Origin: Nitrospinales bacterium
Lineage (GTDB): Bacteria; Nitrospinota; Nitrospinia; Nitrospinales; VA-1
NCBI GenBank assembly: GCA_965223795.1
Contig: CBDCXL010000002.1
Location: 2,304,001-2,368,000, forward strand
Direction: 5' to 3'
Length of the DNA: 64,000 bases
Shown: piece by piece, positions 1-64,000 of the stretch
Numbering within the stretch: the first letter of the stretch is position 1
How the letters are laid out: the number at the start of each line of letters is the position of its first letter
Notes under the pieces: model-generated
What the model was told of the DNA's origin: nothing
Databases searched by the model: none
The model's input: the letters and a program-made list of their open reading frames with translations, nothing else
Translations under genes and position numbers: made by a program

Positions 1-409
1 CCTGGATATCAAAAAGTTTTTCAACCACCCTCAGGCTGTGCGCTACAAGGATAAAAAAAACGCCGAAGCCTTCGCGGGCTACACCGACTGGCGGCTGCCG
101 CACAAGAAGGAAGCGCACTCTCTGTTCGATAAGCTGAAAAACCTGAAAGACAAATATGATATGGACATCCACATCGACCCGGTGTTTTCGCCCGGGTGCG
201 GGTACTCCACGTGGACCAGCAACACGCGCGGGAAGATCACGGCGTATGTGTATTCCTTCAACAGCGGCTCGGGCGGTCACAAGGAAGCCGACGACATCCT
301 CGACACCAGCGTCCGTCTGGTGCGGGGAAAATTCGACACGTCCCGGATCAAGCTCGACAAGATTCCGGAAGTCCGGGACCGGATCACCCAGGGGGGCGGC
401 TGGCGCTGA
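1..409 (+). CDS. DUF1566 (Lcl C-terminal) domain protein, 5'-truncated by the window edge
   Basis: Frame is open from position 2 (LDIKKFFNHPQAVRY...). Motifs FAGYTDWRLP, IHIDPVF, TWTS and C-terminal SVRLVR. Confidence 0.85.
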   Translation, partial: LDIKKFFNHPQAVRYKDKKNAEAFAGYTDWRLPHKKEAHSLFDKLKNLKDKYDMDIHIDPVFSPGCGYSTWTSNTRGKITAYVYSFNSGSGGHKEADDILDTSVRLVRGKFDTSRIKLDKIPEVRDRITQGGGWR

Positions 410-768
410 CGTCCCATTGCGGAGTGGTGGTGGAAGTTGCGGTATTCACTGTTTTGAGGACTGCGTTTTTTGTTTTTCCCTTCTCCGAATTCTCATTGTG
501 CTTCAGACAGTTTCCGGACAAGAACCGGAGAGGGGAAACCCCTTCAAATTCCCGGCTTTCCACAGACTGGATTGGGCTTGAAAATTAATGAGGCGGGTGT
601 TATTTTATTGAATTAAAATCCCTTGAGTGTTTGTTGCGCTTTCCTTTCGATGCAGTCTGTTGTGCATTTCCACTTGGCTCATGTACGGGATCATCTCAAC
701 GTTTTCCGGCGATCGACAGGGGGAAGGCCCAAAAGGCTGCGCGTGTTTCTCTTTTCACGAGGTGTCTT

Positions 769-1209
769 TTGCCCCAGACGATAAAACAATTTCAGATCAA
801 TGACGACGGCACGGTGACGGATACCGAGGAAGATCTCCAGTGGCCGGTCAAGGATTCCCGGCAGGAACTGGGCAAATGGCTCAACTGGGATGAAGCCAAT
901 GCTTATGTCCAGGCCTGCAATGAACAAAAGTATCTGGGACACGATGACTGGCGGCTGCCGACCAAAAGCGAAGTCCGGTCGCTGTTCAAATTTCCCGAAC
1001 TGTACCGGGAGATTTTTTTGAAGCAGCCCAAACGTCCTGTGCGCAGCGTCGCCAATTACCAGGCGGGTGGAGAAACCAGTTTGTGGACTTCGGAAACCCG
1101 CTTCGATTCCTATGCCTGGAAATGTTATTTCCCAGGCGGCCGTGAAGTTTGCGTGGAGCAGAGCGTGTCCACCACGGGCACGTCGGTGCGATTGGTCCGT
1201 GACGTCTGA
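769..1209 (+). CDS. DUF1566 domain protein
   Basis: NDDGTVTD..LQW, GHDDWRLPT, LWTS, SVRLVR. TTG at 769 follows GAGGTG (759-764), preferred over 631. Confidence 0.85.
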   Translation: MPQTIKQFQINDDGTVTDTEEDLQWPVKDSRQELGKWLNWDEANAYVQACNEQKYLGHDDWRLPTKSEVRSLFKFPELYREIFLKQPKRPVRSVANYQAGGETSLWTSETRFDSYAWKCYFPGGREVCVEQSVSTTGTSVRLVRDV

Positions 1210-1237
1210 GCCTGCATGACCGCAAACGATAGGAGCG

Positions 1238-1864
1238 ATGATGTCTGACGAAGAAAAAGTGGAACGGGAAGAGGAACTGGAAGACCTCGACGCCGAGTCC
1301 TTGGAGGACGATGAGGACTATGAAGGCGAGGAATTCATCGGTGAAGAGGAATGGGGTGAGGAAGAGGACGAGGCGGCGCTTCTTGAAGAGGAAGTCCCGA
1401 CGTTCGTCGACAACGGCGATGGCACCGTGAGCGATACCCGCAACAACCTCATGTGGAAAAAATCCGATTCCTACGCGGAATTCGGCTACGGGATCACCTG
1501 GTACGAAGCGCACGATTACTGCGAGGATCTCAACGAAAAACAGTTCGCAGGTTACGACGACTGGCGCATGGCGAGTTTCGACGATGCCAAGACCCTTTTC
1601 TCTTTCACCAAGAGCAACCGCGATAAGGACGGAGCGGAGATTCACATCGATTCCGTGTTCGATTCCGGCCAGGGGCACAACACCTGGACCTACGACGAAA
1701 AGCCGGATTACCAGCAGTACGCGCTCAAGTTCAGCTATGTGACGGGAACCGATGTGTGGGAACACAAGGACAACGAATATTCGCATGTGCGTGTCGTGCG
1801 CGACGACGTGAAAGACGAATGGGAGCCCGAATGGCGGAAAGACACCAAGAAGTTTCAGCGCTGA
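1238..1864 (+). CDS. DUF1566 domain protein with an extremely acidic N-terminal tail
   Basis: About 50 aa E/D-rich N-terminus, then DNGDGTVSD..LMW, FAGYDDWRM, VRVVR. AGGAG RBS upstream. Confidence 0.9.
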   Translation: MMSDEEKVEREEELEDLDAESLEDDEDYEGEEFIGEEEWGEEEDEAALLEEEVPTFVDNGDGTVSDTRNNLMWKKSDSYAEFGYGITWYEAHDYCEDLNEKQFAGYDDWRMASFDDAKTLFSFTKSNRDKDGAEIHIDSVFDSGQGHNTWTYDEKPDYQQYALKFSYVTGTDVWEHKDNEYSHVRVVRDDVKDEWEPEWRKDTKKFQR

Positions 1865-1913
1865 CGCCGCTGCACCGCTTATTGCGCTCTCTTCTTTTGC
1901 ATACGAGGAATCC

Positions 1914-2132
1914 ATGAGCCATTACATGATTTTCGGAAAGAACGACTGCCCGCACACGAAAAAGGCCCGGGAGGATTTTCTGAAACAAAGCAAGTCCTTC
2001 ATCTACATCAATGTGGACAACAATCCGCAGGCACTGGAAAAGTTGCTGGAATATTCGGACGGGAAATACATCGTGCCCGTCATCGTCAATGTGGACGAGG
2101 GCAACGTGGAGATCGGCTACACGGGCGATTGA
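1914..2132 (+). CDS. Small glutaredoxin-like protein (CPHT motif), resembles the UXX-star (seleno)protein family
   Basis: IFGKNDCPHT, cis-Pro motif VPVIV, IGY near the C-terminus. GAGG RBS. Confidence 0.75.
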   Translation: MSHYMIFGKNDCPHTKKAREDFLKQSKSFIYINVDNNPQALEKLLEYSDGKYIVPVIVNVDEGNVEIGYTGD

Positions 2133-2216
2133 GGCTGCAAACCGTTTTCACGGAGAAAGGCGCAGTCGAATTTTCCAAAACGGCAGGTTCACGATAAAAT
2201 CCTTAAAGGACGCATC

Positions 2217-2699
2217 ATGGTAGAAAAACTCCCGCAGACTCAGGAAAAATCGAAGGAACCCAAGCGGTTCGAAGAAAAAGGACCGCATGTGGTGTTCGAT
2301 ACGAAAACCAAACTTTACTGGATGAAGAAGGATTCCTGGCAGGACAAGGGAAAATTTTTCAACTGGCACGAGGCGGTGGAGTACGCGGATAAAAAAAACC
2401 TGCGCAGCATCGGCGGTTTCAACGACTGGCGGCTGCCGAGTATGGATGAAGCGGCTTCCCTGTTCGACGAAGGTTCCGAAAATCCCGCCAAGGGCGGCGC
2501 CTCCATCCACATCGATACGGTGTTTCCGGAAGGCGGGTTCAAGACATTGTGGCTGACGGGAGACACCTCGACGCGGCGGCCGCGTTTCGATTACGTGCAG
2601 GGAAAGGAAACGCACGCGGAGGAATACAGTTTCGGGGCTGTGCGGCTGTGCCGTAAGGACAAGGTCCAGCCGGGGCAGAACCGAAATCGCCGCCGTTGA
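2217..2699 (+). CDS. DUF1566 domain protein
   Basis: DTKTKLYW, GGFNDWRLPS, IHIDTVF, AVRLCR. AAAGGA RBS. Confidence 0.9.
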   Translation: MVEKLPQTQEKSKEPKRFEEKGPHVVFDTKTKLYWMKKDSWQDKGKFFNWHEAVEYADKKNLRSIGGFNDWRLPSMDEAASLFDEGSENPAKGGASIHIDTVFPEGGFKTLWLTGDTSTRRPRFDYVQGKETHAEEYSFGAVRLCRKDKVQPGQNRNRRR

Positions 2700-2719
2700 C
2701 GATTCGCATCTTAAAAGCT

Positions 2720-3598
2720 ATGGACGACACCGAAAAGAAATCCGGACTGATCGACAACGGCGACGGCACGATCTCCGATGAGCGCAGCGGCCTGATGTGG
2801 ATGAAAAACGACACCTGGCTGGAGCTCGGACGGCGCATCACCTGGCACGAGGGGCTGGAATACTCGAAACAGGTGAACAGCAAAAAGTTCGCGGGCTACG
2901 GCAACTGGCGGTTCCCCACGGCCACGGAAGCCAAAACCCTGTTCGACATGGAAATCACCAACACGGATGTGGAGGGCGGTGAGATTCACATCGACCCCGT
3001 GTTTCCCTCGGGCTGCGGATTTTCCACCTGGACCAGCGAAACCCGCGGCGCCAAGGCCGCCAAGGGGTTTGATTTCCGCTCGGATTACGAATTCTGGCTG
3101 GCCAAGGAAAACGACGGCTTCCCGAGCGGTCTGCGTCTTGTGCGCAATCTGGGTGCAGGCGGCGAAATGTCCGACGAGGAACGTTATGTGAACAACGGCG
3201 ACGGCACGATCACGGACCGGGAAACCGACCTGATGTGGAAAGCCGCCGATTCCTATCTGGATCTCGACAAATGGGTGAGCTGGGACGAGGCGAAGATGTA
3301 CCTTGATGAAATCAACAAGTCGCGCTTCGCAGGATACAGCAACTGGCGCATGCCCACCCGCAAGGAAGCGCAGATGCTGTACGATCCGTCCAATCCCGTC
3401 ACCGACAAGTACGGCGACACCGTGTTTCTGGTGAAAGGGTTTCCGCCCGGAGCGGGACAGACCTGCTGGACGAAAACGCTGCACAAGACCGACCCGTCGC
3501 TGGCCCGGCGGTTTTATTTTTACAACGGCGACCACCAGTGGCACAAAAAGGGGCTTCGCAGCCACGGGGTGCGTCCGGTGCGGAACCTCAAATCCTGA
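2720..3598 (+). CDS. Tandem two-domain DUF1566 protein
   Basis: Two copies of (D/N)NGDGTI.D..LMW...FAGY.NWR.PT...(L/V)R.VR. ATG at 2720 preferred over TTG at 2696. Confidence 0.9.
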   Translation: MDDTEKKSGLIDNGDGTISDERSGLMWMKNDTWLELGRRITWHEGLEYSKQVNSKKFAGYGNWRFPTATEAKTLFDMEITNTDVEGGEIHIDPVFPSGCGFSTWTSETRGAKAAKGFDFRSDYEFWLAKENDGFPSGLRLVRNLGAGGEMSDEERYVNNGDGTITDRETDLMWKAADSYLDLDKWVSWDEAKMYLDEINKSRFAGYSNWRMPTRKEAQMLYDPSNPVTDKYGDTVFLVKGFPPGAGQTCWTKTLHKTDPSLARRFYFYNGDHQWHKKGLRSHGVRPVRNLKS

Positions 3599-3623
3599 AG
3601 AGACGGAGGCACGCGCTTTTTTC

Positions 3624-4097
3624 ATGTCCGGCGAGAACGAACAGGCAACCACGCAGAAGCCCGGCACCCGTTTTGTGGAAGGGGCGGACGGCACCGTCAT
3701 CGATACGGTCAAGCGGCTGTTGTGGCTCAAAAAGGACACCTGGCAGATGACCGGGAAGTGGATGAACCTGGTGCAGATCCGGGAATTTTCCGAGGAGCTC
3801 AACCGTAAAAATCACGCGGGATACTCGGGATGGCGGGTTCCGACCGCATCGGAGGTGAAGAGCCTGCATGACAAATCGCAAAAGAACAAGGATCACATGG
3901 GGCAGATGGTGGCGCATCCGGAAATTTTTGATGCGGGGTTCAGCTTTCTGTACTGGACCAGCGACGTGAGGAACAAAATTCAGGCGGTCCGGTTCGGGTT
4001 TCGCAAGGGAATGTCCATGTACGATGACATCTACCGGACTTCCAGGGGCTCGACGCGCCTGGTGCGCGACATCGAAAAAGAGGACGCGCTTTTGTGA
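3624..4097 (+). CDS. DUF1566 domain protein
   Basis: DGTVID..LLW, AGYSGWRVPT, YWTS, TRLVR. Confidence 0.9.
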   Translation: MSGENEQATTQKPGTRFVEGADGTVIDTVKRLLWLKKDTWQMTGKWMNLVQIREFSEELNRKNHAGYSGWRVPTASEVKSLHDKSQKNKDHMGQMVAHPEIFDAGFSFLYWTSDVRNKIQAVRFGFRKGMSMYDDIYRTSRGSTRLVRDIEKEDALL

Positions 4098-4152
4098 GTT
4101 GAACTTTTTGAGTGTTTGTCGGATTCCATTTTCTTTTTTCAAGGACGGAGTT

Positions 4153-4638
4153 TTGGAAAACAAAAAGCGATTTGTGGACAACGGCGACGGCACGGTCACC
4201 GATCATGAAACCCAGCTCATGTGGAAGCAGACGGATTCGTACCAGGATACGAGCAAATGGCTCAACTGGTTCGATTCGTTGAGTTACATCCGCGATTTGA
4301 ACAACAGCAAATTCGCAGGATTCGACAACTGGCGTCTGCCCACGCTCGATGAAGCGGAGGGGTTGTACGACGAAGAATTCCCGCTGCGCGATATGGACCG
4401 GCTGGAAATTCATCTGGACGCCAGTTTTTCGCCCGGAGGCGGGTTTTCCACCTGGACGAGCAAAGAGAGCGCGCACAGCACGGCGGCGGTGTTTTACTAC
4501 CGTTACGGCCACGCCAATCTCGCCAACAAGGAAGGCATCACCAAGGATTCCGTGCGGGCGGTGCGCTATGTCAGTGGAGAAGCGGGGAAACCCGTCCGCC
4601 ATGTCGACCGTCTTTCCTCCGGAAGACAGACGAGTTAG
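4153..4638 (+). CDS. DUF1566 domain protein
   Basis: [35 protein letters not shown]. Probable TTG start at 4153 after AAGGA. Confidence 0.88.
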
Positions 4639-4718
4639 CAATACCAAAAAGGCATAGAAGGAGAGTCGTCATCGAATCGTATTGGGTCATCAATGAAGAA
4701 GAGAGCAGGGCGTCGGTC

Positions 4719-5507
4719 ATGACGTATCGCTTCGAGGAAGAGGATTTCAAGAACACCTATATCCTCGAAGACTACTACTGCACCAATCCATTTTGCGACT
4801 GCAATCACGTGACCGTTTCGTTCTGCGACAAGGAAAATCTGGACAACCGGTTTCTGTTCCTGCTCAATTTCAATAAAACCCAGAGTCCGCTGCCCAACGC
4901 GCCGAAAATGAACAAAGTGCAGACGGAAATCGTCAAAGGGTTCGTCAAGAACCTTTCCGACGAGCTGCTGGTATTGTTCAAGCAGCGGTACCTGGAGGCC
5001 AAGGCCTACGGCGAGAAAAATCCGATGTCGTATCTGATGCTGGAGCCCGGCCGTTACGTGAATTTTTTCGAAATGTTCCCGCGCAATCAGGAGATGCTGG
5101 ATTTCAATTACCAGGAGGAAAAGTATTTCGCCGAGGATTCCTACGACATCGACCCGAGAAACGACAACCGGGATGTGCGCCTGTCTTTTTACAAGCTGGA
5201 ACTCGACAGCAAACAGCAGCAGTCGGCTTTTGACTACACCTATTATTTCAATGAGAGTCAGCGGGAAAAAGAGGACAACCGGCTGGAACCGGAACACAAC
5301 GACATGGTGATGGCGATGAACCAGGCCATCCCCGATTTGAACGACCGGCTGAAAGCCCGTTTTAGGAAGGCCAAGGAAGTGGGCGAGCAGCTGCTCAAGG
5401 ATCCGCCGAAACCGAACATTCTGGAAGAAAAAGTGGGCCCGAATGATCTGTGTCCCTGCGGATCGGGGAAAAAGTTTAAAAAGTGCTGCGCGCAGAGGCT
5501 GAACTGA
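4719..5507 (+). CDS. SEC-C motif protein with an internally duplicated domain
   Basis: C-terminal [19 protein letters not shown]-terminal YCTNPFCDC motif. Confidence 0.85.
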
Positions 5508-5642
5508 TCCTCCGGCTTGATTCACTGCGCGTGGCCTGACCGGGGATCGCGATTCCCGGAACGTTCTTTAATTTTGCGTCGCGGAACACGAGTCGGTATG
5601 GAAGCCGCGATGATATTTCTTCTTCGATAAAGCGATGGTGCC

Positions 5643-6194
5643 ATGACTTCAGAAAATAAACCCAAAGAAAAGCGTGTCAAAAAAGTTCAGGCCCGCCACA
5701 TTCTCGTCAACAGCAAGGAGAAGGCGGAAGAACTGAAAAAGCGCATCGACGAGGGGGAGGATTTTTCCTCGCTGGCCGAGGAGCACAGCGAATGTCCTTC
5801 CAAGAAGCGCGGCGGCGATCTGGGCTGGTTCGGTAAAGGGGCCATGGTGCGGCCGTTTGAAGTGGCGGCGTTCACGGCGGAGGAAGGCGACGTGGTGGGG
5901 CCGGTGAAAACGGAATTCGGCTGGCACCTGATCTACGTGTACGAAATCCAGACCGACATCAATCCCGATGCCGGGCCGCCCACGGGCGACGAAGACGCCG
6001 ACGAGGACACCCTGACGCTCGTTGCGGAAAACTACGCGCATGAGTTCATGATGCTGGGATACACGAGCAAAAAGGTGCTGAGCCTGTTCACCAGCCAGCA
6101 TTTCAAATCGGCCAATACGGTTTACAACCTTCTCGGGCCGGAAAAGATCAACGAGATCATTGCCAACGTGTTCGGCAAGAAAAAAGAAGGCTGA
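5643..6194 (+). CDS. Parvulin-type (PpiC) peptidyl-prolyl isomerase with an extra C-terminal domain
   Basis: ARHILV, HSECPS, GGDLGWF, MVRPFE, GPVKTEFGWHLI, plus about 80 aa of additional C-terminal sequence. Confidence 0.9.
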   Translation: MTSENKPKEKRVKKVQARHILVNSKEKAEELKKRIDEGEDFSSLAEEHSECPSKKRGGDLGWFGKGAMVRPFEVAAFTAEEGDVVGPVKTEFGWHLIYVYEIQTDINPDAGPPTGDEDADEDTLTLVAENYAHEFMMLGYTSKKVLSLFTSQHFKSANTVYNLLGPEKINEIIANVFGKKKEG

Positions 6195-6203
6195 CCGGAA
6201 AAG

Positions 6204-6260
6204 AAAAAAGCGGGCAGCGCTGAGGAATGTTTTTTCCTCCGGCGGTGCCCGCTTTTTTTA
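6204..6260. terminator. Bidirectional intrinsic terminator between the convergent PPIase and serA genes
   Basis: AAAAAAGCGGGCA...TGCCCGCTTTTTT inverted repeat with A and T tails. Confidence 0.75.
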
Positions 6261-6268
6261 TTTTGAAA

Positions 6269-7873
6269 TCACTCTGCGGAAAGTCCCGGCGAGTTTTTCA
6301 GCGTCACGCTGTGAACGGAAAGGATGTTCGGCGTTTCCCGCAGCTCTCTTAAGGTTTCGCTGGTGGGCGGCGTGTCGATGTTGATCACCGCCACCGCCTT
6401 GCCGCTTTGTTTCAGCCTTCCCAGGTGAAATCCCGCCACGTTGATGTTGTTTTTCCCCAGGATGTTTCCCAGGTTGCCGATCACGCCCGGCACGTCCACG
6501 TTGTTGAGCACCAGCATGTGCTGAGTGAGCACCGCCTCGAAATCGTATTCGTCGAACTTCACGATCCGGGGATTGCCTTTGCCGAAAATGCTGCCGGTGA
6601 TCGTGTGGCCGCCGTTTTTCGTGGTGACCTGAACCATCAGTGTGTTGGTGTATTCCAGCACTTCGTTGCTTTTGGATTCCTGCACTTCGATCCCCCGTTC
6701 CTTGGCGATGAAGGGGGCGTTGACCATGTTCACCCCGTCGATGCTGGGGCTCAACAGGCCTTTCAACGTGGAAATGGTGATCGGTTCCACGTTCAGGCCG
6801 GCGATGTCTCCGTTGTACTGGATGTGGACTTTCTTGACCGGCTGGTTGATGAGCTGCGAAGCGAGCAGGCCGAGATCCTCACCGAGGACGAGGTAGGGCT
6901 TGATTTTGGCCAGCGTCTCCGCGTCGATCGAGGGCATGTTGATGGCGTTGCGCACGTTGCCGTATTTCAGGTAGTCGATGATCTGATCGCAGATCGCGAC
7001 CGCCACTTTTTCCTGCGCCTCTCCGGTCGATGCACCCAGGTGCGGCGTGCAGATGATCTCTTTCATCCCCAGAAGGGGGCTGTCCGGATTGAGCGGTTCC
7101 TTGGCGTACACGTCCAGGGCGGCCTGCGCCACCTTTCCGGACTGGATCGCGTCGACCAATGCCTGCTCGTCGATCAGCGTCCCGCGGGCGCAGTTGACGA
7201 TGCGGATTCCGTCTTTCATCAGGCCGAATTCCTCTTTCCCGAGCAACGGCTCGCCCGAGCCTCCCGGCGTGTGCAGGGATATGTAGTCGGAGCGTTTCAG
7301 CAGTTCCTTGAACTCGACAATTTCCGCGCCGATTTTTTCCGCGCGTTCCTTCTGGATGTAGGGATCGTGCACCAGGACCTTCATGTGAAATCCCTTGGCG
7401 CGCTCGGCGACGATGGAACCGATGCGGCCGAGTCCCACGATCCCCAGCACTTTTTCGTACAGCTCGCTGCCCATGAACTTTTTTGGGGACCATTCCTTGT
7501 TGCGCACCGAGACGTCGGCCTGCGGGATGTTGCGGGCCATGGCGAGCATCAGCGCCATGGCGTGCTCGCCGGTGGTGATGACGTTGCCTTCCGGGGCGTT
7601 CATCACGATGACGCCTTTTTTGCCGGCGGCGTCCAGGTCGATGTTGTCCACGCCGATGCCCGCGCGGCCCACCACCTTGAGGTTGTCGGCGGCTTCCATG
7701 ACATCCGCGGTGACCTTGGTGGCGCTGCGGACCAGGATGCCGTGGTAGGGCGGGATGGTTTTGATCAGCTCCTCTTTGGACATGCCGGTTTTGACATCCA
7801 CTTCAATACCGCTCTCCTTTTTGAGGATTTCGATCCCCGCTGGTGAGAGGTTGTCGGCAACAAGTACTTTCAT
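6269..7873 (-). CDS. serA: D-3-phosphoglycerate dehydrogenase (long form with ASB/ACT domains)
   Basis: GRAGIGVDNID, GLGRIG, NCARG, TPHLGAST and a C-terminal ACT domain (DVPGVIG). Confidence 0.95.
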   Translation of the reverse strand: MKVLVADNLSPAGIEILKKESGIEVDVKTGMSKEELIKTIPPYHGILVRSATKVTADVMEAADNLKVVGRAGIGVDNIDLDAAGKKGVIVMNAPEGNVITTGEHAMALMLAMARNIPQADVSVRNKEWSPKKFMGSELYEKVLGIVGLGRIGSIVAERAKGFHMKVLVHDPYIQKERAEKIGAEIVEFKELLKRSDYISLHTPGGSGEPLLGKEEFGLMKDGIRIVNCARGTLIDEQALVDAIQSGKVAQAALDVYAKEPLNPDSPLLGMKEIICTPHLGASTGEAQEKVAVAICDQIIDYLKYGNVRNAINMPSIDAETLAKIKPYLVLGEDLGLLASQLINQPVKKVHIQYNGDIAGLNVEPITISTLKGLLSPSIDGVNMVNAPFIAKERGIEVQESKSNEVLEYTNTLMVQVTTKNGGHTITGSIFGKGNPRIVKFDEYDFEAVLTQHMLVLNNVDVPGVIGNLGNILGKNNINVAGFHLGRLKQSGKAVAVINIDTPPTSETLRELRETPNILSVHSVTLKNSPGLSAE

Positions 7874-8013
7874 CTGGGTCTCCCGTTATTCAAAGGTCCC
7901 CGTTTGTATCGGGGTTGAGTTCACTGGTTCAATGATTGGGGTGCAGACCGCGTTTGTGTCTGCAATCGATCGCGTCCGCCACACTCCGGCACCGTTCACT
8001 GCCCGGTATCCGG

Positions 8014-9162
8014 TCAGTTGTACGCTTCCATCAGAATTTCCTGGGCCGCGCCGACGCCTTTGCCGAATTCGATTTTTGCACCGAATTTTTTCAACGCCAT
8101 TTCCAGAGCGGAAATCGCGAGGATCACGTCGAAAGTGTCGACGTATCCCAGGTGCGCGATGCGAACGACTTTGCCTTTCCACTGGTCCTGTCCGCCGGCC
8201 AGCGTGACGCCGAATTCGTCGCGGATCGTTTTCACCAGCTTGCCTCCGTCGACGCCGTCGGGAACGAAGACGCCGGTGGCGCTGTCGGCGGGAGAATCGG
8301 GAGCGATCATAGTGAGGCCCATCGCCTTCACCGCCGCGCGGGTGGCCCGGGCCAGCCGGTTGTGGCGCTCGAACACGTTTTCCAGCCCTTCCTGCTTGAT
8401 ATTGGCGAGCACCCGGCGCAGGCCGACGACCAGGGACACCGCCGGTGTGTAGGCGGAGGTTTTGTCGGCCAGGTTTTTCTTTTCCTTTTTGAAGTCGAAG
8501 TAGAACCGCGGGCAGGTGGATTTATCCGCAAACTTCCAGCCCTTTTCGCTCAGGGCCACCAGCGCCAGGCCCGGCGGCAGCTCCAGCGATTTCTGCGAGC
8601 CGGTGACCATCGCGTCGATGCCCCAGGCGTCCATGGGCAGGTTGAACACGCCGAGCCCGGTGATGGCGTCCACCACCAGGAGCAGATCGTCCCGGCCGCG
8701 CGTCAGTTTGGAGAGCGCTTCGATCGGGTGCGCGGCAGTGGTGGAGGTTTCGGAGGCCTGCACCAGAATGCCGCGGATGTCTTTCTCTTTGTTCAGGATG
8801 GCTTCGATCTCTTCCGGTTTCGCCGCCTGTCCCCATTCCACTTTGTGCCAGATCACCTGCAACCCATAGGTTTCGGAGATCTTGCCCCAGCGTTCGCCGA
8901 ACTTGCCGCCGTTGATCACCAGGACCTTGTCTCCCGGTGAAAACAGGTTGGTCACGCAGCCTTCCATGCCGCCGGTGCCGGTGGAAGCGAGGATCAGCAC
9001 ATCCTGTTCGGTCTGAAACAGGTATTTGGCGTCGGCCGCGGCTTCGGCAAAAATTGCGCTGAACTGCGGAGTGCGGTGATGGACCATCGGCTGGGCCATT
9101 TCCAGAGAAACGTGTTCCGGAACCGGTGTCGGTCCGGGGGCGAGCAGATATCGTTTTTTCAT
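8014..9162 (-). CDS. Class V PLP aminotransferase (serine-glyoxylate/phosphoserine aminotransferase-like)
   Basis: LLAPGPT, ETST, VDAIT, GSQK (PLP Lys), RIAHLG. ATG at 9162 preferred over 9432. Directly upstream of serA. Confidence 0.9.
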   Translation of the reverse strand: MKKRYLLAPGPTPVPEHVSLEMAQPMVHHRTPQFSAIFAEAAADAKYLFQTEQDVLILASTGTGGMEGCVTNLFSPGDKVLVINGGKFGERWGKISETYGLQVIWHKVEWGQAAKPEEIEAILNKEKDIRGILVQASETSTTAAHPIEALSKLTRGRDDLLLVVDAITGLGVFNLPMDAWGIDAMVTGSQKSLELPPGLALVALSEKGWKFADKSTCPRFYFDFKKEKKNLADKTSAYTPAVSLVVGLRRVLANIKQEGLENVFERHNRLARATRAAVKAMGLTMIAPDSPADSATGVFVPDGVDGGKLVKTIRDEFGVTLAGGQDQWKGKVVRIAHLGYVDTFDVILAISALEMALKKFGAKIEFGKGVGAAQEILMEAYN

Positions 9163-9199
9163 CCTGTCATCCTGTGCGTTGGTTGTTGGGAATTTCCTC

Positions 9200-9361
9200 G
9201 ATCCCGGTTGGTGCGGGAGCGCCGATCGTGCCGGGTCTCTGCGTCCCGAAGGGTCCGAAATGCCCAGTGAGAACGAGGAACCGGAAATGAAACCCCGACC
9301 CACCGTTACAGGAGGGCTCAGCGGGCGCGCTGTTTTTATCGCTCCCAGGCCTGGCGGATGC
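9200..9361 (-). ncRNA. Candidate structured RNA (6S RNA-like rod or cis-regulatory leader)
   Basis: Nested stems GGGAGCG/CGCTCCC (9215-9221 with 9340-9346) and GGGTC/GACCC (9251-9255 with 9297-9301), a central bubble, and TGAGCC on the 5' arm. G-U pairs favour the minus strand. Confidence 0.35.
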
Positions 9362-9653
9362 GATCGCGGACCCACTCCCTGTTCGGTGAATCGGTGACGA
9401 GAAGCTATTCTTATAATGGAATTTAAGTGCAAAATCCAATATTTTTAGGCCCTCTGAGCCTATAAGGATGCGGAATCGCTGGCAATGGATTCGAGATCCC
9501 GAAAAAGAAGGGATTGTCAGGAAACAGGGTGTGGTGGTGTGATGCTGCGGGATGAAATTACGGTTTCTGTGACTTGGGAGGTGGCGGTGCGTTGCTAAAG
9601 GGGAAACGCTGTGGCGGTTGCTGCAAATGCTTCAGGAAATGGGGCGGGGGGTT

Positions 9654-10724
9654 TTACTTCTGTTTTTCGTCTTCGGGGGTCTCGGTGTCGTCGCCGCTGT
9701 CTTCCAGCTCCAGATCGTCGATGGCGAGATCGGGTTCGCCCAGATCGTCCATCTCGGCGGTCAGTTCGTTGTCGAGCAGGTCCTCTTCGGATTCCCCGTC
9801 GAAGCTCAGGTCTTCCAGCTCCAGTGAGGGGTCCAGTTCGAGATCGCCTTCATCCAGCTCGAGGTCCGGCTGCAGGTCCATGTCGGCGCCGGTTTCTTCC
9901 GGCTCGTCGATGGTGAGATCCGTGTCCAGTTCGATTTCGTCGACGGCGATGGCACTGTCTTCCACTTCGACGGCGGTGTCATCCAGATCGCCGGTGTCCA
10001 CGGCGACTTCTTCGTCCTCATCGAGGGAAATCTCGTCCATGGCGATTTCGCCGCTGTCCAGATCGTCCATCAATTCGATCCCGGTATCCGGTTCCTCCGT
10101 CTTGACGGCGATTTCTCCGGTTTCATCGACCTCTTCGACGGCTTCAGAATGCGGCTCTATTTCGGTTTCGGTGATTTCGGCGGTTTCCGGCTCGGATTCG
10201 GCGATTTCCGCGGCGGCTTCGGTGTCCACCAGCTCCGCCTCATCGGCGATTTCGGTCACGGCCTCGGCGGGGGCGTCCTCCATCGGAACGAATCCCAGGC
10301 CTTCCACTTCGATTTCATTCAAGGAATATTCATCGGAATCGGCTGCAGGAGCGAAGGAACCCATTCCATACGGTGTTTCCATCATGGAAGCGGATTCGAA
10401 GGCAACCGCGTCGGAAAGGTCCAGCTCAAACACGCCTTCGTCCTCATCCATGAATTCAGCAGCGAACCCTTCGGATGCGGGCGAGGAGTCGAACAGACTC
10501 GGGTCCATACCGCCCAGGGATTCCTGACCGGCCATGTTTTGCTCGGAAGCCGCCTCAGCGGTCGCAACAGCCGCTTCCGCCCCGGCTGCGGCGAATATGG
10601 TGAACATATTCTCGGCATCGAGGTCGTGGGCGCCATTGGATGCGTGCTTCTTGAAGTTGAAGCCGCAATTGCCGCATTTGGGGACCGTTTTGAATACGAT
10701 GTAACCACATTTCGAACATTGCAT
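9654..10724 (-). CDS. Zinc-ribbon protein with a very long acidic low-complexity tail
   Basis: N-terminal CSKC...CGNC, then more than 300 aa dominated by D/E/A/L. Alternative start at 10742. Confidence 0.75.
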   Translation of the reverse strand: MQCSKCGYIVFKTVPKCGNCGFNFKKHASNGAHDLDAENMFTIFAAAGAEAAVATAEAASEQNMAGQESLGGMDPSLFDSSPASEGFAAEFMDEDEGVFELDLSDAVAFESASMMETPYGMGSFAPAADSDEYSLNEIEVEGLGFVPMEDAPAEAVTEIADEAELVDTEAAAEIAESEPETAEITETEIEPHSEAVEEVDETGEIAVKTEEPDTGIELMDDLDSGEIAMDEISLDEDEEVAVDTGDLDDTAVEVEDSAIAVDEIELDTDLTIDEPEETGADMDLQPDLELDEGDLELDPSLELEDLSFDGESEEDLLDNELTAEMDDLGEPDLAIDDLELEDSGDDTETPEDEKQK

Positions 10725-11144
10725 AGTTCCAACATAAGACATAAATCAAATAAGGTCAAGAAAATTAGATAATTAGGGGTGAATTTATGTGTAATTAATT
10801 GGCCGGAGCGCAAACCCGTGGGCTGAGAATCGTTGTCAAACCACAGGTTATTCCGCGGGCGGACCGGTGCGCATTTTATGTCTCCGGTTCTGTTTTTCTC
10901 TGCCTGAAGCTGTCTGGAAACGAGAAAGAAAAGGGAACGAAGGAGCCGGAAATGCTTGTTGGGCGCGGATGTGAGGATGCCCTGGTTTTCGGTTCCATAA
11001 ATGGCAGGATAATGTTTGACGGGCTTTTTTAATTTGGATAGAATCTGTTGGTTCCAGTAAAGGTTCAGGGTTTTTAGCTACCCGTAAACAGGCTTTGGCG
11101 GCCGTTCTTGACGCACTTTTTTGGCATGTCCCGGCGGGGATTGG

Positions 11145-11783
11145 ATGCGAGTCGGAAACCTCATTCAATGGATGCAAATGAAACTCGGGGGGCTGGTGTT
11201 TCCCCTGATGGAGCCGGTTTACCGAGGCATGGAAAACCGCGATCCGACGGTCAAAAAGCATTTCAGCCAGGCGGTGCAAAGCCTGCAGCAAAAACGCACT
11301 CCTATCGCGCTGCTCAACCTCAACATGGTGTTGAGCATCAAACCCGACCATTTCCTCGCCCGGGTGTACCGGGGCCGGATCTACATCCGCGACGGCCGTT
11401 ACCGCCTCGCCTCGGAAGATTTTCTGCAGGCCAACAAGATCAGCCATTTCCGCTTCACGCATTATGATCTGAGCCATGAGTATTTCAGTTCAGTCAAGAA
11501 GGAGTTCGGTGAACTGGGAGCCTCGATCTCGAAAAACTTCGACCAGATTTTCGAAGCGCTCAAATCGTCGAACCCGGAACGGGGAGGCGATCCTGACGGC
11601 ATCGATCAGATCATGGACGCGCTGCCGCCTTTGGAAGAGGAGGGAAAATCGAACGCCGAGCTTTTGGAGTGCGAGACGATGGACCCATCCGAATCTCTTA
11701 AATTCAAGAATTTAGGCCCTATTACCCAGAATGAGATTGAAGAAACCGACTGGGACAAACTGATCAAGGAATTGACCTCTTAA
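11145..11783 (+). CDS. TPR-like hypothetical protein
   Basis: TPR-like segment KPDHFLARVYRGRIY...A.EDF..A. Confidence 0.7.
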   Translation: MRVGNLIQWMQMKLGGLVFPLMEPVYRGMENRDPTVKKHFSQAVQSLQQKRTPIALLNLNMVLSIKPDHFLARVYRGRIYIRDGRYRLASEDFLQANKISHFRFTHYDLSHEYFSSVKKEFGELGASISKNFDQIFEALKSSNPERGGDPDGIDQIMDALPPLEEEGKSNAELLECETMDPSESLKFKNLGPITQNEIEETDWDKLIKELTS

Positions 11784-12042
11784 GCCTTCCCGCCGCCGTT
11801 TTCGCCCCCCTTTCTGCATCCGGACACCCCCTTACATCCTTTTTTTAGAGATTCCCAATACCCACTGGACTCTGAAAAACCTGCATTGTGATTGATTTTA
11901 AAGGGGTTTTTCGGTAGACTGGTATTTGTCATTACTTGTAAATATATTCATCCGTCCATGCCCATGCCCCATTCGGCAGCATGGAAAAGGGACCCCCGGT
12001 CCGCTGCCTCATGGGGCCGGACCTGGAAGGACGCCGAATCGT

Positions 12043-12399
12043 ATGCCGCGATTGAAGACAGAGCTATTGCAAGCCGGAATGGTCATCACCGAAGATGTTT
12101 TCGCGGAAGACGGCCGCAAACTGCTGCCACGAGGGACTCTGTTGAACGAGGGGCATGTCAAGAGCCTCAAGTCCTGGGGCATCGAAGAAGTCTCAGTGGG
12201 CAAGGAAGAGAGCACGGAAGCGCTGAACGCCATTTCCAGTGAAATCGATCCTGAGCAGTGGAAGGTGATCCGGAAGCAGGTGGAGGCTCTGTTTTCCCGT
12301 TCCAATACGGAGTCCTCGATCGTCCAGGAGATGATGCGTCTTTGCGGCGTGAACAAGTACAACAGCGATAAGAAAGTGAAATCCGACAATGGTTCATAG
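12043..12399 (+). CDS. Hypothetical protein resembling the N-terminal module of HD-GYP/HDOD-associated proteins
   Basis: LQAGMVITEDV...GRKLLPRGTLL...LKSWGI motif. Overlaps the start of the HDOD gene. Confidence 0.75.
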   Translation: MPRLKTELLQAGMVITEDVFAEDGRKLLPRGTLLNEGHVKSLKSWGIEEVSVGKEESTEALNAISSEIDPEQWKVIRKQVEALFSRSNTESSIVQEMMRLCGVNKYNSDKKVKSDNGS

Positions 12400-13238
12400 C
12401 CCGGAGGCAATGCTGTCGGGATCGATCCGGCTGTCGTCGCTGCCTCAAATTTACACGAAGATCAACAACGCCATCAACGATCCGGAATGTTCGTTCGGCG
12501 ATGTCGCGGAAATCATCAGCAACGACACGTCCTTGTCCGGGCGGCTGCTGAAGATCGTGAACAGCTCCTTTTACAATTTTCCTTCCAAAATCGGAACCAT
12601 CGCGCATGCGGTGTCCATCGTGGGCACGCAGCAGCTCCGCGATCTCGCTCTGGCGACCTCGGTCATCAGCGCCTTTAAGGGAATACCTGAAGAACATGTC
12701 TCCATGGAGTCGTTCTGGAAGCACAGTGTGAGCAGTGCCGTGGCCGCCTGGGTGGTGGCCATCCATTGCCGCGAAACCAGCGCGGAACGCTATTACCTTG
12801 CAGGGATCCTGCACGACATCGGCCGGCTGGTGATTTATCGAAAACCATCCCGAAATTGCGCAGGAACTCATGCAGCGGTACCGCTCCGGCAAGCAGAACC
12901 TGTACGAGGTGGAACGGCAGATGCTGGGCTTCGATCACGGCGAAGTGGGAGCCGCGCTGCTGGCGGAATGGAAACTGCCGGAATACCTGCAGGAAATCGT
13001 CGCCAACCACCATCAACCGCTGGAATCGAAGCGGTTCCCGTTTGAGACCGCGGTGCTGAGCCTGGCGGATTTCATCACCAAATCGATGGAGCTGGGACAC
13101 AGCGGGGACCGGTATGTGCCGCCCCTGGATGCCCGGATCTGGAAAAAAGTCGGTCTGCAGGAAAGTTCTCTTACTTCCATCTGGGACCAGGTGCAGAAAA
13201 AATACGCGAGCACGATCGAAATATTCATTTCCAGTTAA
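12389..13238 (+). pseudogene. HDOD domain protein with a +1 frameshift near 12833-12839 (pseudogene or sequencing error)
   Basis: LSSLP, LLKIVNSSFY, FWKHS, LHDIG in the first frame; ENHPEI...GFDHGEVGAALLAEWKLP..HHQP continues in the next frame. Confidence 0.85.
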
Positions 13239-13259
13239 ACCGTAATCGAACAGCCGGCC

Positions 13260-14612
13260 ATGAACGACAATGAGATCATCAGATTGAAGGCTCGGGTCGA
13301 ATACCTTGAAAGGGCGAACAGCTGGTATTTTTTCGCTCTGGAGCGGCTGACTTCCTTCGGGGATCTCCACAAGGACGTGCAGCAGTTCCGCGAGTCGGGA
13401 TACCTGTTCGCCAACGCGGAAAAATACCTCAAACAGCTGATCGGATTCCACACGCTCGCCTTTTTCGAGGTGGACGAGCGGTCCAGCCAGTTCGTCCTCA
13501 AAGACTGCCATCCCGAATCGGACCTGGACAAGATCCAGAAGGTCACCGACGAACAGATCGAGAACGGCAGTTTTGCGTGGGCGCTGAAAAAAAACCGCCC
13601 TCTGATCGTGGAAGGCGAAACCCCGGACGATCATTTCATCTTTCACGCGCTGGCGACCAAATCCCGGGTGCGGGGGATGTTCTGCGGCTGGTTGAACCAG
13701 AAAGCCAACAAAATTCCCGTCGAGCACCTCAACCTGATCTCCGTCATCCTTTCCTTCACCGCCTACGCAGTGGAAAGCGGCACGCTGTATAAAATCGTGT
13801 CCCGCCAGAACCTCAACCTGGAAGAGATGGTCGCGAAACGGACCCTCAAGCTGGAAACCCAGGCGCAGGAATTGAAAAAGGAAATCGGCGAACGTAAAAA
13901 GGTGGCCGAGGAACTCAATCGCAGCAATCAGGATCTGCAGGATTTTGCCTCCATCGCCTCGCACGATCTGCAGGAGCCGCTGCGCAAGGTGATCATCTTC
14001 GGCGACCGCCTGAAGGAAAAGTTTGCCGGTAAAATGGATGAATCGGCGCTCAACTATCTGGAACGGATGATCAGCGCCTCGGCTCGCATGCAGAACCTGA
14101 TCGACGAGCTGTTGTCCTTTTCACGGGTGAGCACCAAGGCCAAACCGTTCGAATCCACCGATCTGAATAAAGTGGTGGACGGGGTGCTGACGGATCTCGA
14201 CAGCCGCATCGCCAAATCGAAAGCCAAAATCGAACTGGACGGCCTGCCGACGATCGACGCCGATCCGGTGCAGATGCAGCAGCTGTTTCAGAACCTGGTG
14301 GGCAATGCGCTCAAGTTCTGCCGCGAAGGGGTGGCGCCGGTGGTGTCTATCGGTGGAAATTTAAATGGAGGCGGGACCTGCGAGATCCGGGTTCAGGACA
14401 ACGGGATCGGCCTGGATAAGAAATATGTGGACCGCATCTTCAAACCCTTCGAGCGTCTGCACGGCCGCAGCGAGTTCGAGGGCACGGGGATGGGGCTCGC
14501 CATCTGCCAGAAAATCGTCAAGCGTCACCGCGGAACCATCGAGGTGGAAAGTACGGACAACAAGGGCTGCACGTTCATCATCCACCTTCCCGCAAAGCAG
14601 GTCCCTGCCTGA
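13260..14612 (+). CDS. Cytoplasmic sensor histidine kinase (GAF-like, HisKA, HATPase)
   Basis: H-box ASHDLQEPLR, NLVGNALKF, DNGIG, FKPFERL, GTGMGL. Confidence 0.92.
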   Translation: MNDNEIIRLKARVEYLERANSWYFFALERLTSFGDLHKDVQQFRESGYLFANAEKYLKQLIGFHTLAFFEVDERSSQFVLKDCHPESDLDKIQKVTDEQIENGSFAWALKKNRPLIVEGETPDDHFIFHALATKSRVRGMFCGWLNQKANKIPVEHLNLISVILSFTAYAVESGTLYKIVSRQNLNLEEMVAKRTLKLETQAQELKKEIGERKKVAEELNRSNQDLQDFASIASHDLQEPLRKVIIFGDRLKEKFAGKMDESALNYLERMISASARMQNLIDELLSFSRVSTKAKPFESTDLNKVVDGVLTDLDSRIAKSKAKIELDGLPTIDADPVQMQQLFQNLVGNALKFCREGVAPVVSIGGNLNGGGTCEIRVQDNGIGLDKKYVDRIFKPFERLHGRSEFEGTGMGLAICQKIVKRHRGTIEVESTDNKGCTFIIHLPAKQVPA

Positions 14613-14691
14613 TCGCGGCTCACGCGAACACTCCGCCGCGCAGCGGACCCTCCCGCACCATATAAAGACCTGGCTTCCGGCCAGAAGCCCT

Positions 14692-15165
14692 TCATCCCAG
14701 GCACAATCCATCCACTTTGTTGTTTTCCTCTCCGGAACCTTCGGGAATGCTGTTTTTCGAATCGACGGTTATGGTGAACACGCAGCGAACGAAGCAGGCG
14801 TCCTCGGGCAGGCTGACATCCAGCTCGATGCCGTTGTCTCCGACGGGAGGCGTTTCGAGGTGATAGCGTGTGTACTTTCCCTGGCTGAACAGCACGACAG
14901 ATGTGGTGGAGATCTGCGAGGTGGGCGGTCCCAGGTTTTTCAGCAGTATCTTGAGCTTCGGCCCTTCGACCCGGCAGAAGCCTTCCGGCCCTGGCATGTC
15001 GCGGCCGTCGGGCCCTTTCATGCGGACGGGAACCAGATCCGGCACGCTGGACACGGCCGGCTCGGGGTCGATGTCATCCGGGACGGGTGGTGTCTGCGCA
15101 CAAGCGGCGAAAAGCACAAGCAGCCCGATCCTGAGGAAGCGGTTTTTGCAATGAATCGGTTTCAT
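14692..15165 (-). CDS. Lipoprotein with a CARDB/Ig-like domain
   Basis: Lipobox LFAAC; PDLV...KNLG...VDSKNSIPE..EENN. Confidence 0.7.
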   Translation of the reverse strand: MKPIHCKNRFLRIGLLVLFAACAQTPPVPDDIDPEPAVSSVPDLVPVRMKGPDGRDMPGPEGFCRVEGPKLKILLKNLGPPTSQISTTSVVLFSQGKYTRYHLETPPVGDNGIELDVSLPEDACFVRCVFTITVDSKNSIPEGSGEENNKVDGLCLG

Positions 15166-15474
15166 GGCCAAGACCTGGTGAATGCAAAACGCAGCGCACA
15201 GACAATCGAAAGTGTTTCGGGTTATCCGAAGCAGGAATCCGATCGGGCGCGTTTTTTCGCGCTTCCATTATCGCTGTTTCGCGCTGGATTTTGAATCCCC
15301 CGATCGGGGTAGAAATTCTTATAATAATATAGACCTTTAAGAAAACCGCCTGTTGCGAATCGTTCCGTGTGGCGGCGAAAGCTGGAATATTGGATCCCCG
15401 CCGGAGGTCTTAATATAGAGTGCGAGGTTGAGCCTGGTTCGCTCCCGTTGCAACCGTTTACTTCGAGGCAAACT

Positions 15475-15837
15475 ATGATTCCGCTCAAAGAGTTCATGAC
15501 TTCCCCGGTGGTGCACGTGGATTCTCAAACCACGGTGGAAGCCGCCGCCGCACAGATGGCTGAAAAAAAGATCAGTTCGCTTTTGGTGAAGGAAGGCGAG
15601 GATATGGTGGGCATCGTCACCAAGACGGACATGGTGAGCAAGGTCCTCGCCCAGGGAAAGGACGGCCGCACGATGACGGTCGCGGACATCATGTCCCAGC
15701 CCATTAAAAGCCTGGATGCGTACGTGTTCCGCAGCGAAGCCAATGAGTTCATGCTGCGAAACCGGATCCATCACCTGGTGGTCACGCAGGGCAAACAGGT
15801 CGTCGGCATCCTCACCCGCAAGGACATGATTGCCTGA
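15475..15837 (+). CDS. CBS domain pair protein
   Basis: FMTSPV...VGIVTKTD and IMSQP...VGILTRKD. GAGG RBS before ATG at 15475. Confidence 0.9.
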   Translation: MIPLKEFMTSPVVHVDSQTTVEAAAAQMAEKKISSLLVKEGEDMVGIVTKTDMVSKVLAQGKDGRTMTVADIMSQPIKSLDAYVFRSEANEFMLRNRIHHLVVTQGKQVVGILTRKDMIA

Positions 15838-15854
15838 GTGCCTTGTGATATTCA

Positions 15855-15890
15855 GGGACCCCGCCTCTTTCCAACAGGGCGGGGTTTTCC
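15855..15890 (+). terminator. Probable intrinsic terminator after the CBS gene
   Basis: ACCCCGCC...GGCGGGGTTTT hairpin. Confidence 0.55.
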
Positions 15891-16017
15891 GCATTCCTCT
15901 GCTTTCCACGACTCCCTGTTACAATCTGAAACAATTCGTTACGCTGGCGAAAGGAACCTTTCTGCTGCAAGAGCTAGGATGGGGGCATTGAAACCCGATC
16001 CAGGAAAGGAGTCCAAA

Positions 16018-16473
16018 ATGGAAATCACAGGAAAACTCATCGCTCTCTCCGCCATCGGTCTGTTGCTCATGGGCGCGGTCACTGCCTGCGGCAAAGGCCA
16101 TTTCCGCCTGAGCCCGGAAAAACGCGCCCAGTATTTCGTCGAGCACGTCACCGAGGAGTTGAAGCTCACGGAACCGCAGGTGGCCAAGTTGAACGGGGTC
16201 AAGGACGAACTGCTCGCGGCCCGGCGGCACATGGTGGCGCAGCGTCAGTCCGCACAGGAAACGGTCCTGGAAATGCTCGAGCAGCCGACGATGAACCGTG
16301 AGCGTGTTCTTTCACTGGTTCAGCAGCGCACGCAGGAGGTGAACGACAAGGCGCCCCAGATCGTGGCGGCGCTGGGTGACTTCTACGACGCGCTGAGTCC
16401 CGAGCAGCGGCAGAAACTGCGGGATGAGGTCAAGGAACACATGGAGCACCGCAGGCACCGTTGGAGCCATTGA
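16018..16473 (+). CDS. Spy/CpxP-family periplasmic lipoprotein
   Basis: Lipobox VTAC; LTEPQ and LSPEQ (LTxxQ) motifs. AAAGGAG RBS. Upstream of an RR/HK pair. Confidence 0.85.
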   Translation: MEITGKLIALSAIGLLLMGAVTACGKGHFRLSPEKRAQYFVEHVTEELKLTEPQVAKLNGVKDELLAARRHMVAQRQSAQETVLEMLEQPTMNRERVLSLVQQRTQEVNDKAPQIVAALGDFYDALSPEQRQKLRDEVKEHMEHRRHRWSH

Positions 16474-16567
16474 AAGCGGACGCCCGCGCCGTATGCCGTT
16501 CGGTGCGGCGCGGGCGCTGTGGTATAAGTGAATTCGTGGACGCAATGTCAACGCATCGAATCGAACC

Positions 16568-17236
16568 ATGGCGCGCATATTTCTCATCGACGACGACGAA
16601 CGGCTGGCGGAGCTTCTGGGGCAGTATTTCGAACGGTTCGATCTCACTCTGGAGAGCGCCGCCCACCCCAGCGAAGGGCTTTCACGGCTCGATGAAGGCG
16701 GCGTCGATCTGGTGGTGCTCGACGTCATGCTGCCGGAGATGGACGGCTTCGAAGTGTGCAAGGCGATCCGTAAAAAGAGCGACGTGCCCATCATCATGCT
16801 GACGGCGCGGGGGGACGTGATGGACCGCGTTGTGGGCATCGAGCTGGGCGCCGACGACTACCTGCCCAAGCCGTTCGAGCCGCGCGAGCTGGTGGCGCGC
16901 ATCCACACGATCCTCAAGCGGACCGGGACCCACCGCGAAGGCGTGCTTCGTTTCGATGCGCTGACGGTGGATACCCAGCGCCGGCAGGCGGCGCTCGACG
17001 GCAAAGAGCTGGCGCTGACGTCCATGGAGTATCAGCTTCTGGAACTTTTGGCGCGCAACGCGGGCAAGACGCACACCCGCGATAAAATTCTCAATCATTT
17101 GCAGGGCGTCGAGGCGGACGTGTATTCCCGCTCGGTGGACATCCTGATCAGCCGGCTCAGGCAGAAACTCAAGCCGCTGAACATCATCCACACCGTGCGC
17201 GGCAGCGGTTACTGCTTTGCGGGAAAGAGCCGATGA
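16568..17236 (+). CDS. OmpR-family response regulator
   Basis: IDDD, DVMLP, GADDYLPKPF and winged helix RSVDILISRLRQKL..TVRGSGY. Confidence 0.95.
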   Translation: MARIFLIDDDERLAELLGQYFERFDLTLESAAHPSEGLSRLDEGGVDLVVLDVMLPEMDGFEVCKAIRKKSDVPIIMLTARGDVMDRVVGIELGADDYLPKPFEPRELVARIHTILKRTGTHREGVLRFDALTVDTQRRQAALDGKELALTSMEYQLLELLARNAGKTHTRDKILNHLQGVEADVYSRSVDILISRLRQKLKPLNIIHTVRGSGYCFAGKSR

Positions 17237-18552
17237 GATCGTTCTTCAAACGCAAACGCCATTCGCTCACGACCCGCCTGGTGTTTCTGTTCGTCGTCAT
17301 GGCGGTGCTGTTTCTCATCCTGGTGGGATCGTCGCTGCGCTGGGCCTTCCGCGCGAACTTTCAGGAAAGCATTCGTCCACATCTGTTCCGTTACATGGAG
17401 TACATCCAGAAGGATCTGGGATCGCCGCCGGAGATCGCGAAAGCCGAAGCGATCGTGAACCAGCTGCCGGTGGAGATCCACATCTTCGGGCCGGAAGGAT
17501 CCTGGTCTTCGACGGGAGAGCCGCTCAAGCTGGAAGACGTGCACTATCACAGGCGGTTTACCGAGAACGGTGCGGACTATGCGTTCGGCAGGTTCTCGGG
17601 AAAAGAATATCTGATCAACTGGCGTTCCGATCACACGCTGGCGTTTTCCGTGCCGCACGCGCGCGGATCCTGGCACTGGCGCAAGGCGTTCCCGCTGGCG
17701 ATCCTGCTGGTCATGCTGGTGGTCCTGTATTACTACACGCGCCGCATCTTCGCGCCCATCCAGCAGATCCGCGCTGGAGTGGAACGGATCGGCGAAGGCG
17801 AGATGGGCCACCGCATCCACCTGGAGCGCAACGACGAGCTGGGTGAGCTTGCGGGCAGCATCAACCGGATGGCGGACGACATCCAGCAGATGCTGGAAGC
17901 CAAGCGGCAGCTGCTGCTGGCGCTGAGCCACGAACTGCGCAGTCCGCTCACGCGCGTGAAGGTCGCGGTGGAGATGCTGAAAGAGGACAAGCTGCGGCAG
18001 GAGATGCACAAGGACATCGACGCCATCGATCAACTGATCGCGGAACTTTTGGAGACCGAGCGGCTGAGCAGCCGGCACCGCGCGCTCAATAAGGCGCCGA
18101 TCGACTGCGTTGCGCTGGTCAAGGAAACCCTCGATTCGTTTTTTGCGGATGCAACGATCGCGCTCGATCTGCCGGAGGAAGAAACGTTCGCCGACATCGA
18201 TGCGACACGGGTGCGGCTGCTGATCAAAAATCTCGTGGACAATGCACTGCGTCACAACCGCAAAGACGCGCCGCCGCCTAAGGTGTCGCTGAAAGAAAAA
18301 GACAGCGCCATCGAATTCGCGGTGGAGGATTTCGGGCCGGGAATCCACGCGGCGCACCTGCCGTACCTCGCCGAGCCGTTTTACCGGGTCGATCCGGCGC
18401 GGCAGCGGCAGACCGGCGGCTACGGGCTGGGGCTGTACCTGTGCCGCGTCATCGCCGAAGCGCACGGCGGAAAACTTGAAATCGCCAGCGAGAAAGATAA
18501 GGGGACCACCGTTACTGTGTGTCTTCCTGTTGAGAATAACCGAACTGAATGA
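17233..18552 (+). CDS. Membrane sensor histidine kinase with HAMP domain
   Basis: Two TM segments, HAMP (DELGELA), SHELRSP, NLVDNA, GGYGLGL. Confidence 0.93.
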   Translation: MRSFFKRKRHSLTTRLVFLFVVMAVLFLILVGSSLRWAFRANFQESIRPHLFRYMEYIQKDLGSPPEIAKAEAIVNQLPVEIHIFGPEGSWSSTGEPLKLEDVHYHRRFTENGADYAFGRFSGKEYLINWRSDHTLAFSVPHARGSWHWRKAFPLAILLVMLVVLYYYTRRIFAPIQQIRAGVERIGEGEMGHRIHLERNDELGELAGSINRMADDIQQMLEAKRQLLLALSHELRSPLTRVKVAVEMLKEDKLRQEMHKDIDAIDQLIAELLETERLSSRHRALNKAPIDCVALVKETLDSFFADATIALDLPEEETFADIDATRVRLLIKNLVDNALRHNRKDAPPPKVSLKEKDSAIEFAVEDFGPGIHAAHLPYLAEPFYRVDPARQRQTGGYGLGLYLCRVIAEAHGGKLEIASEKDKGTTVTVCLPVENNRTE

Positions 18553-19259
18553 ACGTTTACTTCAAGATAGCGTGTGGTTTCTTACTTTCTATTGTTGTTG
18601 TATTTTTCGGTTTTGCCCAAAGTGAACTCGATGAAATCAAAAGCGTCTGTTACGGGACTACCGCAAAAGGAAGGCTCGAAAACGGTATTGCACTTCCCGA
18701 TAGCGGAAAAAATTTTGTATCCTACGGCACGCTTCCGCAAATATTGGGCAGGACCTATGTACATAACAAGGTGCGTGACGTGGTATTGGAATCTTATCGA
18801 ATGCTGGAGAAGGTGCAGCCGGGAAAAATCTTCAAATATGCCGAAACCGGGTTTAAAGAAGGAGGGGCGTTCAAGCCGCACAAGACGCATCAAAACGGTT
18901 TGTCAGTGGATTTTATGGTACCCGTACTGAATGCAAAGGGTGATTCGGTGCATTTGCCCACCCACGCATTCAACAAATACGGTTATGAAATCGAGTTTGA
19001 CGACAAAGGCCAGTTTGACGAATACAGAATCGACTATGAAGCTCTGGGTGCTCACATGATGACTTTGCACCAGGCCGCAAATTCCCAGGGAATCAAAATC
19101 TGGAGAATCCTGTTCGATCCGGTATTGCAGCCTTTTTTGTATGCTTCAAAATACGGGACCTACATCCGTGATAATATTTCGATCCCTAAAAAACGCTCCT
19201 GGGTGCGTCACGATGAACACTACCATGTGGATTTCATCCTGAAATGCAAACCACTTTAA
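18549..19259 (+). CDS. MepA-like (penicillin-insensitive murein endopeptidase) metallopeptidase
   Basis: GRLENGIALP, HKTHQNGLSVDF, HDEHYHV and an N-terminal hydrophobic segment. Confidence 0.7.
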   Translation: MNVYFKIACGFLLSIVVVFFGFAQSELDEIKSVCYGTTAKGRLENGIALPDSGKNFVSYGTLPQILGRTYVHNKVRDVVLESYRMLEKVQPGKIFKYAETGFKEGGAFKPHKTHQNGLSVDFMVPVLNAKGDSVHLPTHAFNKYGYEIEFDDKGQFDEYRIDYEALGAHMMTLHQAANSQGIKIWRILFDPVLQPFLYASKYGTYIRDNISIPKKRSWVRHDEHYHVDFILKCKPL

Positions 19260-19319
19260 AACCAATAAAGTGAATCATTCCTTCTTTAGATCCGTGAGAT
19301 TTATTGGAGTATGAATTTT

Positions 19320-19535
19320 CTATTTATCCCCTTTGTATTTGAATGACAGGTGCACGCGGGCGCGGTAGGCGCTGACCTTGCCGTTCTCCACATGCATGTC
19401 CAGCTTGACGATTTCGGCGATTCTGAGATCGTCCAGGCTTTTGGCCGCCGTGTCCACCGCGTTTTTCGCAGCGTCTTCCCAGGATGTTTCACTCGTTCCC
19501 ACCAGCTCGATGATTTTGTACACGCTGTCTTTCAT
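19320..19535 (-). CDS. Dodecin family flavin-binding protein
   Basis: VYKIIELVGTSETSWEDAAKNAV...YRARVHLSFKY. Confidence 0.92.
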   Translation of the reverse strand: MKDSVYKIIELVGTSETSWEDAAKNAVDTAAKSLDDLRIAEIVKLDMHVENGKVSAYRARVHLSFKYKGDK

Positions 19536-19894
19536 GGTGCCCTCTTTCTCAATAGAGTTTCATTCAAAATGGACGCGCCGTTGTCTTTCCGGCCCTTTCT
19601 TCAACTCGTATCTGCGGCGCGAACGCCAGCGCCGACCCGCATCGTTTCCGCTGCGCCGCGGCATCGGTTATCCCTATACACTAAAGATAGTTCCGGATAC
19701 GCATCCTTCAACCTTTTCTTTTTCTGAACGCCGGTACAGAAGATAAAAAACTCAGGATTTGGTTGACTTTGTTGCTTGCGTAGGTGTCTTTTTTCTTTCA
19801 GGAAATGCGATTGACTTAATTATGGAAAGGCCTATATTGGAAGTGAGGGGAGGAGATTCATAACGCTCATCCTGTGTTGCGAAAGGAGAGAGTG

Positions 19895-20269
19895 ATGAAA
19901 TCGATCCTCATCGTGGACGATGAAGAAAATATTCGCTTTCTGTACAAGGAAGAATTTGAAAGCGAGGGCTGCCGGGTTTCGCTCGCAGAGACCGCCGAGG
20001 AAGCGCTTGAATTGCTGGAAAAAGAGCGATTCGACGTGGTTTGCCTGGACATCAAGCTGCCGGGAATGGACGGCATCCATTTCCTGGAAGTTCTGAAAGA
20101 CCGGTGGCCGGACATTCCTGTGGTGATCAGCTCCGCCTACGGGCATTACAAGCAGGATTTCCGCGTCTGGGGCGCGCACGGGTATGTCGTCAAATCCGCC
20201 GACCTCACGGAGTTGAAAGACAAAGTGAAAGAATCGATCGATGCCTGCGCGCTCGCCGGCGACCGGTGA
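19895..20269 (+). CDS. Single-domain response regulator receiver
   Basis: ILIVDDE, LDIKLPGMDG, SAY, YVVKS. AAAGGAG RBS. Confidence 0.9.
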   Translation: MKSILIVDDEENIRFLYKEEFESEGCRVSLAETAEEALELLEKERFDVVCLDIKLPGMDGIHFLEVLKDRWPDIPVVISSAYGHYKQDFRVWGAHGYVVKSADLTELKDKVKESIDACALAGDR

Positions 20270-20440
20270 GATAAGGCCGGGTTCCTGAGTTCTTTTCATC
20301 TAAGGGAATCCGGCTTGTGATCGTGAAGCACGTCCTTCCTGTTTTCACTTTTTACCCCGCCTGTTTCTCCACAGAGAATACATCTTCTTTGGACCCGCAT
20401 GGGTTTTTATGCCGCGGATGCCCTGCGGCCGCGCCGGTGT

Positions 20441-21340
20441 TCAGAACGTGAACACAAAATCCACATTGGTCCTCCAGTCGAACAGATCTTCCCGCTCGGT
20501 GATGGGAAACTCGTAGCCCGCGCCCATCTGGATGTGGTTGTTGAATTTGTAGCGCGCGCCCAAACCCATCGTCACCACGGTGCCGGAGTCGGTGCTGCCG
20601 AAGTTGAACACATCGTTGCCTTCAAAATCGTCGATGCCGGTTCGGGTGCCGTCATCGATGGTGGTCTGTCCGTTGAATTCAATCATCGGGAACAGGTTTT
20701 TGTAGATCTCGTAGTCCACGTGCGCCGACCAGTGCCAGAAGGAACTGTCGTTGTCCCCATCGATGGCGAGGTCCAGTCCGGTGCTGCCCTGCACGCCGAG
20801 CTTGCCGAACGCCTGCGCGCCGGTGACGAACAGGTCGATCAATCCGTCGCCGCTGCCCTGCAGGTCGATGCCGGCTGTGGACAACGACCCTGTGGGGGCC
20901 TCGTACTCCGCGCCGACGGTGAGGATCCTCTCCCGGCTCGGATCGGAGATGAGGGCGTACTTGAATCCGAAGGAGATGTTCGCGAATCCATCGGTGTCCG
21001 GCAGCACGCTGTCGAACTGCACGTCGGCGTAGCCGTCTTTGGTGGCGATGAATCCGAGGCGTTCGGTCAACGCCACTCTGAGTTCGAGCGCGAACAGGTT
21101 CACCTGGCCGCCGCCGGTCACAAACGATGAGGGTATGTTGTGGTGAATCCAGATCGGGCGGGCCTCGGTGGTGATGTAGGGGGTTTCGTTGAAAATCGGG
21201 TTGGACAAAGGAGGAACGTAGCGCTGGTGCTTGCCTTCTCCCAGAGAGCCGTGAAAATCCAGATCGAACGCGTGCGCGGGAACTGTGAGTGCGAGTACGG
21301 CGATGAGCGTGCCTGCGGCAAGGGGTGCTTGGAACTTCAT
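20441..21340 (-). CDS. Exported putative outer-membrane beta-barrel protein
   Basis: Signal peptide ending AHA, amphipathic beta strands, C-terminal DFVFTF. Confidence 0.7.
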   Translation of the reverse strand: MKFQAPLAAGTLIAVLALTVPAHAFDLDFHGSLGEGKHQRYVPPLSNPIFNETPYITTEARPIWIHHNIPSSFVTGGGQVNLFALELRVALTERLGFIATKDGYADVQFDSVLPDTDGFANISFGFKYALISDPSRERILTVGAEYEAPTGSLSTAGIDLQGSGDGLIDLFVTGAQAFGKLGVQGSTGLDLAIDGDNDSSFWHWSAHVDYEIYKNLFPMIEFNGQTTIDDGTRTGIDDFEGNDVFNFGSTDSGTVVTMGLGARYKFNNHIQMGAGYEFPITEREDLFDWRTNVDFVFTF

Positions 21341-21475
21341 GGTGGTTGCCTCCTTTGTCTTTGTCTGATCGGATACATATAAAGAGACAACCGGAGGATT
21401 GATTTATTCCCCTTTTGTTGCGAATAAACGGGATATCCTTGAGCCGAACGGCAAGGCGGGGAGAGAAGCGAGGAT

Positions 21476-23326
21476 TCAGTTCCGGGGCAGGGTGGGGTTG
21501 TTCGTGCTTTTGGCGTTGCCCGGGTTTTCGACGCCGTTTGACTCCGGTGAAAAACTGATCACCGTGTCACCGGGTTTGGGTACAGTCTTTGACTCGGGAA
21601 AATTGAAATCGATGGTGCCTTTTGCATGAATGAGCATGATGGGTTCGAGTTTCCCATCATTGGTTTCCATGAAATCTTCATAATCGAATTCCTTGGTGAG
21701 CCGGGTTTTTTTGAATCGCCAACCCCGGAACCAGCGGCTGATCCAGTCTTCGAAAAGAAGTTTTTTGCTGAACGCCACACGGCCGCGCGAGGCGCTGCGC
21801 ACTTCCTTGCTTTCTTCCTTCGTTTCATGCACTTCCAGTTGAAAAACTTTGTCGCGGCCGAAGTGGCTGATAAACGCATTGCACACCAGCGCATTGTAGG
21901 CGTCGTTGCCGGTCGCCGCCAGCAGGTAGCCCATTTCGGATAATTCCAGATAGGCCTCCCGGTTTTCCGACAGGATTTCCCCATAGTGGATCGGCAGCCC
22001 TTCCAGGCGGGCCTCCTTCAAACTGTGCCAGGAACTGTCCACCAGCATGACCGGCAATCCGGAGTCGGACAGAATCCGGGCCAGTCCGATGCTCCAGGCG
22101 TTCGACCCCACGATCAGCACGCCTTCGCGGTGGCCCGTGGCCAGGCCCAGCTTGTTCGCCAGCCACTGGATGCTGAATCCGTGCAGCAGGACGGTGGCAA
22201 AAATCACCGAAAAGATCAGCGGGCTCAGCAGGTGTGCATCCGGATAGCCGCGCTCCGCCAACTCCAGCCCGACAAATCCCGCCACGGATGCGGCGATGAT
22301 GCCCCTGGGGGCGATCCATCCGATGAACAGTTTTTCCTGCCATTTCAAACCGGAGCCGAATGTGGCGATCCAGACCGCCGCCGGCCGGACAAAAAACAGG
22401 AAGCAGATGAGAAAGGCGACGCCGCGCCAGTCGAGATTGGCGATGGCCTTGAGATCGGTGTCGGCGGTCAGAATGATGAATACCACCGAAACCAGTATGA
22501 GCGTGATGTGTTCCTTGAATTGCCTCAGCTCGTAGATGATCAGCATGTTGATGTTGCCCATGGTCATGCCCAGCACGGTCACGGCCAGCAGCCCGATCTC
22601 TTCCTGCATGAGGTTGGCCACCACATACACCGACAGCACGATGGAAAAAACGATGGGCAGTTTGAGAAACTCCGGAGCGTGCCCTTTTTCAAAAAGAAAC
22701 TTCAAGAGGTAACCCGCCGCGATTCCCAGCAGAATCGCAATGGTGATCGCGCCTGCCAGATGGAAAAAGGTCGCCTGGGTCAGTTGCAGATCTCCGGTGA
22801 CGACCAGAAATTCAAAAACCAGGACGGCCAGCAGCACGCCGATGGGATCGTTGATGATGCCTTCCCATTTCAGGATGAGGGAGGTGCGGGCTTCGAGCTT
22901 GGTGCGCCGGATCAGCGGCAGGATGACGGTGGGCCCGGTGACGACCAGAATGGCGGAAACGAGCAGGGAGACCGTGACGGAAAACCCACCCACAAAACGG
23001 CACACCAGGTAACCGAAACCAAAGGACAGCGGCAGGCCCACCAGGATCAGCTGCCACAGGGCGCGGCCCGCGTGCTTGAGTTCATGGAACCTGAGATTCA
23101 GCCCCGCTTCAAACAAAATGATGGCGACCGCCAGTTTGATGATGGCGGGCAGCAGGGTGCCAAAATCCTCACTGGGATTGACCAGGTTGAGAAGGGGGCC
23201 CAGCACGATCCCCGCGATGGAGAACAGGATGATGGAAGGAAATTTCAGGCGCCACGAAACCCATTGCGAGAGAATCCCCAATATGATGATGAGTGCCACC
23301 TGATGAACAATGCTGATGGATTCCAT
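21476..23326 (-). CDS. CPA1-family cation:proton antiporter with a C-terminal TrkA-N-like domain
   Basis: About 12 TM helices; ILFEAG, TGPTV, EGIINDPIG, APRGIIAA. Confidence 0.9.
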   Translation of the reverse strand: MESISIVHQVALIIILGILSQWVSWRLKFPSIILFSIAGIVLGPLLNLVNPSEDFGTLLPAIIKLAVAIILFEAGLNLRFHELKHAGRALWQLILVGLPLSFGFGYLVCRFVGGFSVTVSLLVSAILVVTGPTVILPLIRRTKLEARTSLILKWEGIINDPIGVLLAVLVFEFLVVTGDLQLTQATFFHLAGAITIAILLGIAAGYLLKFLFEKGHAPEFLKLPIVFSIVLSVYVVANLMQEEIGLLAVTVLGMTMGNINMLIIYELRQFKEHITLILVSVVFIILTADTDLKAIANLDWRGVAFLICFLFFVRPAAVWIATFGSGLKWQEKLFIGWIAPRGIIAASVAGFVGLELAERGYPDAHLLSPLIFSVIFATVLLHGFSIQWLANKLGLATGHREGVLIVGSNAWSIGLARILSDSGLPVMLVDSSWHSLKEARLEGLPIHYGEILSENREAYLELSEMGYLLAATGNDAYNALVCNAFISHFGRDKVFQLEVHETKEESKEVRSASRGRVAFSKKLLFEDWISRWFRGWRFKKTRLTKEFDYEDFMETNDGKLEPIMLIHAKGTIDFNFPESKTVPKPGDTVISFSPESNGVENPGNAKSTNNPTLPRN

Positions 23327-23607
23327 TCGGATGCGATTTCCAGGATGGGATTGTCGATGCCGGAAGGACTCGTTACCGCAGTGAGGCCGGCACCATTATA
23401 ACGCAGCCGCTTGCGATTGCGAGGGGACAATATCCATGCAGTTTCGATAAATGAGGCGAGTGAGGGTGAAATCAAAAAAGCCGGGAGAAATTATCTTGCG
23501 GCATGAATTCAAAAAAGGAAAAAAATAAGGCAAAATGAGGCCCGGGCCTAAATTTGCAGGCGGTCCGGACTTTTTCGTTCAACCCGAGCCACGATGGGAG
23601 CCGCCCC

Positions 23608-24756
23608 TTGATCGATCGCAACGATATCGAAGAAAACGAGAAGACGGCGCTCGCGCCTTACGCGGTGCGCAGCGGGGACAGCCGGGGCCGCCAGCACGCG
23701 GAGCCGGAGCATCCCTACCGCACGCGCTTTCAGCGGGACCGCGACCGGGTGATCCACAGCTCGGCGTTCCGCAGGCTGGAATACAAGACCCAGGTGTTCG
23801 TCTACCACGAGGGCGATTACTACCGCACCCGGCTCACGCACTCTCTGGAAGTGGCGCAGATCGCGCGCTCGATCTGCAAGTCCCTGCAGCTCAACGAAGA
23901 CCTGGCGGAAGCGATCGCGCTGTCGCACGATCTGGGGCACCCGCCGTTCGGGCACACGGGGCAGAATGTTCTGAACAAACTGATGCAGGACCACGGCGGG
24001 TTCGAGCACAACAAGCAGAGCCTGCGCATCGTGAAGCTGCTGGAGAAGCGCTACCCGGAATTCGCGGGGCTGAACCTCACCTGGGAGGTGCTGGAAGGGA
24101 TCAGCAAACATTCGAAGGATGCGGAAAATCCGATCACCCGGCAGGCAGGGTTCCGCTACCCGTCGCTCGAGGCGCAGGTGGTCGACCACGCCGACGGCAT
24201 CGCCTACAACGCCCACGACCTGGACGACGGCATCACCTCCAACCTTCTGGACCTTGCGGAACTCAGGAAGGTGGCGCTGTGGACGGAGAACGAGGCGTGG
24301 CTGGATCAGAATTACGCCAACCTGGACTTCAAGCTGAAGAAATACCAGATCGTGCGCCGCATCATCAACGACCTGATCACGGATTTCAGGGAAAGCACGC
24401 TCAAGAACCTGTCCGCGCTGGACATCCGCAGCGCCGACGACATCCGCTGCGCTTCCAGCCGGGCCGCGGGTTTCAGCCCGGAAACGGATGCCAAGAACAA
24501 AGAGCTCAAACGATTTCTGTTCAAGAACATGTACACGCACCGCAGGGTCCGGCGCATGGAATTCAAAGCCAAATTGTATCTAACGGAGATATTTCAAGCG
24601 TACGTCAAGATTCCGGAACTGCTTCCGGGAACCCTTCTGGATGGGAAAAGGGAAGACCCGTTCGAACGGAGGTTGTGCGACTACATTTCCGGGATGACCG
24701 ACCGCTACGCCATTCGTGAATACAAGCGGCTGTTCACACCGGATGAAAAAGAGTGA
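23608..24756 (+). CDS. dgt: Deoxyguanosinetriphosphate triphosphohydrolase-like protein
   Basis: FQRDRDRVIHSSAFRRL.YKTQV, RTRLTHSLEV, HDLGHPPFGH, DYISGMTD. TTG at 23608 after GGGAG. Confidence 0.93.
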   Translation: MIDRNDIEENEKTALAPYAVRSGDSRGRQHAEPEHPYRTRFQRDRDRVIHSSAFRRLEYKTQVFVYHEGDYYRTRLTHSLEVAQIARSICKSLQLNEDLAEAIALSHDLGHPPFGHTGQNVLNKLMQDHGGFEHNKQSLRIVKLLEKRYPEFAGLNLTWEVLEGISKHSKDAENPITRQAGFRYPSLEAQVVDHADGIAYNAHDLDDGITSNLLDLAELRKVALWTENEAWLDQNYANLDFKLKKYQIVRRIINDLITDFRESTLKNLSALDIRSADDIRCASSRAAGFSPETDAKNKELKRFLFKNMYTHRRVRRMEFKAKLYLTEIFQAYVKIPELLPGTLLDGKREDPFERRLCDYISGMTDRYAIREYKRLFTPDEKE

Positions 24757-24865
24757 CGGAACGACCCGGTTCCCATTGTCCCCGGTAATGGGAAGCGGGC
24801 TGCGGTTTATGGCTGCAAGGAAAGGCGTCCATTTGGGCGCGTTTCCTGGGTTGGTGCGGGAAAGA

Positions 24866-25078
24866 TCATTTCCTTTTGAATTCGTCGGAAAAATCGGGAA
24901 ACTCGACATCGAGGATGTCGCGCACCATCCGCGGCACCCGGCCCTTGGCGAGCTTGCCGATGTAAATGTCGTTGGTGGCTTCGTGGAAGCTTTTCCAGTG
25001 TTCCCGGCTCAATTCCTGCTTGGTGATCAGTTTTTTCAATTTTCCGTCCGGGCCGAAAATTCGAACCTCATGAAGCAT
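24866..25078 (-). CDS. Small hypothetical protein
   Basis: GGAGG RBS before ATG at 25078 (MLHEVRIFGPDGKLKK...). Confidence 0.6.
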   Translation of the reverse strand: MLHEVRIFGPDGKLKKLITKQELSREHWKSFHEATNDIYIGKLAKGRVPRMVRDILDVEFPDFSDEFKRK

Positions 25079-25320
25079 AATGCACCTCCCCATTGGGTTG
25101 ATCTCACTTGCCGCGAGGATGCTGATCAGCAAGTATGTTGTTAATAAATATAATTTTGTCGCGCCCAATTCGTAAGGAGAGCGGTCACAAATAATTGTGA
25201 TACAAATTACATTTACCGGAGGGGTGCGTGTAAGAAATGGGTTGGGAGCCGGGGTGGGCGGCGCCGTCCCGGCGCCTGCCGCCGCGACTGGGCGGGTTCT
25301 GATTGGAAAAGGGGGAGTTC

Positions 25321-25899
25321 ATGAAAAACGTGCGCGCGATCTGCGTGTTCTGCGCTTCCAGTTCGGCTGTGGCGCCGGTCTATAAAGAAGCCGCGACGGA
25401 CCTGGGGCGCCGCATGGGGATGCTGGGCGTGGAGTTGATCTACGGCGGCGCGTCGATCGGGCTGATGGGCTGCGTGGCGCGGGGGGTGCACGAAAAAGGC
25501 GGGCGAGTGACCGGGGTTCTGCCGGCTTTTTTCAAAACGAAAGACATCGAATACATCGAGGCCGATCAGCTGATCGTCACGCAGGACATGCGGGAGCGCA
25601 AGGCGGAACTGGATAAGCGCTCGGACGGGTTCATCGTGCTGCCCGGCGGCATCGGAACGCTGGAGGAGGCGATGGAAATCCTGTCCCTGCGTCAGCTCAA
25701 ACAGACGGACCGGCCGCTGGTGTTCGTCAACACGGAAGGGTTTTACGACGGGCTGCTCTCCCATCTCAAGGAAATCGTCGCGCTCAACTTCGCCAAAAAG
25801 AACACACTGGACCTGTTCGGCGTCGCCGCCGATCCCCAAGGCGCGCTGGACTACATCATGAACTTCAATGCGGCCGGTCCCATACCGGATAAGGTATGA
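25321..25899 (+). CDS. LOG-family nucleotide phosphoribohydrolase
   Basis: CVFCAS, YGG..GLMG, MRERK, PGGIGTLEE. Confidence 0.92.
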   Translation: MKNVRAICVFCASSSAVAPVYKEAATDLGRRMGMLGVELIYGGASIGLMGCVARGVHEKGGRVTGVLPAFFKTKDIEYIEADQLIVTQDMRERKAELDKRSDGFIVLPGGIGTLEEAMEILSLRQLKQTDRPLVFVNTEGFYDGLLSHLKEIVALNFAKKNTLDLFGVAADPQGALDYIMNFNAAGPIPDKV

Positions 25900-25971
25900 A
25901 GCTCATGCGAGCTGGTGTTCCGCTTGCAATACGAGTTTTAAGGGTAGGCGAAACGATGACGCCCGTTCAGG

Positions 25972-26664
25972 CTAGTTGGCCTGGACGGTCAGGTCGGGGT
26001 GAAGGGCTTCCTTGAGGAAGTTTTCGATGTAATTGAGGGTGCCGGTGGTGGAGCTGGGGCAGCTGCCGCAGGCGCCCTGATAATGGATCTTCACGACGTT
26101 GCCTTCGATGCCCAGAATGTCGAGCCCGCCGCCGTCGTTGGACAGTGCCGGCCGGATGGCCACATCCAGAAGCGCTTCGATCACCTTGGTCTTCTCCTCG
26201 TTGCTGCAGTTGGGAAAATCCTCCTTGCGGAAACCTTCCAGAACCGGTTCGAGGTTTGCGGACGCCTCTTTGGGCTCATCGCCGCTTTCGTAAAACGTGA
26301 GGTGTTTTTCTATGGCCGCGCCGATGTTCTCGGTCACCGTGTGCCAGCCGACCACACCGGATTTGGTGACGGTGACGAAATTTTCCTTCACGAACACATT
26401 CTCGATGCCAAAGATGGCGAACAGGGACTCCGCCAGCACATCGCCTTTGGCTTCCCCGGCGTTGTTGAAGGAGCGGGTGCCGGCGGCGATCACCGGACCG
26501 TTGAGGATGAACTGAAACGCATCGGGGTTCGGCGTGGGCTGGATGCGGACGACTTTGAACGTGCCTTTGCCCTCGGCGGAGCCACCATCAGGCGCTGCCG
26601 TCTGGCTTTCCTCAGCGGCGGGTTTGCCGAACCATTTGCCAAATAAATTGTCGATGAATCCCAT
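25972..26664 (-). CDS. NfuA/NifU-like Fe-S carrier (Nfu N-terminal plus NifU C-terminal domains)
   Basis: PTPNPDAFQF; IRPAL..DGG; GACGSCPSS. Confidence 0.88.
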   Translation of the reverse strand: MGFIDNLFGKWFGKPAAEESQTAAPDGGSAEGKGTFKVVRIQPTPNPDAFQFILNGPVIAAGTRSFNNAGEAKGDVLAESLFAIFGIENVFVKENFVTVTKSGVVGWHTVTENIGAAIEKHLTFYESGDEPKEASANLEPVLEGFRKEDFPNCSNEEKTKVIEALLDVAIRPALSNDGGGLDILGIEGNVVKIHYQGACGSCPSSTTGTLNYIENFLKEALHPDLTVQAN

Positions 26665-26739
26665 GGTGTTTTCCGGCGGGAAGCGCCGCCGTTCGGAACG
26701 GGAAATGCGCGAGTGCAACGATCTATTAGACCAGAATTT

Positions 26740-27270
26740 TCACCCGATCTCAAGGGATTGCAGGGTATTTGTGAAAATGGCGAGGCTTTCTGCGTCGAAC
26801 AGCACGAACCGCACCGACTTCAGTCCGGTGTCGCCGGACAGGTGTTGGACCGCCGCCTCAAGCAGGATGCGCGCCGCCGGCTCGAGGGGAAAGCCGAAAA
26901 TGCCTGTGGACAGGGCCGGAAGGGCGATCGAGCGCAGCCCCTTTTCGTCGGCCCGTTTGAGGCTGTGGAGGCAGGCGCTTTTGAGTTTGGCGTCCTCGCC
27001 GCCTTCGCCCCATTTGGGGCCGACGGCGTGGATCACGAATTTCGCACGCAGGTTTCCACCTGTGGTGACCACCGCTTCGCCGACGGGACAGGAACCCAGG
27101 GCGCTGCATTCCTGCTGGATGGCCGGGCCGCCTTTTCTGGCGATGGCGCCGGCGACGCCGCCGCCCAGGATCAGCCGGGAATTGGCCGCGTTGACGATGG
27201 CGTCGGCGTCGTTTTCGGTGATGTCCCCCTGCAAAAGCTCGATTTCCGAATCATTCACCTGGACTTTCAT
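26740..27270 (-). CDS. Macro domain protein (YmdB-like)
   Basis: GDIT, DAIVNAAN, GGGVAGAI, IHAVGP, STGIFGFP. Confidence 0.93.
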   Translation of the reverse strand: MKVQVNDSEIELLQGDITENDADAIVNAANSRLILGGGVAGAIARKGGPAIQQECSALGSCPVGEAVVTTGGNLRAKFVIHAVGPKWGEGGEDAKLKSACLHSLKRADEKGLRSIALPALSTGIFGFPLEPAARILLEAAVQHLSGDTGLKSVRFVLFDAESLAIFTNTLQSLEIG

Positions 27271-27698
27271 TTTCCTGTCGAGCCGAATCCGTTGTCTCCC
27301 CGGCCGGAGTCTTCCAGCGAGTCCACCTTCACGAACTGGACGCGTTCGACCTTCTGCACCAGCAACTGGGCGATCTTGTCGCCCGGCTGGACGCAGTGAT
27401 CGGTGTCCGTGTGGTTGAACAGCAGCACTTTCACCTCGCCGCGGTAGCCCGCATCGATGACGCCGGCGCCGCAGTCGAGCCCCTGTTTCACCGCAAGTCC
27501 GCTGCGCGGCCAGATGAGCCCGACGCAGCCGGGGGGCAGGCTGAGACGGATTCCGGTGCCGACCAGTTTGCGGCCGCGCGCCGGTATCCGTGCTTCTTCG
27601 GAAGAATGCAGGTCCGCGCCGGCGTCGCCGGGATGGGCGTACTGCGGCAGCCGGTCGCCCGTGACATCGCAGCGCGGCCGGTTTGTTTGGGTGAGCAT
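27267..27698 (-). CDS. dut: dUTP diphosphatase
   Basis: AGADL, PRSGLA, GVIDAGYRGE, IAQL, RGDNGFGSTG. Confidence 0.95.
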   Translation of the reverse strand: MLTQTNRPRCDVTGDRLPQYAHPGDAGADLHSSEEARIPARGRKLVGTGIRLSLPPGCVGLIWPRSGLAVKQGLDCGAGVIDAGYRGEVKVLLFNHTDTDHCVQPGDKIAQLLVQKVERVQFVKVDSLEDSGRGDNGFGSTGK

Positions 27699-27730
27699 GG
27701 ATTTCCCCCGGTTCGGTTTATCAGACATTC

Positions 27731-27759
27731 ACTATAATGCAGGGACCCACGCGGAGCAA
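27731..27759 (-). promoter_or_regulatory. Putative sigma70 promoter of dut
   Basis: TTGCTC-N17-TATAGT on the minus strand. Confidence 0.45.
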
Positions 27760-27846
27760 GGCCGCGGGAGTTGCTGTGGCAATGGCGGGGAACGCGGGGA
27801 AATGCGTGAAGCGGGGATAATATGCGGTATTGGGATTGATATGAAA

Positions 27847-28278
27847 AATGCCTCGCCCGTTGCCGATCCAAAGAAAATTCAAAAAGCGGCTGGTTGAAGC
27901 GCACCCGTCCTTGACATGGGAATGGGATTGAAACCGGAAAACCTGGACACGGACGGGCGAGGCATTGAAAAGCAAGAAAGGAGGCGGGTTGCTATTTTGA
28001 CAAGCGAAACGGCGTGAGTTTCGCTGTGCCACGAAAAGGAGGTTCCATCATCTTTGTACGCCACTTGGAAGGAATTCTGTTGCCGATACAAATGCAGGTT
28101 TCGGCTGGCGCTCGTTGCATATGGGGGTATGGGAAGGGGTTTGAGACTGGCGTACATCCCGTTCGCTATCATCCTTTTCTCGAAAGAATTCCGGGGATGT
28201 GTCTCGTTCAAGATGGATTCCTCTCTTTCAACAGCAACCCGCCAGTGGAAGTTCTTATCCGCAGAAAGCGGCGGGTTG
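27847..28278 (-). ncRNA. Candidate large structured non-coding RNA or leader
   Basis: Perfect 14-bp (27847-27860/27953-27966) and 11-bp (27983-27993/28233-28243) long-range inverted repeats plus several 8-9 bp stems. Lies downstream of an NrdR-boxed promoter. Confidence 0.45.
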
Positions 28279-28354
28279 ATCGTGAATGGTGCCGATAAAA
28301 ATTATTAATATGCCGATAAAACCTAGATTTTGTAACCGATTAGGGCCGTCCAGC

Positions 28355-28409
28355 ACCCCCTATCTAGTGTGGCCAGAGAACGGTAGCACTACATATAGTG
28401 GCCTGTCAA
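28355..28409 (-). promoter_or_regulatory. Sigma70 promoter overlapped by tandem NrdR boxes
   Basis: Boxes ACCCCCTATCTAGTGT (28355) and GCACTACATATAGTGG (28386), starts 31 bp apart. Minus-strand TTGACA (28404-28409)-N18-TACCGT (28380-28385). Confidence 0.75.
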
Positions 28410-28510
28410 GGGCTAAAAATTAAAATTTCTTCATTTTCAGGATATTGGCAATGATATCAATATGTTATATGGAGGAACTTTTTCCGGAGATCCGATTTTT
28501 TTGCCACCGG

Positions 28511-28557
28511 ATACTACATAATGTGTCCTCATACTTCGCATAATCTACATATTGTGG
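28511..28557. promoter_or_regulatory. Second tandem pair of NrdR-like boxes
   Basis: ATACTACATAATGTGT (28511) and AATCTACATATTGTGG (28542), again 31 bp apart. Confidence 0.6.
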
Positions 28558-28715
28558 GGTGTCGCTTTCCCGCGGGCGTGCCGTTTTCCGGAATATCGGA
28601 GGGAGCGCTTTTATTTCAAGGAGCTGCAAAATAAAAAACCAGCGATTTCCTCATTTTACGGGGCGGACGCCGAGGCTTTCCATTAACCATTTGTTATTAA
28701 ACAGCTTATTTTTCC

Positions 28716-28724
28716 TGTGGATAA
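28716..28724 (-). promoter_or_regulatory. Consensus DnaA box
   Basis: TGTGGATAA is the reverse complement of TTATCCACA. Confidence 0.45.
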
Positions 28725-28963
28725 AATTGTGAGTTTCGGGCTTTCACGCCCTGTTTTGCCGGCCGCCCTTCACCCCACGGAATCGGATTATTCGTTCCGA
28801 AAAGCACTCTGTGGCCGCCTGATCCCCGGTTGCAGGAAAAATGTGACCTGGCTCCGGTTTCGGTTTTTTCCCTTCATTTCTCCGGCAGGGTTTTTCGGTT
28901 TATCCCGCCGGTCGATCGGGATGGCTGCACAGTTCTCTGAAACACATCGGATTTTATGTGGTT

Positions 28964-29325
28964 TCAGTTGAGCCGGGTGCGGATGCTCTGCGTGTCGACA
29001 CGGCTGTAATGGCCGTTGGGCTCGCATTTCGCGAGAGAAAAACAGTCCTCGGTGCCCAGATCGCACAGAAACTCCACCGCGAGCGCCTGACTCTGGCATT
29101 CGGGGCAGCCCTTTCCGGTGAGGTGCGCTTTCACCTTGCCGAGCAGGCCTTCCTGCGTTTTGCGGTCCTGGGTGACGATGAACTTGTAATGGCAGTGCCC
29201 GCACGCGGCCTGGGTGTCGCAGAGACCGCGGCAGCTCGCAGCTCAGTGACTTCAAACCGGGTGTTGAGGCAGACGGGACAGGGGATTGTTTGAATCAGGG
29301 TTTCCACCACTTCCAGTGTGCTCAT
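28964..29325 (-). pseudogene. Cys-rich double zinc-ribbon protein, about 121 aa, with two frameshifts near 29230-29250
   Basis: AAGGAG RBS; MSTLEVV..CPVC..FEV in frame 1, LSCEL in frame 2, RGLCDTQAACGHC...CPEC...LCDL...C..AKC..GH...RLN* in frame 3. Confidence 0.7.
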
Positions 29326-29501
29326 GATCCACGCTCCTTGCATGCGCCGTGAACGTTCATCAACGCCCGTTGCAAAGTCGGAACGGGGCGGGTTTCCTTT
29401 CGCCCAAGCCTGCGGGGCGGATGCCGGAGGTGGTTGTGAAGCCTGTATTTAAAGGGCTTTGAGGAAAAAAGGGGAGGCGGGCCTGTGGCGCGGACCGGGA
29501 T

Positions 29502-31265
29502 TCAACCGCTTTTGAATTTTTCCAGGTCTTTGGGGATCTCGTCGAGAAAGCGGTCCTTGATGGTGAACAGGCCCGGCTTGCCACTGACGCGGGCGTAGCG
29601 GCGTTTTTCGTCGTTTTCGGTGGGATTGCCGACGCTCACGCGCCCGGCAAGATTTTCATTTCCTTTCCAGATGGATACCGTGACGCTGGGTTTGTCGAGG
29701 CCGGACTGTTTGTCGGTGAGCGGCTCCTCGACGATGGATTCGAATTCCAGGTTGGTCAGGGTCCAGAGAATGTCTTTGCCGAGAAATTCGGGCACCGCGT
29801 CGATCGTTTCCGGCTTTTTCAGCGCCCATTCCTTGCCCTTTGCCTTGAGTTCGAAAGTCCGGTCCGGATAGGCGATGGCGATGCGGTCGATGTCCTTTTT
29901 GTCAAATTGCAAAAGCTTTTTGAAGCGCAGATCGTGCAGCGAACGGAACAGTTTTTTAACCGTGTCCTTGCCCAGAGTGAACACGGTGCCGTCCTCGGAG
30001 CGGGTGGCGTAGACGTTTTCCCGGTTGATCGAGTCATTGCCCAGTTTCATCGTCCAGGGATTTTTGTTCCTGCGGTGGACGGTCAGGATTTTGGGTGGGA
30101 AATCGAGCCCGAACAGGGCGGGGCTTTTGTCCACGGTCTTGATGAATTCGCTGATCCGCGCCTGCTTCAGATCGATCAGCACGCTTTTCACGGCGGCGGG
30201 ATCGACGCGCAGGGATTGGGGCTCGGTGATTTTCCAGTCCTTCGCGCCGCTGCGCGCCAGCCGGATGGTTTCCTGGCCGTTCTGGATGTCGAGCTGAGTG
30301 ACGTTTTCCTCCTTAAACTCAAGCAGAGAGCGGTCCATGAACTCGTCGAACTGCCTGGACAGGATTTTGAACATCTGATTGCCCAGAAGGACGACGTTGG
30401 GAGCGCTCTCGACCTTGCCGAAATAGCCCGACGTGTCGCGCTTTTCTCCGGCCAGCAGTGTGAGGGGCTTTCCGGATTTTTTGGAATGCAGTTTTAGCGT
30501 CGCGGCCGGCGCGTTGAGGCCGAATGGGGCGAGCGATTTGGGCGCTTCTTCCACGAACTCCTTGACGCGGGCGTTTTCCAGGGTGTGCAGGAAGTTGTCG
30601 ATCTCGATGGTGTCGCCGCGGGATTTTAGATCCTTGTGCGACACTGTCCAGCGTTCGCCTTTTTTGACCAGGGTGAAATCGTTGTCCGCATTTTTCAGGC
30701 GCACGGTATCGATGTCCCTGGCGTCGAATTTCAACAGGGACTTGTCCCGGAGAGCGAACACCGACTGTTCGAAATCCTCCCGGGCGTCGGCGGCCAGCAG
30801 CACGCGCGTTTCCCCGCCGCGCTGGACGTAGACTTTCTGGTTGAGGGGATTGACATCGCCGATGGCGAGCGTGTGCTCCTTGCCGTCTTTCAGCTTGAGC
30901 CGGACCGTGAGTCCGGGATCCTTCAGGCCGTAGGAAGCGGGGTCTTCGGGGACCTCCTCGACCACGCGGGTGAAGCGGGCGCCGCTGAGTTTCGCCGCGA
31001 AGGCGTTGGCGTTTTCGTTGTCGGCCGCGGCCTTGAGGGGTTCGATCAACTGCCAGGTGTCCGCGTTTTTGCGTTTGAGACGCAGGTTCTGCGCGGCGGA
31101 CTGCAGGGCGAATTCGCTGATATCCGCGGCGTCGAACTGAAAAAGCTGTTCCGATCGCGCTTCCTCGCTTTTTTTCCTTTCCTGGGAAGGCAGCTCGACG
31201 CCGTAATAATAGGCGATGAGCGCGATCAGCGCCACGACCAGCCACAGGGTTCCTTTAAACCTCAT
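29502..31265 (-). CDS. DUF4340-like domain protein (three repeats) of a Gld-type ABC operon
   Basis: N-terminal TM anchor, repeated W.L.EP and (Y/F/S)GL..P motifs. Last gene of the ABC operon. Confidence 0.8.
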   Translation of the reverse strand: MRFKGTLWLVVALIALIAYYYGVELPSQERKKSEEARSEQLFQFDAADISEFALQSAAQNLRLKRKNADTWQLIEPLKAAADNENANAFAAKLSGARFTRVVEEVPEDPASYGLKDPGLTVRLKLKDGKEHTLAIGDVNPLNQKVYVQRGGETRVLLAADAREDFEQSVFALRDKSLLKFDARDIDTVRLKNADNDFTLVKKGERWTVSHKDLKSRGDTIEIDNFLHTLENARVKEFVEEAPKSLAPFGLNAPAATLKLHSKKSGKPLTLLAGEKRDTSGYFGKVESAPNVVLLGNQMFKILSRQFDEFMDRSLLEFKEENVTQLDIQNGQETIRLARSGAKDWKITEPQSLRVDPAAVKSVLIDLKQARISEFIKTVDKSPALFGLDFPPKILTVHRRNKNPWTMKLGNDSINRENVYATRSEDGTVFTLGKDTVKKLFRSLHDLRFKKLLQFDKKDIDRIAIAYPDRTFELKAKGKEWALKKPETIDAVPEFLGKDILWTLTNLEFESIVEEPLTDKQSGLDKPSVTVSIWKGNENLAGRVSVGNPTENDEKRRYARVSGKPGLFTIKDRFLDEIPKDLEKFKSG

Positions 31266-32833
31266 AGACGCCGTCTCCTCCACCAGTTGCGGACCCCGGC
31301 CAGCACCACCAGGCCGGGGAACACCACCAGACCGAGGATGTACATCGCGCTTCCCGAGGCGCGCGTCAGCTGCAGCGGGCTGTCCTTGCGCTCGCGCGGA
31401 CGGATCGAGATCAGGTTTTCCTCCTCGGCCAGCCAGGAGGCGGCGTTGAGGAAAAAGTCGCCGTTGCCGCCGGCGCGAAAGTAGCCGTTGCTGGCGAAAT
31501 CCGAATCGCCGATGACGAGCAGCCGCCCTTTGGGCTTGCCGGAGGGGCTTTTCTCAGGCGGGTCCACGGGAGCGTGGCCGGCGGGAAGCTCAGGCTGTTC
31601 CTCCCCGGTCTTGGTGGAGGCGAGCACGGCGACGGGCACCGGCCCCATGCGGTCGACGCCCTGATCGAATTTCACCTTTTTGGAATCGAAATCGGTTTCC
31701 GCCCAGCTGTTCTGCCCGCTCTGCATGAGTTCGGTGGTTTCAATGCCCTCGACCTCATTGGCGGTCACCGAACGCAGCACCGGGTAGACGGTGTCGAGAC
31801 CGAAATCTTTGGTGATGGCGTGCAGGGTGTACTGGCTGATCACCGGCGTCGCGAAGTCGCCGCCGAACAGTTTGGAAAGCGGGTCGATGATGATGTCCTG
31901 CTGCAGGCCGACGCCCCATTTTTCCAGAAGATCGGTCAGGCCGAATTCGGTTTTCGGGTCGGCCTGCAAAAGCACCGCACCGCCCTTGTCCAGGTATTCG
32001 GCGATGAGTTTTTCCTCCTCGGGAAGAATCGGTTTTTCCGGGCCGGAGACGATGAGCACGGAAGCGTCGTCCGGAATCGCGCCGCTTTGCAGCAAAAGCA
32101 GGGGCTTCACCTCGAAGCCGTCTTTCATCAGGGCTTCCTTGGCGGCGGAATAGCCCTGGTTTTCCTTGCTCTCGATGTCCTTTTCACCGTGCCCCTTGAG
32201 GAAATAGATGGTTTTCTTCTCGTCGCGGATCACCTTGGCGAAGGCGTTGGTCAGGTTTTCCTCGGTGGGGTTCTGCACCTTGGTTTCCTGCTTGCCGCTT
32301 TCAAACGCCACCGTGTCGTAGGTGGTGATGCCGTACTGCTTGACGATGGCCGGGTTGCGGTCGGGATCGACGAAGCTGAGTTTGATCTTGTCGGAGAGGC
32401 TCAAGTAGCCGTCGATCAGGTTCTCGAACTTCGTTTTGGTCGGCGCGTCGCTGCGGAAAAACGCGGTCAGCGTCACCTCGCGGGGCAGGCTGGAGACGAT
32501 CTTTTTGGTCTGCGGCGCCAGTGTGTAGACGCCGGATTCGGTGAAGTCGAAGCGGTGCTTGTGCCGGAAGGCCAGCAGGTTGACGAAGATCAGGATACCC
32601 AGCACCACCGCCACCAGCACAACGGCGTTCATGCCGTACAGCGCGGTGCGGGTTTTCAGGCTGCGCCGGATGGAATCCCAGCCGCCGACCAGGAAAAACA
32701 CGGCGTTGATTCCCGCCACGGCGGCGAGCGAACCCATCAGGATCGTCTGGCCGGGCAGCACCACGTAGAAAAACAGCGCCGCAAAGCCGAACAGGATCGC
32801 CAGCCAGCCGAAAATGGGAATCCATTGTTTCAT
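31262..32833 (-). CDS. GldG-like ABC transporter auxiliary component
   Basis: RFDFTE..VYTL, FVDPD, YFLKGHGE, VIGDSDF, N.DFFLNA.SWL and a C-terminal TM. Confidence 0.88.
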   Translation of the reverse strand: MKQWIPIFGWLAILFGFAALFFYVVLPGQTILMGSLAAVAGINAVFFLVGGWDSIRRSLKTRTALYGMNAVVLVAVVLGILIFVNLLAFRHKHRFDFTESGVYTLAPQTKKIVSSLPREVTLTAFFRSDAPTKTKFENLIDGYLSLSDKIKLSFVDPDRNPAIVKQYGITTYDTVAFESGKQETKVQNPTEENLTNAFAKVIRDEKKTIYFLKGHGEKDIESKENQGYSAAKEALMKDGFEVKPLLLLQSGAIPDDASVLIVSGPEKPILPEEEKLIAEYLDKGGAVLLQADPKTEFGLTDLLEKWGVGLQQDIIIDPLSKLFGGDFATPVISQYTLHAITKDFGLDTVYPVLRSVTANEVEGIETTELMQSGQNSWAETDFDSKKVKFDQGVDRMGPVPVAVLASTKTGEEQPELPAGHAPVDPPEKSPSGKPKGRLLVIGDSDFASNGYFRAGGNGDFFLNAASWLAEEENLISIRPRERKDSPLQLTRASGSAMYILGLVVFPGLVVLAGVRNWWRRRRL

Positions 32834-32840
32834 AGAAAGG

Positions 32841-33608
32841 CTATCTCCATCGTTGCGAATCCAGCACCCGGTGGGTGAGAAACAGGGTGAACAGCGTGAA
32901 CGTGATGTAGTACACCAGATCGCTGGTGTCCACCATGCCTTTGAGGAAACGGTCGACGTGGTCGATCAGGGAAAGGTAGGTGAGCGCTTCCGCCACGCCA
33001 GGTCCGGAGGACTGGGCGGCCCAGCCGATGATCCACATGAATAAGGACAGGCCGAAAGCGATCACGCCGGCGATGATCTGGTTTTCGGTGAGCGAGGAAG
33101 CGAAGATCCCCATGCCCACGAAGCAGCCCGCCATCAGCAGGATGCCCAGGTAGCCGGTGACGATCGGGCCGATTTCCGGTTCGCCCAGAATGATCAGAAA
33201 CCAGACTCCGTAGGAGGACAAAAGCACCATGACCGTCACCACCGCCATGCAGGCGAGGAACTTGCCGAACACGATCTCGCGCAGGTGCACCGGCGACGAC
33301 GCCAGCAGGGTGAAGGTCTTGAGTTTTTTCTCTTCCGCGAAGCTGCGCATGGTGATCACCGGAATGATGAGCAAGAGGATCACCAGCATGTTGTGAAAAG
33401 CGGGCTCGATGACGATGTCGTTCAGGTTCAGGCCGACGTTCATGCCCTGAAAGCGGCTGGCCTGCACGCTCTGCATGCTGAAAAAGCTCAGGATGTTGAA
33501 AAAGATCCAGCTGTTGATGAAGAGGAACACGGTGGTGACCACGTAGAACACCGGCGAGCCGAAGTACGACCCCATGTCCCGTTTGGCGATGACCCACGCG
33601 TTGCGCAT
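32841..33608 (-). CDS. ABC-2 type permease (GldF-like)
   Basis: ITMRSFAEEKK..T..LL, GKFL, SSLTENQIIA. Confidence 0.9.
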   Translation of the reverse strand: MRNAWVIAKRDMGSYFGSPVFYVVTTVFLFINSWIFFNILSFFSMQSVQASRFQGMNVGLNLNDIVIEPAFHNMLVILLLIIPVITMRSFAEEKKLKTFTLLASSPVHLREIVFGKFLACMAVVTVMVLLSSYGVWFLIILGEPEIGPIVTGYLGILLMAGCFVGMGIFASSLTENQIIAGVIAFGLSLFMWIIGWAAQSSGPGVAEALTYLSLIDHVDRFLKGMVDTSDLVYYITFTLFTLFLTHRVLDSQRWR

Positions 33609-33619
33609 GCTGGTTTCCT

Positions 33620-34564
33620 CTATTCGTGTTTGGCTTCGACTTCTTTTTCCTCAAGCGTGAGCTTGAGGAAAATGTCTTCGAGCGTCATGGACAAGGGTTT
33701 CAACTCATCGATCCCCCATTGATTGTCGAGCGCGAGGCGGGCCACCTCGTCCTGCAGGTGTGCGTTGATCTCGCATTCGAGCACGTACTGCTGCGGGTGA
33801 TCGGACTGCACCGAACGCACGTTGGGAAGATTCTGCAGGGTCTCGGCGATGTTGCCGGAACCGTTCCGCACTTTCAGAAAAAGCCGTTCGCTCTTGTTCA
33901 AAGACGCCGTCAGGCCGTCGAGAGAATCGACCGCGGCGATCTCGCCTTCGTTGATGATGATCACGCGCTTGCAGATCTGCGTGATCTCGGGAAGGATGTG
34001 CGAACTCAGGATGATGGTGTGCGCCGCGGCGAGCTCCTGGATCAGCTTGCGGATCTCGATGATCTGGATCGGGTCCAGCCCGATGGTGGGTTCGTCGAGG
34101 ATGAGGATGTCCGGGTTGTGGATCATGGACTGGGCCAGGCCGACGCGCTGCTGGAATCCCTTGGACAGCCGGCCGATGAGGCGGCCGCGCACGTCCTTTA
34201 AGACGCATTTTTCCACCACGCGGTCGATGCTCTGCTGGATCTTGTTTCCCGGAACCTGGCGCAGCCCCGCCGCGAACGCGAGATAACGGGAAACGGTCAT
34301 GTCGGGATAGAGCGGTGGATTTTCCGGCAGGTATCCGATCATTTTCCTGATTTCCAGCGACTGCTCGAACACATCGTGGCCGCCGATTTTCACCGAACCT
34401 TCGGATGCGGGCAGGATGCAGGCGAGGATGTTCATGGTGGTGGATTTGCCGGCGCCGTTGGGGCCGAGAAAACCCACCACTTCACCTTTGTCGATGCGGA
34501 ACGTGAGACCCTTTATGGCCGGACGCGGGCCGTAAAATTTCGTCAGGTTCTGGACTTCAATCAT
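33620..34564 (-). CDS. ABC transporter ATP-binding protein (GldA-like)
   Basis: GPNGAGKST, LSKGFQQR, LILDEP, SSH. Confidence 0.95.
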   Translation of the reverse strand: MIEVQNLTKFYGPRPAIKGLTFRIDKGEVVGFLGPNGAGKSTTMNILACILPASEGSVKIGGHDVFEQSLEIRKMIGYLPENPPLYPDMTVSRYLAFAAGLRQVPGNKIQQSIDRVVEKCVLKDVRGRLIGRLSKGFQQRVGLAQSMIHNPDILILDEPTIGLDPIQIIEIRKLIQELAAAHTIILSSHILPEITQICKRVIIINEGEIAAVDSLDGLTASLNKSERLFLKVRNGSGNIAETLQNLPNVRSVQSDHPQQYVLECEINAHLQDEVARLALDNQWGIDELKPLSMTLEDIFLKLTLEEKEVEAKHE

Positions 34565-34748
34565 GCATCGGCTCCGGCGGTGAAATTACGGTGGACTCGG
34601 AAAAAAAATTAAACGAAATCAATATAAGGAAGAACCACAGAATGCAGAATTGAAGTGGGAGATTTCGTTAAAAAAAATAGCATACAGCCTGATTTTTTTT
34701 CAATTAAAAAATTTTAATGGCACGCGGGTTGACCCCGTCGCGGTGCGC

Positions 34749-35399
34749 TCAAACCCGGAACAGCCCCCAGATCCACAGCGCATAAAAAACAACGAATCCA
34801 CCCGTGAGCGCCCAGCCGGGCCGGGGTTTCAAGGCGCCGCTTTTAGTCACAGCGAGGACAATGAACAACACGGCGCAGAGCACCCAACCGAAGAATCCCA
34901 CTTCCGCCAGCACCGCCCAGCCGGGCCGCGGCGATCTTTCTTCGCTGAGCCGCGAGAGGTTCTGTGCCTTTCTCTGTTCGAAGGTCAGTTCCTGTTCAGA
35001 CGGCGAGGAAGGCGGCGCCTTCGCCATCAGCGCCGCGATTTTTTCATTGCACTTTGCGATCCAGTGTTTGCCCGGCGTGAACACGCTGCGCGTCGAGTAG
35101 AAAGCGCTGCGCAACAGCCGGTAGGCATCCAGCGCCTGCTGCGGTTCGCCCGCGGCCTCATGGGCCTCGGCGATGCGCCACAGTCCTGCAGCGGCCCGGT
35201 CCGTGACGTCGAGACCGGGCAGGTACCAGTGGATGGCGCGTTCGTAGTGCGGCACCGCTTCGGCGTATTTTTTTTCACCGGCCAGTTGCTCGGCCAGCCG
35301 GAATTCGTCGTGGGCGCTGCTGTAAATTTTGATCACCGTGGTCACAAGCAGGATGCCGATGATGAGACCGATCCAGAGCGTTGCGTTTTTTGGGTTCAT
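34749..35399 (-). CDS. Membrane protein with TPR-like helices
   Basis: N-terminal and two C-terminal TM segments; AVPHYERAIHWY. Confidence 0.7.
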   Translation of the reverse strand: MNPKNATLWIGLIIGILLVTTVIKIYSSAHDEFRLAEQLAGEKKYAEAVPHYERAIHWYLPGLDVTDRAAAGLWRIAEAHEAAGEPQQALDAYRLLRSAFYSTRSVFTPGKHWIAKCNEKIAALMAKAPPSSPSEQELTFEQRKAQNLSRLSEERSPRPGWAVLAEVGFFGWVLCAVLFIVLAVTKSGALKPRPGWALTGGFVVFYALWIWGLFRV

Positions 35400-36433
35400 G
35401 TCAGTTTGATGCGCTGTCCTTTATTCTGCGCGGAACGGTAAATGGAAAGGATGACGTTCAAGGCCCTGAGGCCGTCCTTGCCCGAGGAAGCGGGCGGTGT
35501 TCCCCTGCGGATGCTGGCGACCAGGTCGCGGGCGCCGCCGATGAAAGGACTGACGTCCTTTCGGGGGGCGGGAAACGGAACGGGTTTGAGTTCGGTGAAG
35601 CCGGTGAAGCGTTTGCTCTTTTTCGCGAGATGCAGCTGCCGGCCGTCGTTGCCGATCATCAGACGACCTTCGGAGCCCTGGATGTCGAGCTCGAAATTGA
35701 AATAGTTGCGGGCGCCGCCGCCTTCGATGAATCCCATCGCCCCGCTTTTGAAACGGAGCAGGGCGCAGGCGGTCTCCTCGATGTGGTTTTTGCCGTGCGG
35801 CCAGACGGCGTGGCCGGACACCCAGTCGATGGGTCCGCCAAAGTATAACAGAAGGTCGGTCAAATGGGTGCCGTCGTGAAACAGGGGACCGCCGCCGTGC
35901 ACGTCGCGCGGCCGTTTGCCCGGCTTCCAGCTCAAGGCGTTGCCGACGATGGTGCGCACCTCGCCGATGCGGCCGCTTTGAATGAGGGCGCGCGCCTTGT
36001 TGTACCAGGGGTCGAATCGGCGTTCGTGGTTGACGCTCAGGACCACGTTGTTTTTCTCACAGACGCGGACCATTTTGCGGGCGTCTTTCAGGTTGTTGGC
36101 GATGGGTTTTTCGCAGTAGATGCCGCGCACGCCCGAACGGGCCGCATCGAGAGTCAGGGCCGCGTGCAGGTGGGTCCAGGCGGCGACACAGACAATGTCG
36201 AGGTCTTCCTGCCGGAGCATTTCTTTGTGATCGGTGTACAGGTTGGGCACGTTGAAGCGTTTGCCGAAGCGTTTGAGCCGCTCGGTGTCGATGTCGCAGG
36301 CGGCGGCGATGGCGACCGAGGGCAGGGCGGCAAAGCCGCCGGCATGGGTGCAGGGTTTGCCGCGCAGCGGATCGTCCTCCAGCAGCGCGCCGATTCTGCC
36401 GCAGCCGATCAGACCCAGTTTCAGTTTTTTCAT
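35396..36433 (-). CDS. Gfo/Idh/MocA family oxidoreductase
   Basis: GLIGCGRIG, CEKP, NHERRF, HDGTHLTD. Confidence 0.92.
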   Translation of the reverse strand: MKKLKLGLIGCGRIGALLEDDPLRGKPCTHAGGFAALPSVAIAAACDIDTERLKRFGKRFNVPNLYTDHKEMLRQEDLDIVCVAAWTHLHAALTLDAARSGVRGIYCEKPIANNLKDARKMVRVCEKNNVVLSVNHERRFDPWYNKARALIQSGRIGEVRTIVGNALSWKPGKRPRDVHGGGPLFHDGTHLTDLLLYFGGPIDWVSGHAVWPHGKNHIEETACALLRFKSGAMGFIEGGGARNYFNFELDIQGSEGRLMIGNDGRQLHLAKKSKRFTGFTELKPVPFPAPRKDVSPFIGGARDLVASIRRGTPPASSGKDGLRALNVILSIYRSAQNKGQRIKLT

Positions 36434-36646
36434 GCCGTGTCCAAAGATTTGAAGGGCGGTGGTGTGGGCGTGCCCTGGATGCTGCCGCTGGATTCTGTGA
36501 CGGGACTTTGCCGGTCTGGAAGTGAAACGCGTTCGGAGGATTGAAACGATCCAGACTCCGGTGGTGGCAGGAGTATAACACTTCCCGTGCGCGGATGCGG
36601 AAAGGATTTTATCCCCGTTTCGGGCCGTTTCGGGTGCTGAAAAGAA

Positions 36647-36674
36647 AAGACACGCCCGCGGGCGGGCGTGTCTT
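36647..36674. terminator. Intrinsic terminator downstream of the flagellin cluster
   Basis: AAGACACGCCCGC/GCGGGCGTGTCTT perfect inverted repeat. Confidence 0.75.
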
Positions 36675-36705
36675 CGTTGTGTGCCTTGCGCTGGCGGGCG
36701 CCGCG

Positions 36706-37554
36706 TCAGAGAAGGGTCAGCACCGCCTGCGGCGTGAGATTGGACTGGCTCACCATGGCGGAACCGGCCTGCACCAGGATCTGGTTTTTGGTCAGCTCGG
36801 CGAGTTCCACCGCCAGGTCCGCGTCCTTGATGGTGGTCAGGGCGTCGGTCAGCCCCTCGATCGTCACATTCAGGTTGTTCAGCGCCCGGGCGACCCGGTT
36901 CTGGGTGGCGCCGACCCGGCCGCGGATTTCGTTGAGAATGTCGATGGCGTCGGTCAGCGCGCCGAGAGCCTCAAACGCATCCGCCTGGGTGACGATGGTT
37001 TCATTGTCGATGCCCAGCGATTCGGCGGTCACCTCGGTGAGGTTGATCGCCTGATTGAGGTTGATGCGGCTGTCGGAGGTGGAGTCCAGCCCGACCTGAA
37101 TCACGATGTTCTGCGATGCGCCGGCGGCGAGGGAACCGTCGATCAGTTTCTGGCCGTTGAACTCGGTGGTGTTGGCGATGCGGTCGAGCTCTTCGCGGAG
37201 CGCGTCGAATTCCAGCTGGATGGTCTCCCGCTCGGTGCGGCCGATGGTGCCGGTGGCCGCCTGGGATGCCAGCTCGCGCAGGCGGATGAGGATGCCCGCC
37301 TGCTCGCTCAAAGCGCCGTCCGCGCTGTTGATCAGCGCCTTGCCGTCGTTGAGGTTTTTCGCTCCCTGCTTGAGAGCCTGGACGTCGGAGGTCAATCCTT
37401 CGGAGATGGCGAGGCCGGCCGCATCGTCGGAACTTTTGGTGATGCGGATGCCGGACGCGATGCGGGAAATCGAACGGCCCAGCTGCGACCGGTTGGACTC
37501 GAGCGCCCGCTGCGAATTCAATGAGGATACGTTGGTGAATATTTTGAGTGACAT
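36706..37554 (-). CDS. fliC: Flagellin (divergent paralog, 282 aa)
   Basis: IASGIRI...DDAAGLAISE, RLRELA, RGRVGATQNR, DADLAVE, QILVQAG. Confidence 0.93.
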   Translation of the reverse strand: MSLKIFTNVSSLNSQRALESNRSQLGRSISRIASGIRITKSSDDAAGLAISEGLTSDVQALKQGAKNLNDGKALINSADGALSEQAGILIRLRELASQAATGTIGRTERETIQLEFDALREELDRIANTTEFNGQKLIDGSLAAGASQNIVIQVGLDSTSDSRINLNQAINLTEVTAESLGIDNETIVTQADAFEALGALTDAIDILNEIRGRVGATQNRVARALNNLNVTIEGLTDALTTIKDADLAVELAELTKNQILVQAGSAMVSQSNLTPQAVLTLL

Positions 37555-37639
37555 TCTTTTCCTCCCTGAAAAGATTCAAGCCACAATATTTTTTTATCCG
37601 ATGAGCTTCTGCCGTGTGGTGTCCGGCGGATTCTCCCGT

Positions 37640-38497
37640 TTACTGGAGCAGCTGCAGCACCGACTGCGGGATCAGGTTGGCCTGACCCACCATGGCCGTG
37701 GCCGCCTGCACCAGAATCTGGTTCCGGGTCAGAAGCGCGACTTCTTCCGCGATGTCGGCATCGCGGATGGCGGATTCCGCTGCGGACAGGTTTTCCACCG
37801 AAATCGACAGGTTGGCGATGGTGCGCACCAGCCGGTTCTGCACCGCGCCCACTTTACCGCGGCCCTGGGTGACGATGGAAATCGAGTTGTTCAGCAGGTC
37901 CAGCGCGGTCAGCGCGGCGCCGGCGGTGGTCACGCTCAACACGTCGATACCGAGGCTCGAGGCGGTGATGGCCTGCAGGTTGACCTCGGTGTTGAGGTTG
38001 ATGCGGCTGTCGGTGGTCGCGTCGATGCCCACCTGGATCAGAATCTGATTGGTGAAGGCGACCGACGAGGCCAGCGAGCCGTCCACCAGTTTCTGGCCGT
38101 TGAACTCGGTGGTGGCGGCGATGCGGTCGATTTCGGACCTGAGCGCGTCGAATTCCAGCTGAATGGTCTGCCGCTCGGTGGAACCGACGGTTCCGGTGGC
38201 GGCCTGGGAGGAGAGTTCGCGCAGACGGATGAGAATACCCGACTGCTCGTTGAGCGCGCCTTCGGTGACGTTGATGAGGGAGATGCCGTCGTTGGCGTTG
38301 CGGATGGCCTGCCTGAGGGCGCGGATGTCCGAACGCAGCGCTTCGGAAATGGCGAGCCCGGCGGCGTCGTCGGCGCCGCGGTTGATGCGGATGCCGGACG
38401 CGATGCGCTCGACCGAGATGGCCAGCCTGTCGTTGTTGATGCCCAATATGCGCTGGGCATTGAGGGAGGGGATGTTGTTAAAGATTCTTATCGGCAT
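37640..38497 (-). CDS. fliC: Flagellin (285 aa)
   Basis: Conserved N- and C-terminal flagellin domains (ADDAAGLAISE; IRDADIAEE). Confidence 0.95.
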   Translation of the reverse strand: MPIRIFNNIPSLNAQRILGINNDRLAISVERIASGIRINRGADDAAGLAISEALRSDIRALRQAIRNANDGISLINVTEGALNEQSGILIRLRELSSQAATGTVGSTERQTIQLEFDALRSEIDRIAATTEFNGQKLVDGSLASSVAFTNQILIQVGIDATTDSRINLNTEVNLQAITASSLGIDVLSVTTAGAALTALDLLNNSISIVTQGRGKVGAVQNRLVRTIANLSISVENLSAAESAIRDADIAEEVALLTRNQILVQAATAMVGQANLIPQSVLQLLQ

Positions 38498-38669
38498 GTG
38501 CCTAATCCTCCTTGATTATTGAAACAATCACTTGCCTAGCCCCAGCTTCCTTGCTGGAGCCTGCCTGCTAATATCATCGGATGGGGTGTTTTTTTCGGGG
38601 CAACCTCCAAATGCAGATGGATGACGTGTTTCTTCCGGTCGTTTTGCAAGAGCAATGCAACTTTTGGTT

Positions 38670-38697
38670 GTATCGGGATTTTGAAAAATTACCTTTA
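38670..38697 (-). promoter_or_regulatory. Putative sigma28 promoter
   Basis: TAAA-N16-CCCGATAC upstream of the flagellin at 38497. Confidence 0.5.
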
Positions 38698-38796
38698 AGG
38701 CTTTTTTCCCGGCTGGAACGGCGTCAGGGGAAGGGGAGGGCGGTGGGCGGTGCGGCGGTGCGGCGGCGCGCTGCAACGCGGCCGGTTGCGGGGAGC

Positions 38797-38828
38797 AAAA
38801 AAAAGCGCCTCCGGGGAGGAGGCGCTTT
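38797..38828 (-). terminator. Intrinsic terminator after flaG
   Basis: AAAGCGCCTCC/GGAGGCGCTTT hairpin with a U-tail on the minus strand. Confidence 0.75.
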
Positions 38829-38874
38829 CGTTTTGCGTGTGCTTTCAAAGAGCACGCAAGAGCTTCAATAAAAC

Positions 38875-39204
38875 TTATGCGAACTCATTGAAGAAATCCC
38901 CTGGGGAGGGAGCGGGACGATTTTTCACCAGGGAAAAATCGTCCCGAGGAATCTGAACCACGATTTCCCCGGTTTTTGCGTTGATCACCTGGACGATCAA
39001 TTCCTGAGAATCGTGATCTACCTGGAAATCCACTTTCCGGTTCATCGTTCGTGTCAGATGGCCGTTTTCCTCCACCAGGATTTTATCCGGATGCGGCTTG
39101 CCGGAATCGGCCGAGCTGGATTCGTTTCCGGATGTTTTGAGACTCAAAGGCTTCTTAGGCGGAGGCCTAGGCACCGCCACATCCAGAGAAACTTTCAAAG
39201 ACAT
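38875..39204 (-). CDS. flaG: FlaG family protein
   Basis: RKVDFQVD..S.ELIVQVIN..TGEIVVQIP. GGAGGTG RBS. Immediately downstream of a flagellin. Confidence 0.85.
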   Translation of the reverse strand: MSLKVSLDVAVPRPPPKKPLSLKTSGNESSSADSGKPHPDKILVEENGHLTRTMNRKVDFQVDHDSQELIVQVINAKTGEIVVQIPRDDFSLVKNRPAPSPGDFFNEFA

Positions 39205-39257
39205 GCGGATCACCTCCAGAAACACTTTAAAATTTATAATCAGTTAAGGGGTATACC

Positions 39258-40115
39258 TTAACCTAAAAGCTGAAGTACGGACTGCGGCAGCAAGTTGGCC
39301 TGTCCGACCATGGATGTCGCCGACTGCACCAGAATCTGGTTCCGGGTCAGGGTGGCGACTTCCTCCGCGATGTCGGCATCGCGGATGGCGGATTCTGCGG
39401 CCTGCAGGTTTTCCACCGTGATGGACAGATTGCCGATGGTGCGCACCAGCCGGTTCTGCACCGCACCCACCGCGCCGCGGCCCGCCGTGACGATGGCGAT
39501 GGCGGAGTTGATGGTGTCGAGCGCGGTCAACGCGTTGCCGGCCGTGGTGACGCTCAGACCCTCGATACCGAGGCTGGTGGAGGTGATGGCCTGCAGGTTC
39601 ACCTCGGTGTTCAGGTTGATGCGGCTGTCCGAGCTGCTGTCGATGCCGACCTGAATCAGGATCTGATTTGCAGAGGCGACCGAAGAAGAGAGCGAGCCGT
39701 CGACCAGTTTCTGGCCGTTGAACTCGGTGGTGGCCGCGATGCGGTCGATCTCATTCCTGAGAGCGGTGAACTCGAGCTGGATGGTGGCGCGCTCTGTGGA
39801 ACCGACGGTACCGGTGGCGGCCTGGGAGGAAAGCTCCCGCAGACGGATGAGAATCCCCGACTGCTCGTTGAGCGCACCTTCGGTGACGTTGATCAGAGAG
39901 ATGCCGTCGTTTGAGTTGCGGACGGCCTGCCTCAGTGCCCGGATGTCGGAGCGGAGTGCTTCTGAAATGGCGAGCCCGGCGGCGTCGTCGGCGCCGCGGT
40001 TGATGCGGATACCGGATGCGATCCGTTCTACCGATTGCGCCAGGCGGTCGTTGTTGATGCCCAATATGCGCTGGGCATTGAGCGAAGGAATATTGTTGAA
40101 GATTCGAACTGGCAT
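39258..40115 (-). CDS. fliC: Flagellin (285 aa)
   Basis: Conserved flagellin termini. Confidence 0.95.
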   Translation of the reverse strand: MPVRIFNNIPSLNAQRILGINNDRLAQSVERIASGIRINRGADDAAGLAISEALRSDIRALRQAVRNSNDGISLINVTEGALNEQSGILIRLRELSSQAATGTVGSTERATIQLEFTALRNEIDRIAATTEFNGQKLVDGSLSSSVASANQILIQVGIDSSSDSRINLNTEVNLQAITSTSLGIEGLSVTTAGNALTALDTINSAIAIVTAGRGAVGAVQNRLVRTIGNLSITVENLQAAESAIRDADIAEEVATLTRNQILVQSATSMVGQANLLPQSVLQLLG

Positions 40116-40311
40116 TGCCTCATCCTCCTTGATGTATGATTGTCGTCAGGGTTATTGTTTTGGCCTCCATACCAAAACAAGCCTCCAAGCTTTAACCCTT
40201 GAGTGGAGAATCCCTTTCCCCACCCTGAAACATTCGTTTCCGGTCACCTCCTTGATTTTAAAATTGTTATCAAAATTCCGCGAAATGCGGCACAACTTCC
40301 CTCAATCAGGC

Positions 40312-40338
40312 CTATCGGACGGAGCGAGATGAACTTTA
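40312..40338 (-). promoter_or_regulatory. Sigma28 (FliA) promoter
   Basis: TAAAGTTC-N11-TCCGATAG. Confidence 0.75.
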
Positions 40339-40737
40339 ACGATTTGTCCGGGAAAAATGCTGCGGTGAAACTCGGAGGTACGGTGACAGACGGGGTGGGG
40401 AAGAAACAACGAGCGGTATTTTAGGGAATTTCGCGGGGGACGGGAGGCTGAGAAAAAGCGGTGTGAAAAGGGACCCAGAAACGCCCGGCCTCTCCTAAGA
40501 TCGCGCTTTGTGCGGGGAGAATGAGGGCGCTGGCTTGGGAAAAGGTTCGGGCCGCCCGGAACGGGCGCGGTTTCTGGGTCCCAACAAGGCTTCGCAGCGT
40601 GCGCGGGCCGTGCGTTGCGACCGGCCCGGATTGCTGTCGTGCTGCGATATGTCTGAGGAGCGGGGGATTTGTGTGGCCATCATTTGAGATCGCCTCCAGG
40701 CCGGGACGCGGAATCGCGATCCCGGCCTGAGAATGGA

Positions 40738-41595
40738 TCAGCCTAAGAGCTGAAGGACGGATTGCGGCAGCAGGTTCGCCTGTCCCACCGCGGAGGTTGC
40801 GGTCTGCACCAGGATCTGGTTCCGTGTCAGCGTGGCCACTTCTTCGGCAATGTCGGCGTCGCGGATGGCGGATTCTGCGGCCTGCAGGTTTTCCACGGAA
40901 ATCGACAGGTTGCCGATGGTGCGCACCAGCCGGTTCTGCACCGCACCGATGGCGCCGCGGGAGGCGGTGACCGAAGCGATGGCGGTGTTGATGGTGTCGA
41001 GTGCGGTCAGCGCGTTGCCGGCGGTGGTGACGCTGAGTGAGTCGATCGACAGCGTCGTGGAAGTGACGGCGGTCAGGTTCACCTCGGTGTTGAGGTTGAT
41101 GCGGCTGTCGGCGGAGCTGTCGATGCCGACCTGAATGAGGATCTGGTTCGCGGAGGTGACCGAGGACGCCAGCGAGCCGTCGACCAGTTTCTGGCCGTTG
41201 AACTCGGTGGTCGCCGCGATGCGGTCGATTTCGTTTCTGAGCGCCGAGAACTCAAGCTGAATGGTGGCGCGCTCGGTGGAGCCGACGGTTCCCGTGGCTG
41301 CCTGGGAAGCGAGTTCCCGCAGGCGGATGAGGATGCCGGACTGCTCGTTCAAGGCACCTTCCGCTACGTTGATGAGCGAGATGCCGTCGTTTGAGTTACG
41401 GACGGCCTGCCTCAGTGCCCGGATGTCGGAGCGGAGTGCTTCTGAAATGGCGAGCCCGGCGGCGTCGTCGGCGCCGCGGTTGATGCGGATACCGGATGCG
41501 ATCCGTTCCACCGATTGCGCTAGGCGGTCGTTGTTGATGCCCAGGATACGCTGGGCATTGAGTGAAGCGATGTTGTTGAAAATTCGTATTGGCAT
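40738..41595 (-). CDS. fliC: Flagellin (285 aa)
   Basis: Conserved flagellin termini. Confidence 0.95.
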   Translation of the reverse strand: MPIRIFNNIASLNAQRILGINNDRLAQSVERIASGIRINRGADDAAGLAISEALRSDIRALRQAVRNSNDGISLINVAEGALNEQSGILIRLRELASQAATGTVGSTERATIQLEFSALRNEIDRIAATTEFNGQKLVDGSLASSVTSANQILIQVGIDSSADSRINLNTEVNLTAVTSTTLSIDSLSVTTAGNALTALDTINTAIASVTASRGAIGAVQNRLVRTIGNLSISVENLQAAESAIRDADIAEEVATLTRNQILVQTATSAVGQANLLPQSVLQLLG

Positions 41596-41802
41596 CCCCT
41601 AATCCTCCACCAAGAGTTGGAAACGTGTTTACAATCTGTTTTATTAAAAGGTGTTGCGTGCCCCCGAGGTCTTTGTTTATCGTGGCCGGCCTCAGAATCC
41701 ACGCAAAATTCCTTAAGCTTTAATTTCAATCTGCCGTTCTGGTAAATAAGTTGGGTTATTGGGAAACCCTTGAATTTCAAAAACTTCCCAACTCAATTTT
41801 GC

Positions 41803-41829
41803 TTATCGGCAGCCGGAATTAGAACTTTA
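41803..41829 (-). promoter_or_regulatory. Sigma28 (FliA) promoter
   Basis: TAAAGTTC-N11-GCCGATAA, near-perfect consensus. Confidence 0.85.
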
Positions 41830-41854
41830 ATGTAAATCTAAGATTTTGTTGATA

Positions 41855-42592
41855 TTAGCGCCGCCAGTCTTTTTGCGCGACATGGGCGTTGCATTTCGCC
41901 AGCTCGGGATGGGCGTTGAGATAAGCGAGAACCTGCTCCAAATTGACGGTTTCGCCGGCGGGGTGGAAGAAACGCTCATGGATTGTTTGCATGAGGGTGA
42001 CGTCTTCCTGCGTGTCCACGGTCAGTCGAAACGGCTGGTCCTTCAGATAAAGCGGAGCCGGCAGGTGGGCGATGCGGAAGGCATCGGGATGGTCCCTGAA
42101 ATAGGTGGTGACGTGTTCCCGGTGCGCGGGAAGCGTCGTGCTTGCGGCGATCCGCTGCAACGCGGCAAGCCGGACGACCTCGGTGCCGGTGCCCAGAGGG
42201 ATCGCATCGGGAGTGACGGTGTGATCGGCGTTGCTTTTAATATGCAGGTTTAACAGGGATTGCAGGAGGTTTATGTCGAACAGGGGATTGTCGCCGCAGA
42301 CGCGGACCACATGCCCGGCGTTTACCGATTGTGCCGCCATCAGGAAACGCGCCAGCACATCCTCCTCCGGACCCTGGATGAAACCGATGTCATATTTTTT
42401 TGCGGTTTTGGCGAGCGGTTTGTCCTTCGCCCCCTCGGGCGCGGCGAGGACGATGGCGCCGATCCCGTTCACCCGCTTGAGGCGTTTGATGATATGCTCG
42501 ATCAGCGGCACGCCCGCCAGCGGCAGCATCACTTTTCCCGGATAGCGGGTGGAGCCCATTCTGGCCTGGATGACGGCGGCGGTTCGGGTCAT
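41855..42592 (-). CDS. SpsF-like cytidylyltransferase (nonulosonic acid activation)
   Basis: IQARMGSTRYPGKV, EEDVLARF, RVCGDNP, REHVT, RLTVDTQED. Confidence 0.88.
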   Translation of the reverse strand: MTRTAAVIQARMGSTRYPGKVMLPLAGVPLIEHIIKRLKRVNGIGAIVLAAPEGAKDKPLAKTAKKYDIGFIQGPEEDVLARFLMAAQSVNAGHVVRVCGDNPLFDINLLQSLLNLHIKSNADHTVTPDAIPLGTGTEVVRLAALQRIAASTTLPAHREHVTTYFRDHPDAFRIAHLPAPLYLKDQPFRLTVDTQEDVTLMQTIHERFFHPAGETVNLEQVLAYLNAHPELAKCNAHVAQKDWRR

Positions 42593-42655
42593 GGCGCGGG
42601 TTGAAAGGCGTTCAAGGACAACACACCCATTGTAGCGGTTCGATCACAAATTGTA

Positions 42656-43576
42656 ATGGCGAAACTCATACAGCCCGCGCGGCTTAAAAAAGGCGACATG
42701 GTAGGCGTGGTGGCTCCGGCGGGCCCGGTGGAACCGGACCTGCTGGAAAAGGGCATGCAGGCGCTCAAACGCATGGGCTTCACGCCCCGGCCCGGCGTGC
42801 ATCTGCTGGATCGAAGGCGCTACCTCGCGGGCGACGATGCGGCGCGCGCCGCAGACCTGATGGCGATGTTCGAAGACCCGGCCGTCAAGGGGATCGTGTG
42901 CGCGCGCGGCGGCTACGGCGTCAACCGCATCCTGCCGCTGCTCGATAAAAAGGTCATCCGCAAAAACCCGAAAATCGTCGTCGGCGCCAGCGACGGCACG
43001 CTGCTGCTTTTGTATCTGGTGCAGAAATGCGGGCTGGTGGCGTTTCACGGCCCGATGGTGGCGGGCAATTTCGGCGCCCATCCCATGAGCAAAACCAAAG
43101 GCCAGTTTCAGGATCTGTTGAGCGGCAGGGCGGCGGCGAAAAAGCTGAAATTCCCCCGCGGCCGGGTGTTGTTTGAGGGCACCGCTTCGGGGCCGGTGAC
43201 AGGCGGCTGCCTGACGCTGTTGTGCCGGTCGCTTAGGACCCCGTATGAGATCGAGACGAAAAACCGCATTCTCTTGATCGAAGATGTGAACGAAGCGCCG
43301 TACCGGATCGACGGCATGCTGTGGCAGCTCAAGCAAGCGGGGAAACTGCGCGGCGTCCGCGGCGTCGTTCTGGGGGAAATGGTGGGCTGCGCCACGTCAC
43401 CCAAAACCAGACGCTGGCTGGAAGAGGGATTTAAAGAAGTGTTCGAGGGCGTTCCCGGTCCCGTGGTGTGGAACGCGCCCATCGGTCATGGCAAGGAGAT
43501 GTGGACCCTGCCTCTGGGTGTCGAGGCGGCGCTCACGGTGGACGGCATCCGGTTTTCGCACTGCGGCGTGGCCTGA
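42656..43576 (+). CDS. LD-carboxypeptidase (peptidase S66)
   Basis: VVAPAG, RGGYG, GASD, IEDVNE, GH. Confidence 0.92.
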   Translation: MAKLIQPARLKKGDMVGVVAPAGPVEPDLLEKGMQALKRMGFTPRPGVHLLDRRRYLAGDDAARAADLMAMFEDPAVKGIVCARGGYGVNRILPLLDKKVIRKNPKIVVGASDGTLLLLYLVQKCGLVAFHGPMVAGNFGAHPMSKTKGQFQDLLSGRAAAKKLKFPRGRVLFEGTASGPVTGGCLTLLCRSLRTPYEIETKNRILLIEDVNEAPYRIDGMLWQLKQAGKLRGVRGVVLGEMVGCATSPKTRRWLEEGFKEVFEGVPGPVVWNAPIGHGKEMWTLPLGVEAALTVDGIRFSHCGVA

Positions 43577-43647
43577 TCGTGCTTTAAGTAATACCTGAAG
43601 CGGCGGGGTGATACCGGTTTTGCTAAAAGAGGTTGCCGCTTTGCTTT

Positions 43648-44484
43648 TTAGATCCGCACGACGATGCCGCGGGACTTGAGATAGTTCTTGGTCTCGGCGA
43701 TGGTGAATTCCTTGAAGTGGAAGATCGAGGCGGCGAGCACCGCGTCGGCCTTGCCGGAGACGATGCCTTCATAAAGGTGCTCCAGCGTGCCCGCACCGCC
43801 GGAGGCGATGACCGGAATGGTGACCGCTTCGGACAGGGTGCGGTTCAGCTCCAGATCGTAGCCTTCCTTGGTGCCGTCCCGGTCCATGCTGGTCAGCAGG
43901 ATCTCGCCCGCGCCATAGATTTCCATCTGCTTTGCCCAGCGTTCGGCGTGGATGCCGGTGGGGTTGCGGCCGCCGTGCGTGAACACCTGCCAGGCGGGCA
44001 GGCGGTCCTCCGCGTGAAAGAACAGCTCCGGGTGGCGGTCGTGCCAGGGGAACGGCGTGTCCGGCAGCGCGGGCGCGCCGGAAACCTGTTTGGCGTCGAT
44101 GGCGACGACGATGCACTGGCTGCCGAATTTCCGCGCCGCCTCGCCGACGAAATCGGGATCGTGGACCGCGGCGGTGTTGATCGCCACTTTGTCGGCGCCC
44201 GCCTTGAGCAGGTTGCGGATGTCCTCCAGCGTGCGCACGCCGCCGCCCACGGTCAGCGGCATGAACACCTTTTCGGCGGTGCGCCGCACGACGTCGAGGA
44301 TGATGTCGCGTTTTTCGTGCGAGGCGGTGATGTCGAGAAAGGTCAGCTCGTCGGCGCCTTCGGTCTCGTAGGCGTGGGCGATCTCCACGGGGTCGCCGGC
44401 GTCGCGCAGGTTCACGAAGTTGACGCCCTTGACCACCCGGCCGTCCTTGACGTCGAGGCAGGGGATGATGCGTTTAGCCAGCAT
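43648..44484 (-). CDS. hisF: Imidazole glycerol phosphate synthase cyclase subunit
   Basis: [36 protein letters not shown]. Confidence 0.96.
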
Positions 44485-45208
44485 CGCTTTCAACCAGTCT
44501 GCGCGCGTCGCGGTAGGAAATGCTTTTGTCGTAAAGGGCTTTGCCGGTGATGACGCCAACGACGCCCACCGGTTCCAGCGCGATCAGATCCTCGATGTCC
44601 TTCAGCGTGCCGACGCCGCCCGAGGCGATCACGGGCACGGAAGTGGATTCGGCGAAGGCGCGCACGCTGTTCAGATTGGGGCCTTCGAGCATGCCGTCGC
44701 GGCCGATGTCGGTGAAGATGAATTCGGCGACGCCCAGCGGCTGCATGCGCGCGGCGAGGTCGCTGGCTTTTTCGCCGGAAACCTCGACCCAGCCTTTGAC
44801 GGCGACAAACCCGTCTTTGGCGTCGATGCCGACGGTGATCTTCCCCGGAAACCGCTTGCAGGCGTCCTCCACGAATTTCGGGTCCTTTTGCGCCACGGTG
44901 CCCAGGATGACGCGGTACGCGCCGGCGTTGACGTAGGTTTCGATGGCTTTCATCGTGCGGATGCCGCCGCCGACCTGGATGTCCACGGAGCTGTTGTAGA
45001 TGATGTTTTTGACCAGTTCGGCGTTTTTGGGGATGCCGTCGAACGCGCCGTCCAGATCCACCACGTGGATGAGGCGCGCGCCTTCTTCGTCCCAGTGGGA
45101 GGCCATGGCCAGCGGGTCCTCGGAATACACGGTTTCCTGGTCCGCTCTTCCCTGGGTCAGGCGGACGCAGCGGCCGTTTTTGATGTCGACTGCGGGGATG
45201 ATTTTCAT
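44474..45208 (-). CDS. hisA: ProFAR isomerase
   Basis: [29 protein letters not shown]. Confidence 0.96.
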
Positions 45209-45343
45209 GCTCGTGTCCTGATTGCGGCGGCCGGAAATCCTGCCGCCGGGTCCATTCTAGCAGATCGGCGGACGATTCTAACAGATCGGGCGGCGATTGA
45301 CGAATCAGGATGTTCGGGGAAACGACCGTTGCGGCCGCGTCGC

Positions 45344-45370
45344 CATGCTTCGACAGGCTCAGCATGACAG
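45344..45370. repeat. REP-like palindromic element (single arm)
   Basis: CATGCT-TCGACAGGCTC-AGCATG-ACAG, resembling the CTTCGACAGGCTCAG class of intergenic repeats. Confidence 0.45.
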
Positions 45371-45548
45371 GCTGGAAACGGATGCAAGCATTCCGTGCAT
45401 TTGCCGGTCCGTTTCGGCGGGGAGATAAGGGTTTACTCGCTTTCGGGGAGTGACTATAATCCGTGCGGGTTTGAACCCGGAAGCGTCCTTTCATGTTTCT
45501 AAAACGCTGTCGCAAACGGACAGCCGTTGACCGACCCCCCGGATCACT

Positions 45549-46718
45549 ATGGAGCGAATCCTGCCGGCCCTGGACCGGACAATCGCCATCTGCCTGATGG
45601 TGTTTGCGGTTGCCTCGCAGTTTTCCATCAGCGTCACGCAGATCGCGTTCGCCGTGGGCACGCTGGCCTGGCTGATCAAAACCGGCCTGACCAAGGAGTG
45701 GCAGGCGGTGCGCTGGCCGCTGTGGATGCCGTTCGCCGCCTACTGCCTGGCGGCGGTGCTTGCGGTGGCGCTGGCGTACGATCCCGCCTACAGCGTGAAA
45801 TCGCTCAAGAAACTGCCGCAGATCCTGATCTTTTTCTGGGTGCTCAACAGCATCCGCGACGCGCGGCAGCGGGATTTTCTGGTTCTGCTTTTGATCGGCT
45901 CGGCTTCGGCGGCGGCGCTGTACGGGTTTTACCAGTCTCTGATGACGGAGGTGACGCTGGCAACGCGCGTCGCCGGCACGATGAGCATCTACATGACCTT
46001 CGCCGGGCTTTTGATGCTCACCGGATTGCTGGCGGCCGGGCGGCTGCTGTTCAAGGAACCGAGAGAACCCTGGCTGGCTCTGGCGGTGGCGGTGATCCTC
46101 GTCTGCCTGCTTTTGACGCTGACGCGTCAGGCCTGGCTGGGATTCTGCGCCGGGGCGGTGTTTCTGGTGTATTTCTGGCGAAGGATCTGGCTCTGGGCCA
46201 TTCCGGTGACGCTGGCGCTGGCGTTTGTGCTGTCGCCGCCGGCGGTGAAGCAGCGCATTCTGTCGATGACGGACCTTTCGGACTGGACGGTGCAGTCGCG
46301 CCTGGCCCTGTGGCGGGGCGGCGTCGCGGTGGTGAAGGATTATCCGGTCACCGGCTGCGGCTTCCGCTGCATGGATCTGGTGCATCCCAACTACCCCGAC
46401 CCGACGGGCTACATCGCCACGTACCGGGGCATGCACAACAACGCGGTGCAGGTGGCGGTGGACACCGGACTGCTGGGGCTGACCGCCTGGCTCAGCATCT
46501 GGGCGGCGTATTACTGGAATCTTTTCCGGCGGCAAAGGGACGGTGTATTTGACGCCGCTTCACGCTGGGTGGTGATGGGCAGCGCGGCGGCGGTGACGGG
46601 ATTTCTGGCGGGCGGGATGTTCGAGGTGAATTTTTACGATTCGGAGGTGGTCATGGTGCTGTATTTCATCCTGGCGCTGCCGTTTGCGGCCGGGAATGGC
46701 AAACAGGCGCTAGCGTGA
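45549..46718 (+). CDS. O-antigen ligase family membrane protein
   Basis: Multiple TMs; TLTRQAWLG, R..LW, P.TG.G, MHNNAVQ..VDTG. Confidence 0.88.
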   Translation: MERILPALDRTIAICLMVFAVASQFSISVTQIAFAVGTLAWLIKTGLTKEWQAVRWPLWMPFAAYCLAAVLAVALAYDPAYSVKSLKKLPQILIFFWVLNSIRDARQRDFLVLLLIGSASAAALYGFYQSLMTEVTLATRVAGTMSIYMTFAGLLMLTGLLAAGRLLFKEPREPWLALAVAVILVCLLLTLTRQAWLGFCAGAVFLVYFWRRIWLWAIPVTLALAFVLSPPAVKQRILSMTDLSDWTVQSRLALWRGGVAVVKDYPVTGCGFRCMDLVHPNYPDPTGYIATYRGMHNNAVQVAVDTGLLGLTAWLSIWAAYYWNLFRRQRDGVFDAASRWVVMGSAAAVTGFLAGGMFEVNFYDSEVVMVLYFILALPFAAGNGKQALA

Positions 46719-46727
46719 CGGACGCGG

Positions 46728-46919
46728 TCACGAGGATTTGCGGCGGGGACGGGTGGAACCGAACCGCTCGAAAAACTTCGGGTGCTTTTTGAGCTTTTCT
46801 TTTGCCTCGGCCACTTCCTTGCGGATGGTTTCGGCGTCGCTGCCGGGAAAACGGGTTTCTCCAAAACTCGCGAAGATGGGAAACTCGGTTTTGCTGAATT
46901 TCGCTTGTACGAGGGACAT
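46728..46919 (-). CDS. Small basic hypothetical protein (63 aa)
   Basis: AAAAGGAG RBS before ATG at 46919. Confidence 0.45.
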   Translation of the reverse strand: MSLVQAKFSKTEFPIFASFGETRFPGSDAETIRKEVAEAKEKLKKHPKFFERFGSTRPRRKSS

Positions 46920-47236
46920 GTTGCGTATCTCCTTTTTCCTGCCTTTTCGGGGGTTTGCCGTTTCCGGGTTCGGCTGCGGTTTCAAATTCGGCTCCGAAAT
47001 TGCGTGATATAGAAACTTTCCTTTGTTTTCTATTACTTATCGAGATTTTTTCAAAATCGCTTGAGCTTTTTTTTCATTCTTCCGGGCCGAAAAGGGGTTC
47101 ACCGTTGAAATTCTGCCATTTATCGCTAAAATCGGGCGTCGGGCGGAAAATCGCCCGATTTTAGTCAAAACCGCTGTTTTTTAGGCATTAATCTCTTGTT
47201 GTCCCTTTTAAAGACTGTGATTGCGACGAAGCGACC

Positions 47237-47764
47237 ATGAACGTGACCGCGACAGAAATCGAGGGGGTGTTCCTCATCGAGCCCAAGGTGCACAGCGACG
47301 CCCGGGGCCTGTTTTTTGAAAGCTATGTGAGGAAAAACTACGCCGATCACGGAATCGACGCCGAATTCGTGCAGGACAACCATTCGGTTTCCCGCAAGGG
47401 GGCGCTGCGCGGACTGCATTTTCAGGAGAACCCCGGCCAGGCGAAGCTCGTGCGGGTGGGCCGGGGAGAGGTGTTCGATGTGGCGGTGGATGTGCGCAAA
47501 GGCTCGCCCACCTTCGGCCGCTGGGTGGGAGCGCGGCTTTCGGAGAGCAACCACCTGCAGATGTACATCCCGGCGGGATTCGCGCACGGGTTCTGTGTGC
47601 TGAGCGAATCGGCGCTGTTTCTGTACAAATGTTCGGATTACTATTCCCCGCAACGGGAGCGCGGCGTGCTGTGGAACGACCCCGACATCGGCATCGAATG
47701 GCCGATCGCAGACCCGATCCTGTCGGAAAAAGACAAAACCCTGCCTCGCCTCAAGGACCTGTGA
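47237..47764 (+). CDS. rfbC: dTDP-4-dehydrorhamnose 3,5-epimerase
   Basis: DARGLFFE, FVQDNHS, LRGLHFQ, GFAHGF, LSEKD. Confidence 0.96.
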   Translation: MNVTATEIEGVFLIEPKVHSDARGLFFESYVRKNYADHGIDAEFVQDNHSVSRKGALRGLHFQENPGQAKLVRVGRGEVFDVAVDVRKGSPTFGRWVGARLSESNHLQMYIPAGFAHGFCVLSESALFLYKCSDYYSPQRERGVLWNDPDIGIEWPIADPILSEKDKTLPRLKDL

Positions 47765-47869
47765 TTTTCCCGCGAAATTTTTTCCCGCCGTTTCTCCGCT
47801 TGCCCTTTCAACACGCTAAATCCTGAATTAAAAAGGGCTTGAACTTGAGCCCCGCGCCTGAATTCCGCT

Positions 47870-47896
47870 TAATGTTTATGCAGGTAATGCCGATAA
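47870..47896 (+). promoter_or_regulatory. Sigma28 (FliA) promoter
   Basis: TAATGTTT-N11-GCCGATAA. Confidence 0.75.
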
Positions 47897-47921
47897 AGTC
47901 CATAGCAGGGATCTTAAGGGA

Positions 47922-48722
47922 GTGACTGATAAGGCGCAGCGGATCATGGCGATTTCAGAATTGAACCCAGTCCAATCCATTCTTTCCAGGCGCAGTTTCG
48001 CCTCTGCGATCGACGTTGCCTTCACGACCGGCCTGACGCTCAAAACCGACGAAGGGGATCAGGTCCGGCTTTCCTTTGAAAACCAGAGTTCCCTGGCCGA
48101 ATCGGAATCCGAAACCCAATACGCCGACGGCAGCGCCGTGAAGGAGTTTTCCTCGGTGGCGGTGGCGGCGTACCGCTATTCGCTGTCGGTGGAGGGGGAT
48201 CTGAATCAGGAAGAGCTGGATGCGATCCAGTCGCTGGTCCAGGAAATCGCGCCCATCGCGCGGCAGTTCTTCGCACGCGCGGAATTCGACATTGAAAAGG
48301 CGACCGAGGCGCTGAGCGGATCTCTGGGCGTCATCGAAGAGGTGGAACTCGCTTTAGAGCGGGTGATCACCGCGACCTTTTCCTCCCGCAGCGTCACAAA
48401 CGGCGCGGCCGAGCCGGTTCCCGGAGCGGAAATACCGGCTGTGTCGTCCGAAAGCGAAGCGCCGGTGGATGCGGCGCAGATCCGCGATCTGCCTTCGCTG
48501 ATTCTGGCCGCCACGGCATCCGAATTCGAGGCGCAGGCCGCCAAGCTGCCGCCGAAAGCGCCGATACTGCGTTCGCTGAACGACCTGATGAGTTTCCTGA
48601 GAGACCAGCTGGCGCAGTTTCTCGCTCCGCTGAAGCACTTCTCGCAGCCCGCGCCGGACAGCGTGCCGCAGAGCGAAGTTCCCGCCGCCTCCGGACAGGA
48701 AAATCCCGAACCGCAGTCCTGA
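47922..48722 (+). CDS. Hypothetical protein under a sigma28 promoter
   Basis: Long ORF with typical codon usage and LKTDEGD / SVEGDLNQEEL motifs. Start may be ATG at 47946. Confidence 0.75.
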   Translation: MTDKAQRIMAISELNPVQSILSRRSFASAIDVAFTTGLTLKTDEGDQVRLSFENQSSLAESESETQYADGSAVKEFSSVAVAAYRYSLSVEGDLNQEELDAIQSLVQEIAPIARQFFARAEFDIEKATEALSGSLGVIEEVELALERVITATFSSRSVTNGAAEPVPGAEIPAVSSESEAPVDAAQIRDLPSLILAATASEFEAQAAKLPPKAPILRSLNDLMSFLRDQLAQFLAPLKHFSQPAPDSVPQSEVPAASGQENPEPQS

Positions 48723-48800
48723 TCACTCACTTTTCCAACTGAACATTCAATAGAAGAAAAAGCCGGTCGTGCCCGGCGCTCGTTGCTTTTTGGGTGTGGG

Positions 48801-49559
48801 TCAGGGCATCAGTGCGCCGCCGTTGGGGTCGAAGGTCTGACCGGTGAAGGCGGTGGTCTCTTCGGCCATGAGAAAGCCGGTGAGCCGGGCGACGTCGGTG
48901 GGCTCGGACATTTTGCCCAGCGGCACTTCGCTCATGGCCCGCTGGTAGGCTTCTTCCTTGCTGATGTCGAACACCCGCGCCATGCCTTCCAGCCCCTGGT
49001 GCGCCATCGCCGTGTCCACCCAGCCGGGACAGATGGCGTTGACGAGGATGTTCTGCGCGGCGAGCTCGGCGGCGAAGGCGCGCATGAGTCCCAGCATTCC
49101 GGCTTTCGAGGCGCAATAGCCCGTGTAGGCGGGGACGCCGAGCCGCGCCAGGATGGAGGACATCAAAACGATTTTCCGGTACGGGGCGGGGTCTTTTTTC
49201 AGATAGGGCAGGCATTCCTGCACGGTGTGGTAGCTGCCGCTGAGGTTGATGTCGATGATCTCGTTCCAGCGGTCATCGGCGCCATAGTGGTTTTCCCCGC
49301 CCACTCCGGCGTTGGCCACGACGCCATACAGGGATTCGATGCCGCTCGCGGTGAGCGCTTTGCGGATGGCTTGCGGATCGCGCACGTCGGCGGAGTGGCT
49401 CTGGTGGTGTTCCGGCTGTTTGAGCGATTTGCGCGTGGTCTCCAGGCGCGACGCATCGCGTCCCAATAGCAGGATGGAGAATCCCATCCCTGCAAGGTGG
49501 TGGGCGATGGCTTCGCCGATGCCGCTGCCGGCGCCGGTGACAACGATGGTTTTTGACAT
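48801..49559 (-). CDS. Short-chain dehydrogenase/reductase
   Basis: TGAGSGIG, NAG, YCASK, NAICPGWVDT. Confidence 0.93.
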   Translation of the reverse strand: MSKTIVVTGAGSGIGEAIAHHLAGMGFSILLLGRDASRLETTRKSLKQPEHHQSHSADVRDPQAIRKALTASGIESLYGVVANAGVGGENHYGADDRWNEIIDINLSGSYHTVQECLPYLKKDPAPYRKIVLMSSILARLGVPAYTGYCASKAGMLGLMRAFAAELAAQNILVNAICPGWVDTAMAHQGLEGMARVFDISKEEAYQRAMSEVPLGKMSEPTDVARLTGFLMAEETTAFTGQTFDPNGGALMP

Positions 49560-49578
49560 GATCGGGTTGCGCTCGAGT

Positions 49579-50457
49579 TCAGGTGGAATGGGGGCTGAAG
49601 CTTTTGGGAGATTTCAGCAGGATGTTGATGAACCGGGTGAGCTGCCGCGACTTTTCCAGTTCCTTGTTCTGATTGTAAATCATGATGAGGTTGTTCATCA
49701 TGCGCACCAGCGTCTCCCGGTGCGTGGCCTGGGCAAGGAGGTGCTCCTCGAAGCGGTGGCCGAAATTTTCCACCCGCTGGATGCACTCGTCCCGGCTGAG
49801 AATCCGGCCCTGGTAAAAGGGGTCGAAGAACACCGGATCCTTGGGCGCGTTGTATTTGGCGATGTAGTGGCCGGGCAGTCCGACGCCAACCAGCGGCAGC
49901 CTGAGCCGCTCGCCGATGAGGACGCACAGGGCCGAAAGCGTGATCGGAATGCCGGTTTTGTTTTCCAGGACCTTGTTGAAATAGGTGTTGTCCGGATCGA
50001 GAAAATGCTCCTGGTTGCCTTTAAACTCCATTTCCTGAAACAGAAACCGGGTCACTTTCTCGACCACCTGAGCCGGCGTGTCCCCGGGCGTGAGATTGGA
50101 AGAAAGCTGGTGCGCCAAACGGTCCAGCCTGGCGGTCACCTCGGACGGATCGACGCCGGGATAGCCGAATTCCATGATGAGATGCACCCCTTTCTCCAGG
50201 TCGAGGTCGCCGGATCCTGCGGTGCGGCAAAGCTCGGTGAACCTGTTTGCGAGCTGGATGGGGAAGATGTCTTCGATCATCCTGCGCGCAATGACGCGGA
50301 TTTCGGGCTTTTCGTTGTTGGCGGCGATCTCCAGAAACGGCAGCGCGTCCTCGCCGATCTGAAGCAGCTGCTCCTTCACTTTCGCGCGCACGAACGGGTC
50401 CGCATCGTCCATCAGGCGGATCAGGCTTGAGATTTTCTGGCGGCTTTCCTGTGTCAT
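49579..50457 (-). CDS. SirB1/transglutaminase-like domain protein
   Basis: FKGN..F.DP.N, GIPITLS, GVGLPGHY, FDPF, RMMNNL. Confidence 0.85.
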   Translation of the reverse strand: MTQESRQKISSLIRLMDDADPFVRAKVKEQLLQIGEDALPFLEIAANNEKPEIRVIARRMIEDIFPIQLANRFTELCRTAGSGDLDLEKGVHLIMEFGYPGVDPSEVTARLDRLAHQLSSNLTPGDTPAQVVEKVTRFLFQEMEFKGNQEHFLDPDNTYFNKVLENKTGIPITLSALCVLIGERLRLPLVGVGLPGHYIAKYNAPKDPVFFDPFYQGRILSRDECIQRVENFGHRFEEHLLAQATHRETLVRMMNNLIMIYNQNKELEKSRQLTRFINILLKSPKSFSPHST

Positions 50458-50464
50458 AGAAAAT

Positions 50465-50504
50465 AAAAAAAGCCTGAACGGGCTTGGGCCGTCCAGGCTT
50501 TTTT
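50465..50504. terminator. Intrinsic terminator after the peroxiredoxin gene
   Basis: AAAAAAAGCCTG...CAGGCTTTTTT. Confidence 0.7.
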
Positions 50505-50521
50505 GACGTGCCCTTAAAGGA

Positions 50522-51157
50522 TCAGAGATTGGGTTGCGGCGTGGTCCTCAGGTACGGCTTGATGACCTTGTGCCCTTTCGGGAATTTTGCCGGAATGTCT
50601 TCCGTCTTGATCGCGGGGACCACCACGCAATCGTCGCCGTGCTTCCAGTCCACCGGCGTCGCCACCTGGTAATTGGCGGTGAGCTGCAACGAATCGATGA
50701 CACGCAGAATTTCATCGAAATTGCGGCCGGTGGACGCGGGATAGGTGAGCGACAATTTGACTTTTTTATCCGGACCGATGATGAACACCGTGCGGACGGT
50801 CAGGTTGTCGAGCGCGTTGGGATGGATCATGTCGTACATGGTGGCGATTTTCCGTTCCGGGTCCGCGATGATCGGGTAGTTGACGGTGCAGCTCTGCGTC
50901 TCGTTGATGTCCTGAATCCAGCCTTTGTGGGAGTCGACCGGATCGACGCTCAGCGCGAGAACCTTGACCCCTCTTTTTTCGAATTCGCCTTTCAGGTTGG
51001 CCACACGGCCCAGCTCGGTGGTGCAGACCGGCGTGTAATCTTTCGGGTGGGAGAACAGAACACCCCAGCTGTCCCCCAGCCATTTGTGAAATTCAATGGT
51101 TCCTTCGGAACTCTCTGCGGTAAAATCGGGTGCGGTGTCGCCTAATCGGATAGCCAT
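50522..51157 (-). CDS. 1-Cys peroxiredoxin (Prx6 type)
   Basis: FSHPKDYTPVCTTE, YPASTGRNFDE, ATPVDW. ATG at 51157 after AAGGA. Confidence 0.95.
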   Translation of the reverse strand: MAIRLGDTAPDFTAESSEGTIEFHKWLGDSWGVLFSHPKDYTPVCTTELGRVANLKGEFEKRGVKVLALSVDPVDSHKGWIQDINETQSCTVNYPIIADPERKIATMYDMIHPNALDNLTVRTVFIIGPDKKVKLSLTYPASTGRNFDEILRVIDSLQLTANYQVATPVDWKHGDDCVVVPAIKTEDIPAKFPKGHKVIKPYLRTTPQPNL

Positions 51158-51494
51158 CGTTGGTTTCCTTCTTATTATAAGTGGTGTTGATGAATGTGTT
51201 GCATTCTGGAATATCCGCCTGTCCCGGCGGGAGGTTTCTCGTTGAGATTTCAAAGCCCTGCGGCGAACGGGGCGGCCCCTGCGGGGGTTGTGCTCGAGCG
51301 AAGCGGATGCTTCCCCGCTTAATTCGCCTTTACTCAATAGGATGCCCGATTATAGCATAAGATTCCAAGCCGAATTGAAAAAAGAGGGCGGGCGCGCAAA
51401 CCCGTGCAACGGCGGTAACTCACTGGAAGTTATGGGACTGGAAAAGCGCCGGCGGGCCTTCGGGCGGATTCCGAAGAAGAAAGGATAGTTGGCC

Positions 51495-51887
51495 ATGGCG
51501 ATCGACGAACGCTATGAGGAGACAGTCATACTGCTGCAGAAAGTCTGGGTGTTCTTTGTGATTGCCCTGTATTGCGCCGGGTTCATGAACGAATACCATT
51601 TCCCCGGCGCGCGCGAGGAACCTCTGGAAAAAGAAGAGATCCTGTGGAACGCGCAGCGGGTGCTTTTCTTTGCGGTGATGTTCGCAGGCCTGTTGATCGA
51701 CGTGGTGCGCATGCGCGTGGATCGGGACAAGGCTTTCGTGTTCCTGTTTTTATCCCTCGCCCTCGGCGGGCTGTCGGGAGCGATCAGCGCGCTGCAATAC
51801 CAGGCGCTGGCCGCGCTGTTCGGCAGGGCGGAAACGGCTGTTTCCACATCGAGTGTGTTTCTCCTTCCGACTTTGGGATTTACCTGA
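51495..51887 (+). CDS. Small membrane protein
   Basis: Three hydrophobic segments; AAAGGA RBS. Confidence 0.6.
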   Translation: MAIDERYEETVILLQKVWVFFVIALYCAGFMNEYHFPGAREEPLEKEEILWNAQRVLFFAVMFAGLLIDVVRMRVDRDKAFVFLFLSLALGGLSGAISALQYQALAALFGRAETAVSTSSVFLLPTLGFT

Positions 51888-52026
51888 GCGCGGCCGGTTT
51901 CTCCTGGACGCGATGATGTTCGATGGGTGCAACGGCGTCCGGCTGAAAAGTTAAAATAGAAGAACTCCGAGCCGCAAATCGTGAATTGCCGCCGCGCGGT
52001 GGCGCCGCTATGCAGGTGCGCCCGTG

Positions 52027-52055
52027 TTGACTCACCCGGAGGGAAGTGCTAATTT
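52027..52055 (+). promoter_or_regulatory. Sigma70 promoter of tRNA-Lys
   Basis: TTGACT-N17-TAATTT. Confidence 0.55.
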
Positions 52056-52084
52056 AACGATACCGAACTCACCTTCAAACGCAA

Positions 52085-52160
<76 letters not shown>

Positions 52161-52168
52161 TATAAAAC

Positions 52169-52207
52169 AATGGCTTGTGGGTGTGTCCCATGAGCCATTT
52201 TTTATTT
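52169..52207 (+). terminator. Terminator after the tRNA
   Basis: AATGGCTTGTGGG/CCCATGAGCCATT hairpin followed by a T-run. Confidence 0.75.
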
Positions 52208-52680
52208 AATAAGGCTATAATAAGGTTTGTTCGTGGGTCTCTATCATGGCTCATAGTAGGAACTTCGGACTGGTGATCTAACTATAAAACGTATTGGCAT
52301 TCTTCAAATATGCGAACTCGTTTTCAATTCCTTTGCCTTCTTTGTCATAAATTTGGCTAGTTCCTTATTAAATAAAACTGTCCAAAGGTAATTGTCGGGA
52401 TGATCGAGAAAATTCATTCCTTGATCGAACTGTGTCGATAGAGACTCAGAGGGATTGGACAGTGGCGGCTTGATTAGTTCACAAAAGAAAGAGGGGGGGG
52501 TATGCCCCAAAATCAGGAGTGGATCGTGAGGGTTGGTGGCTCAGAAATTTTTTAATTTTTTTTATTTTTTGACTTTTTGGCCCAGGTGGCATTAGAGATG
52601 AGACTATTTCCAATGGTCTACTTTTGGCGAAGGTGGAGCAGTGGCCGCACGTTGTAGGTTGGTTCCAAGCTCAGGTCTGA

Positions 52681-53013
52681 TGACCTGCCCCTGTTATTTG
52701 TACCAGTTTCTAAGTTAGAGTTTCGACTTTTTGGGGGAGATAGGTTTCCGGAGCTGGAGGCCGGTATCCCAAGGCACTATGAGGTCGAAACCGGTTATAT
52801 TCCACCCGTCATCGCTCGATGAGCACTTGCGCCTCCCGAAGCGTGGTGAAGACTTCTCCATTTAACAGCTCATCTCGGAGCTTTCCATTGAACGATTCAT
52901 TGTAGCCATTCTCCCAGGGGCTGCCTGGTTCGATAAATAAGGTCTGCACTCCCAATCCTTCCAGCCAGGATCGAACTGCTTTTGCAGTGAACTCCGGTCC
53001 ATTGTCCGAACGG
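52681..53013 (-). mobile_element. IS3-family remnant (3' part of transposase and right inverted repeat)
   Basis: [45 protein letters not shown]; element end TGACCTGCCCC at 52681. Confidence 0.85.
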
Positions 53014-53620
53014 TTTGAGTGCGAAAGGGAAACTTTTTAATAAAATAATCGACAAAGTCGATTGCGTTTTCCTGCTTTAGTCTTTCGTATATTTTTAAAG
53101 CTCGAACTCGAGCGGCATCATCAACAGCGGTATATTAGAAATGTGTGATCTTTGTGCAATAAGATTAAGGGAAGATGAGGAATTTTACATCTACTTGGAT
53201 GTGATGGCCTGGGACCTGTTTCTCATAACGAACCGTCTGGATTGTGCGCCTTTTGGCATTTTGGGGCAATCGATTGAATCCGTGCCGTTTCAAAGTACGA
53301 TAAACGCCACTTCCAGAAACAGTGATGTCATGGTAACGCTTTAAATACCAAGTAATCCGATCAGGCCCCAAGTGATAGGTTTTTCTGATATGAAGGATCT
53401 TTTCCTCGACTTCAACTGGCATTCGGAGAGTAGGGTTTTCAGGTCAGGGTTTTTTATTAATCAATCCTTCTTCGCCAAATAATTCATAAGCATTTCTCCA
53501 CAGATAAAAAACAGCCCGTAAAATCCCAAAGTAACGGCAGGTTTTTCTGATATTCCCAATCTTCTTGGCATGATTTAGAACCCTAAGCTTCCTTTGAATA
53601 TCTCGCTTGGCTTTGCTCAT
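53003..53620 (-). pseudogene. IS481-family transposase remnant (5' part, several stops and frameshifts)
   Basis: KTCRYFGI...YLW, GPDRI.WYL.RYH, RYEKQVPGHHIQVDVKF, YTAVDDA.R.R, FPF...VRT. Confidence 0.85.
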
Positions 53621-53690
53621 CCCCATCTCCCCGCTAAATAGTTTCAAATTAACAAAACTGTCTACCGAGGTCGAACATTTCATTGTGATA

Positions 53691-55433
53691 CTAGATTTTT
53701 CTTCTATAAACTCCGTAAACTTCCTGCAATGCGCGGGTCCATTCATCGAGGGTCACCTGCTTGACGATCTTTAGCGTGGTTTCAAAAACATTGCCGCCGC
53801 TTTCTGCTACGCGCTTGAGTAAATCGATTTTTTCTTTGACTTCTTTCTGATTTCGATTCTTCTTGAATCGCTTCACATCATCCCGGCGTTTTTGCTTTAA
53901 TTCCCGGGATATTTCGACCCTTGGAATATCCGTATTGTCTTCTCTTCCTTCCATATAACGGTTGACGGCGATGATGGGCCGTTCCCCGGTGCGAACCTGG
54001 TGCTCATACAGTGCCGACGAATTTGCGATCTCATCGCGAAAAAAACCGATGTTTTTTGCTTGCAGGGTGCCTCCGAATTCCTCGATCTGACAAAAGTAAT
54101 CCAGAATTTTATTGATTACCAGAGTATAAATCTGACTCCTTCCCGAACCGTCGCTTAAAAAAGCCATCATGTCCTTCAATCCTCCCATCTCTTCCAGCAG
54201 GATCGCCTGGGCGTCGGAAGCGATGCGCACCGCTCCTTCTGTGGGTGTTGTGACCGGTTCGTCGTAGGAATTGCTGTGCAGTGCCTGCGGATAATTGAGC
54301 AGTGCATAAAACAACTCCAGTGCGGTTCTGGTGATGTTGTTCTGGATTTCCCTTTCGTAGAGACTCCTTCCTGAAGACTGGATGTGCGCTTTCAATTTTT
54401 GTGCGCCGGGGTCGTCCGCTCCATACACATCCCGCATGGCTACCGACCAAACCCTTCTCACCGCACTTAATAGAGCGATGTATTCAATATCGAGCCCGGA
54501 AGTGAAAAAAAAGGGCAGGCGCTTCCCGATGGTGTTGATTTCCATTCCTCTTTGCAGGGCCTGCTCCACATAGACAAACCCGTTGGCCAGAGTGAATGCG
54601 GCCTGCTGTATGGGGGTCGCTCCTTTCTGCTCGATATGGTAGCCGCTGACATTGATGGGGTAATACAAGGGGGCATTGGCTGCACACCATTCGAACATAT
54701 CCATCGCAAGCTCAATGGACTTTTCCAGGGGAAAAAGAAGCTCGTTTTGTGCGTCGTCTTCCTTGCAAGGGTCGGTTTGAGATGTCCCGCGCACCCTTTT
54801 TAAATTCTGTCCCTTCTCATTCGCGGCCTGAAGCCGGGCCGCGGTCATCCAAAGCGAGGGACCGTTGATCGTCATCGAAATGCTGACATCGTCTTCAAAA
54901 AAACCATCATACAATTCCAGCATATCCTGGTAAGTGGTCACGGAAACCCCGCCTTCACCCACATCCAGGAAATAGTCCGGATCGTCCGCTCCTCTTCCGA
55001 GAAGCGTATTTGTGTCGAATGCGGTGCTCAGCCGTCGGGAGGACTGCCGCTGGACTATGTATTTGAAGCGCTCGTTCGTCATTTCTGGAGAACCCAGACC
55101 GGCGAATATACGGGTGGGCTCTTCGTGCTCCCTTTTTCCATCGATGATCAGGTAGGCCGTCGGGTAGATGGACAGGCCGTAAGGAAATTCGCCCGGAAAC
55201 CCCCATTCTCCCTGGTAGCGCGCGATTTGCGAGGGATGGTCGATCCTGGGAACGGCGATGGAAGGGATGTGAAGGCCTGTCGGCAACGGATGGGACTGCA
55301 ATCTCTTCAGTTTTTCCTTCCATTGTGATTGCAGCTCTTGTTGATAAGCCGGATCGCGTTTTGCCTTTTCAACGGAGTCTTCCACCGATTGGCGGTACTG
55401 TTCGTTCGCGCGAACGATATCAGTGAGGGACAT
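53691..55433 (-). CDS. B12-dependent acyl-CoA mutase, substrate-binding subunit (C-terminal part of an IcmF-like enzyme)
   Basis: PGEFPY, PTRIFAG, RLSTAFD, SMTINGP, KEDDAQN, SGYHI, QSSGRSL, LHSNSYDE, YRR. Confidence 0.9.
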   Translation of the reverse strand: MSLTDIVRANEQYRQSVEDSVEKAKRDPAYQQELQSQWKEKLKRLQSHPLPTGLHIPSIAVPRIDHPSQIARYQGEWGFPGEFPYGLSIYPTAYLIIDGKREHEEPTRIFAGLGSPEMTNERFKYIVQRQSSRRLSTAFDTNTLLGRGADDPDYFLDVGEGGVSVTTYQDMLELYDGFFEDDVSISMTINGPSLWMTAARLQAANEKGQNLKRVRGTSQTDPCKEDDAQNELLFPLEKSIELAMDMFEWCAANAPLYYPINVSGYHIEQKGATPIQQAAFTLANGFVYVEQALQRGMEINTIGKRLPFFFTSGLDIEYIALLSAVRRVWSVAMRDVYGADDPGAQKLKAHIQSSGRSLYEREIQNNITRTALELFYALLNYPQALHSNSYDEPVTTPTEGAVRIASDAQAILLEEMGGLKDMMAFLSDGSGRSQIYTLVINKILDYFCQIEEFGGTLQAKNIGFFRDEIANSSALYEHQVRTGERPIIAVNRYMEGREDNTDIPRVEISRELKQKRRDDVKRFKKNRNQKEVKEKIDLLKRVAESGGNVFETTLKIVKQVTLDEWTRALQEVYGVYRRKI

Positions 55434-56685
55434 GTTCGGGCTCCATCAGGACCTGATACAACGCATCGACACCGGCATTTCTGTGTTCGATTGCGGTCGT
55501 GAGAAACAATCGGTCGCGGTTCACTTTTTTTCTCAGCAAACCGCTCACATGACGTGAACCCCAAAGCTCACTTTTATTCAACACAACGATAACCCCAGGC
55601 AGGTTCAACATTTCTTCCTTCTCGATTTGTAGAGCGCCGCCGATGTCCGGGGTGGCGACAAACACCGCCTGATCCACAAGGTCCACAATCCCGCTGTCCG
55701 GCTGCCCGATGCCGTAAGTCTCCACGATCACGTCGAAACCCGCGGCTTTGAGGATCTTGAGAACGTCGGGAAGTGCACGTGCGATCCCGTTTCCGTAGCC
55801 GCGGGAAGCCATGCTTCTAACGAAGACCCTGCTTGTGTCCACCCAGTTCTTATCGGTGGCATACATGTAAGCGATTCGATCGGCCAGCAAAGCACCGCCT
55901 GTGCTTCCTGAACTGGGATCGATCGCGACCAGAGCCAGCTTTCTTTTTTCTGTGCGCGGATCCTTGAAATACCGCAGTACCAGCTCATCGGTTAAAGTGC
56001 TTTTTCCCGATCCCCCTCGTCCAGCAATACCGATCACCGGGTGAGGGTTTCTCGAAGGCTGTAACCTGTCAAGGCAATCCTGGAAATAACGGCACCGTTC
56101 CAGAATTTCCTTTCTTTGCAAGCCGGACGAAGACAGATCGGTTTTTTCATTGCTATCACCCTCCTTCAGCAAGGACTCCAACCGGCTTTTTTCCTCCACG
56201 AGGTTGATCCAGCCGGAAACAGCCAAAGCATCTCCCTCCCGGACCGGATCCAGGAGATCCAGAGGATTCTCCGGAACCATGGAATAATCGTAATTTTCCT
56301 GAACGAAGGAAACGATTTCCTGGGATTCATCGCTGCGGAAAATTTTATCGATTCCCGATACTTTTTCCAGGACGGCAATGTCCTTTGGAGTGATCGTCGC
56401 TCCTCCTCCTCCTATCAAATGCACACTGGGATAATTTCGCTGTTTTAGTTTGTCCACGACCGCCTTGAAAAAGGGCACGTGGCCGCCGTTGTAGGAACTG
56501 ATTCCGGCGAAATGGATTCCTTCCTGGATGATGCCATCGACAAATTTATCAACCGTCAAGTCATATCCACCCAGGATGACTTCCACGCCTCCTTTTTTCA
56601 GGATGTCCGCAACGATCAAAATGGGCGCGTCATGTCCATCATTGCTCTTGACACCGATGAAACCTCGGATCTTGTTCTTTGGCAT
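55420..56685 (-). CDS. Cobalamin-binding domain fused to a MeaB/ArgK-type G-protein (N-terminal part of an IcmF-like enzyme)
   Basis: DGHDA, SSYNGGH, GGG; P-loop GRGGSGKST, DPS..TGGALLADRI, ETYGIGQ, NKSE. Confidence 0.9.
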   Translation of the reverse strand: MPKNKIRGFIGVKSNDGHDAPILIVADILKKGGVEVILGGYDLTVDKFVDGIIQEGIHFAGISSYNGGHVPFFKAVVDKLKQRNYPSVHLIGGGGATITPKDIAVLEKVSGIDKIFRSDESQEIVSFVQENYDYSMVPENPLDLLDPVREGDALAVSGWINLVEEKSRLESLLKEGDSNEKTDLSSSGLQRKEILERCRYFQDCLDRLQPSRNPHPVIGIAGRGGSGKSTLTDELVLRYFKDPRTEKRKLALVAIDPSSGSTGGALLADRIAYMYATDKNWVDTSRVFVRSMASRGYGNGIARALPDVLKILKAAGFDVIVETYGIGQPDSGIVDLVDQAVFVATPDIGGALQIEKEEMLNLPGVIVVLNKSELWGSRHVSGLLRKKVNRDRLFLTTAIEHRNAGVDALYQVLMEPEHVPH

Positions 56686-56748
56686 AGGGTAAGTTTTGTT
56701 GCGAACCTGGTGCGAGTGAGTGAATCACACACTCGACTTCAGCCTGCT

Positions 56749-57948
56749 TCAACGCTTGTCCAAAGAGACGTAGGTCCTCATGTCCTCGGCCCGGATTCCG
56801 TTGTACTGCTGTGCAGGCCGGAAAAGAGGACCACGGTTTTTTCTTTGCCTTGCGTTGTTGGCGACCCAGCCGAAATGGCGGGTGGACTGAAATATCGGTG
56901 TGTTGAGTATTTTGGGAATGCCGATCACCTTGTACAACAGACTGATCGGCAAGTCGGCATTGGGGGTTCGATCCTTTTCATTCAGCATGATTTCGCTGAT
57001 GATGTCGTAAATTTCGAAATACCGGCTCATCCCTCTTTTTTCAGCTAACGGCCTGGCAATGGACTCTGCAATTTTCACACGGGATTCCACTTTATTTTTA
57101 TAGTGCTTCAATCGATGGCCGAAACCGGCAATGACTTCCTTTTGCTTCAGTTTGTTGAAGATGTAATCCCTGGCTCTTTGCGGAGTCTCAATTTCGTCGA
57201 AAAGATCCGCCACCCTTTCGTTGGCTCCGCCATGCAGCACTCCTTTCAGGGAGACGGCGCCTGCAAGGAGAGGTGAATAGGGATCGGTGCCCGCAGACTC
57301 CGCCACCAAAGAAGTGAACGTGGAACAGTTGAGAGTGTGATCCAGATAAAGTATCAGTGTGACGTTCAGAGCATGGGCGATTTCCTCTTCCGGTTCGATT
57401 CCGATCATGTGAAGAAAATTGGCGGCGTAGTTCAGGGAAGGATCCGGAGGGATGATGGATTTTCCATGAATCATCCTGTATCCATTCGCGACGATGACCG
57501 GAATTTTCGCTCCCATACGGACTCCCGATTGCACGATCAGATCCGCCACACGGTCCGCTTCTTCCTTGGGTTTTTGCCATAAAGGATTGTGGTAATCCCG
57601 ATCAAACATGCGGGCAAACGAAAGTGTGGTCAAAAGATAATCCATCATTTGAACGTCCGAAGGATAGGTCCGCATGTGAGTAAGGATTCTTTCATCCAGT
57701 GTTTCGTGCGCCTTGAGTTGGGTGGTGAATTCACTGAGCTGACGTTTATCGGGCAACGCATCCTGCAAGAGGAGATACACGCTTTCTTCGAATAAACCTT
57801 TCACCAGGTCGAAAATGCTGTATCCCTTATAAAGAAGAAGGGGATCCCCGTCAGCGCCCAAAGTGGTTAAAGAAATATCAGAGGAACAGACGGGAACGCC
57901 GTCCAATCCGGTGTCTACTGTGTTAATGACTTCGCTGGTCTGGCTCAT
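56749..57948 (-). CDS. prpC: 2-methylcitrate synthase (citrate synthase family)
   Basis: GLDGV, DHTLNCSTF, LHGGANE, GFGHR, PNAD. Operon with prpB and prpD; specificity inferred from context. Confidence 0.8.
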   Translation of the reverse strand: MSQTSEVINTVDTGLDGVPVCSSDISLTTLGADGDPLLLYKGYSIFDLVKGLFEESVYLLLQDALPDKRQLSEFTTQLKAHETLDERILTHMRTYPSDVQMMDYLLTTLSFARMFDRDYHNPLWQKPKEEADRVADLIVQSGVRMGAKIPVIVANGYRMIHGKSIIPPDPSLNYAANFLHMIGIEPEEEIAHALNVTLILYLDHTLNCSTFTSLVAESAGTDPYSPLLAGAVSLKGVLHGGANERVADLFDEIETPQRARDYIFNKLKQKEVIAGFGHRLKHYKNKVESRVKIAESIARPLAEKRGMSRYFEIYDIISEIMLNEKDRTPNADLPISLLYKVIGIPKILNTPIFQSTRHFGWVANNARQRKNRGPLFRPAQQYNGIRAEDMRTYVSLDKR

Positions 57949-58780
57949 AGTTGAGAAATTTCTGGATGGCTTTCCGGTCCATCATCTTGTGCACGCAGTG
58001 TTCCTGGCTGCCATCCTGTTTCAGTTTTGAAAGCAGGGTTCCTGTTTGCCCTGCCAGATACCTGAATAAGGAAACCGGAAAAATAACGATATTGAAACCG
58101 AATTTCCAGAACTCACTGGCTTTGATGAAAGGCGTGTTGCCAAATTCGGTCATATTGGCGAGCAGGTAGCCCGGCACTTCTTTGCCGTAGCGTTCGAATT
58201 CCTCCCTGCTTTGCAGCGCCTCGGGAAAAATCACATCCGCCCCTGCTTCTCGATAGAGGTTTCCGCGATAAATCGCTTCCTGCAGTTGATCGTCGCCATT
58301 CACGTTGTAGGCGCCTCGCGCATCGGTTCTCGCGATCACCATGAACTCCGGATCGAATTTTTCCCGGGCGGCACACGCCCGTTTTATCTTGGCGATCATT
58401 GCCTCTCTGGAAACGATTTCCTTACCAGCAAGGTGGCCGCAGCGTTTCGGAAATGTCTGGTCTTCAATGTGCAAAGCGGCAAATCCTGCTTGTATGTATT
58501 TTTCGATGGTCTCCTCCATGTTCTGGAAACCCGTATCCGCATCGCAGATAACCGGGATGTCCACCGCCTTTACGATCCATCGTCCCAGGTAAACAAAATC
58601 CTCCAGTCCCAAGGTTCCGTCATCGGGAACGGCCATGCTGCCGGAAAGCCCCGCTCCGGAAATATAGACTCCCGGAAATCCCGCCTCCTCGACCTGTCTG
58701 GCCACGAAGGGATTGAAGACGCCGGGAAAAACCAATCCCGGTTCATTTTCCAGCAATTGCCTGAGACGGTTGCCGGCCAT
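57923..58780 (-). CDS. prpB: 2-methylisocitrate lyase
   Basis: DADTGF, HIEDQ..PKRCGH, ARTDA, LANMTEFG.TP. Confidence 0.9.
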   Translation of the reverse strand: MAGNRLRQLLENEPGLVFPGVFNPFVARQVEEAGFPGVYISGAGLSGSMAVPDDGTLGLEDFVYLGRWIVKAVDIPVICDADTGFQNMEETIEKYIQAGFAALHIEDQTFPKRCGHLAGKEIVSREAMIAKIKRACAAREKFDPEFMVIARTDARGAYNVNGDDQLQEAIYRGNLYREAGADVIFPEALQSREEFERYGKEVPGYLLANMTEFGNTPFIKASEFWKFGFNIVIFPVSLFRYLAGQTGTLLSKLKQDGSQEHCVHKMMDRKAIQKFLNYEPDQRSH

Positions 58781-58781
58781 G

Positions 58782-60158
58782 TCATGTCACCTTGAAGATT
58801 TGCATCATGGCACCGAGATCCGAAACACGTTCGAGGTTCCACACATCATCGATCACTCGATCCTGCCTGGATTTTGCCAATAATCCCGCACAGGCAGACC
58901 GGAATTTATCCTCAATCTCTTCCCGGCTCAGAGGATTGTTGGGATGTCCTTTTGGATCCAGGATCTCCTTTTCAAAGACCTTCCCATCCCGCATCGTGAT
59001 AAAAACCTTATTGGGAAACGATCTTCCATAAATATGGGTGTATTTCTTGTTTTCCGCAACCGTCACCCTTTGAACGAGGTCCAAGAGTTCAGGGTTTTGC
59101 AGATGCTCTGCGTCGAACTGTCCGAGTGTGATCTCTCCATCCATCAACGCCGCCACCACGATGTAGGGAAGGCTATGGTCCGCGGTTTCCTTGGTTTTCG
59201 GGGTCCATTTGGCGGGCTCTTTGCCGATGATTTCGTAAGAATGAAAACTCGTCTCCACATGGATTTTCTCGATAGATTTTAAGTTTTCCGGCCCGATCCG
59301 ATCGCGCAGGTCCAGTGCCGCCCAGATGGCGCTTTGCGAGTGGTACTCGGCAGGGAAGTATTTGATGTAGGTCTCCACGATCTTGAATGGAGTGGTTCCC
59401 TGTCCGCCAAATTCTGCGGCAAGATCGAATTCACCCTGTGTGATCTGATGGATCAAACCATGTTTGCCGGCGATGATTTCGCTGGGCCCGTCAAAACCGT
59501 GCTTCACATAAAGAGCCGCTCGAATGGCATTCTGACAGGCCTGGGCGTAGGCCGCAGCCTTCCATTGGGAGATCGTTCCGATACGGGTTTGTCTCAGATA
59601 ATTCCCTGTGGTGACTGCGATGGCCAGGCAATCCCGGATCTGCTCCCTGGAAAAACCCATGAGTTTTGCGGCCGCCGCGCTGCTGGCGATAGAACCGTAG
59701 GTCACATGGTCCCATCCCTTTTTTCTGATGGCGGCAGCATCGCACAGCCGGCAATGCAATTCGTAGGTGAGCACCGTGGCGAGAATGAGGTCTTTGCCGT
59801 TTTTATCTTCCGCCTCGGCAACGCAAAGACAGGCGGGCAGGTTGTCGCTGGGGTGAGCGGGTTCCCGATTGAGGTAGGTGTCGTTCCAGTCGAGGGCGCG
59901 AATCAGGGTTCCCAGATACACCGCAGCGTAGTCGATCGGAGCTTTGTGCTTGGTGCCTAAAACCGTGGCGCCGTAGGCGGCGGTCGCCTGCGTGGCAAAA
60001 TTTCTCATGGCGGCTGCGGGAGGAGAGTTGTAAGCCGCCAGGGAAGTGGCAAAGCTGTCCAGGTAGCGTTCTTTAACGGCCTGGATCGCTTCGTCGGTCA
60101 GTTTTTCATAGCTCAGGGTGGCGACATACTCGCTGATCTGTTGTTCGAATTTATCCAT
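58782..60158 (-). CDS. prpD: 2-methylcitrate dehydratase (MmgE/PrpD)
   Basis: RALDWNDTY, HPSDN, WDH, KYFPAEYH, ETADHS, GHP. ATG at 60158 after GAGGAG. Confidence 0.9.
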   Translation of the reverse strand: MDKFEQQISEYVATLSYEKLTDEAIQAVKERYLDSFATSLAAYNSPPAAAMRNFATQATAAYGATVLGTKHKAPIDYAAVYLGTLIRALDWNDTYLNREPAHPSDNLPACLCVAEAEDKNGKDLILATVLTYELHCRLCDAAAIRKKGWDHVTYGSIASSAAAAKLMGFSREQIRDCLAIAVTTGNYLRQTRIGTISQWKAAAYAQACQNAIRAALYVKHGFDGPSEIIAGKHGLIHQITQGEFDLAAEFGGQGTTPFKIVETYIKYFPAEYHSQSAIWAALDLRDRIGPENLKSIEKIHVETSFHSYEIIGKEPAKWTPKTKETADHSLPYIVVAALMDGEITLGQFDAEHLQNPELLDLVQRVTVAENKKYTHIYGRSFPNKVFITMRDGKVFEKEILDPKGHPNNPLSREEIEDKFRSACAGLLAKSRQDRVIDDVWNLERVSDLGAMMQIFKVT

Positions 60159-60476
60159 GGAATGCTCCTCAAAGCATCTCTTATTATTATAAATCCAATG
60201 AATTACAAGGAGGGCAGTTATTTTCACCCGGCAAAGGAAATCCACCGCGGACGAAACCAAATGAAAACGACAAGCCCTCCATGAGTTCGCGTTCCTTTGA
60301 AAAATCATAAATTATGGAATGTCTTTAAAAAAAGCGAGATCGAAAGCGAGTGTTCCGGGTCTGCCTGGATTTATAATAAAATGGGTGTGCGAAGTTGTTG
60401 TTGCAACCGTTGAGTTGGGCAAATACGGGCATTATTTTGACATCCTTTTTGCCTCTTCCTTTCAGGAGGTGGTTTC

Positions 60477-62429
60477 ATGGCACTCGATTACCGGGTCTTC
60501 AAATCCTCCGAGCCGTCCGCCGACAGCGATAAACGACAAAATTATTTCGATTTCAATCCTCATCTTGCCTATTTGATTCGAAGAGCGAGCACGGGAGATC
60601 CTGAACTCGTGCAGGATATTCTGAAAATGATCGGAGAGTTGAGCGCTCAGCATCTCGCGCCCAGGGCAGACGCAAACGACAAGGCAGGATGCCGCCTGAA
60701 ATGGCACGTCGGAGATGTCGCTTTATCGCAATCTGAATTTAAAAAATTCAATGAACTGAAAGGAACAGCGGAATACCGCCCTGAGGAACCTGCCAGCGCC
60801 GTGGACAAGGCGCTGCAGGCCGCGAGTGCCGATCCCGAAATCCCGATCTATTCGGATGTCGTTTTGCCGCCCGGGGCTGTAGAGCAAATGAATCTGCTGC
60901 GAGAGCACGATCTGATCGGGATTGCCCTGCCTGAAACTTATGGTGGTACTTCTCTGTCACACATGGTCAACGGAGCCGCCCTGCTTTTTTATTCTCAGGC
61001 GGACGCCGCCTTGCTGCTGCGGGTCATGCTGACAGAAGGCGTCGCGGAGCTCATAGAGCATTTTGCCGACGACGCGTTGAAAGATAAATACCTGCCGTTG
61101 CTCTGCTCTGGCGATCCCGGGAATCATCACATCGGAGCGATGCTGATCACGGAACCCGATGCGGGATCGGATTTGCGGGGGATTGCGGTGAAAGCGGTTA
61201 AAAAAGACGGCCGTTATTTCATTGGCGGCCGAAAAATATTCATCACCAATCCCGATGCGGATGTTTCGATCGTCCTGGCCCGCATGGACGGGGCCGCGCA
61301 CGCGTCCCTGGAAGGGTTGAGTCTATTTCTGGTTCCCAAATTCATTGTGGACGAAACAGAAAACCGAAAAAGAAATCGAATCCTCATCGAAAACCTGGAG
61401 GAAAAGCTAGGCATTCACGCCTCGCCCACGGGCTCCGTCTTTTTTAAGGGGGCGCACGCGCATCTGATCGGAAGGGAAGGCGAGGGGCTCAAGCAGATGT
61501 TGTATCTGATGAACAAATCCAGATTGGGAATCGGCATTCAAGGGCTCGGGATCGCGGAACGCGCCTTCCTGGAGTCGGCGGTGTTCTGCACGGAAAGAAA
61601 GCAGTTCGGAAAGATCCTTGCGGAACTTCCCTTGATGCAGGAAATCCTCGCAAGCATGCGGATTGAAATCGAAGGTGCCACCAGTTTTATCTTCAAGGCT
61701 TACGACTGCATCGATCGATATTTCGCCTTGAACAATGACAATCAAGAAACAGATTCCATCACACCAGAGAATGGAGAACTCCGGTATTACCAAAAGTTGA
61801 TTCGAATATTGACGCCCCTGGCGAAATATCACGGATCCCGGCTCGGTGTTTCGATGGCGGACCGGGCCGTGAGCAATTTTGGCGGCTACGGCTATATCAA
61901 CGAATTTAAGGTGGAGCGCCTGATCCGGGATGCCAAAATCGCAACCATTTACGAGGGAACCAACAACATGATGGTTCTGGATGTTCAACGGTCCATCGTC
62001 AAAGAGGGGACTCTGGAGGTCCTGATCGAGGATATGCAAGCCAATCTGAAAAACGTGAAGGAGGATCTTTTACTGCCTTCTAAAGAACTCACGAATCGAT
62101 GTGTTTCTCAATTGCACGCTGTCCGCAAAACCATCATGCGATCCCCGGAATCTGACATTGCCGCGCAAGTGGAAGCGCGTAAATTCGCGGAATTTTTGAT
62201 CCACGTTTATCAGGCAGGCCTGATGCTCGAAGAAGCGCAGCATCAAATGGACAGTGAGGGAGACTTGCGAAAAGCGGTGATGGCCATAAAATTCAGCAAC
62301 GACACCTTGTTGCCGCCGGGCGAGCGCATCACCGCAAAGAACCTGTCGGTAAAGTTTTTCAATTCGATTTTCTATCACCAGAAATTGAGCTATACGGACT
62401 ATCAATCCGCCGTTGCTTGCAAGGCGTAA
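60477..62429 (+). CDS. Acyl-CoA dehydrogenase (long form)
   Basis: TEPDAGSD, GRKIFIT, KLGIHASPT, R.QFGK, GGYGY, IYEGT. AGGAGG RBS. Confidence 0.92.
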   Translation: MALDYRVFKSSEPSADSDKRQNYFDFNPHLAYLIRRASTGDPELVQDILKMIGELSAQHLAPRADANDKAGCRLKWHVGDVALSQSEFKKFNELKGTAEYRPEEPASAVDKALQAASADPEIPIYSDVVLPPGAVEQMNLLREHDLIGIALPETYGGTSLSHMVNGAALLFYSQADAALLLRVMLTEGVAELIEHFADDALKDKYLPLLCSGDPGNHHIGAMLITEPDAGSDLRGIAVKAVKKDGRYFIGGRKIFITNPDADVSIVLARMDGAAHASLEGLSLFLVPKFIVDETENRKRNRILIENLEEKLGIHASPTGSVFFKGAHAHLIGREGEGLKQMLYLMNKSRLGIGIQGLGIAERAFLESAVFCTERKQFGKILAELPLMQEILASMRIEIEGATSFIFKAYDCIDRYFALNNDNQETDSITPENGELRYYQKLIRILTPLAKYHGSRLGVSMADRAVSNFGGYGYINEFKVERLIRDAKIATIYEGTNNMMVLDVQRSIVKEGTLEVLIEDMQANLKNVKEDLLLPSKELTNRCVSQLHAVRKTIMRSPESDIAAQVEARKFAEFLIHVYQAGLMLEEAQHQMDSEGDLRKAVMAIKFSNDTLLPPGERITAKNLSVKFFNSIFYHQKLSYTDYQSAVACKA

Positions 62430-62695
62430 TAAAAGCTTTCAACTTCTAGCTGTTGTTATATTTGAACGAAAGTGAATAAACTCAGAGCTCATCGTTCCGC
62501 TCTGAAATAGAGAGGTCGAACCAGGTCGTGTTTGCACTTAAAACGCTTCTAATCCCGCCCCTAAACCAAATGGTTGACCTCACGGCAATGCGATTGATAA
62601 GTATGGGGTTATAGCGATATTCGGGTATTGCCAAATCGGCTGGAAAGTGTATATTGGAAAGAGGGAGGGGAATGGATTCGCACCGGGAGTTTTCC

Positions 62696-63880
62696 ATGCA
62701 TCCGTTCGAAAGGGTCTCCTACATCTACAGCGCAGTCCGCACACCCATTGGTAAATTCAACGGGTCTCTCGCCTCCGTTCCCGCAGTGAACCTGGCTGCG
62801 ATCGCCATCCAAGAAGCGGTTCAACAAAGTCACGTTCCCATAACCCGTATCAGTGAGGTCATCATGGGCAACGTCCTTTCCGCCGGACTGGGTCAGAATC
62901 CCGCACGACAAGCTTCCATCAAAAGCGGCTTACCCGTTTCCGTGGGAGCGACCACCGTGAACAAGGTCTGCGGCTCCGGATTGAAGGCCGTCATGCTGGC
63001 GGACAATTCAGTGCGTTTGAACGAAGCCGATTTTGTGGTGGCAGGAGGCATGGAAAGCATGAGCCAGGCGCCCTTTTTAATCCAAAAAGTCCGCCAGGGT
63101 CTCAAGCTTGGAAACCACGAACTCATTGACAGCATGATGCACGATGGGCTGTGCGACAGTTTCAGCAAACTAAACATGGGGGAAATCGCCGATAAGCTGG
63201 CCCGGAAAGAATCCTACACACGGGAACAGCAGGACGACTTCGCCAGAAATAGTTTTCACCGCGCAAGAGAGACGCAGGATCGATGTCTTTTTTCAAAGGA
63301 AATCGTCGCCGTTCCGGTCCAGCACCGGGGTAAAGAAACACAGATCGTCAAGGACGAAGCGCCTTATTCCTACGACCTGGAAAAACTCTCCACCTTGCCG
63401 CCGGCTTTTGACAGGGAAAGAGGAACCGTGACCGCAGGCAACGCATCGAGCCTCAATGATGGGGCTGCGGCGCTGCTAGTGGGCGGCCACAGTGAGAACC
63501 TGCGGCCCCTGGCACGGATCTGCGGGCACGCGACGCATTCGCAGGCACCCGAGGAGTTTCCCGTCGCTCCTGCCGGCGCCATTAAAAAATTGATAAGTCG
63601 TTGGCAAGTTTCCCTGGAAGAGATCGATCTTTTCGAAATCAATGAAGCATTTGCGGTTTCCACGCTGGCCGTCTGCGACCGTCTCGGCCTGAATTTGAAT
63701 AAAGTGAATGTGCATGGAGGGTCTGTGGCTTTGGGGCATCCCATCGGCGCCTCGGGCGCTCGAATTCTTGTGACCCTCATTCACGCTTTGAAAGCAAGGA
63801 AATTGTCCAAAGGCATCGCCAGTCTCTGTCTGGGGGGTGGAGAAGCGGTCGCCCTCGGACTGGAAATGATCGACGATTGA
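62696..63880 (+). CDS. Acetyl-CoA C-acyltransferase (thiolase)
   Basis: RTPIG, NKVCGSG, GGMESMS, NEAF, GHPIGASG, CLGGG. Confidence 0.95.
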   Translation: MHPFERVSYIYSAVRTPIGKFNGSLASVPAVNLAAIAIQEAVQQSHVPITRISEVIMGNVLSAGLGQNPARQASIKSGLPVSVGATTVNKVCGSGLKAVMLADNSVRLNEADFVVAGGMESMSQAPFLIQKVRQGLKLGNHELIDSMMHDGLCDSFSKLNMGEIADKLARKESYTREQQDDFARNSFHRARETQDRCLFSKEIVAVPVQHRGKETQIVKDEAPYSYDLEKLSTLPPAFDRERGTVTAGNASSLNDGAAALLVGGHSENLRPLARICGHATHSQAPEEFPVAPAGAIKKLISRWQVSLEEIDLFEINEAFAVSTLAVCDRLGLNLNKVNVHGGSVALGHPIGASGARILVTLIHALKARKLSKGIASLCLGGGEAVALGLEMIDD

Positions 63881-63940
63881 GCTCGTTGCAAGGATGATTC
63901 TATTTCCGGTTGGCAGTTTCTAATCCGAAAAGGAAACGTC

Positions 63941-64000
63941 ATGGGGAAATTACCTCAAAACAGATTACAGAATAAAAAGCGGGGTCCAGCCGCAACCACT
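63941..64000 (+). CDS. Start of the next CDS, truncated by the window edge
   Basis: AAAGGA RBS then ATG at 63941, open to the end. Confidence 0.4.
   Translation, partial: MGKLPQNRLQNKKRGPAATT

Follow-up and report, generated by a model that had tools for sequence, protein, structure and literature searches.

A conserved structured RNA upstream of dut in Nitrospinales, a candidate for RNA-level control of DNA building blocks

Promoters of the NrdR regulon carry tandem NrdR boxes in front of ribonucleotide reductase genes, and, as far as a literature search shows, this regulon is known as a set of protein genes. Ribosome-dependent attenuators comprise the trp-type leader peptides and the E. 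coli leaders of pyrBI and pyrE, in which a close ribosome prevents the terminator. Among regulatory RNAs, RsaE/RoxS of Firmicutes and 6C RNA of Actinobacteria have exposed C-rich motifs with which they cover ribosome-binding sites rich in G. The enzyme dUTPase, the product of dut, keeps uracil out of DNA. Here we describe a folded RNA, previously uncatalogued and specific to Nitrospinales, that usually lies in front of dut, which makes it a promising candidate for a so far undescribed control of DNA building blocks at the RNA level.

The window, by which we mean the whole 64,000-nt stretch of DNA analysed, comes from a Nitrospinales bacterium (assembly GCA_965223795.1, contig CBDCXL010000002.1). 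In a part of it a sequence-only reading had proposed a novel structured RNA, an interpretation now supported by stems that are conserved and covary in relatives. Performing a literature search, we found no publication on this RNA, which is weak evidence because most subscription journals lay outside the reach of the search. The same search found nothing on regulatory RNAs in Nitrospina, the marine nitrite oxidisers that belong to the element's order, going by the names on related records.

Conservation and fold of the RNA

Every repeat named by the sequence-only reading is present in the window (Table 1). Folding the region 27840-28290 and comparing it with 100 dinucleotide shuffles, we obtained z = -3.95 for the minus strand and z = -2.69 for the plus strand. 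Both strands fold better than dinucleotide-shuffled sequence, since 0/100 shuffles were as good in either case. The repeats are not due to chance; on the minus strand they belong to an RNA that is structured, conserved and present as a single copy.

Table 1. Positions, within the window, of the features discussed in the text
Feature	Position	Strand	Remarks
-35 hexamer TTGACA	28404..28409	-	read from sequence; putative promoter function
NrdR-type box 1	28386..28401	-	in the -35/-10 spacer; conserved in alignments
-10 hexamer TACCGT	28380..28385	-	TAYnnT in relatives; assigned by position and conservation
NrdR-type box 2	28357..28372	-	at or just past the probable start; conserved
5′ leader	28244..28356	-	poorly conserved; contains CAACCCGCC (28278-28270), potential competitor for the P1 5′ strand
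Structured RNA region	27847..28278	-	region examined
Domain 1	27983..28243	-	261 nt; multi-helix fold P1-P5; consensus of 55 sequences
P1	28243-28232 with 27994-27983	-	closing helix
P2	28229-28213 with 28048-28033	-	long helix
P3	28205-28143	-	hairpin; variable region
J3/4	28142-28112	-	invariant C-rich junction
P4	28111-28058	-	three-way
P5	28025-28003	-	hairpin
Tail CCUCCUUUCUU	27974..27984	-	conserved, pyrimidine; just 3′ of P1 (alignment columns 291-301)
ORF	27879..28211	-	110 codons from TTG; spans domain 1 into domain 2
Domain 2	27847..27966	-	long stem A around conserved AUGUCAAGGACGGG (27917-27904)
Stem A	27966-27953 with 27860-27847	-	repeat I1
U5 run	27844..27848	-	directly 3′ of stem A; terminator-like 3′ end or attenuator
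Putative proximal dut promoter	27731..27759	-	-35 TTGCTC 27759-27754, 17 nt, -10 TATAGT 27736-27731
dut	27267..27698	-	dUTPase; 143 codons from ATG 27698; Pfam dUTPase E 2.9e-35
I1	27847-27860 / 27953-27966		14 nt, 100% complementary; stem A
I2	28227-28243 / 28270-28286		competing partner
I3	27983-27996 / 28230-28243		14 nt, 93%; perfect 11-mer inside; P1
I4	27803-27790 / 27714-27701	-	AUUUCCCCGCGUUC / GAACCGGGGGAAAU (dut ribosome-binding region); 86% complementary; potential pairing
I8	27904-27913 / 27948-27957		competing partner
I9	28055 / 28148		nested pair
I11	28003-28025		hairpin; P5
I12	28033 / 28172		nested pair
I13	28071 / 28185		proposed pseudoknot

The RNA is built of two domains. 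The consensus fold of domain 1 has 59 pairs, and 91.4% of its cells are paired, compared to 38-49% in slid controls; 32 of these pairs change on both sides, and 0/500 shuffled controls matched the observed values. Domain 1 therefore has the conserved, covariation-backed, aptamer-like fold that is looked for in a riboswitch. Counting 354 G-U cells against 91 A-C cells in the strand test, we conclude that the minus strand is the RNA strand. Two plus-strand frames (28014-28298 and 28054-28308) were rejected as genes, as they match no Pfam family and are equally conserved in all three frames; the G-U test also disfavours a plus-strand reading. The best-conserved part of the whole element is the unpaired C-rich strand, and the tail just 3′ of P1 carries a sequence that we take to resemble the anti-Shine-Dalgarno end of 16S rRNA. 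In domain 2, the helix of stem A is uninterrupted, measures 9-23 bp and keeps its position in all of 62 loci; it covaries, as these loci show 47 distinct arm pairs.

Comparison with relatives bears out some of the pairings that had been proposed from the window alone. The 14-bp repeat (stem A) is conserved and covarying, and the 11-bp repeat (P1) is conserved. Of the pairs said to be nested inside P1, the hairpin P5 covaries, but I9 and I12 are not conserved and fall outside the consensus fold. The pseudoknot I13 also lies outside it and is not conserved; the 3′ partners of I9, I12 and I13 pair instead within P4, P2 and P4b. As for the competing partners suggested for the two main stems, I8 recurs as a conserved motif, in which AUGUCAAGGACGGG can alternatively pair with the stem A 5′ arm, whereas I2 is missing in all five other loci compared, even in a relative of the same genus.

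Surveying 120 Nitrospinota genomes with a covariance model of the 94-position core, we found the RNA in 90, with one match per genome; the window's own genome likewise has a single copy. The matches fall in all four families of a single order (60/69 genomes in f1, 19/21 in f2, 5/6 in f3 and 5/5 in f4), and 0/18 genomes of the other Nitrospinota families have the element. It is therefore confined to one order, with the proviso that such a model may overlook highly diverged relatives from beyond that order. P1, P2, P4 and P4a persist in the other families that carry the RNA and in 37 new metagenome sequences.

The region matches no family of Rfam 15 (4227 models) at the gathering threshold. A permissive search of 26500-30000, accepting E values up to 1, returned two chance matches that stay below threshold and lie outside the element, and over the whole window only a tRNA reaches the gathering score. 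These searches agree with the earlier remark that the sequence was not recognisable as tmRNA, RNase P, SRP or a known riboswitch. Identity with RNase P, 6S, tmRNA or SRP RNA is excluded, because the genome carries all four elsewhere above cut-off (318.8, 100, 209.7 and 74.3 bits, respectively).

Promoter, 3′ end and linkage to dut

Upstream of the RNA lie a TTGACA hexamer, a candidate -10 hexamer and two palindrome-like boxes of 16 nt each, about 31 bp apart, that overlap the -35/-10 spacer and the start. We call the boxes NrdR-type because of their likeness to the NrdR consensus. The pattern of TTGAC plus both boxes fits 184/240 loci, including 54/55 non-redundant element loci, and 59/60 metagenome copies; judged by this pattern, NrdR-type boxes precede essentially every copy of the RNA. 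The window's genome has an nrdR gene, and reading its ribonucleotide reductase gene we found the same two-box layout in front of it. These observations uphold the earlier proposal of an NrdR-controlled promoter, with binding of NrdR as a prediction. In a PWM scan of the genome, the RNA promoter was the only tandem box pair, a result that holds at the PWM threshold alone, since the poorly registered matrix missed the reductase promoter. A simple promoter/terminator scan of the window flagged neither proposed promoter, nor any short-loop terminator. From the hexamers, the RNA would start at about 28373.

At the 3′ end, the window does contain the U-run that had been noted beyond the final minus-strand stem. 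Among relatives, two layouts occur. A U-rich tail follows stem A in 29/71 loci, and a second hairpin with a U-run follows in 26/71, the 5′ arm of this hairpin overlapping the stem A 3′ arm; a U-run or terminator thus lies 3′ of domain 2 in 55/71 loci in all. The two layouts would imply opposite logic, as stem A has its own U-run in one and competes with a separate terminator in the other. Domain 2 is not universal, its motif being absent from 9/71 loci. The covarying stem A, together with the U-tail and second-hairpin layouts, would supply the parts of a switch.

The gene dut, whose start codon we picked by alignment to relatives, lies downstream on the same strand in 53/55 non-redundant genome copies, the remaining two contigs ending too early, and in 57/57 assessable metagenome copies. 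The linker between the RNA and dut measures 112-400 nt. Our leading explanation, to which we give roughly an even chance, is that the RNA belongs to the NrdR regulon and in most genera serves dut as a long 5′ leader or attenuator whose pairings can switch. Transcription would start from the promoter with the two NrdR-type boxes, and the position of these boxes in the spacer and start region suggests that the RNA is made upon NrdR release, i.e. when deoxynucleotides are wanted. Domain 1 would fold first, P1 closing it around the long P2 and a junction with P3, the invariant C-rich strand and the P4 three-way. Domain 2 would fold next, as a long stem and then the U-run. G-rich and C-rich segments are common to P1, both stem A arms and the internal GGACGG motif, and would make the pairings mutually exclusive. 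The state of domain 1 would then decide whether transcription halts past domain 2, where the U-run or terminator lies, or continues into dut; a bound metabolite, or ribosomes on the open frame described below, could set that state.

Alternatively, the element may be an NrdR-regulon gene for a non-coding RNA that stands alone, with its end at the U-run or terminator past domain 2 and its action elsewhere than on dut; the adjacency of dut would then reflect a mere shared neighbourhood or read-through. For example, the exposed C-rich strand and the CCUCC tail might base-pair to other mRNAs at their G-rich ribosome-binding regions, or the RNA might bind a protein. This is possible but rather doubtful. 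It draws on the U-run or terminator after domain 2, on the single copy per genome throughout one order, on the unpaired strand being the best-conserved part and on one genus (g16, 4 species). In g16 the RNA, with domain 1 and its promoter, is retained although the next gene is convergent, so that no same-strand gene lies downstream; dut is located elsewhere, behind another gene and without the RNA upstream. The g16 element outlasts its flanks: 208/213 positions are identical between two species against 88/121 in the downstream flank, and taken across species the element is identical at 208/213 and 213/213 positions while the flanks reach 73-91%. Conservation of the RNA without dut means that it has a dut-independent use.

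A separate dut promoter would fit the stand-alone gene as well. TATAAT or TATAGT occurs at most 100 nt from dut in 35/63 distinct loci, including many f1 genera, and a -10-like hexamer plus a TTG -35 precedes dut in 19/63; given these hexamers in the linker, expression of dut may be independent of read-through. On the other side, dut is next on the same strand at every assessable locus outside g16, and in f2 it begins about 15-25 nt past stem A, which leaves little space for a promoter of its own. In addition, a genome search for trans targets at 19 or more of 22 complementary bases matched the element alone. The only signal from an RNA library is one 151-nt metatranscriptome contig over 28027-28165 (depth 3.2, assembled contigs). 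Three runs of unstated kind cover the whole stretch evenly and are uninformative on starts, ends and strand.

The open frame through the RNA

A long open reading frame threads domain 1. It is stop-free across the whole element in 40/55 sequences, compared to 2/55 and 0/55 for the other frames, and is open in 32/37 new metagenome sequences, counts that overstate the case because related sequences are not independent. The length of the variable P3 region is divisible by three in 51/55 sequences and in 10/14 distinct lengths. Some 14-15 of 19 genera retain it, at 70-170 codons, and its translation of the invariant junction reads K-P-L-P-K-P-P-N. It crosses the stem A 5′ arm in most f1 genera and in the f2 genera g13, g18 and g20. 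In g11 it stops right after this arm and the terminator overlaps the 3′ arm; other genera differ. In g20 and g15 the frame stops 5-11 nt ahead of the projected dut start.

The leader explanation therefore has a sub-case, not a separate object, in which translation is the sensor: in such a ribosome-dependent attenuator, the progress of the ribosome or its closeness to the polymerase would choose between stem A and the terminator. Consistent with this idea are the three-base pattern of P3 and, for the frame, its openness, its reach into stem A and its ends close to dut. The P2 5′ strand is also Shine-Dalgarno-like, and the P2 3′ strand, CCUCUUUUU, would mask it. However, the frame is missing or shortened in five genera (g3, g9, g17, g16 and g14), all of which retain the RNA, and its stop falls anywhere between -105 and +307 relative to P1. 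Plausible starts exist, but the start codon is not fixed. Regulatory codons are not evident in the frame. On balance we consider translation unlikely to be the sensor.

The frame, its three-base length pattern, an ATG about 45 nt upstream of P1 in several genera and the g20 and g15 ends, which resemble those of coupled genes, might instead mark a normal gene for a small protein of about 80-160 residues that shares an operon with dut, with the RNA structure incidental; this we regard as very improbable, because five genera lose the frame and retain the RNA, and because the frame does not change as protein genes do. Codon-position entropies of 0.68, 0.56 and 0.58 show no excess change at third positions, and the synonymous share of changes is 29% in this frame, the other two giving 36% and 18%. 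For the same genome pairs, pN/pS is 0.63-1.10 for the frame and 0.24-0.39 for dut, with synonymous change far below that in dut. The frame in which one and the same set of invariant nucleotides is read differs between genera. Searching 5.8 billion protein clusters with the minus-strand frame returned one candidate and no scored match, and Pfam found nothing significant on the ORF. The earlier judgement that the region holds no convincing protein gene stands, as a protein-like substitution pattern is lacking across 27879-28211. In summary, the long frame stays open yet evolves unlike a protein.

Returning to the leader of dut, we tentatively put forward an extended version of it, although we think it improbable as a whole. 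Domain 1 might serve as aptamer in a novel class of large riboswitches that respond to the status of the deoxynucleotide pool (with dUTP, dUMP, dTTP or a related metabolite as possible ligand), which would place an RNA layer atop the protein control of dUTPase by NrdR. The same RNA would be free-standing and trans-acting in at least one genus, and the open frame would couple the decision to translation.

Comparison with known systems

A conserved structured RNA in the NrdR regulon would be a new kind of component, and the suggested RNA-level control of dUTPase a new control point. RNAs of such a profile have earlier rewarded biochemical study, and this one is a good object for it, being large, with a complex junction and invariant unpaired nucleotides, and present once per genome across an order. 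The frame that is maintained without protein-like evolution poses a testable puzzle on the coupling of translation and RNA folding.

Like the promoters of the NrdR regulon, the promoter of this RNA has two 16-nt boxes about 31 bp apart over the spacer and start; unlike them, it precedes a non-coding structured RNA, for which our literature search found no named precedent. With RsaE/RoxS and 6C RNA the element shares a CCUCC tail as well as C-runs (CCCCUUCCCAAACCCCC) that are conserved and stay unpaired. Unlike those RNAs, it is several times larger, has a complex junction fold and bears no sequence relationship to them, and the long-complementarity search (at least 19/22) found no targets for it.

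The likeness to ribosome-dependent attenuators lies in a frame that runs into a terminator/antiterminator arm, in U-rich tracts and in a nucleotide-metabolism gene downstream. The differences are that those leaders span 14-44 codons whereas the frame here has 70-170, that it lies within a conserved covarying fold, that it is without evident regulatory codons and that several genera lack it. In Sinorhizobium meliloti, the attenuator-derived small RNA rnTrpL is reported to have an embedded short frame, to be released by termination and to act in trans (PMC6614838). It is of a different family, much smaller and tied to tryptophan, and trans action of our RNA is hypothetical; a dual role of the rnTrpL kind would nevertheless reconcile the dut-linked and the orphan copies.

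Riboswitches and other structured leaders with terminator-antiterminator platforms differ from the RNA described here in that it has no Rfam match, a linker of 112-400 nt and a second structured domain, in that one genus keeps it without the gene, and in the ORF that threads the candidate aptamer. In common with them, it has a P1-closed multi-helix fold with invariant junction nucleotides and sits 5′ of a metabolic gene, a U-run or terminator coming before that gene. Its P1 and downstream arms share complementary segments, so that alternative pairings are possible, as in those leaders.

A structured RNA family in one Nitrospinota order

The stretch upstream of dut, the dUTPase gene, represents a genuine and conserved family of structured RNAs that is absent from Rfam 15. 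The sequence-only reading had proposed a novel RNA, and our Rfam 15 search indeed returned no match for the element; a literature search likewise gave no report of it. The sole ARAGORN match was a distant tRNA-Lys. RNase P, 6S, tmRNA and SRP RNA were rejected as identities, since the genome carries all four elsewhere.

The inverted repeats claimed by that reading were all found, with correct coordinates, and both competing partners that it described are present as the numbered repeats I2 and I8. Its suspicion of unusual folding was borne out against dinucleotide shuffles of 27840-28290 (z = -2.69 on the plus and -3.95 on the minus strand; 0/100 shuffles folded as well on either strand).

We derived a minus-strand consensus fold from 55 non-redundant elements, drawn from 71 loci. 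Standard pairs filled 91.4% of the cells (59 pairs, 3211 cells), compared with 38-49% when the 3′ partners were slid by 1-3 columns, and none of 500 shuffles matched the observed pairing values. Changes on both sides were seen in 32 pairs (21-27 slid) and 194 cells (53-95 slid). All of these counts overstate independence because the sequences are related and the fold was taken from the same alignment. The wobble pairs settled the strand question: G-U cells numbered 354 versus 91 A-C cells, so the RNA lies on the minus strand. Read as the other strand, the paired cells dropped to 83.2%, and RNAalifold favoured the minus strand (-46 versus -29 kcal/mol). In this fold, the 11-mer repeat noticed earlier is P1, the hairpin is P5 and the 14-mer is stem A, the long stem of domain 2; the three nested pairs are all absent.

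P1, P2, P4 and P4a were maintained in 20 divergent loci from other families, and genus g16 showed, by reading, additional compensatory changes in P4 and P4a. The helices were 81-100% paired in 37 new distinct sequences from a metagenome scan, in which 63 of 80 fetched loci bore the element.

Features of the element and its surroundings (window coordinates unless a contig is named)
Feature	Position	Strand	Remarks
Macro-domain gene	26740-27270		follows dut; Pfam Macro, E 8.3e-42
dut	27267-27698	minus	Pfam dUTPase, E 2.9e-35; adjoins element on left
U5 run	27848-27844	minus	directly after stem A
ORF	27879-28211	minus	
14-mer repeat	27847-27860 / 27953-27966		perfect
11-mer repeat	inside 27983-27996 / 28230-28243		
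Hairpin	28003-28025		
Nested pairs	28055/28148, 28033/28172, 28071/28185		
P1		minus	consensus fold; closing helix, GGCGGGUUACUA / UAGUAACCCGCC
P2		minus	consensus fold; long helix
P3		minus	consensus fold; variable hairpin
J3/4		minus	consensus fold; invariant unpaired strand, AAACCCCUUCCCAAACCCCCAAAUG
P4		minus	consensus fold; three-way with P4a and P4b
P5		minus	consensus fold; variable hairpin
Box 2	28372-28357	minus	
TACCGT	28385-28380	minus	
Box 1	28401-28386	minus	16-nt, palindrome-like, in spacer
-35 TTGACA	28409-28404	minus	
Reductase promoter	G000:C2		TTGACC, box in spacer, TATAAT, second box

The window's genome holds one copy. Among 40 relatives, a DNA search recovered block 27975-28256, together with the box region 28357-28419, in 20/24 same-family genomes and three genomes of other families. 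A pattern derived from the core hit 66 stretches among 185,579 species genomes. P1 arms accompanied 51 of these, all with Nitrospin- names except three metagenome bins with other labels; the remaining 15, from Streptomyces and others, have no such arms and were discarded as chance matches. A covariance model of the core (94 positions) matched exactly once in each of 90/120 Nitrospinota genomes, spread over four families of one order (f1 60/69, f2 19/21, f3 5/6, f4 5/5), and in 0/18 genomes of five other Nitrospinota families. Among genomes at least 90% complete, 50/57 carried the element.

The expression data comprised assembled contigs only. From a marine-sediment metatranscriptome, one contig of 151 nt (depth 3.2, two differences) spans 28027-28165 in the conserved core, and three runs, kind not given, covered the whole stretch evenly. 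Such coverage hints only weakly, if at all, at transcription.

The boxed promoter and the probable 3′ end

The promoter of the element contains two boxes that we take to be putative NrdR boxes, and an nrdR gene is present in the window's genome. Its layout was visible in 75/75 loci (66 by pattern, 9 by eye). The strict pattern of -35 and two boxes fits 184/240 loci, including 54/55 non-redundant copies (the lone miss has TTCACA), 17/20 divergent loci and 59/60 metagenome loci with sufficient upstream sequence.

Another pair of NrdR-box-like 16-mers (28511-28526 and 28543-28558, 32 bp centre to centre) lies 140 nt from this promoter, below the PWM threshold used. It borders ~1 kb (28420-29500) without a recognisable protein gene, whose frames gave no Pfam match. 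Within it, 28479-29339 is 72% identical to a same-genus genome and 28994-29339 is 66-72% identical to three other genera.

Past P1 by 14-18 nt begins the 5′ arm of stem A. A contiguous 9-23 bp helix occupies this position in 62 loci, and its 47 distinct arm pairs differ so widely in sequence that the stem covaries. It encloses a conserved motif, GUCAAGGACRG (missing from nine of 71 loci), whose GGACGG can pair with the 5′ arm of stem A, as the sequence-only reading anticipated (I8). A U-rich tail directly follows stem A in 29/71 loci, window included; in 26/71, a second hairpin (CGGGAAAG...CUUUCCCG) with a U-run follows instead, its 5′ arm overlapping the 3′ arm of stem A. A further seven loci fell into the class 'other'; in at least four of them (L003, L014, L033, L141), inspection of the sequence reveals a U-run, and the helix was apparently mis-picked. 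The conserved tail past P1 is CCUCCUUUCUU (window 27974-27984 and relatives), presumably equal to the anti-Shine-Dalgarno end of 16S rRNA. Genera g11 and g8 have AAAAGGA after this tail, able to fold back on it.

dut as the downstream gene

From the dut start to the next convincing gene (stop 29502), ~1.8 kb lack a recognisable protein gene. The macro-domain gene begins 4 bases ahead of the stop of dut, and hence the two look like one operon. We found dut downstream on the same strand in 53/55 non-redundant copies, 112-400 nt past P1 (the contigs of the other two end too soon), in 16/20 divergent loci and in 57/57 assessable metagenome loci. Our preferred reading, to which we give about an even chance, is that the element is a leader or attenuator of dut within the NrdR regulon, its alternative pairings gating read-through into dut. 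In family f2, dut starts 15-25 nt past stem A, so that a separate dut promoter is hardly possible. Many f1 genera have an exact TATAAT or TATAGT between RNA and dut (35/63 distinct loci; 19/63 when a TTG -35 is also required).

For the ribosome-binding region of dut (27714-27701), a possible pairing partner is 27803-27790 (I4, 86% complementary). This partner sits upstream of the putative proximal dut promoter; thus, the mask would form only on read-through transcripts from the RNA's promoter.

A stand-alone RNA function is well supported for at least one genus, g16, and may be the primary one; we rate this less probable than the leader reading. Four g16 species retain the promoter and domain 1, while the next gene is convergent and dut lies elsewhere, directly after another gene and without the RNA. 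Between species pairs, the element is identical at 208/213 and 213/213 positions, promoter and leader at 88-91%, and the downstream flank at 73-83%. Thus, the RNA's constant companion is its boxed promoter rather than dut. One g16 genome (L149; G032:C18:20446-20841) has a second, more distant dUTPase-like match (49% identity).

The reading frame through the RNA

A minus-strand frame translates J3/4, the C-rich junction strand of domain 1, as K-P-L-P-K-P-P-N-V-L-S-A-S-R. It is stop-free across the entire element in 40/55 sequences (2/55 and 0/55 for the other frames), and in most sequences is the sole open frame in each half. The length of the variable P3 region is divisible by three in 51/55 sequences, and the frame is retained in ~14-15 of 19 genera. 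Its stop falls between -105 and +307 with respect to P1, and in g20 and g15 it lies 5-11 nt ahead of the projected dut start.

Despite this openness, an ordinary protein gene is very improbable, because the substitution pattern of the frame is the RNA's, not a protein's. The sequence-only reading had set a protein-like pattern across the ORF as grounds for giving up the RNA; we found an RNA-like one (entropy 0.68/0.56/0.58, no third-position excess). Of the changes, 29% were synonymous, versus 36% and 18% for the other frames. The frame had a pN/pS of 0.63-1.10 versus 0.24-0.39 for dut, both taken from the same genome pairs, and far less synonymous change than dut. Genera differ in the frame in which they read the invariant 3′ strands of P4 and P1, five genera retaining the RNA have lost the frame, and a predicted-protein search with it gave no similar protein.

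Persistence without protein-like change suggests that what counts may be the passage of ribosomes and not the peptide. A dut leader could respond to a metabolite or, alternatively, to translation of this embedded frame. Outside the window but in the same genome (G000:C2, ~941,500-941,930), the promoter of the ribonucleotide reductase gene (1201 residues) shares the design of the element's promoter, and the leader of that gene is ~230 nt long.

Follow-up and report, generated by a model that had tools for sequence, protein, structure and literature searches.

In IcmF, a single polypeptide comprises a cobalamin domain, a G-protein, a linker and a TIM barrel, and the Phe/Gln signature is known to tell the substrate class of B12 acyl-CoA mutases. 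The ICM of Streptomyces is presumably the IcmA/IcmB pair. According to passages of the cryo-EM work on IcmF, the protein was divided into two rigid bodies, 22–442 and 443–1093, and in methylmalonyl-CoA mutase (MCM) the cobalamin domain is the target of the G-protein chaperone (PMC10481361). Here we describe two adjoining genes located in a 64,000-nucleotide stretch of a Nitrospinales genome (GCA_965223795.1, contig CBDCXL010000002.1, positions 2,304,001–2,368,000; hereafter, the window), which, judging by their sequences, almost certainly encode a real two-subunit mutase of the IcmF type. The conserved two-gene IcmF is what is new here, the single-chain IcmF being already known. A literature search revealed no description of a split IcmF, and PMC2847961 and PMC7764203 contained nothing on such a form; an earlier mention in the primary IcmF papers is possible.

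Gene layout and domain composition

According to the ORF listing, ORF A (beta subunit, 421 aa) occupies positions 55420–56685 and ORF B (alpha subunit, 580 aa) positions 53691–55433, both on the minus strand. Their overlap is 14 nt long (ATGTCCCTCACTGA; 55420–55433, minus strand). The stop codon of A (TGA, 55422–55420) and the start codon of B (ATG, 55433–55431) lie inside this overlap on the same strand, and the frame of ORF B is +1 relative to that of ORF A. A GGAG sequence (55441–55444, minus strand), located 7 nt 5' of the ATG of ORF B, is a possible Shine–Dalgarno site; the relatives have other junctions and do not conserve it. The initial annotation had listed the two ORF lengths, the 14-nt overlap and the motifs TRIFAG, EDDAQN and NKSE, and had given ORF B its own GGAG-N7-ATG start; all of these were found again, the last in the junction sequence itself.

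A Pfam search of ORF A identified a B12-binding domain (PF02310, residues 12–117, E-value 3.1e-15) and a MeaB domain (PF03308, residues 203–373, E-value 1.4e-34). The cobalamin-binding Rossmann domain covers residues ~1–135 and is followed by a helical connector and by a MeaB/MeaI-type G-domain (residues ~200–415), with ORF A ending right after the last G-domain helix. His18 in the DGHD motif (56632–56634, minus strand) occupies the position expected for the lower axial cobalamin ligand and is invariant in the alignments. In the G-domain, the P-loop GRGGSGKST is conserved, and switch III of the A proteins contains Gln353 (47/47) and Lys356 (45/47). The G4 motif is NKSE (residues 370–373; 55567–55578, minus strand), an NKxE variant of NKxD. 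Its last residue is Glu in 42 of the 47 Nitrospinota-type A proteins (Asp in 4, a gap in 1), and the fused IcmFs sampled have Glu in 24 and Asp in 22 of 46, which agrees with the earlier remark that NKxE is known from some IcmFs. The combination of a His-motif cobalamin domain with a MeaB-like G-domain carrying a P-loop, the switch III Gln/Lys and NKx[DE] is that of IcmF.

In ORF B, the PF01642 domain (MM_CoA_mutase) was found at residues 76–574 with an E-value of 1.8e-104, and no other PF01642 barrel was detected in this genome by the Pfam search. An N-terminal helical hairpin (residues 3–43, predicted at pLDDT 92–98), apparently the remnant of the IcmF linker, is followed by the substrate-binding TIM barrel and then by C-terminal helices. 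Phe110 of ORF B in TRIFAG (55104–55106, minus strand) is aligned with Phe in IcmF (TRMFAG), Ile in HCM (MRQIAG) and Tyr in MCM (IRQYAG), and Gln229 in KEDDAQN (54747–54749, minus strand) with Gln in IcmF (KEDQGQN) and Arg in MCM (KEFMVRN), so that the replacement of the MCM Tyr and Arg noted at the outset was confirmed by the alignment. We take F110 and Q229 to be the positions of Phe598 and Gln742 in the IcmF of C. metallidurans (CmIcmF), a numbering that fits the 20-residue tag offset seen; ORF B thus has Phe and Gln at the CmIcmF signature positions. Together with A138, both residues are invariant in Nitrospinota (12/12), in the Verrucomicrobiota-type proteins (37–38 of 38) and in the fused forms (27/27), and the MCM outgroup has Tyr and Arg in 4 of 5 rows. 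By alignment, the set of Phe110, Gln229 and Ala138 is that of IcmF/ICM and not that of MCM or HCM.

Modeling with AF2 gave a pLDDT of 88.6 for ORF A and 84 for ORF B. The model of ORF A (1–421) was aligned to residues 22–421 of CmIcmF (379 aligned residues, Z 43, rmsd 2.2) and that of ORF B (1–580) to residues 446–1093 (567 aligned residues, Z 41.9, rmsd 2.2). Two of the initial proposals, that the split lies at an unusual point and that the linker is largely missing, did not survive this comparison. In terms of the predicted models, which match CmIcmF 22–421 and 446–1093, the A/B cut is the published rigid-body boundary of IcmF, and ORF B keeps the helical hairpin, with 567 of its 580 residues aligning from IcmF residue 446 on. 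Of the ~101 linker residues of IcmF, ~50 have no counterpart here, which leaves roughly half the length; a further ~24 residues are absent at the cut. In the NCBIfam IcmF model NF045497, ORF A spans positions 11–365 and ORF B positions 512–1075 of 1076, with scores of 248.8 and 432.6, respectively. With two ORFs, both below the curated cut-off of 1500, and with a conserved split, the locus falls outside the single-polypeptide IcmF described by this model.

Conservation and origin of the two-gene form

Among 41 Nitrospinales genomes, ORF A was found in 10, and the same 10 carry a PF01642 barrel. In all nine relatives with the gene (59–67% identity), A and B are separate adjoining ORFs, with junctions of +1 nt (5 loci), +4 nt (2) and −11 nt (2), compared with −14 nt in the window; the start codons behind the junction lengths in relatives were chosen by a heuristic. 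Other genomes supplied 80 loci; 44 of these have the split at the same point of the protein and 30 are fused, the split ones belonging to Verrucomicrobiota (38), Nitrospinota (5) and a genome labelled Nitrospirota (1). The start of ORF B always follows the pattern MS[LK]...[IV][IV]..[NV]E.Y, shared by two phyla. Close relatives of the fused type were not found, as the best longer match scored 228 bits at no more than 39% identity, and identity to split relatives reached up to 70%. The same split therefore recurs in other genomes, and the two-gene IcmF is a natural variant common to many Nitrospinota and Verrucomicrobiota, not rare and the rule in a large clade. A programmed frameshift fusing A and B was also considered and rejected: no slippery run was seen in the 14-nt overlap, and in relatives the genes are set apart by stop codons and by spacings as large as +166 nt.

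A tree of the barrels was built from a quick search (44 rows, SH-aLRT support). The IcmF-type barrels, fused and split, form one clade (SH-aLRT 100) apart from the IcmA-like and MCM barrels, and ORF B belongs to this clade. The split forms are a sister clade of the fused forms with moderate support (85–89), the fused sample in the trees being small and selected for its resemblance to split forms. That a canonical long-linker IcmF underwent fission recently was rejected, because the split clade lies outside the crown fused forms, rather than nested among them, in three trees.

With regard to the origin alone, we consider two readings to be evenly balanced. In the first, the two-gene form is a surviving intermediate on the way from IcmA, IcmB and a MeaB-like protein on three separate chains to IcmF, in which the cobalamin domain and the G-protein were joined first and the barrel was added later. 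All IcmF-type barrels together have the stand-alone IcmA-like barrels as their sister group (support 100), and the split clade stands beside the fused clade as its sister rather than within it (85–89), so that parsimony needs one fusion instead of a fusion and a fission. However, a tree with the split forms inside the fused ones (P0066 and P0078 outside) was not rejected (delta lnL 2.9, AU p 0.152). In the second reading, a fused IcmF with a short linker underwent fission long ago; this is favored by the short fused forms P0078 and P0066 (983–1000 aa) at the base of the fused clade and by a separate recent fission in Ignavibacteria (L019). For both readings, it should be taken into account that the split and fused clades are only moderately supported and that the trees come from quick searches.

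In every form seen, the G-protein is joined to the cobalamin domain and the tether to the barrel is dispensable, which suggests that the essential unit consists of the chaperone together with the cobalamin domain. ICM plus MeaB may have given rise to IcmF by way of the two-gene form, which also offers a natural two-piece system in which cofactor loading and gating could be studied without engineering.

Gene neighborhood, proposed function and alternatives

Directly upstream of ORF A, there is a prpC-like gene of the citrate synthase family (56749–57948, minus strand), whose best match, 2-methylcitrate synthase/citrate synthase II, falls short of the curated cut-off; such a gene precedes A in 9/9 relatives too. 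It is preceded by genes for a prpB-like methylisocitrate lyase (57923–58780, minus strand; TIGR02317 at 295.8 bits, the cut-off being 354.4) and a prpD-like 2-methylcitrate dehydratase of the MmgE/PrpD family (58782–60308, minus strand; below the curated cut-offs), all three assignments being best matches below the NCBIfam cut-offs. An acyl-CoA dehydrogenase gene (650 aa; 60477–62429, plus strand) is divergently transcribed, and a thiolase gene of the acetyl-CoA C-acyltransferase family, above the TIGR01930 cut-off, is found at 62654–63880 (plus strand). Beyond the window, there are genes for an IOR-like 2-oxoacid oxidoreductase, a hydratase and a dehydrogenase and a thiolase-like gene. Thus, A and B come after prpD-prpB-prpC within a branched-chain acyl-CoA cluster. 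The tight junction and gene spacing suggest co-translation from one prpD-prpB-prpC-A-B transcript; a promoter and terminator scan of 53000–60700 gave counts no higher than in shuffled sequences. The context is different in Verrucomicrobiota relatives, with prp genes in 0 of 7 loci examined, and therefore the gene context is not transferable across the split clade.

Both halves of the locus are of IcmF-type ancestry, with the domain content of IcmF, a conserved split and the signature residues of IcmF/ICM. The explanation as a whole, with its mechanism and substrate, is that A and B very probably constitute a natural two-gene IcmF-type AdoCbl-dependent acyl-CoA mutase. The beta subunit (A) would be the cobalamin domain still joined to its own G-protein chaperone, and the alpha subunit (B) the shortened linker with the substrate barrel. 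By analogy with the small subunit of ICM and HCM, the beta cobalamin domain would cap the alpha barrel in trans, and the attached G-domain would provide GTP-driven gating of cofactor loading and removal, as in IcmF. The reaction would be the reversible conversion of isobutyryl-CoA to n-butyryl-CoA or that of a close non-carboxylated short branched acyl-CoA; the balance is slightly in favor of isobutyryl-CoA/n-butyryl-CoA as the main substrate. In this way, valine-derived isobutyryl-CoA could be linked to beta-oxidation through the mutase, and the same cluster would clear propionyl-CoA by the methylcitrate cycle.

The stem of the Nitrospinota barrels was found to be very long (2.0–3.0 changes per site in three trees). 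These barrels differ at 23 positions where the fused and Verrucomicrobiota forms agree, compared with 7 in the reciprocal control, and at 11 of the 23 positions, among them E269Q and A270K in YH[IM]xEAG, MCM shows conservation as well. The motif change DILKE to DPCKE is also Nitrospinota-specific. The signs cited for neofunctionalization are the long branch, E269Q/A270K in the universal YHxxEAG motif and the change to DPCKE.

Owing to the long stem and the 23 replacements, the specificity or chemistry of the Nitrospinota enzyme may differ from that of characterized IcmF. A move of this two-subunit mutase to a different substrate, or to altered chemistry, is rather unlikely in our view. The substrate could then be 2-methylbutyryl-/valeryl-CoA, isovaleryl-/pivalyl-CoA or some unknown acyl-CoA of the methylcitrate and branched-chain cluster. 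The excess of replacements over the control, nearly half of them at MCM-conserved sites, is in favor of such a move, as is the strict prpC linkage in 9/9 relatives, lacking in the Verrucomicrobiota relatives; F110, Q229 and A138, however, are the residues of IcmF/ICM. The more elaborate version, a neofunctionalized B12 mutase with a new substrate or altered radical chemistry, dedicated to the prp/branched-chain cluster, whose two-gene layout is a surviving intermediate of IcmF assembly, seems less likely still.

In the databases, the orthologues bear only generic names ('methylmalonyl-CoA mutase', 'cobalamin-dependent protein', 'hypothetical protein'). That the enzyme is a methylmalonyl-CoA mutase, as public annotations have it, is very improbable: the name 'Methylmalonyl-CoA mutase, large subunit' in Nitrospina gracilis and the family name of PF01642 speak for it, but ORF B has Phe110 and Gln229 where MCM has Tyr and Arg and groups with the IcmF barrels, MCM being the outgroup, and the propionyl-CoA route encoded in the operon is the methylcitrate one, which is covered in PMC8026999. 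Taken literally, these annotations would wrongly assign Nitrospina a methylmalonyl route for propionate. In the main text of two Nitrospinae genome papers, one of them PMC8026999, the methylcitrate cycle or prpBCD is treated and the term 'mutase' is absent. Nitrospinota nitrite oxidizers are described as B12 auxotrophs in a section of PMC8026999, and the A/B mutase would be one of the B12-dependent enzymes in the group so described.

Metagenome contigs from two samples of one study span 53691–56800 without an indel (one with 8 substitutions), as the sequence data at the junction had been expected to show if the split was real; these contigs are not independent evidence, because the runs may include the assembly's own source, and two more runs covered only short pieces. 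Although the 14-nt overlap in different frames is what a 1-nt indel would give, it is hardly credible that an ordinary fused icmF was split by a frameshift of sequencing or assembly or by a recent pseudogenizing mutation; this was rejected, the initial annotation having likewise argued against a simple frameshift, because the two-gene layout is conserved (9/9 relatives and 44/80 other loci, with different junctions), the B start is shared by two phyla, the contigs show no indel and ~75 residues present between the G-domain and barrel of fused IcmF are absent.

Comparison with described mutases

The two-subunit IcmF-type mutase was compared with the known systems one by one. In ICM, represented here by actinomycete IcmA-like barrels (IRQFAG/KEYIAQKE), the barrel and cobalamin domain are on separate chains, as in the window, and the Phe and Gln signature is shared; its MeaB-like G-protein is separate, whereas here it is covalently attached to the small subunit. 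ORF A with its G-domain and ORF B, placed outside the IcmA-like clade (support 100), are therefore distinct from stand-alone ICM.

With MCM and its chaperone MeaB/MMAA, the folds of the barrel (Z 39–41) and cobalamin domain (Z about 18) are shared. Unlike in A/B, the cobalamin domain of MCM follows the barrel on its C-terminal side, and the chaperone is a free dimer. At the substrate-carboxylate positions, ORF B has Phe110 and Gln229 in place of Tyr (IRQYAG) and Arg (MVRN). The G-domain of ORF A is fused to the cobalamin domain and aligns only to residues 4–269 of MeaB; the MeaB residues after about 269, the C-terminal dimerization extension, have no counterpart, ORF A ending there.

HcmA/HcmB (PDB 4R3U) shares with A/B the two-subunit layout and the Gln at position 229. 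HcmA has Ile for Phe110 and Asp for Ala138 (ISTDFD compared with LSTAFD in ORF B), and ORF B, with its Phe and Ala, differs from HCM (MRQIAG, ISTDFD) at both positions. In terms of gene context only, the mmgABCDE-yqiQ cluster of Bacillus subtilis is similar, as both clusters contain a thiolase, an acyl-CoA dehydrogenase, a hydroxyacyl-CoA dehydrogenase and three methylcitrate-cycle genes; the Bacillus operon is not known to contain a B12 mutase.

The IcmF of C. metallidurans (PDB 4XC6/5CJT) is a single chain in place of the two polypeptides found here, the identity is only 36–37%, and a barrel insert of ~25 residues is absent from ORF B. The order of modules is the same, each half can be superposed on it (Z 43 for A, 41.9 for B), the Phe/Gln/Ala signature and the switch III Gln and Lys are shared, and the barrels belong to one clade.

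Gene organization and conservation of the IcmF-type mutase

ORF A (55420..56685, minus strand, 421 aa) and ORF B (53691..55433, minus strand, 580 aa) overlap by 14 nt, and the sequence GGAG is located 7 nt 5' of the ATG of ORF B. Pfam assigned ORF A a B12-binding domain plus a G-domain of the MeaB family, and ORF B an MM_CoA_mutase barrel. The NCBIfam model of IcmF is covered by ORF A at profile positions 11–365 and by ORF B at positions 512–1075, with scores of 248.8 and 432.6, respectively, both far below the fused-protein cut-off of 1500. The best solved relative of both proteins was the single-chain IcmF of Cupriavidus metallidurans (CmIcmF). The coordinates, the overlap, GGAG-N7-ATG and the domain matches bear out the initial annotation of an IcmF-type B12 mutase split into two genes. 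No paper on such a form was found through a literature search, which did not extend to the primary IcmF papers.

A survey of 41 genomes of the same order (the genome holding the window and 40 relatives) revealed matches to ORF A in 11; the match in G009 was only a MeaB-like G-protein, so the carriers number 10. The PF01642 barrel was found in the same 10 genomes and in none of the other 31. In G001, which is of the same genus and 94% complete, neither ORF A nor the barrel was found. In all nine carrier relatives, A and B are separate adjoining ORFs (59–67% identity) with a citrate-synthase-like gene upstream of the pair. According to a heuristic start pick, the relatives' junctions are gaps of 1 nt (five) or 4 nt (two) or an 11-nt overlap (two), compared with the 14-nt overlap in the window. 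The closest proteins by source name belong to Nitrospina gracilis, N. watsonii, Nitromaritima and Nitrospinaceae MAGs, which assigns the organism to Nitrospinota. Contigs from two samples of one study, whose runs may include the assembly's own source, span 53691–56800, including the junction that the initial annotation had singled out for read inspection, without indels; one carries 8 substitutions.

Genomic context and possible role

Upstream of ORF A on the same strand (56749–60308, minus strand) are prpC-, prpB- and prpD-like genes, separated by overlaps or a 63-nt gap. These names are best family matches below the curated NCBIfam equivalog cut-offs (289.5 against 421.3, 295.8 against 354.4 and 228.4 against 950, respectively), and the encoded proteins are divergent versions of methylcitrate-cycle enzymes. 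Acyl-CoA dehydrogenase and thiolase genes are divergent from the prp-like genes. Just past the right end of the window, positions 3941–14179 of locus L116 (G000:C2) encode an IOR-like 2-oxoacid:ferredoxin oxidoreductase (1287 aa, DUF6537 + POR). On the other strand, this gene is followed by an ORF of 294 aa without a family assignment, genes for an ECH_2 hydratase, an acyl-CoA dehydrogenase and a 3-hydroxyacyl-CoA dehydrogenase, a likewise unassigned ORF of 197 aa and a gene for a thiolase-like protein. Judging by this setting, the enzyme could be an isobutyryl-/n-butyryl-CoA mutase passing valine-derived isobutyryl-CoA to beta-oxidation, and propionyl-CoA would enter the methylcitrate cycle alongside this route. 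In two Nitrospinae genome papers (including PMC8026999), prpBCD or the methylcitrate cycle is discussed and the word 'mutase' is absent from the main text.

Broken transposase-like HTH ORFs (PF13518, PF13592; 53165–53746, minus strand) begin right at the ORF B stop codon. Runs X1 and X4 each contain a further contig, 211 nt long, that departs precisely at 53691. Downstream of the mutase operon there is thus more than one version of the sequence in the population or the assembly graph, and the versions may differ in whether the insertion element is present. A tRNA-Lys (CTT) gene (52085–52160, plus strand) lies about 1.5 kb past the operon end, adjoining the IS remnants. This location and the patchy distribution of the operon among the 41 genomes hint at an accessory, possibly mobile region.

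Distribution of split forms and barrel phylogeny

A wider search, covering a single genome for each species and queried with an alignment of short forms, yielded 80 loci; since they were picked by likeness to the split forms, their split-to-fused ratio is not a frequency. Adjoining split ORFs were found in 44 loci (5 Nitrospinota, 38 Verrucomicrobiota and 1 labelled Nitrospirota), so the same split recurs in other genomes, and 30 loci were fused (1078–1219 aa in the complete ones), among them loci from Bacillota, Rhodothermota, Actinomycetota and Bacteroidota. Two more, L019 (Ignavibacteria) and L024, were split with a gap of at least 400 nt, two ran off the contig, one had only A at a contig end and one was fragmented. 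In the 39 non-Nitrospinota split loci with a pickable start, the junction was a 4-nt overlap (14), a 26-nt overlap (1) or a gap of 2 to 166 nt (24). Despite these differing junctions, ORF B starts with MS[KL]..[IV][IV]..[NV]E.Y and ORF A ends directly past the last G-domain helix in all of them. The searched collections contained no close fused relative: among longer proteins, the top match reached 228 bits and at most 39% identity over its full length; in a length-blind search, all matches with at least 47% identity were 233–453 aa long. In seven Verrucomicrobiota-type loci examined, no prp genes were found, and four (L028, L064, L088, L055) contain a divergent short-chain dehydrogenase (adh_short_C2, ~250 aa).

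The Ignavibacteria locus L019 (3944–8783; see also L020) contains a 479-aa B12 and G-domain ORF, a DUF4397 gene and a 682-aa barrel ORF; its barrel is nested in the fused clade beside Flavobacteriales IcmF. This split is independent and of a different kind. Unusually long open frames with mutase parts were also seen (L104 at G044:C1:709403–713908, G095:C55 and the protein representatives P0030 and P0073), among them a frame of 1053 aa whose C-terminal half is an MCM-type barrel and whose N-terminal half has no assignment, a 1559-aa frame surrounding a fused IcmF, and representatives of 1918 and 4508 aa matching the G-domain.

Three fast tree searches of the barrels were carried out in IQ-TREE under LG+C20, with SH-aLRT as the only measure of support. 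In the first (82 rows, with methylmalonyl-CoA mutase (MCM) outgroups from the genomes behind the fetched loci), the fused forms made one clade (support 100; 26 fused and L019), and its sister (support 89) comprised the 50 other split forms, namely 12 Nitrospinota (100, stem 2.97) and 38 Verrucomicrobiota-type rows (99). With 15 diverse fused representatives added, support was 87 for the split and 83 for the fused clade, in which P0066 and P0078, two short fused forms (1000 and 983 aa, respectively), were basal; their linker is short, since their length is about that of A and B together. The third run, with 8 stand-alone IcmA-like barrels from actinomycetes (IRQFAG/KEYIAQKE) added and loci of unpublished-flagged genomes left out, placed the IcmA-like barrels (100) as sister to all IcmF-type barrels (100, stem 2.0), which comprised a split and a fused clade (85 each). 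Parsimony on this tree favours an IcmF-type ancestor with a separate barrel, and the two-gene form would then be an intermediate. Fission of a fused form may also account for it: nesting the split clade among the fused forms gave a topology that was not rejected (delta lnL 2.9, AU p 0.152).

Comparison with known mutases

Alignment to solved chains revealed TRIFAG in ORF B against TRMFAG in IcmF, MRQIAG in 2-hydroxyisobutyryl-CoA mutase (HCM) and IRQYAG in MCM, and KEDDAQN against KEDQGQN, KEYMAQK and KEFMVRN, respectively; LSTAFD is identical in IcmF and is ISTDFD in HCM. Phe and Gln (F110, Q229) therefore stand where MCM has Tyr and Arg, as initially annotated. Together with A138 they are invariant in 12/12 Nitrospinota, 37–38/38 Verrucomicrobiota-type and 27/27 fused barrels, and Y and R occupy the signature positions in 4 of 5 MCM outgroup rows. 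From the IcmF/MCM literature, we take these positions to separate carboxylated from non-carboxylated substrates. Nitrospinota barrels have 23 clade-specific residues where the fused and Verrucomicrobiota forms agree (7 in the reciprocal control), 11 of them at positions also conserved in MCM, for example YHIEQKGA for YH[IM]xEAGA and DPCKE for DI[LF]KE; these may reflect a changed substrate or changed chemistry. The ORF A G-domain retains the P-loop and the switch III Gln and Lys. The NKxE motif, initially described as a variant known from some IcmFs, was indeed present in 24/46 fused IcmFs, as well as in 42/47 Nitrospinota-type (D in 4, gap in 1) and 2/42 Verrucomicrobiota-type proteins.

The initial annotation also held that the linker is largely missing; it is rather halved. 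HMMER pairs ORF B residue 52 with CmIcmF SEQRES position 567 (native residue 547), so 51 residues stand for about 101 linker residues, and the N-terminal hairpin of B (helices 3–26 and 28–43) is confidently predicted (pLDDT 92–98). CmIcmF residues 422–445 (~24) have no counterpart in A or B, and the CmIcmF barrel has an additional insert of ~25 residues compared with ORF B. In the AlphaFold models (pLDDT 88.6 for A and 84 for B), 1..421 of A aligns with CmIcmF 22..421 (379 aligned, Z 43, rmsd 2.2), and 1..580 of B aligns with 446..1093 (567 aligned, Z 41.9, rmsd 2.2). According to PMC10481361, docking of IcmF treated 22–442 (Cbl and G-domains) and 443–1093 (linker and substrate domain) as separate rigid bodies, so the cut, initially considered to lie at an unusual point, falls at this published boundary. 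ORFs A and B are a real, conserved, predicted two-subunit form of the IcmF-type mutase, cut at a natural domain boundary.
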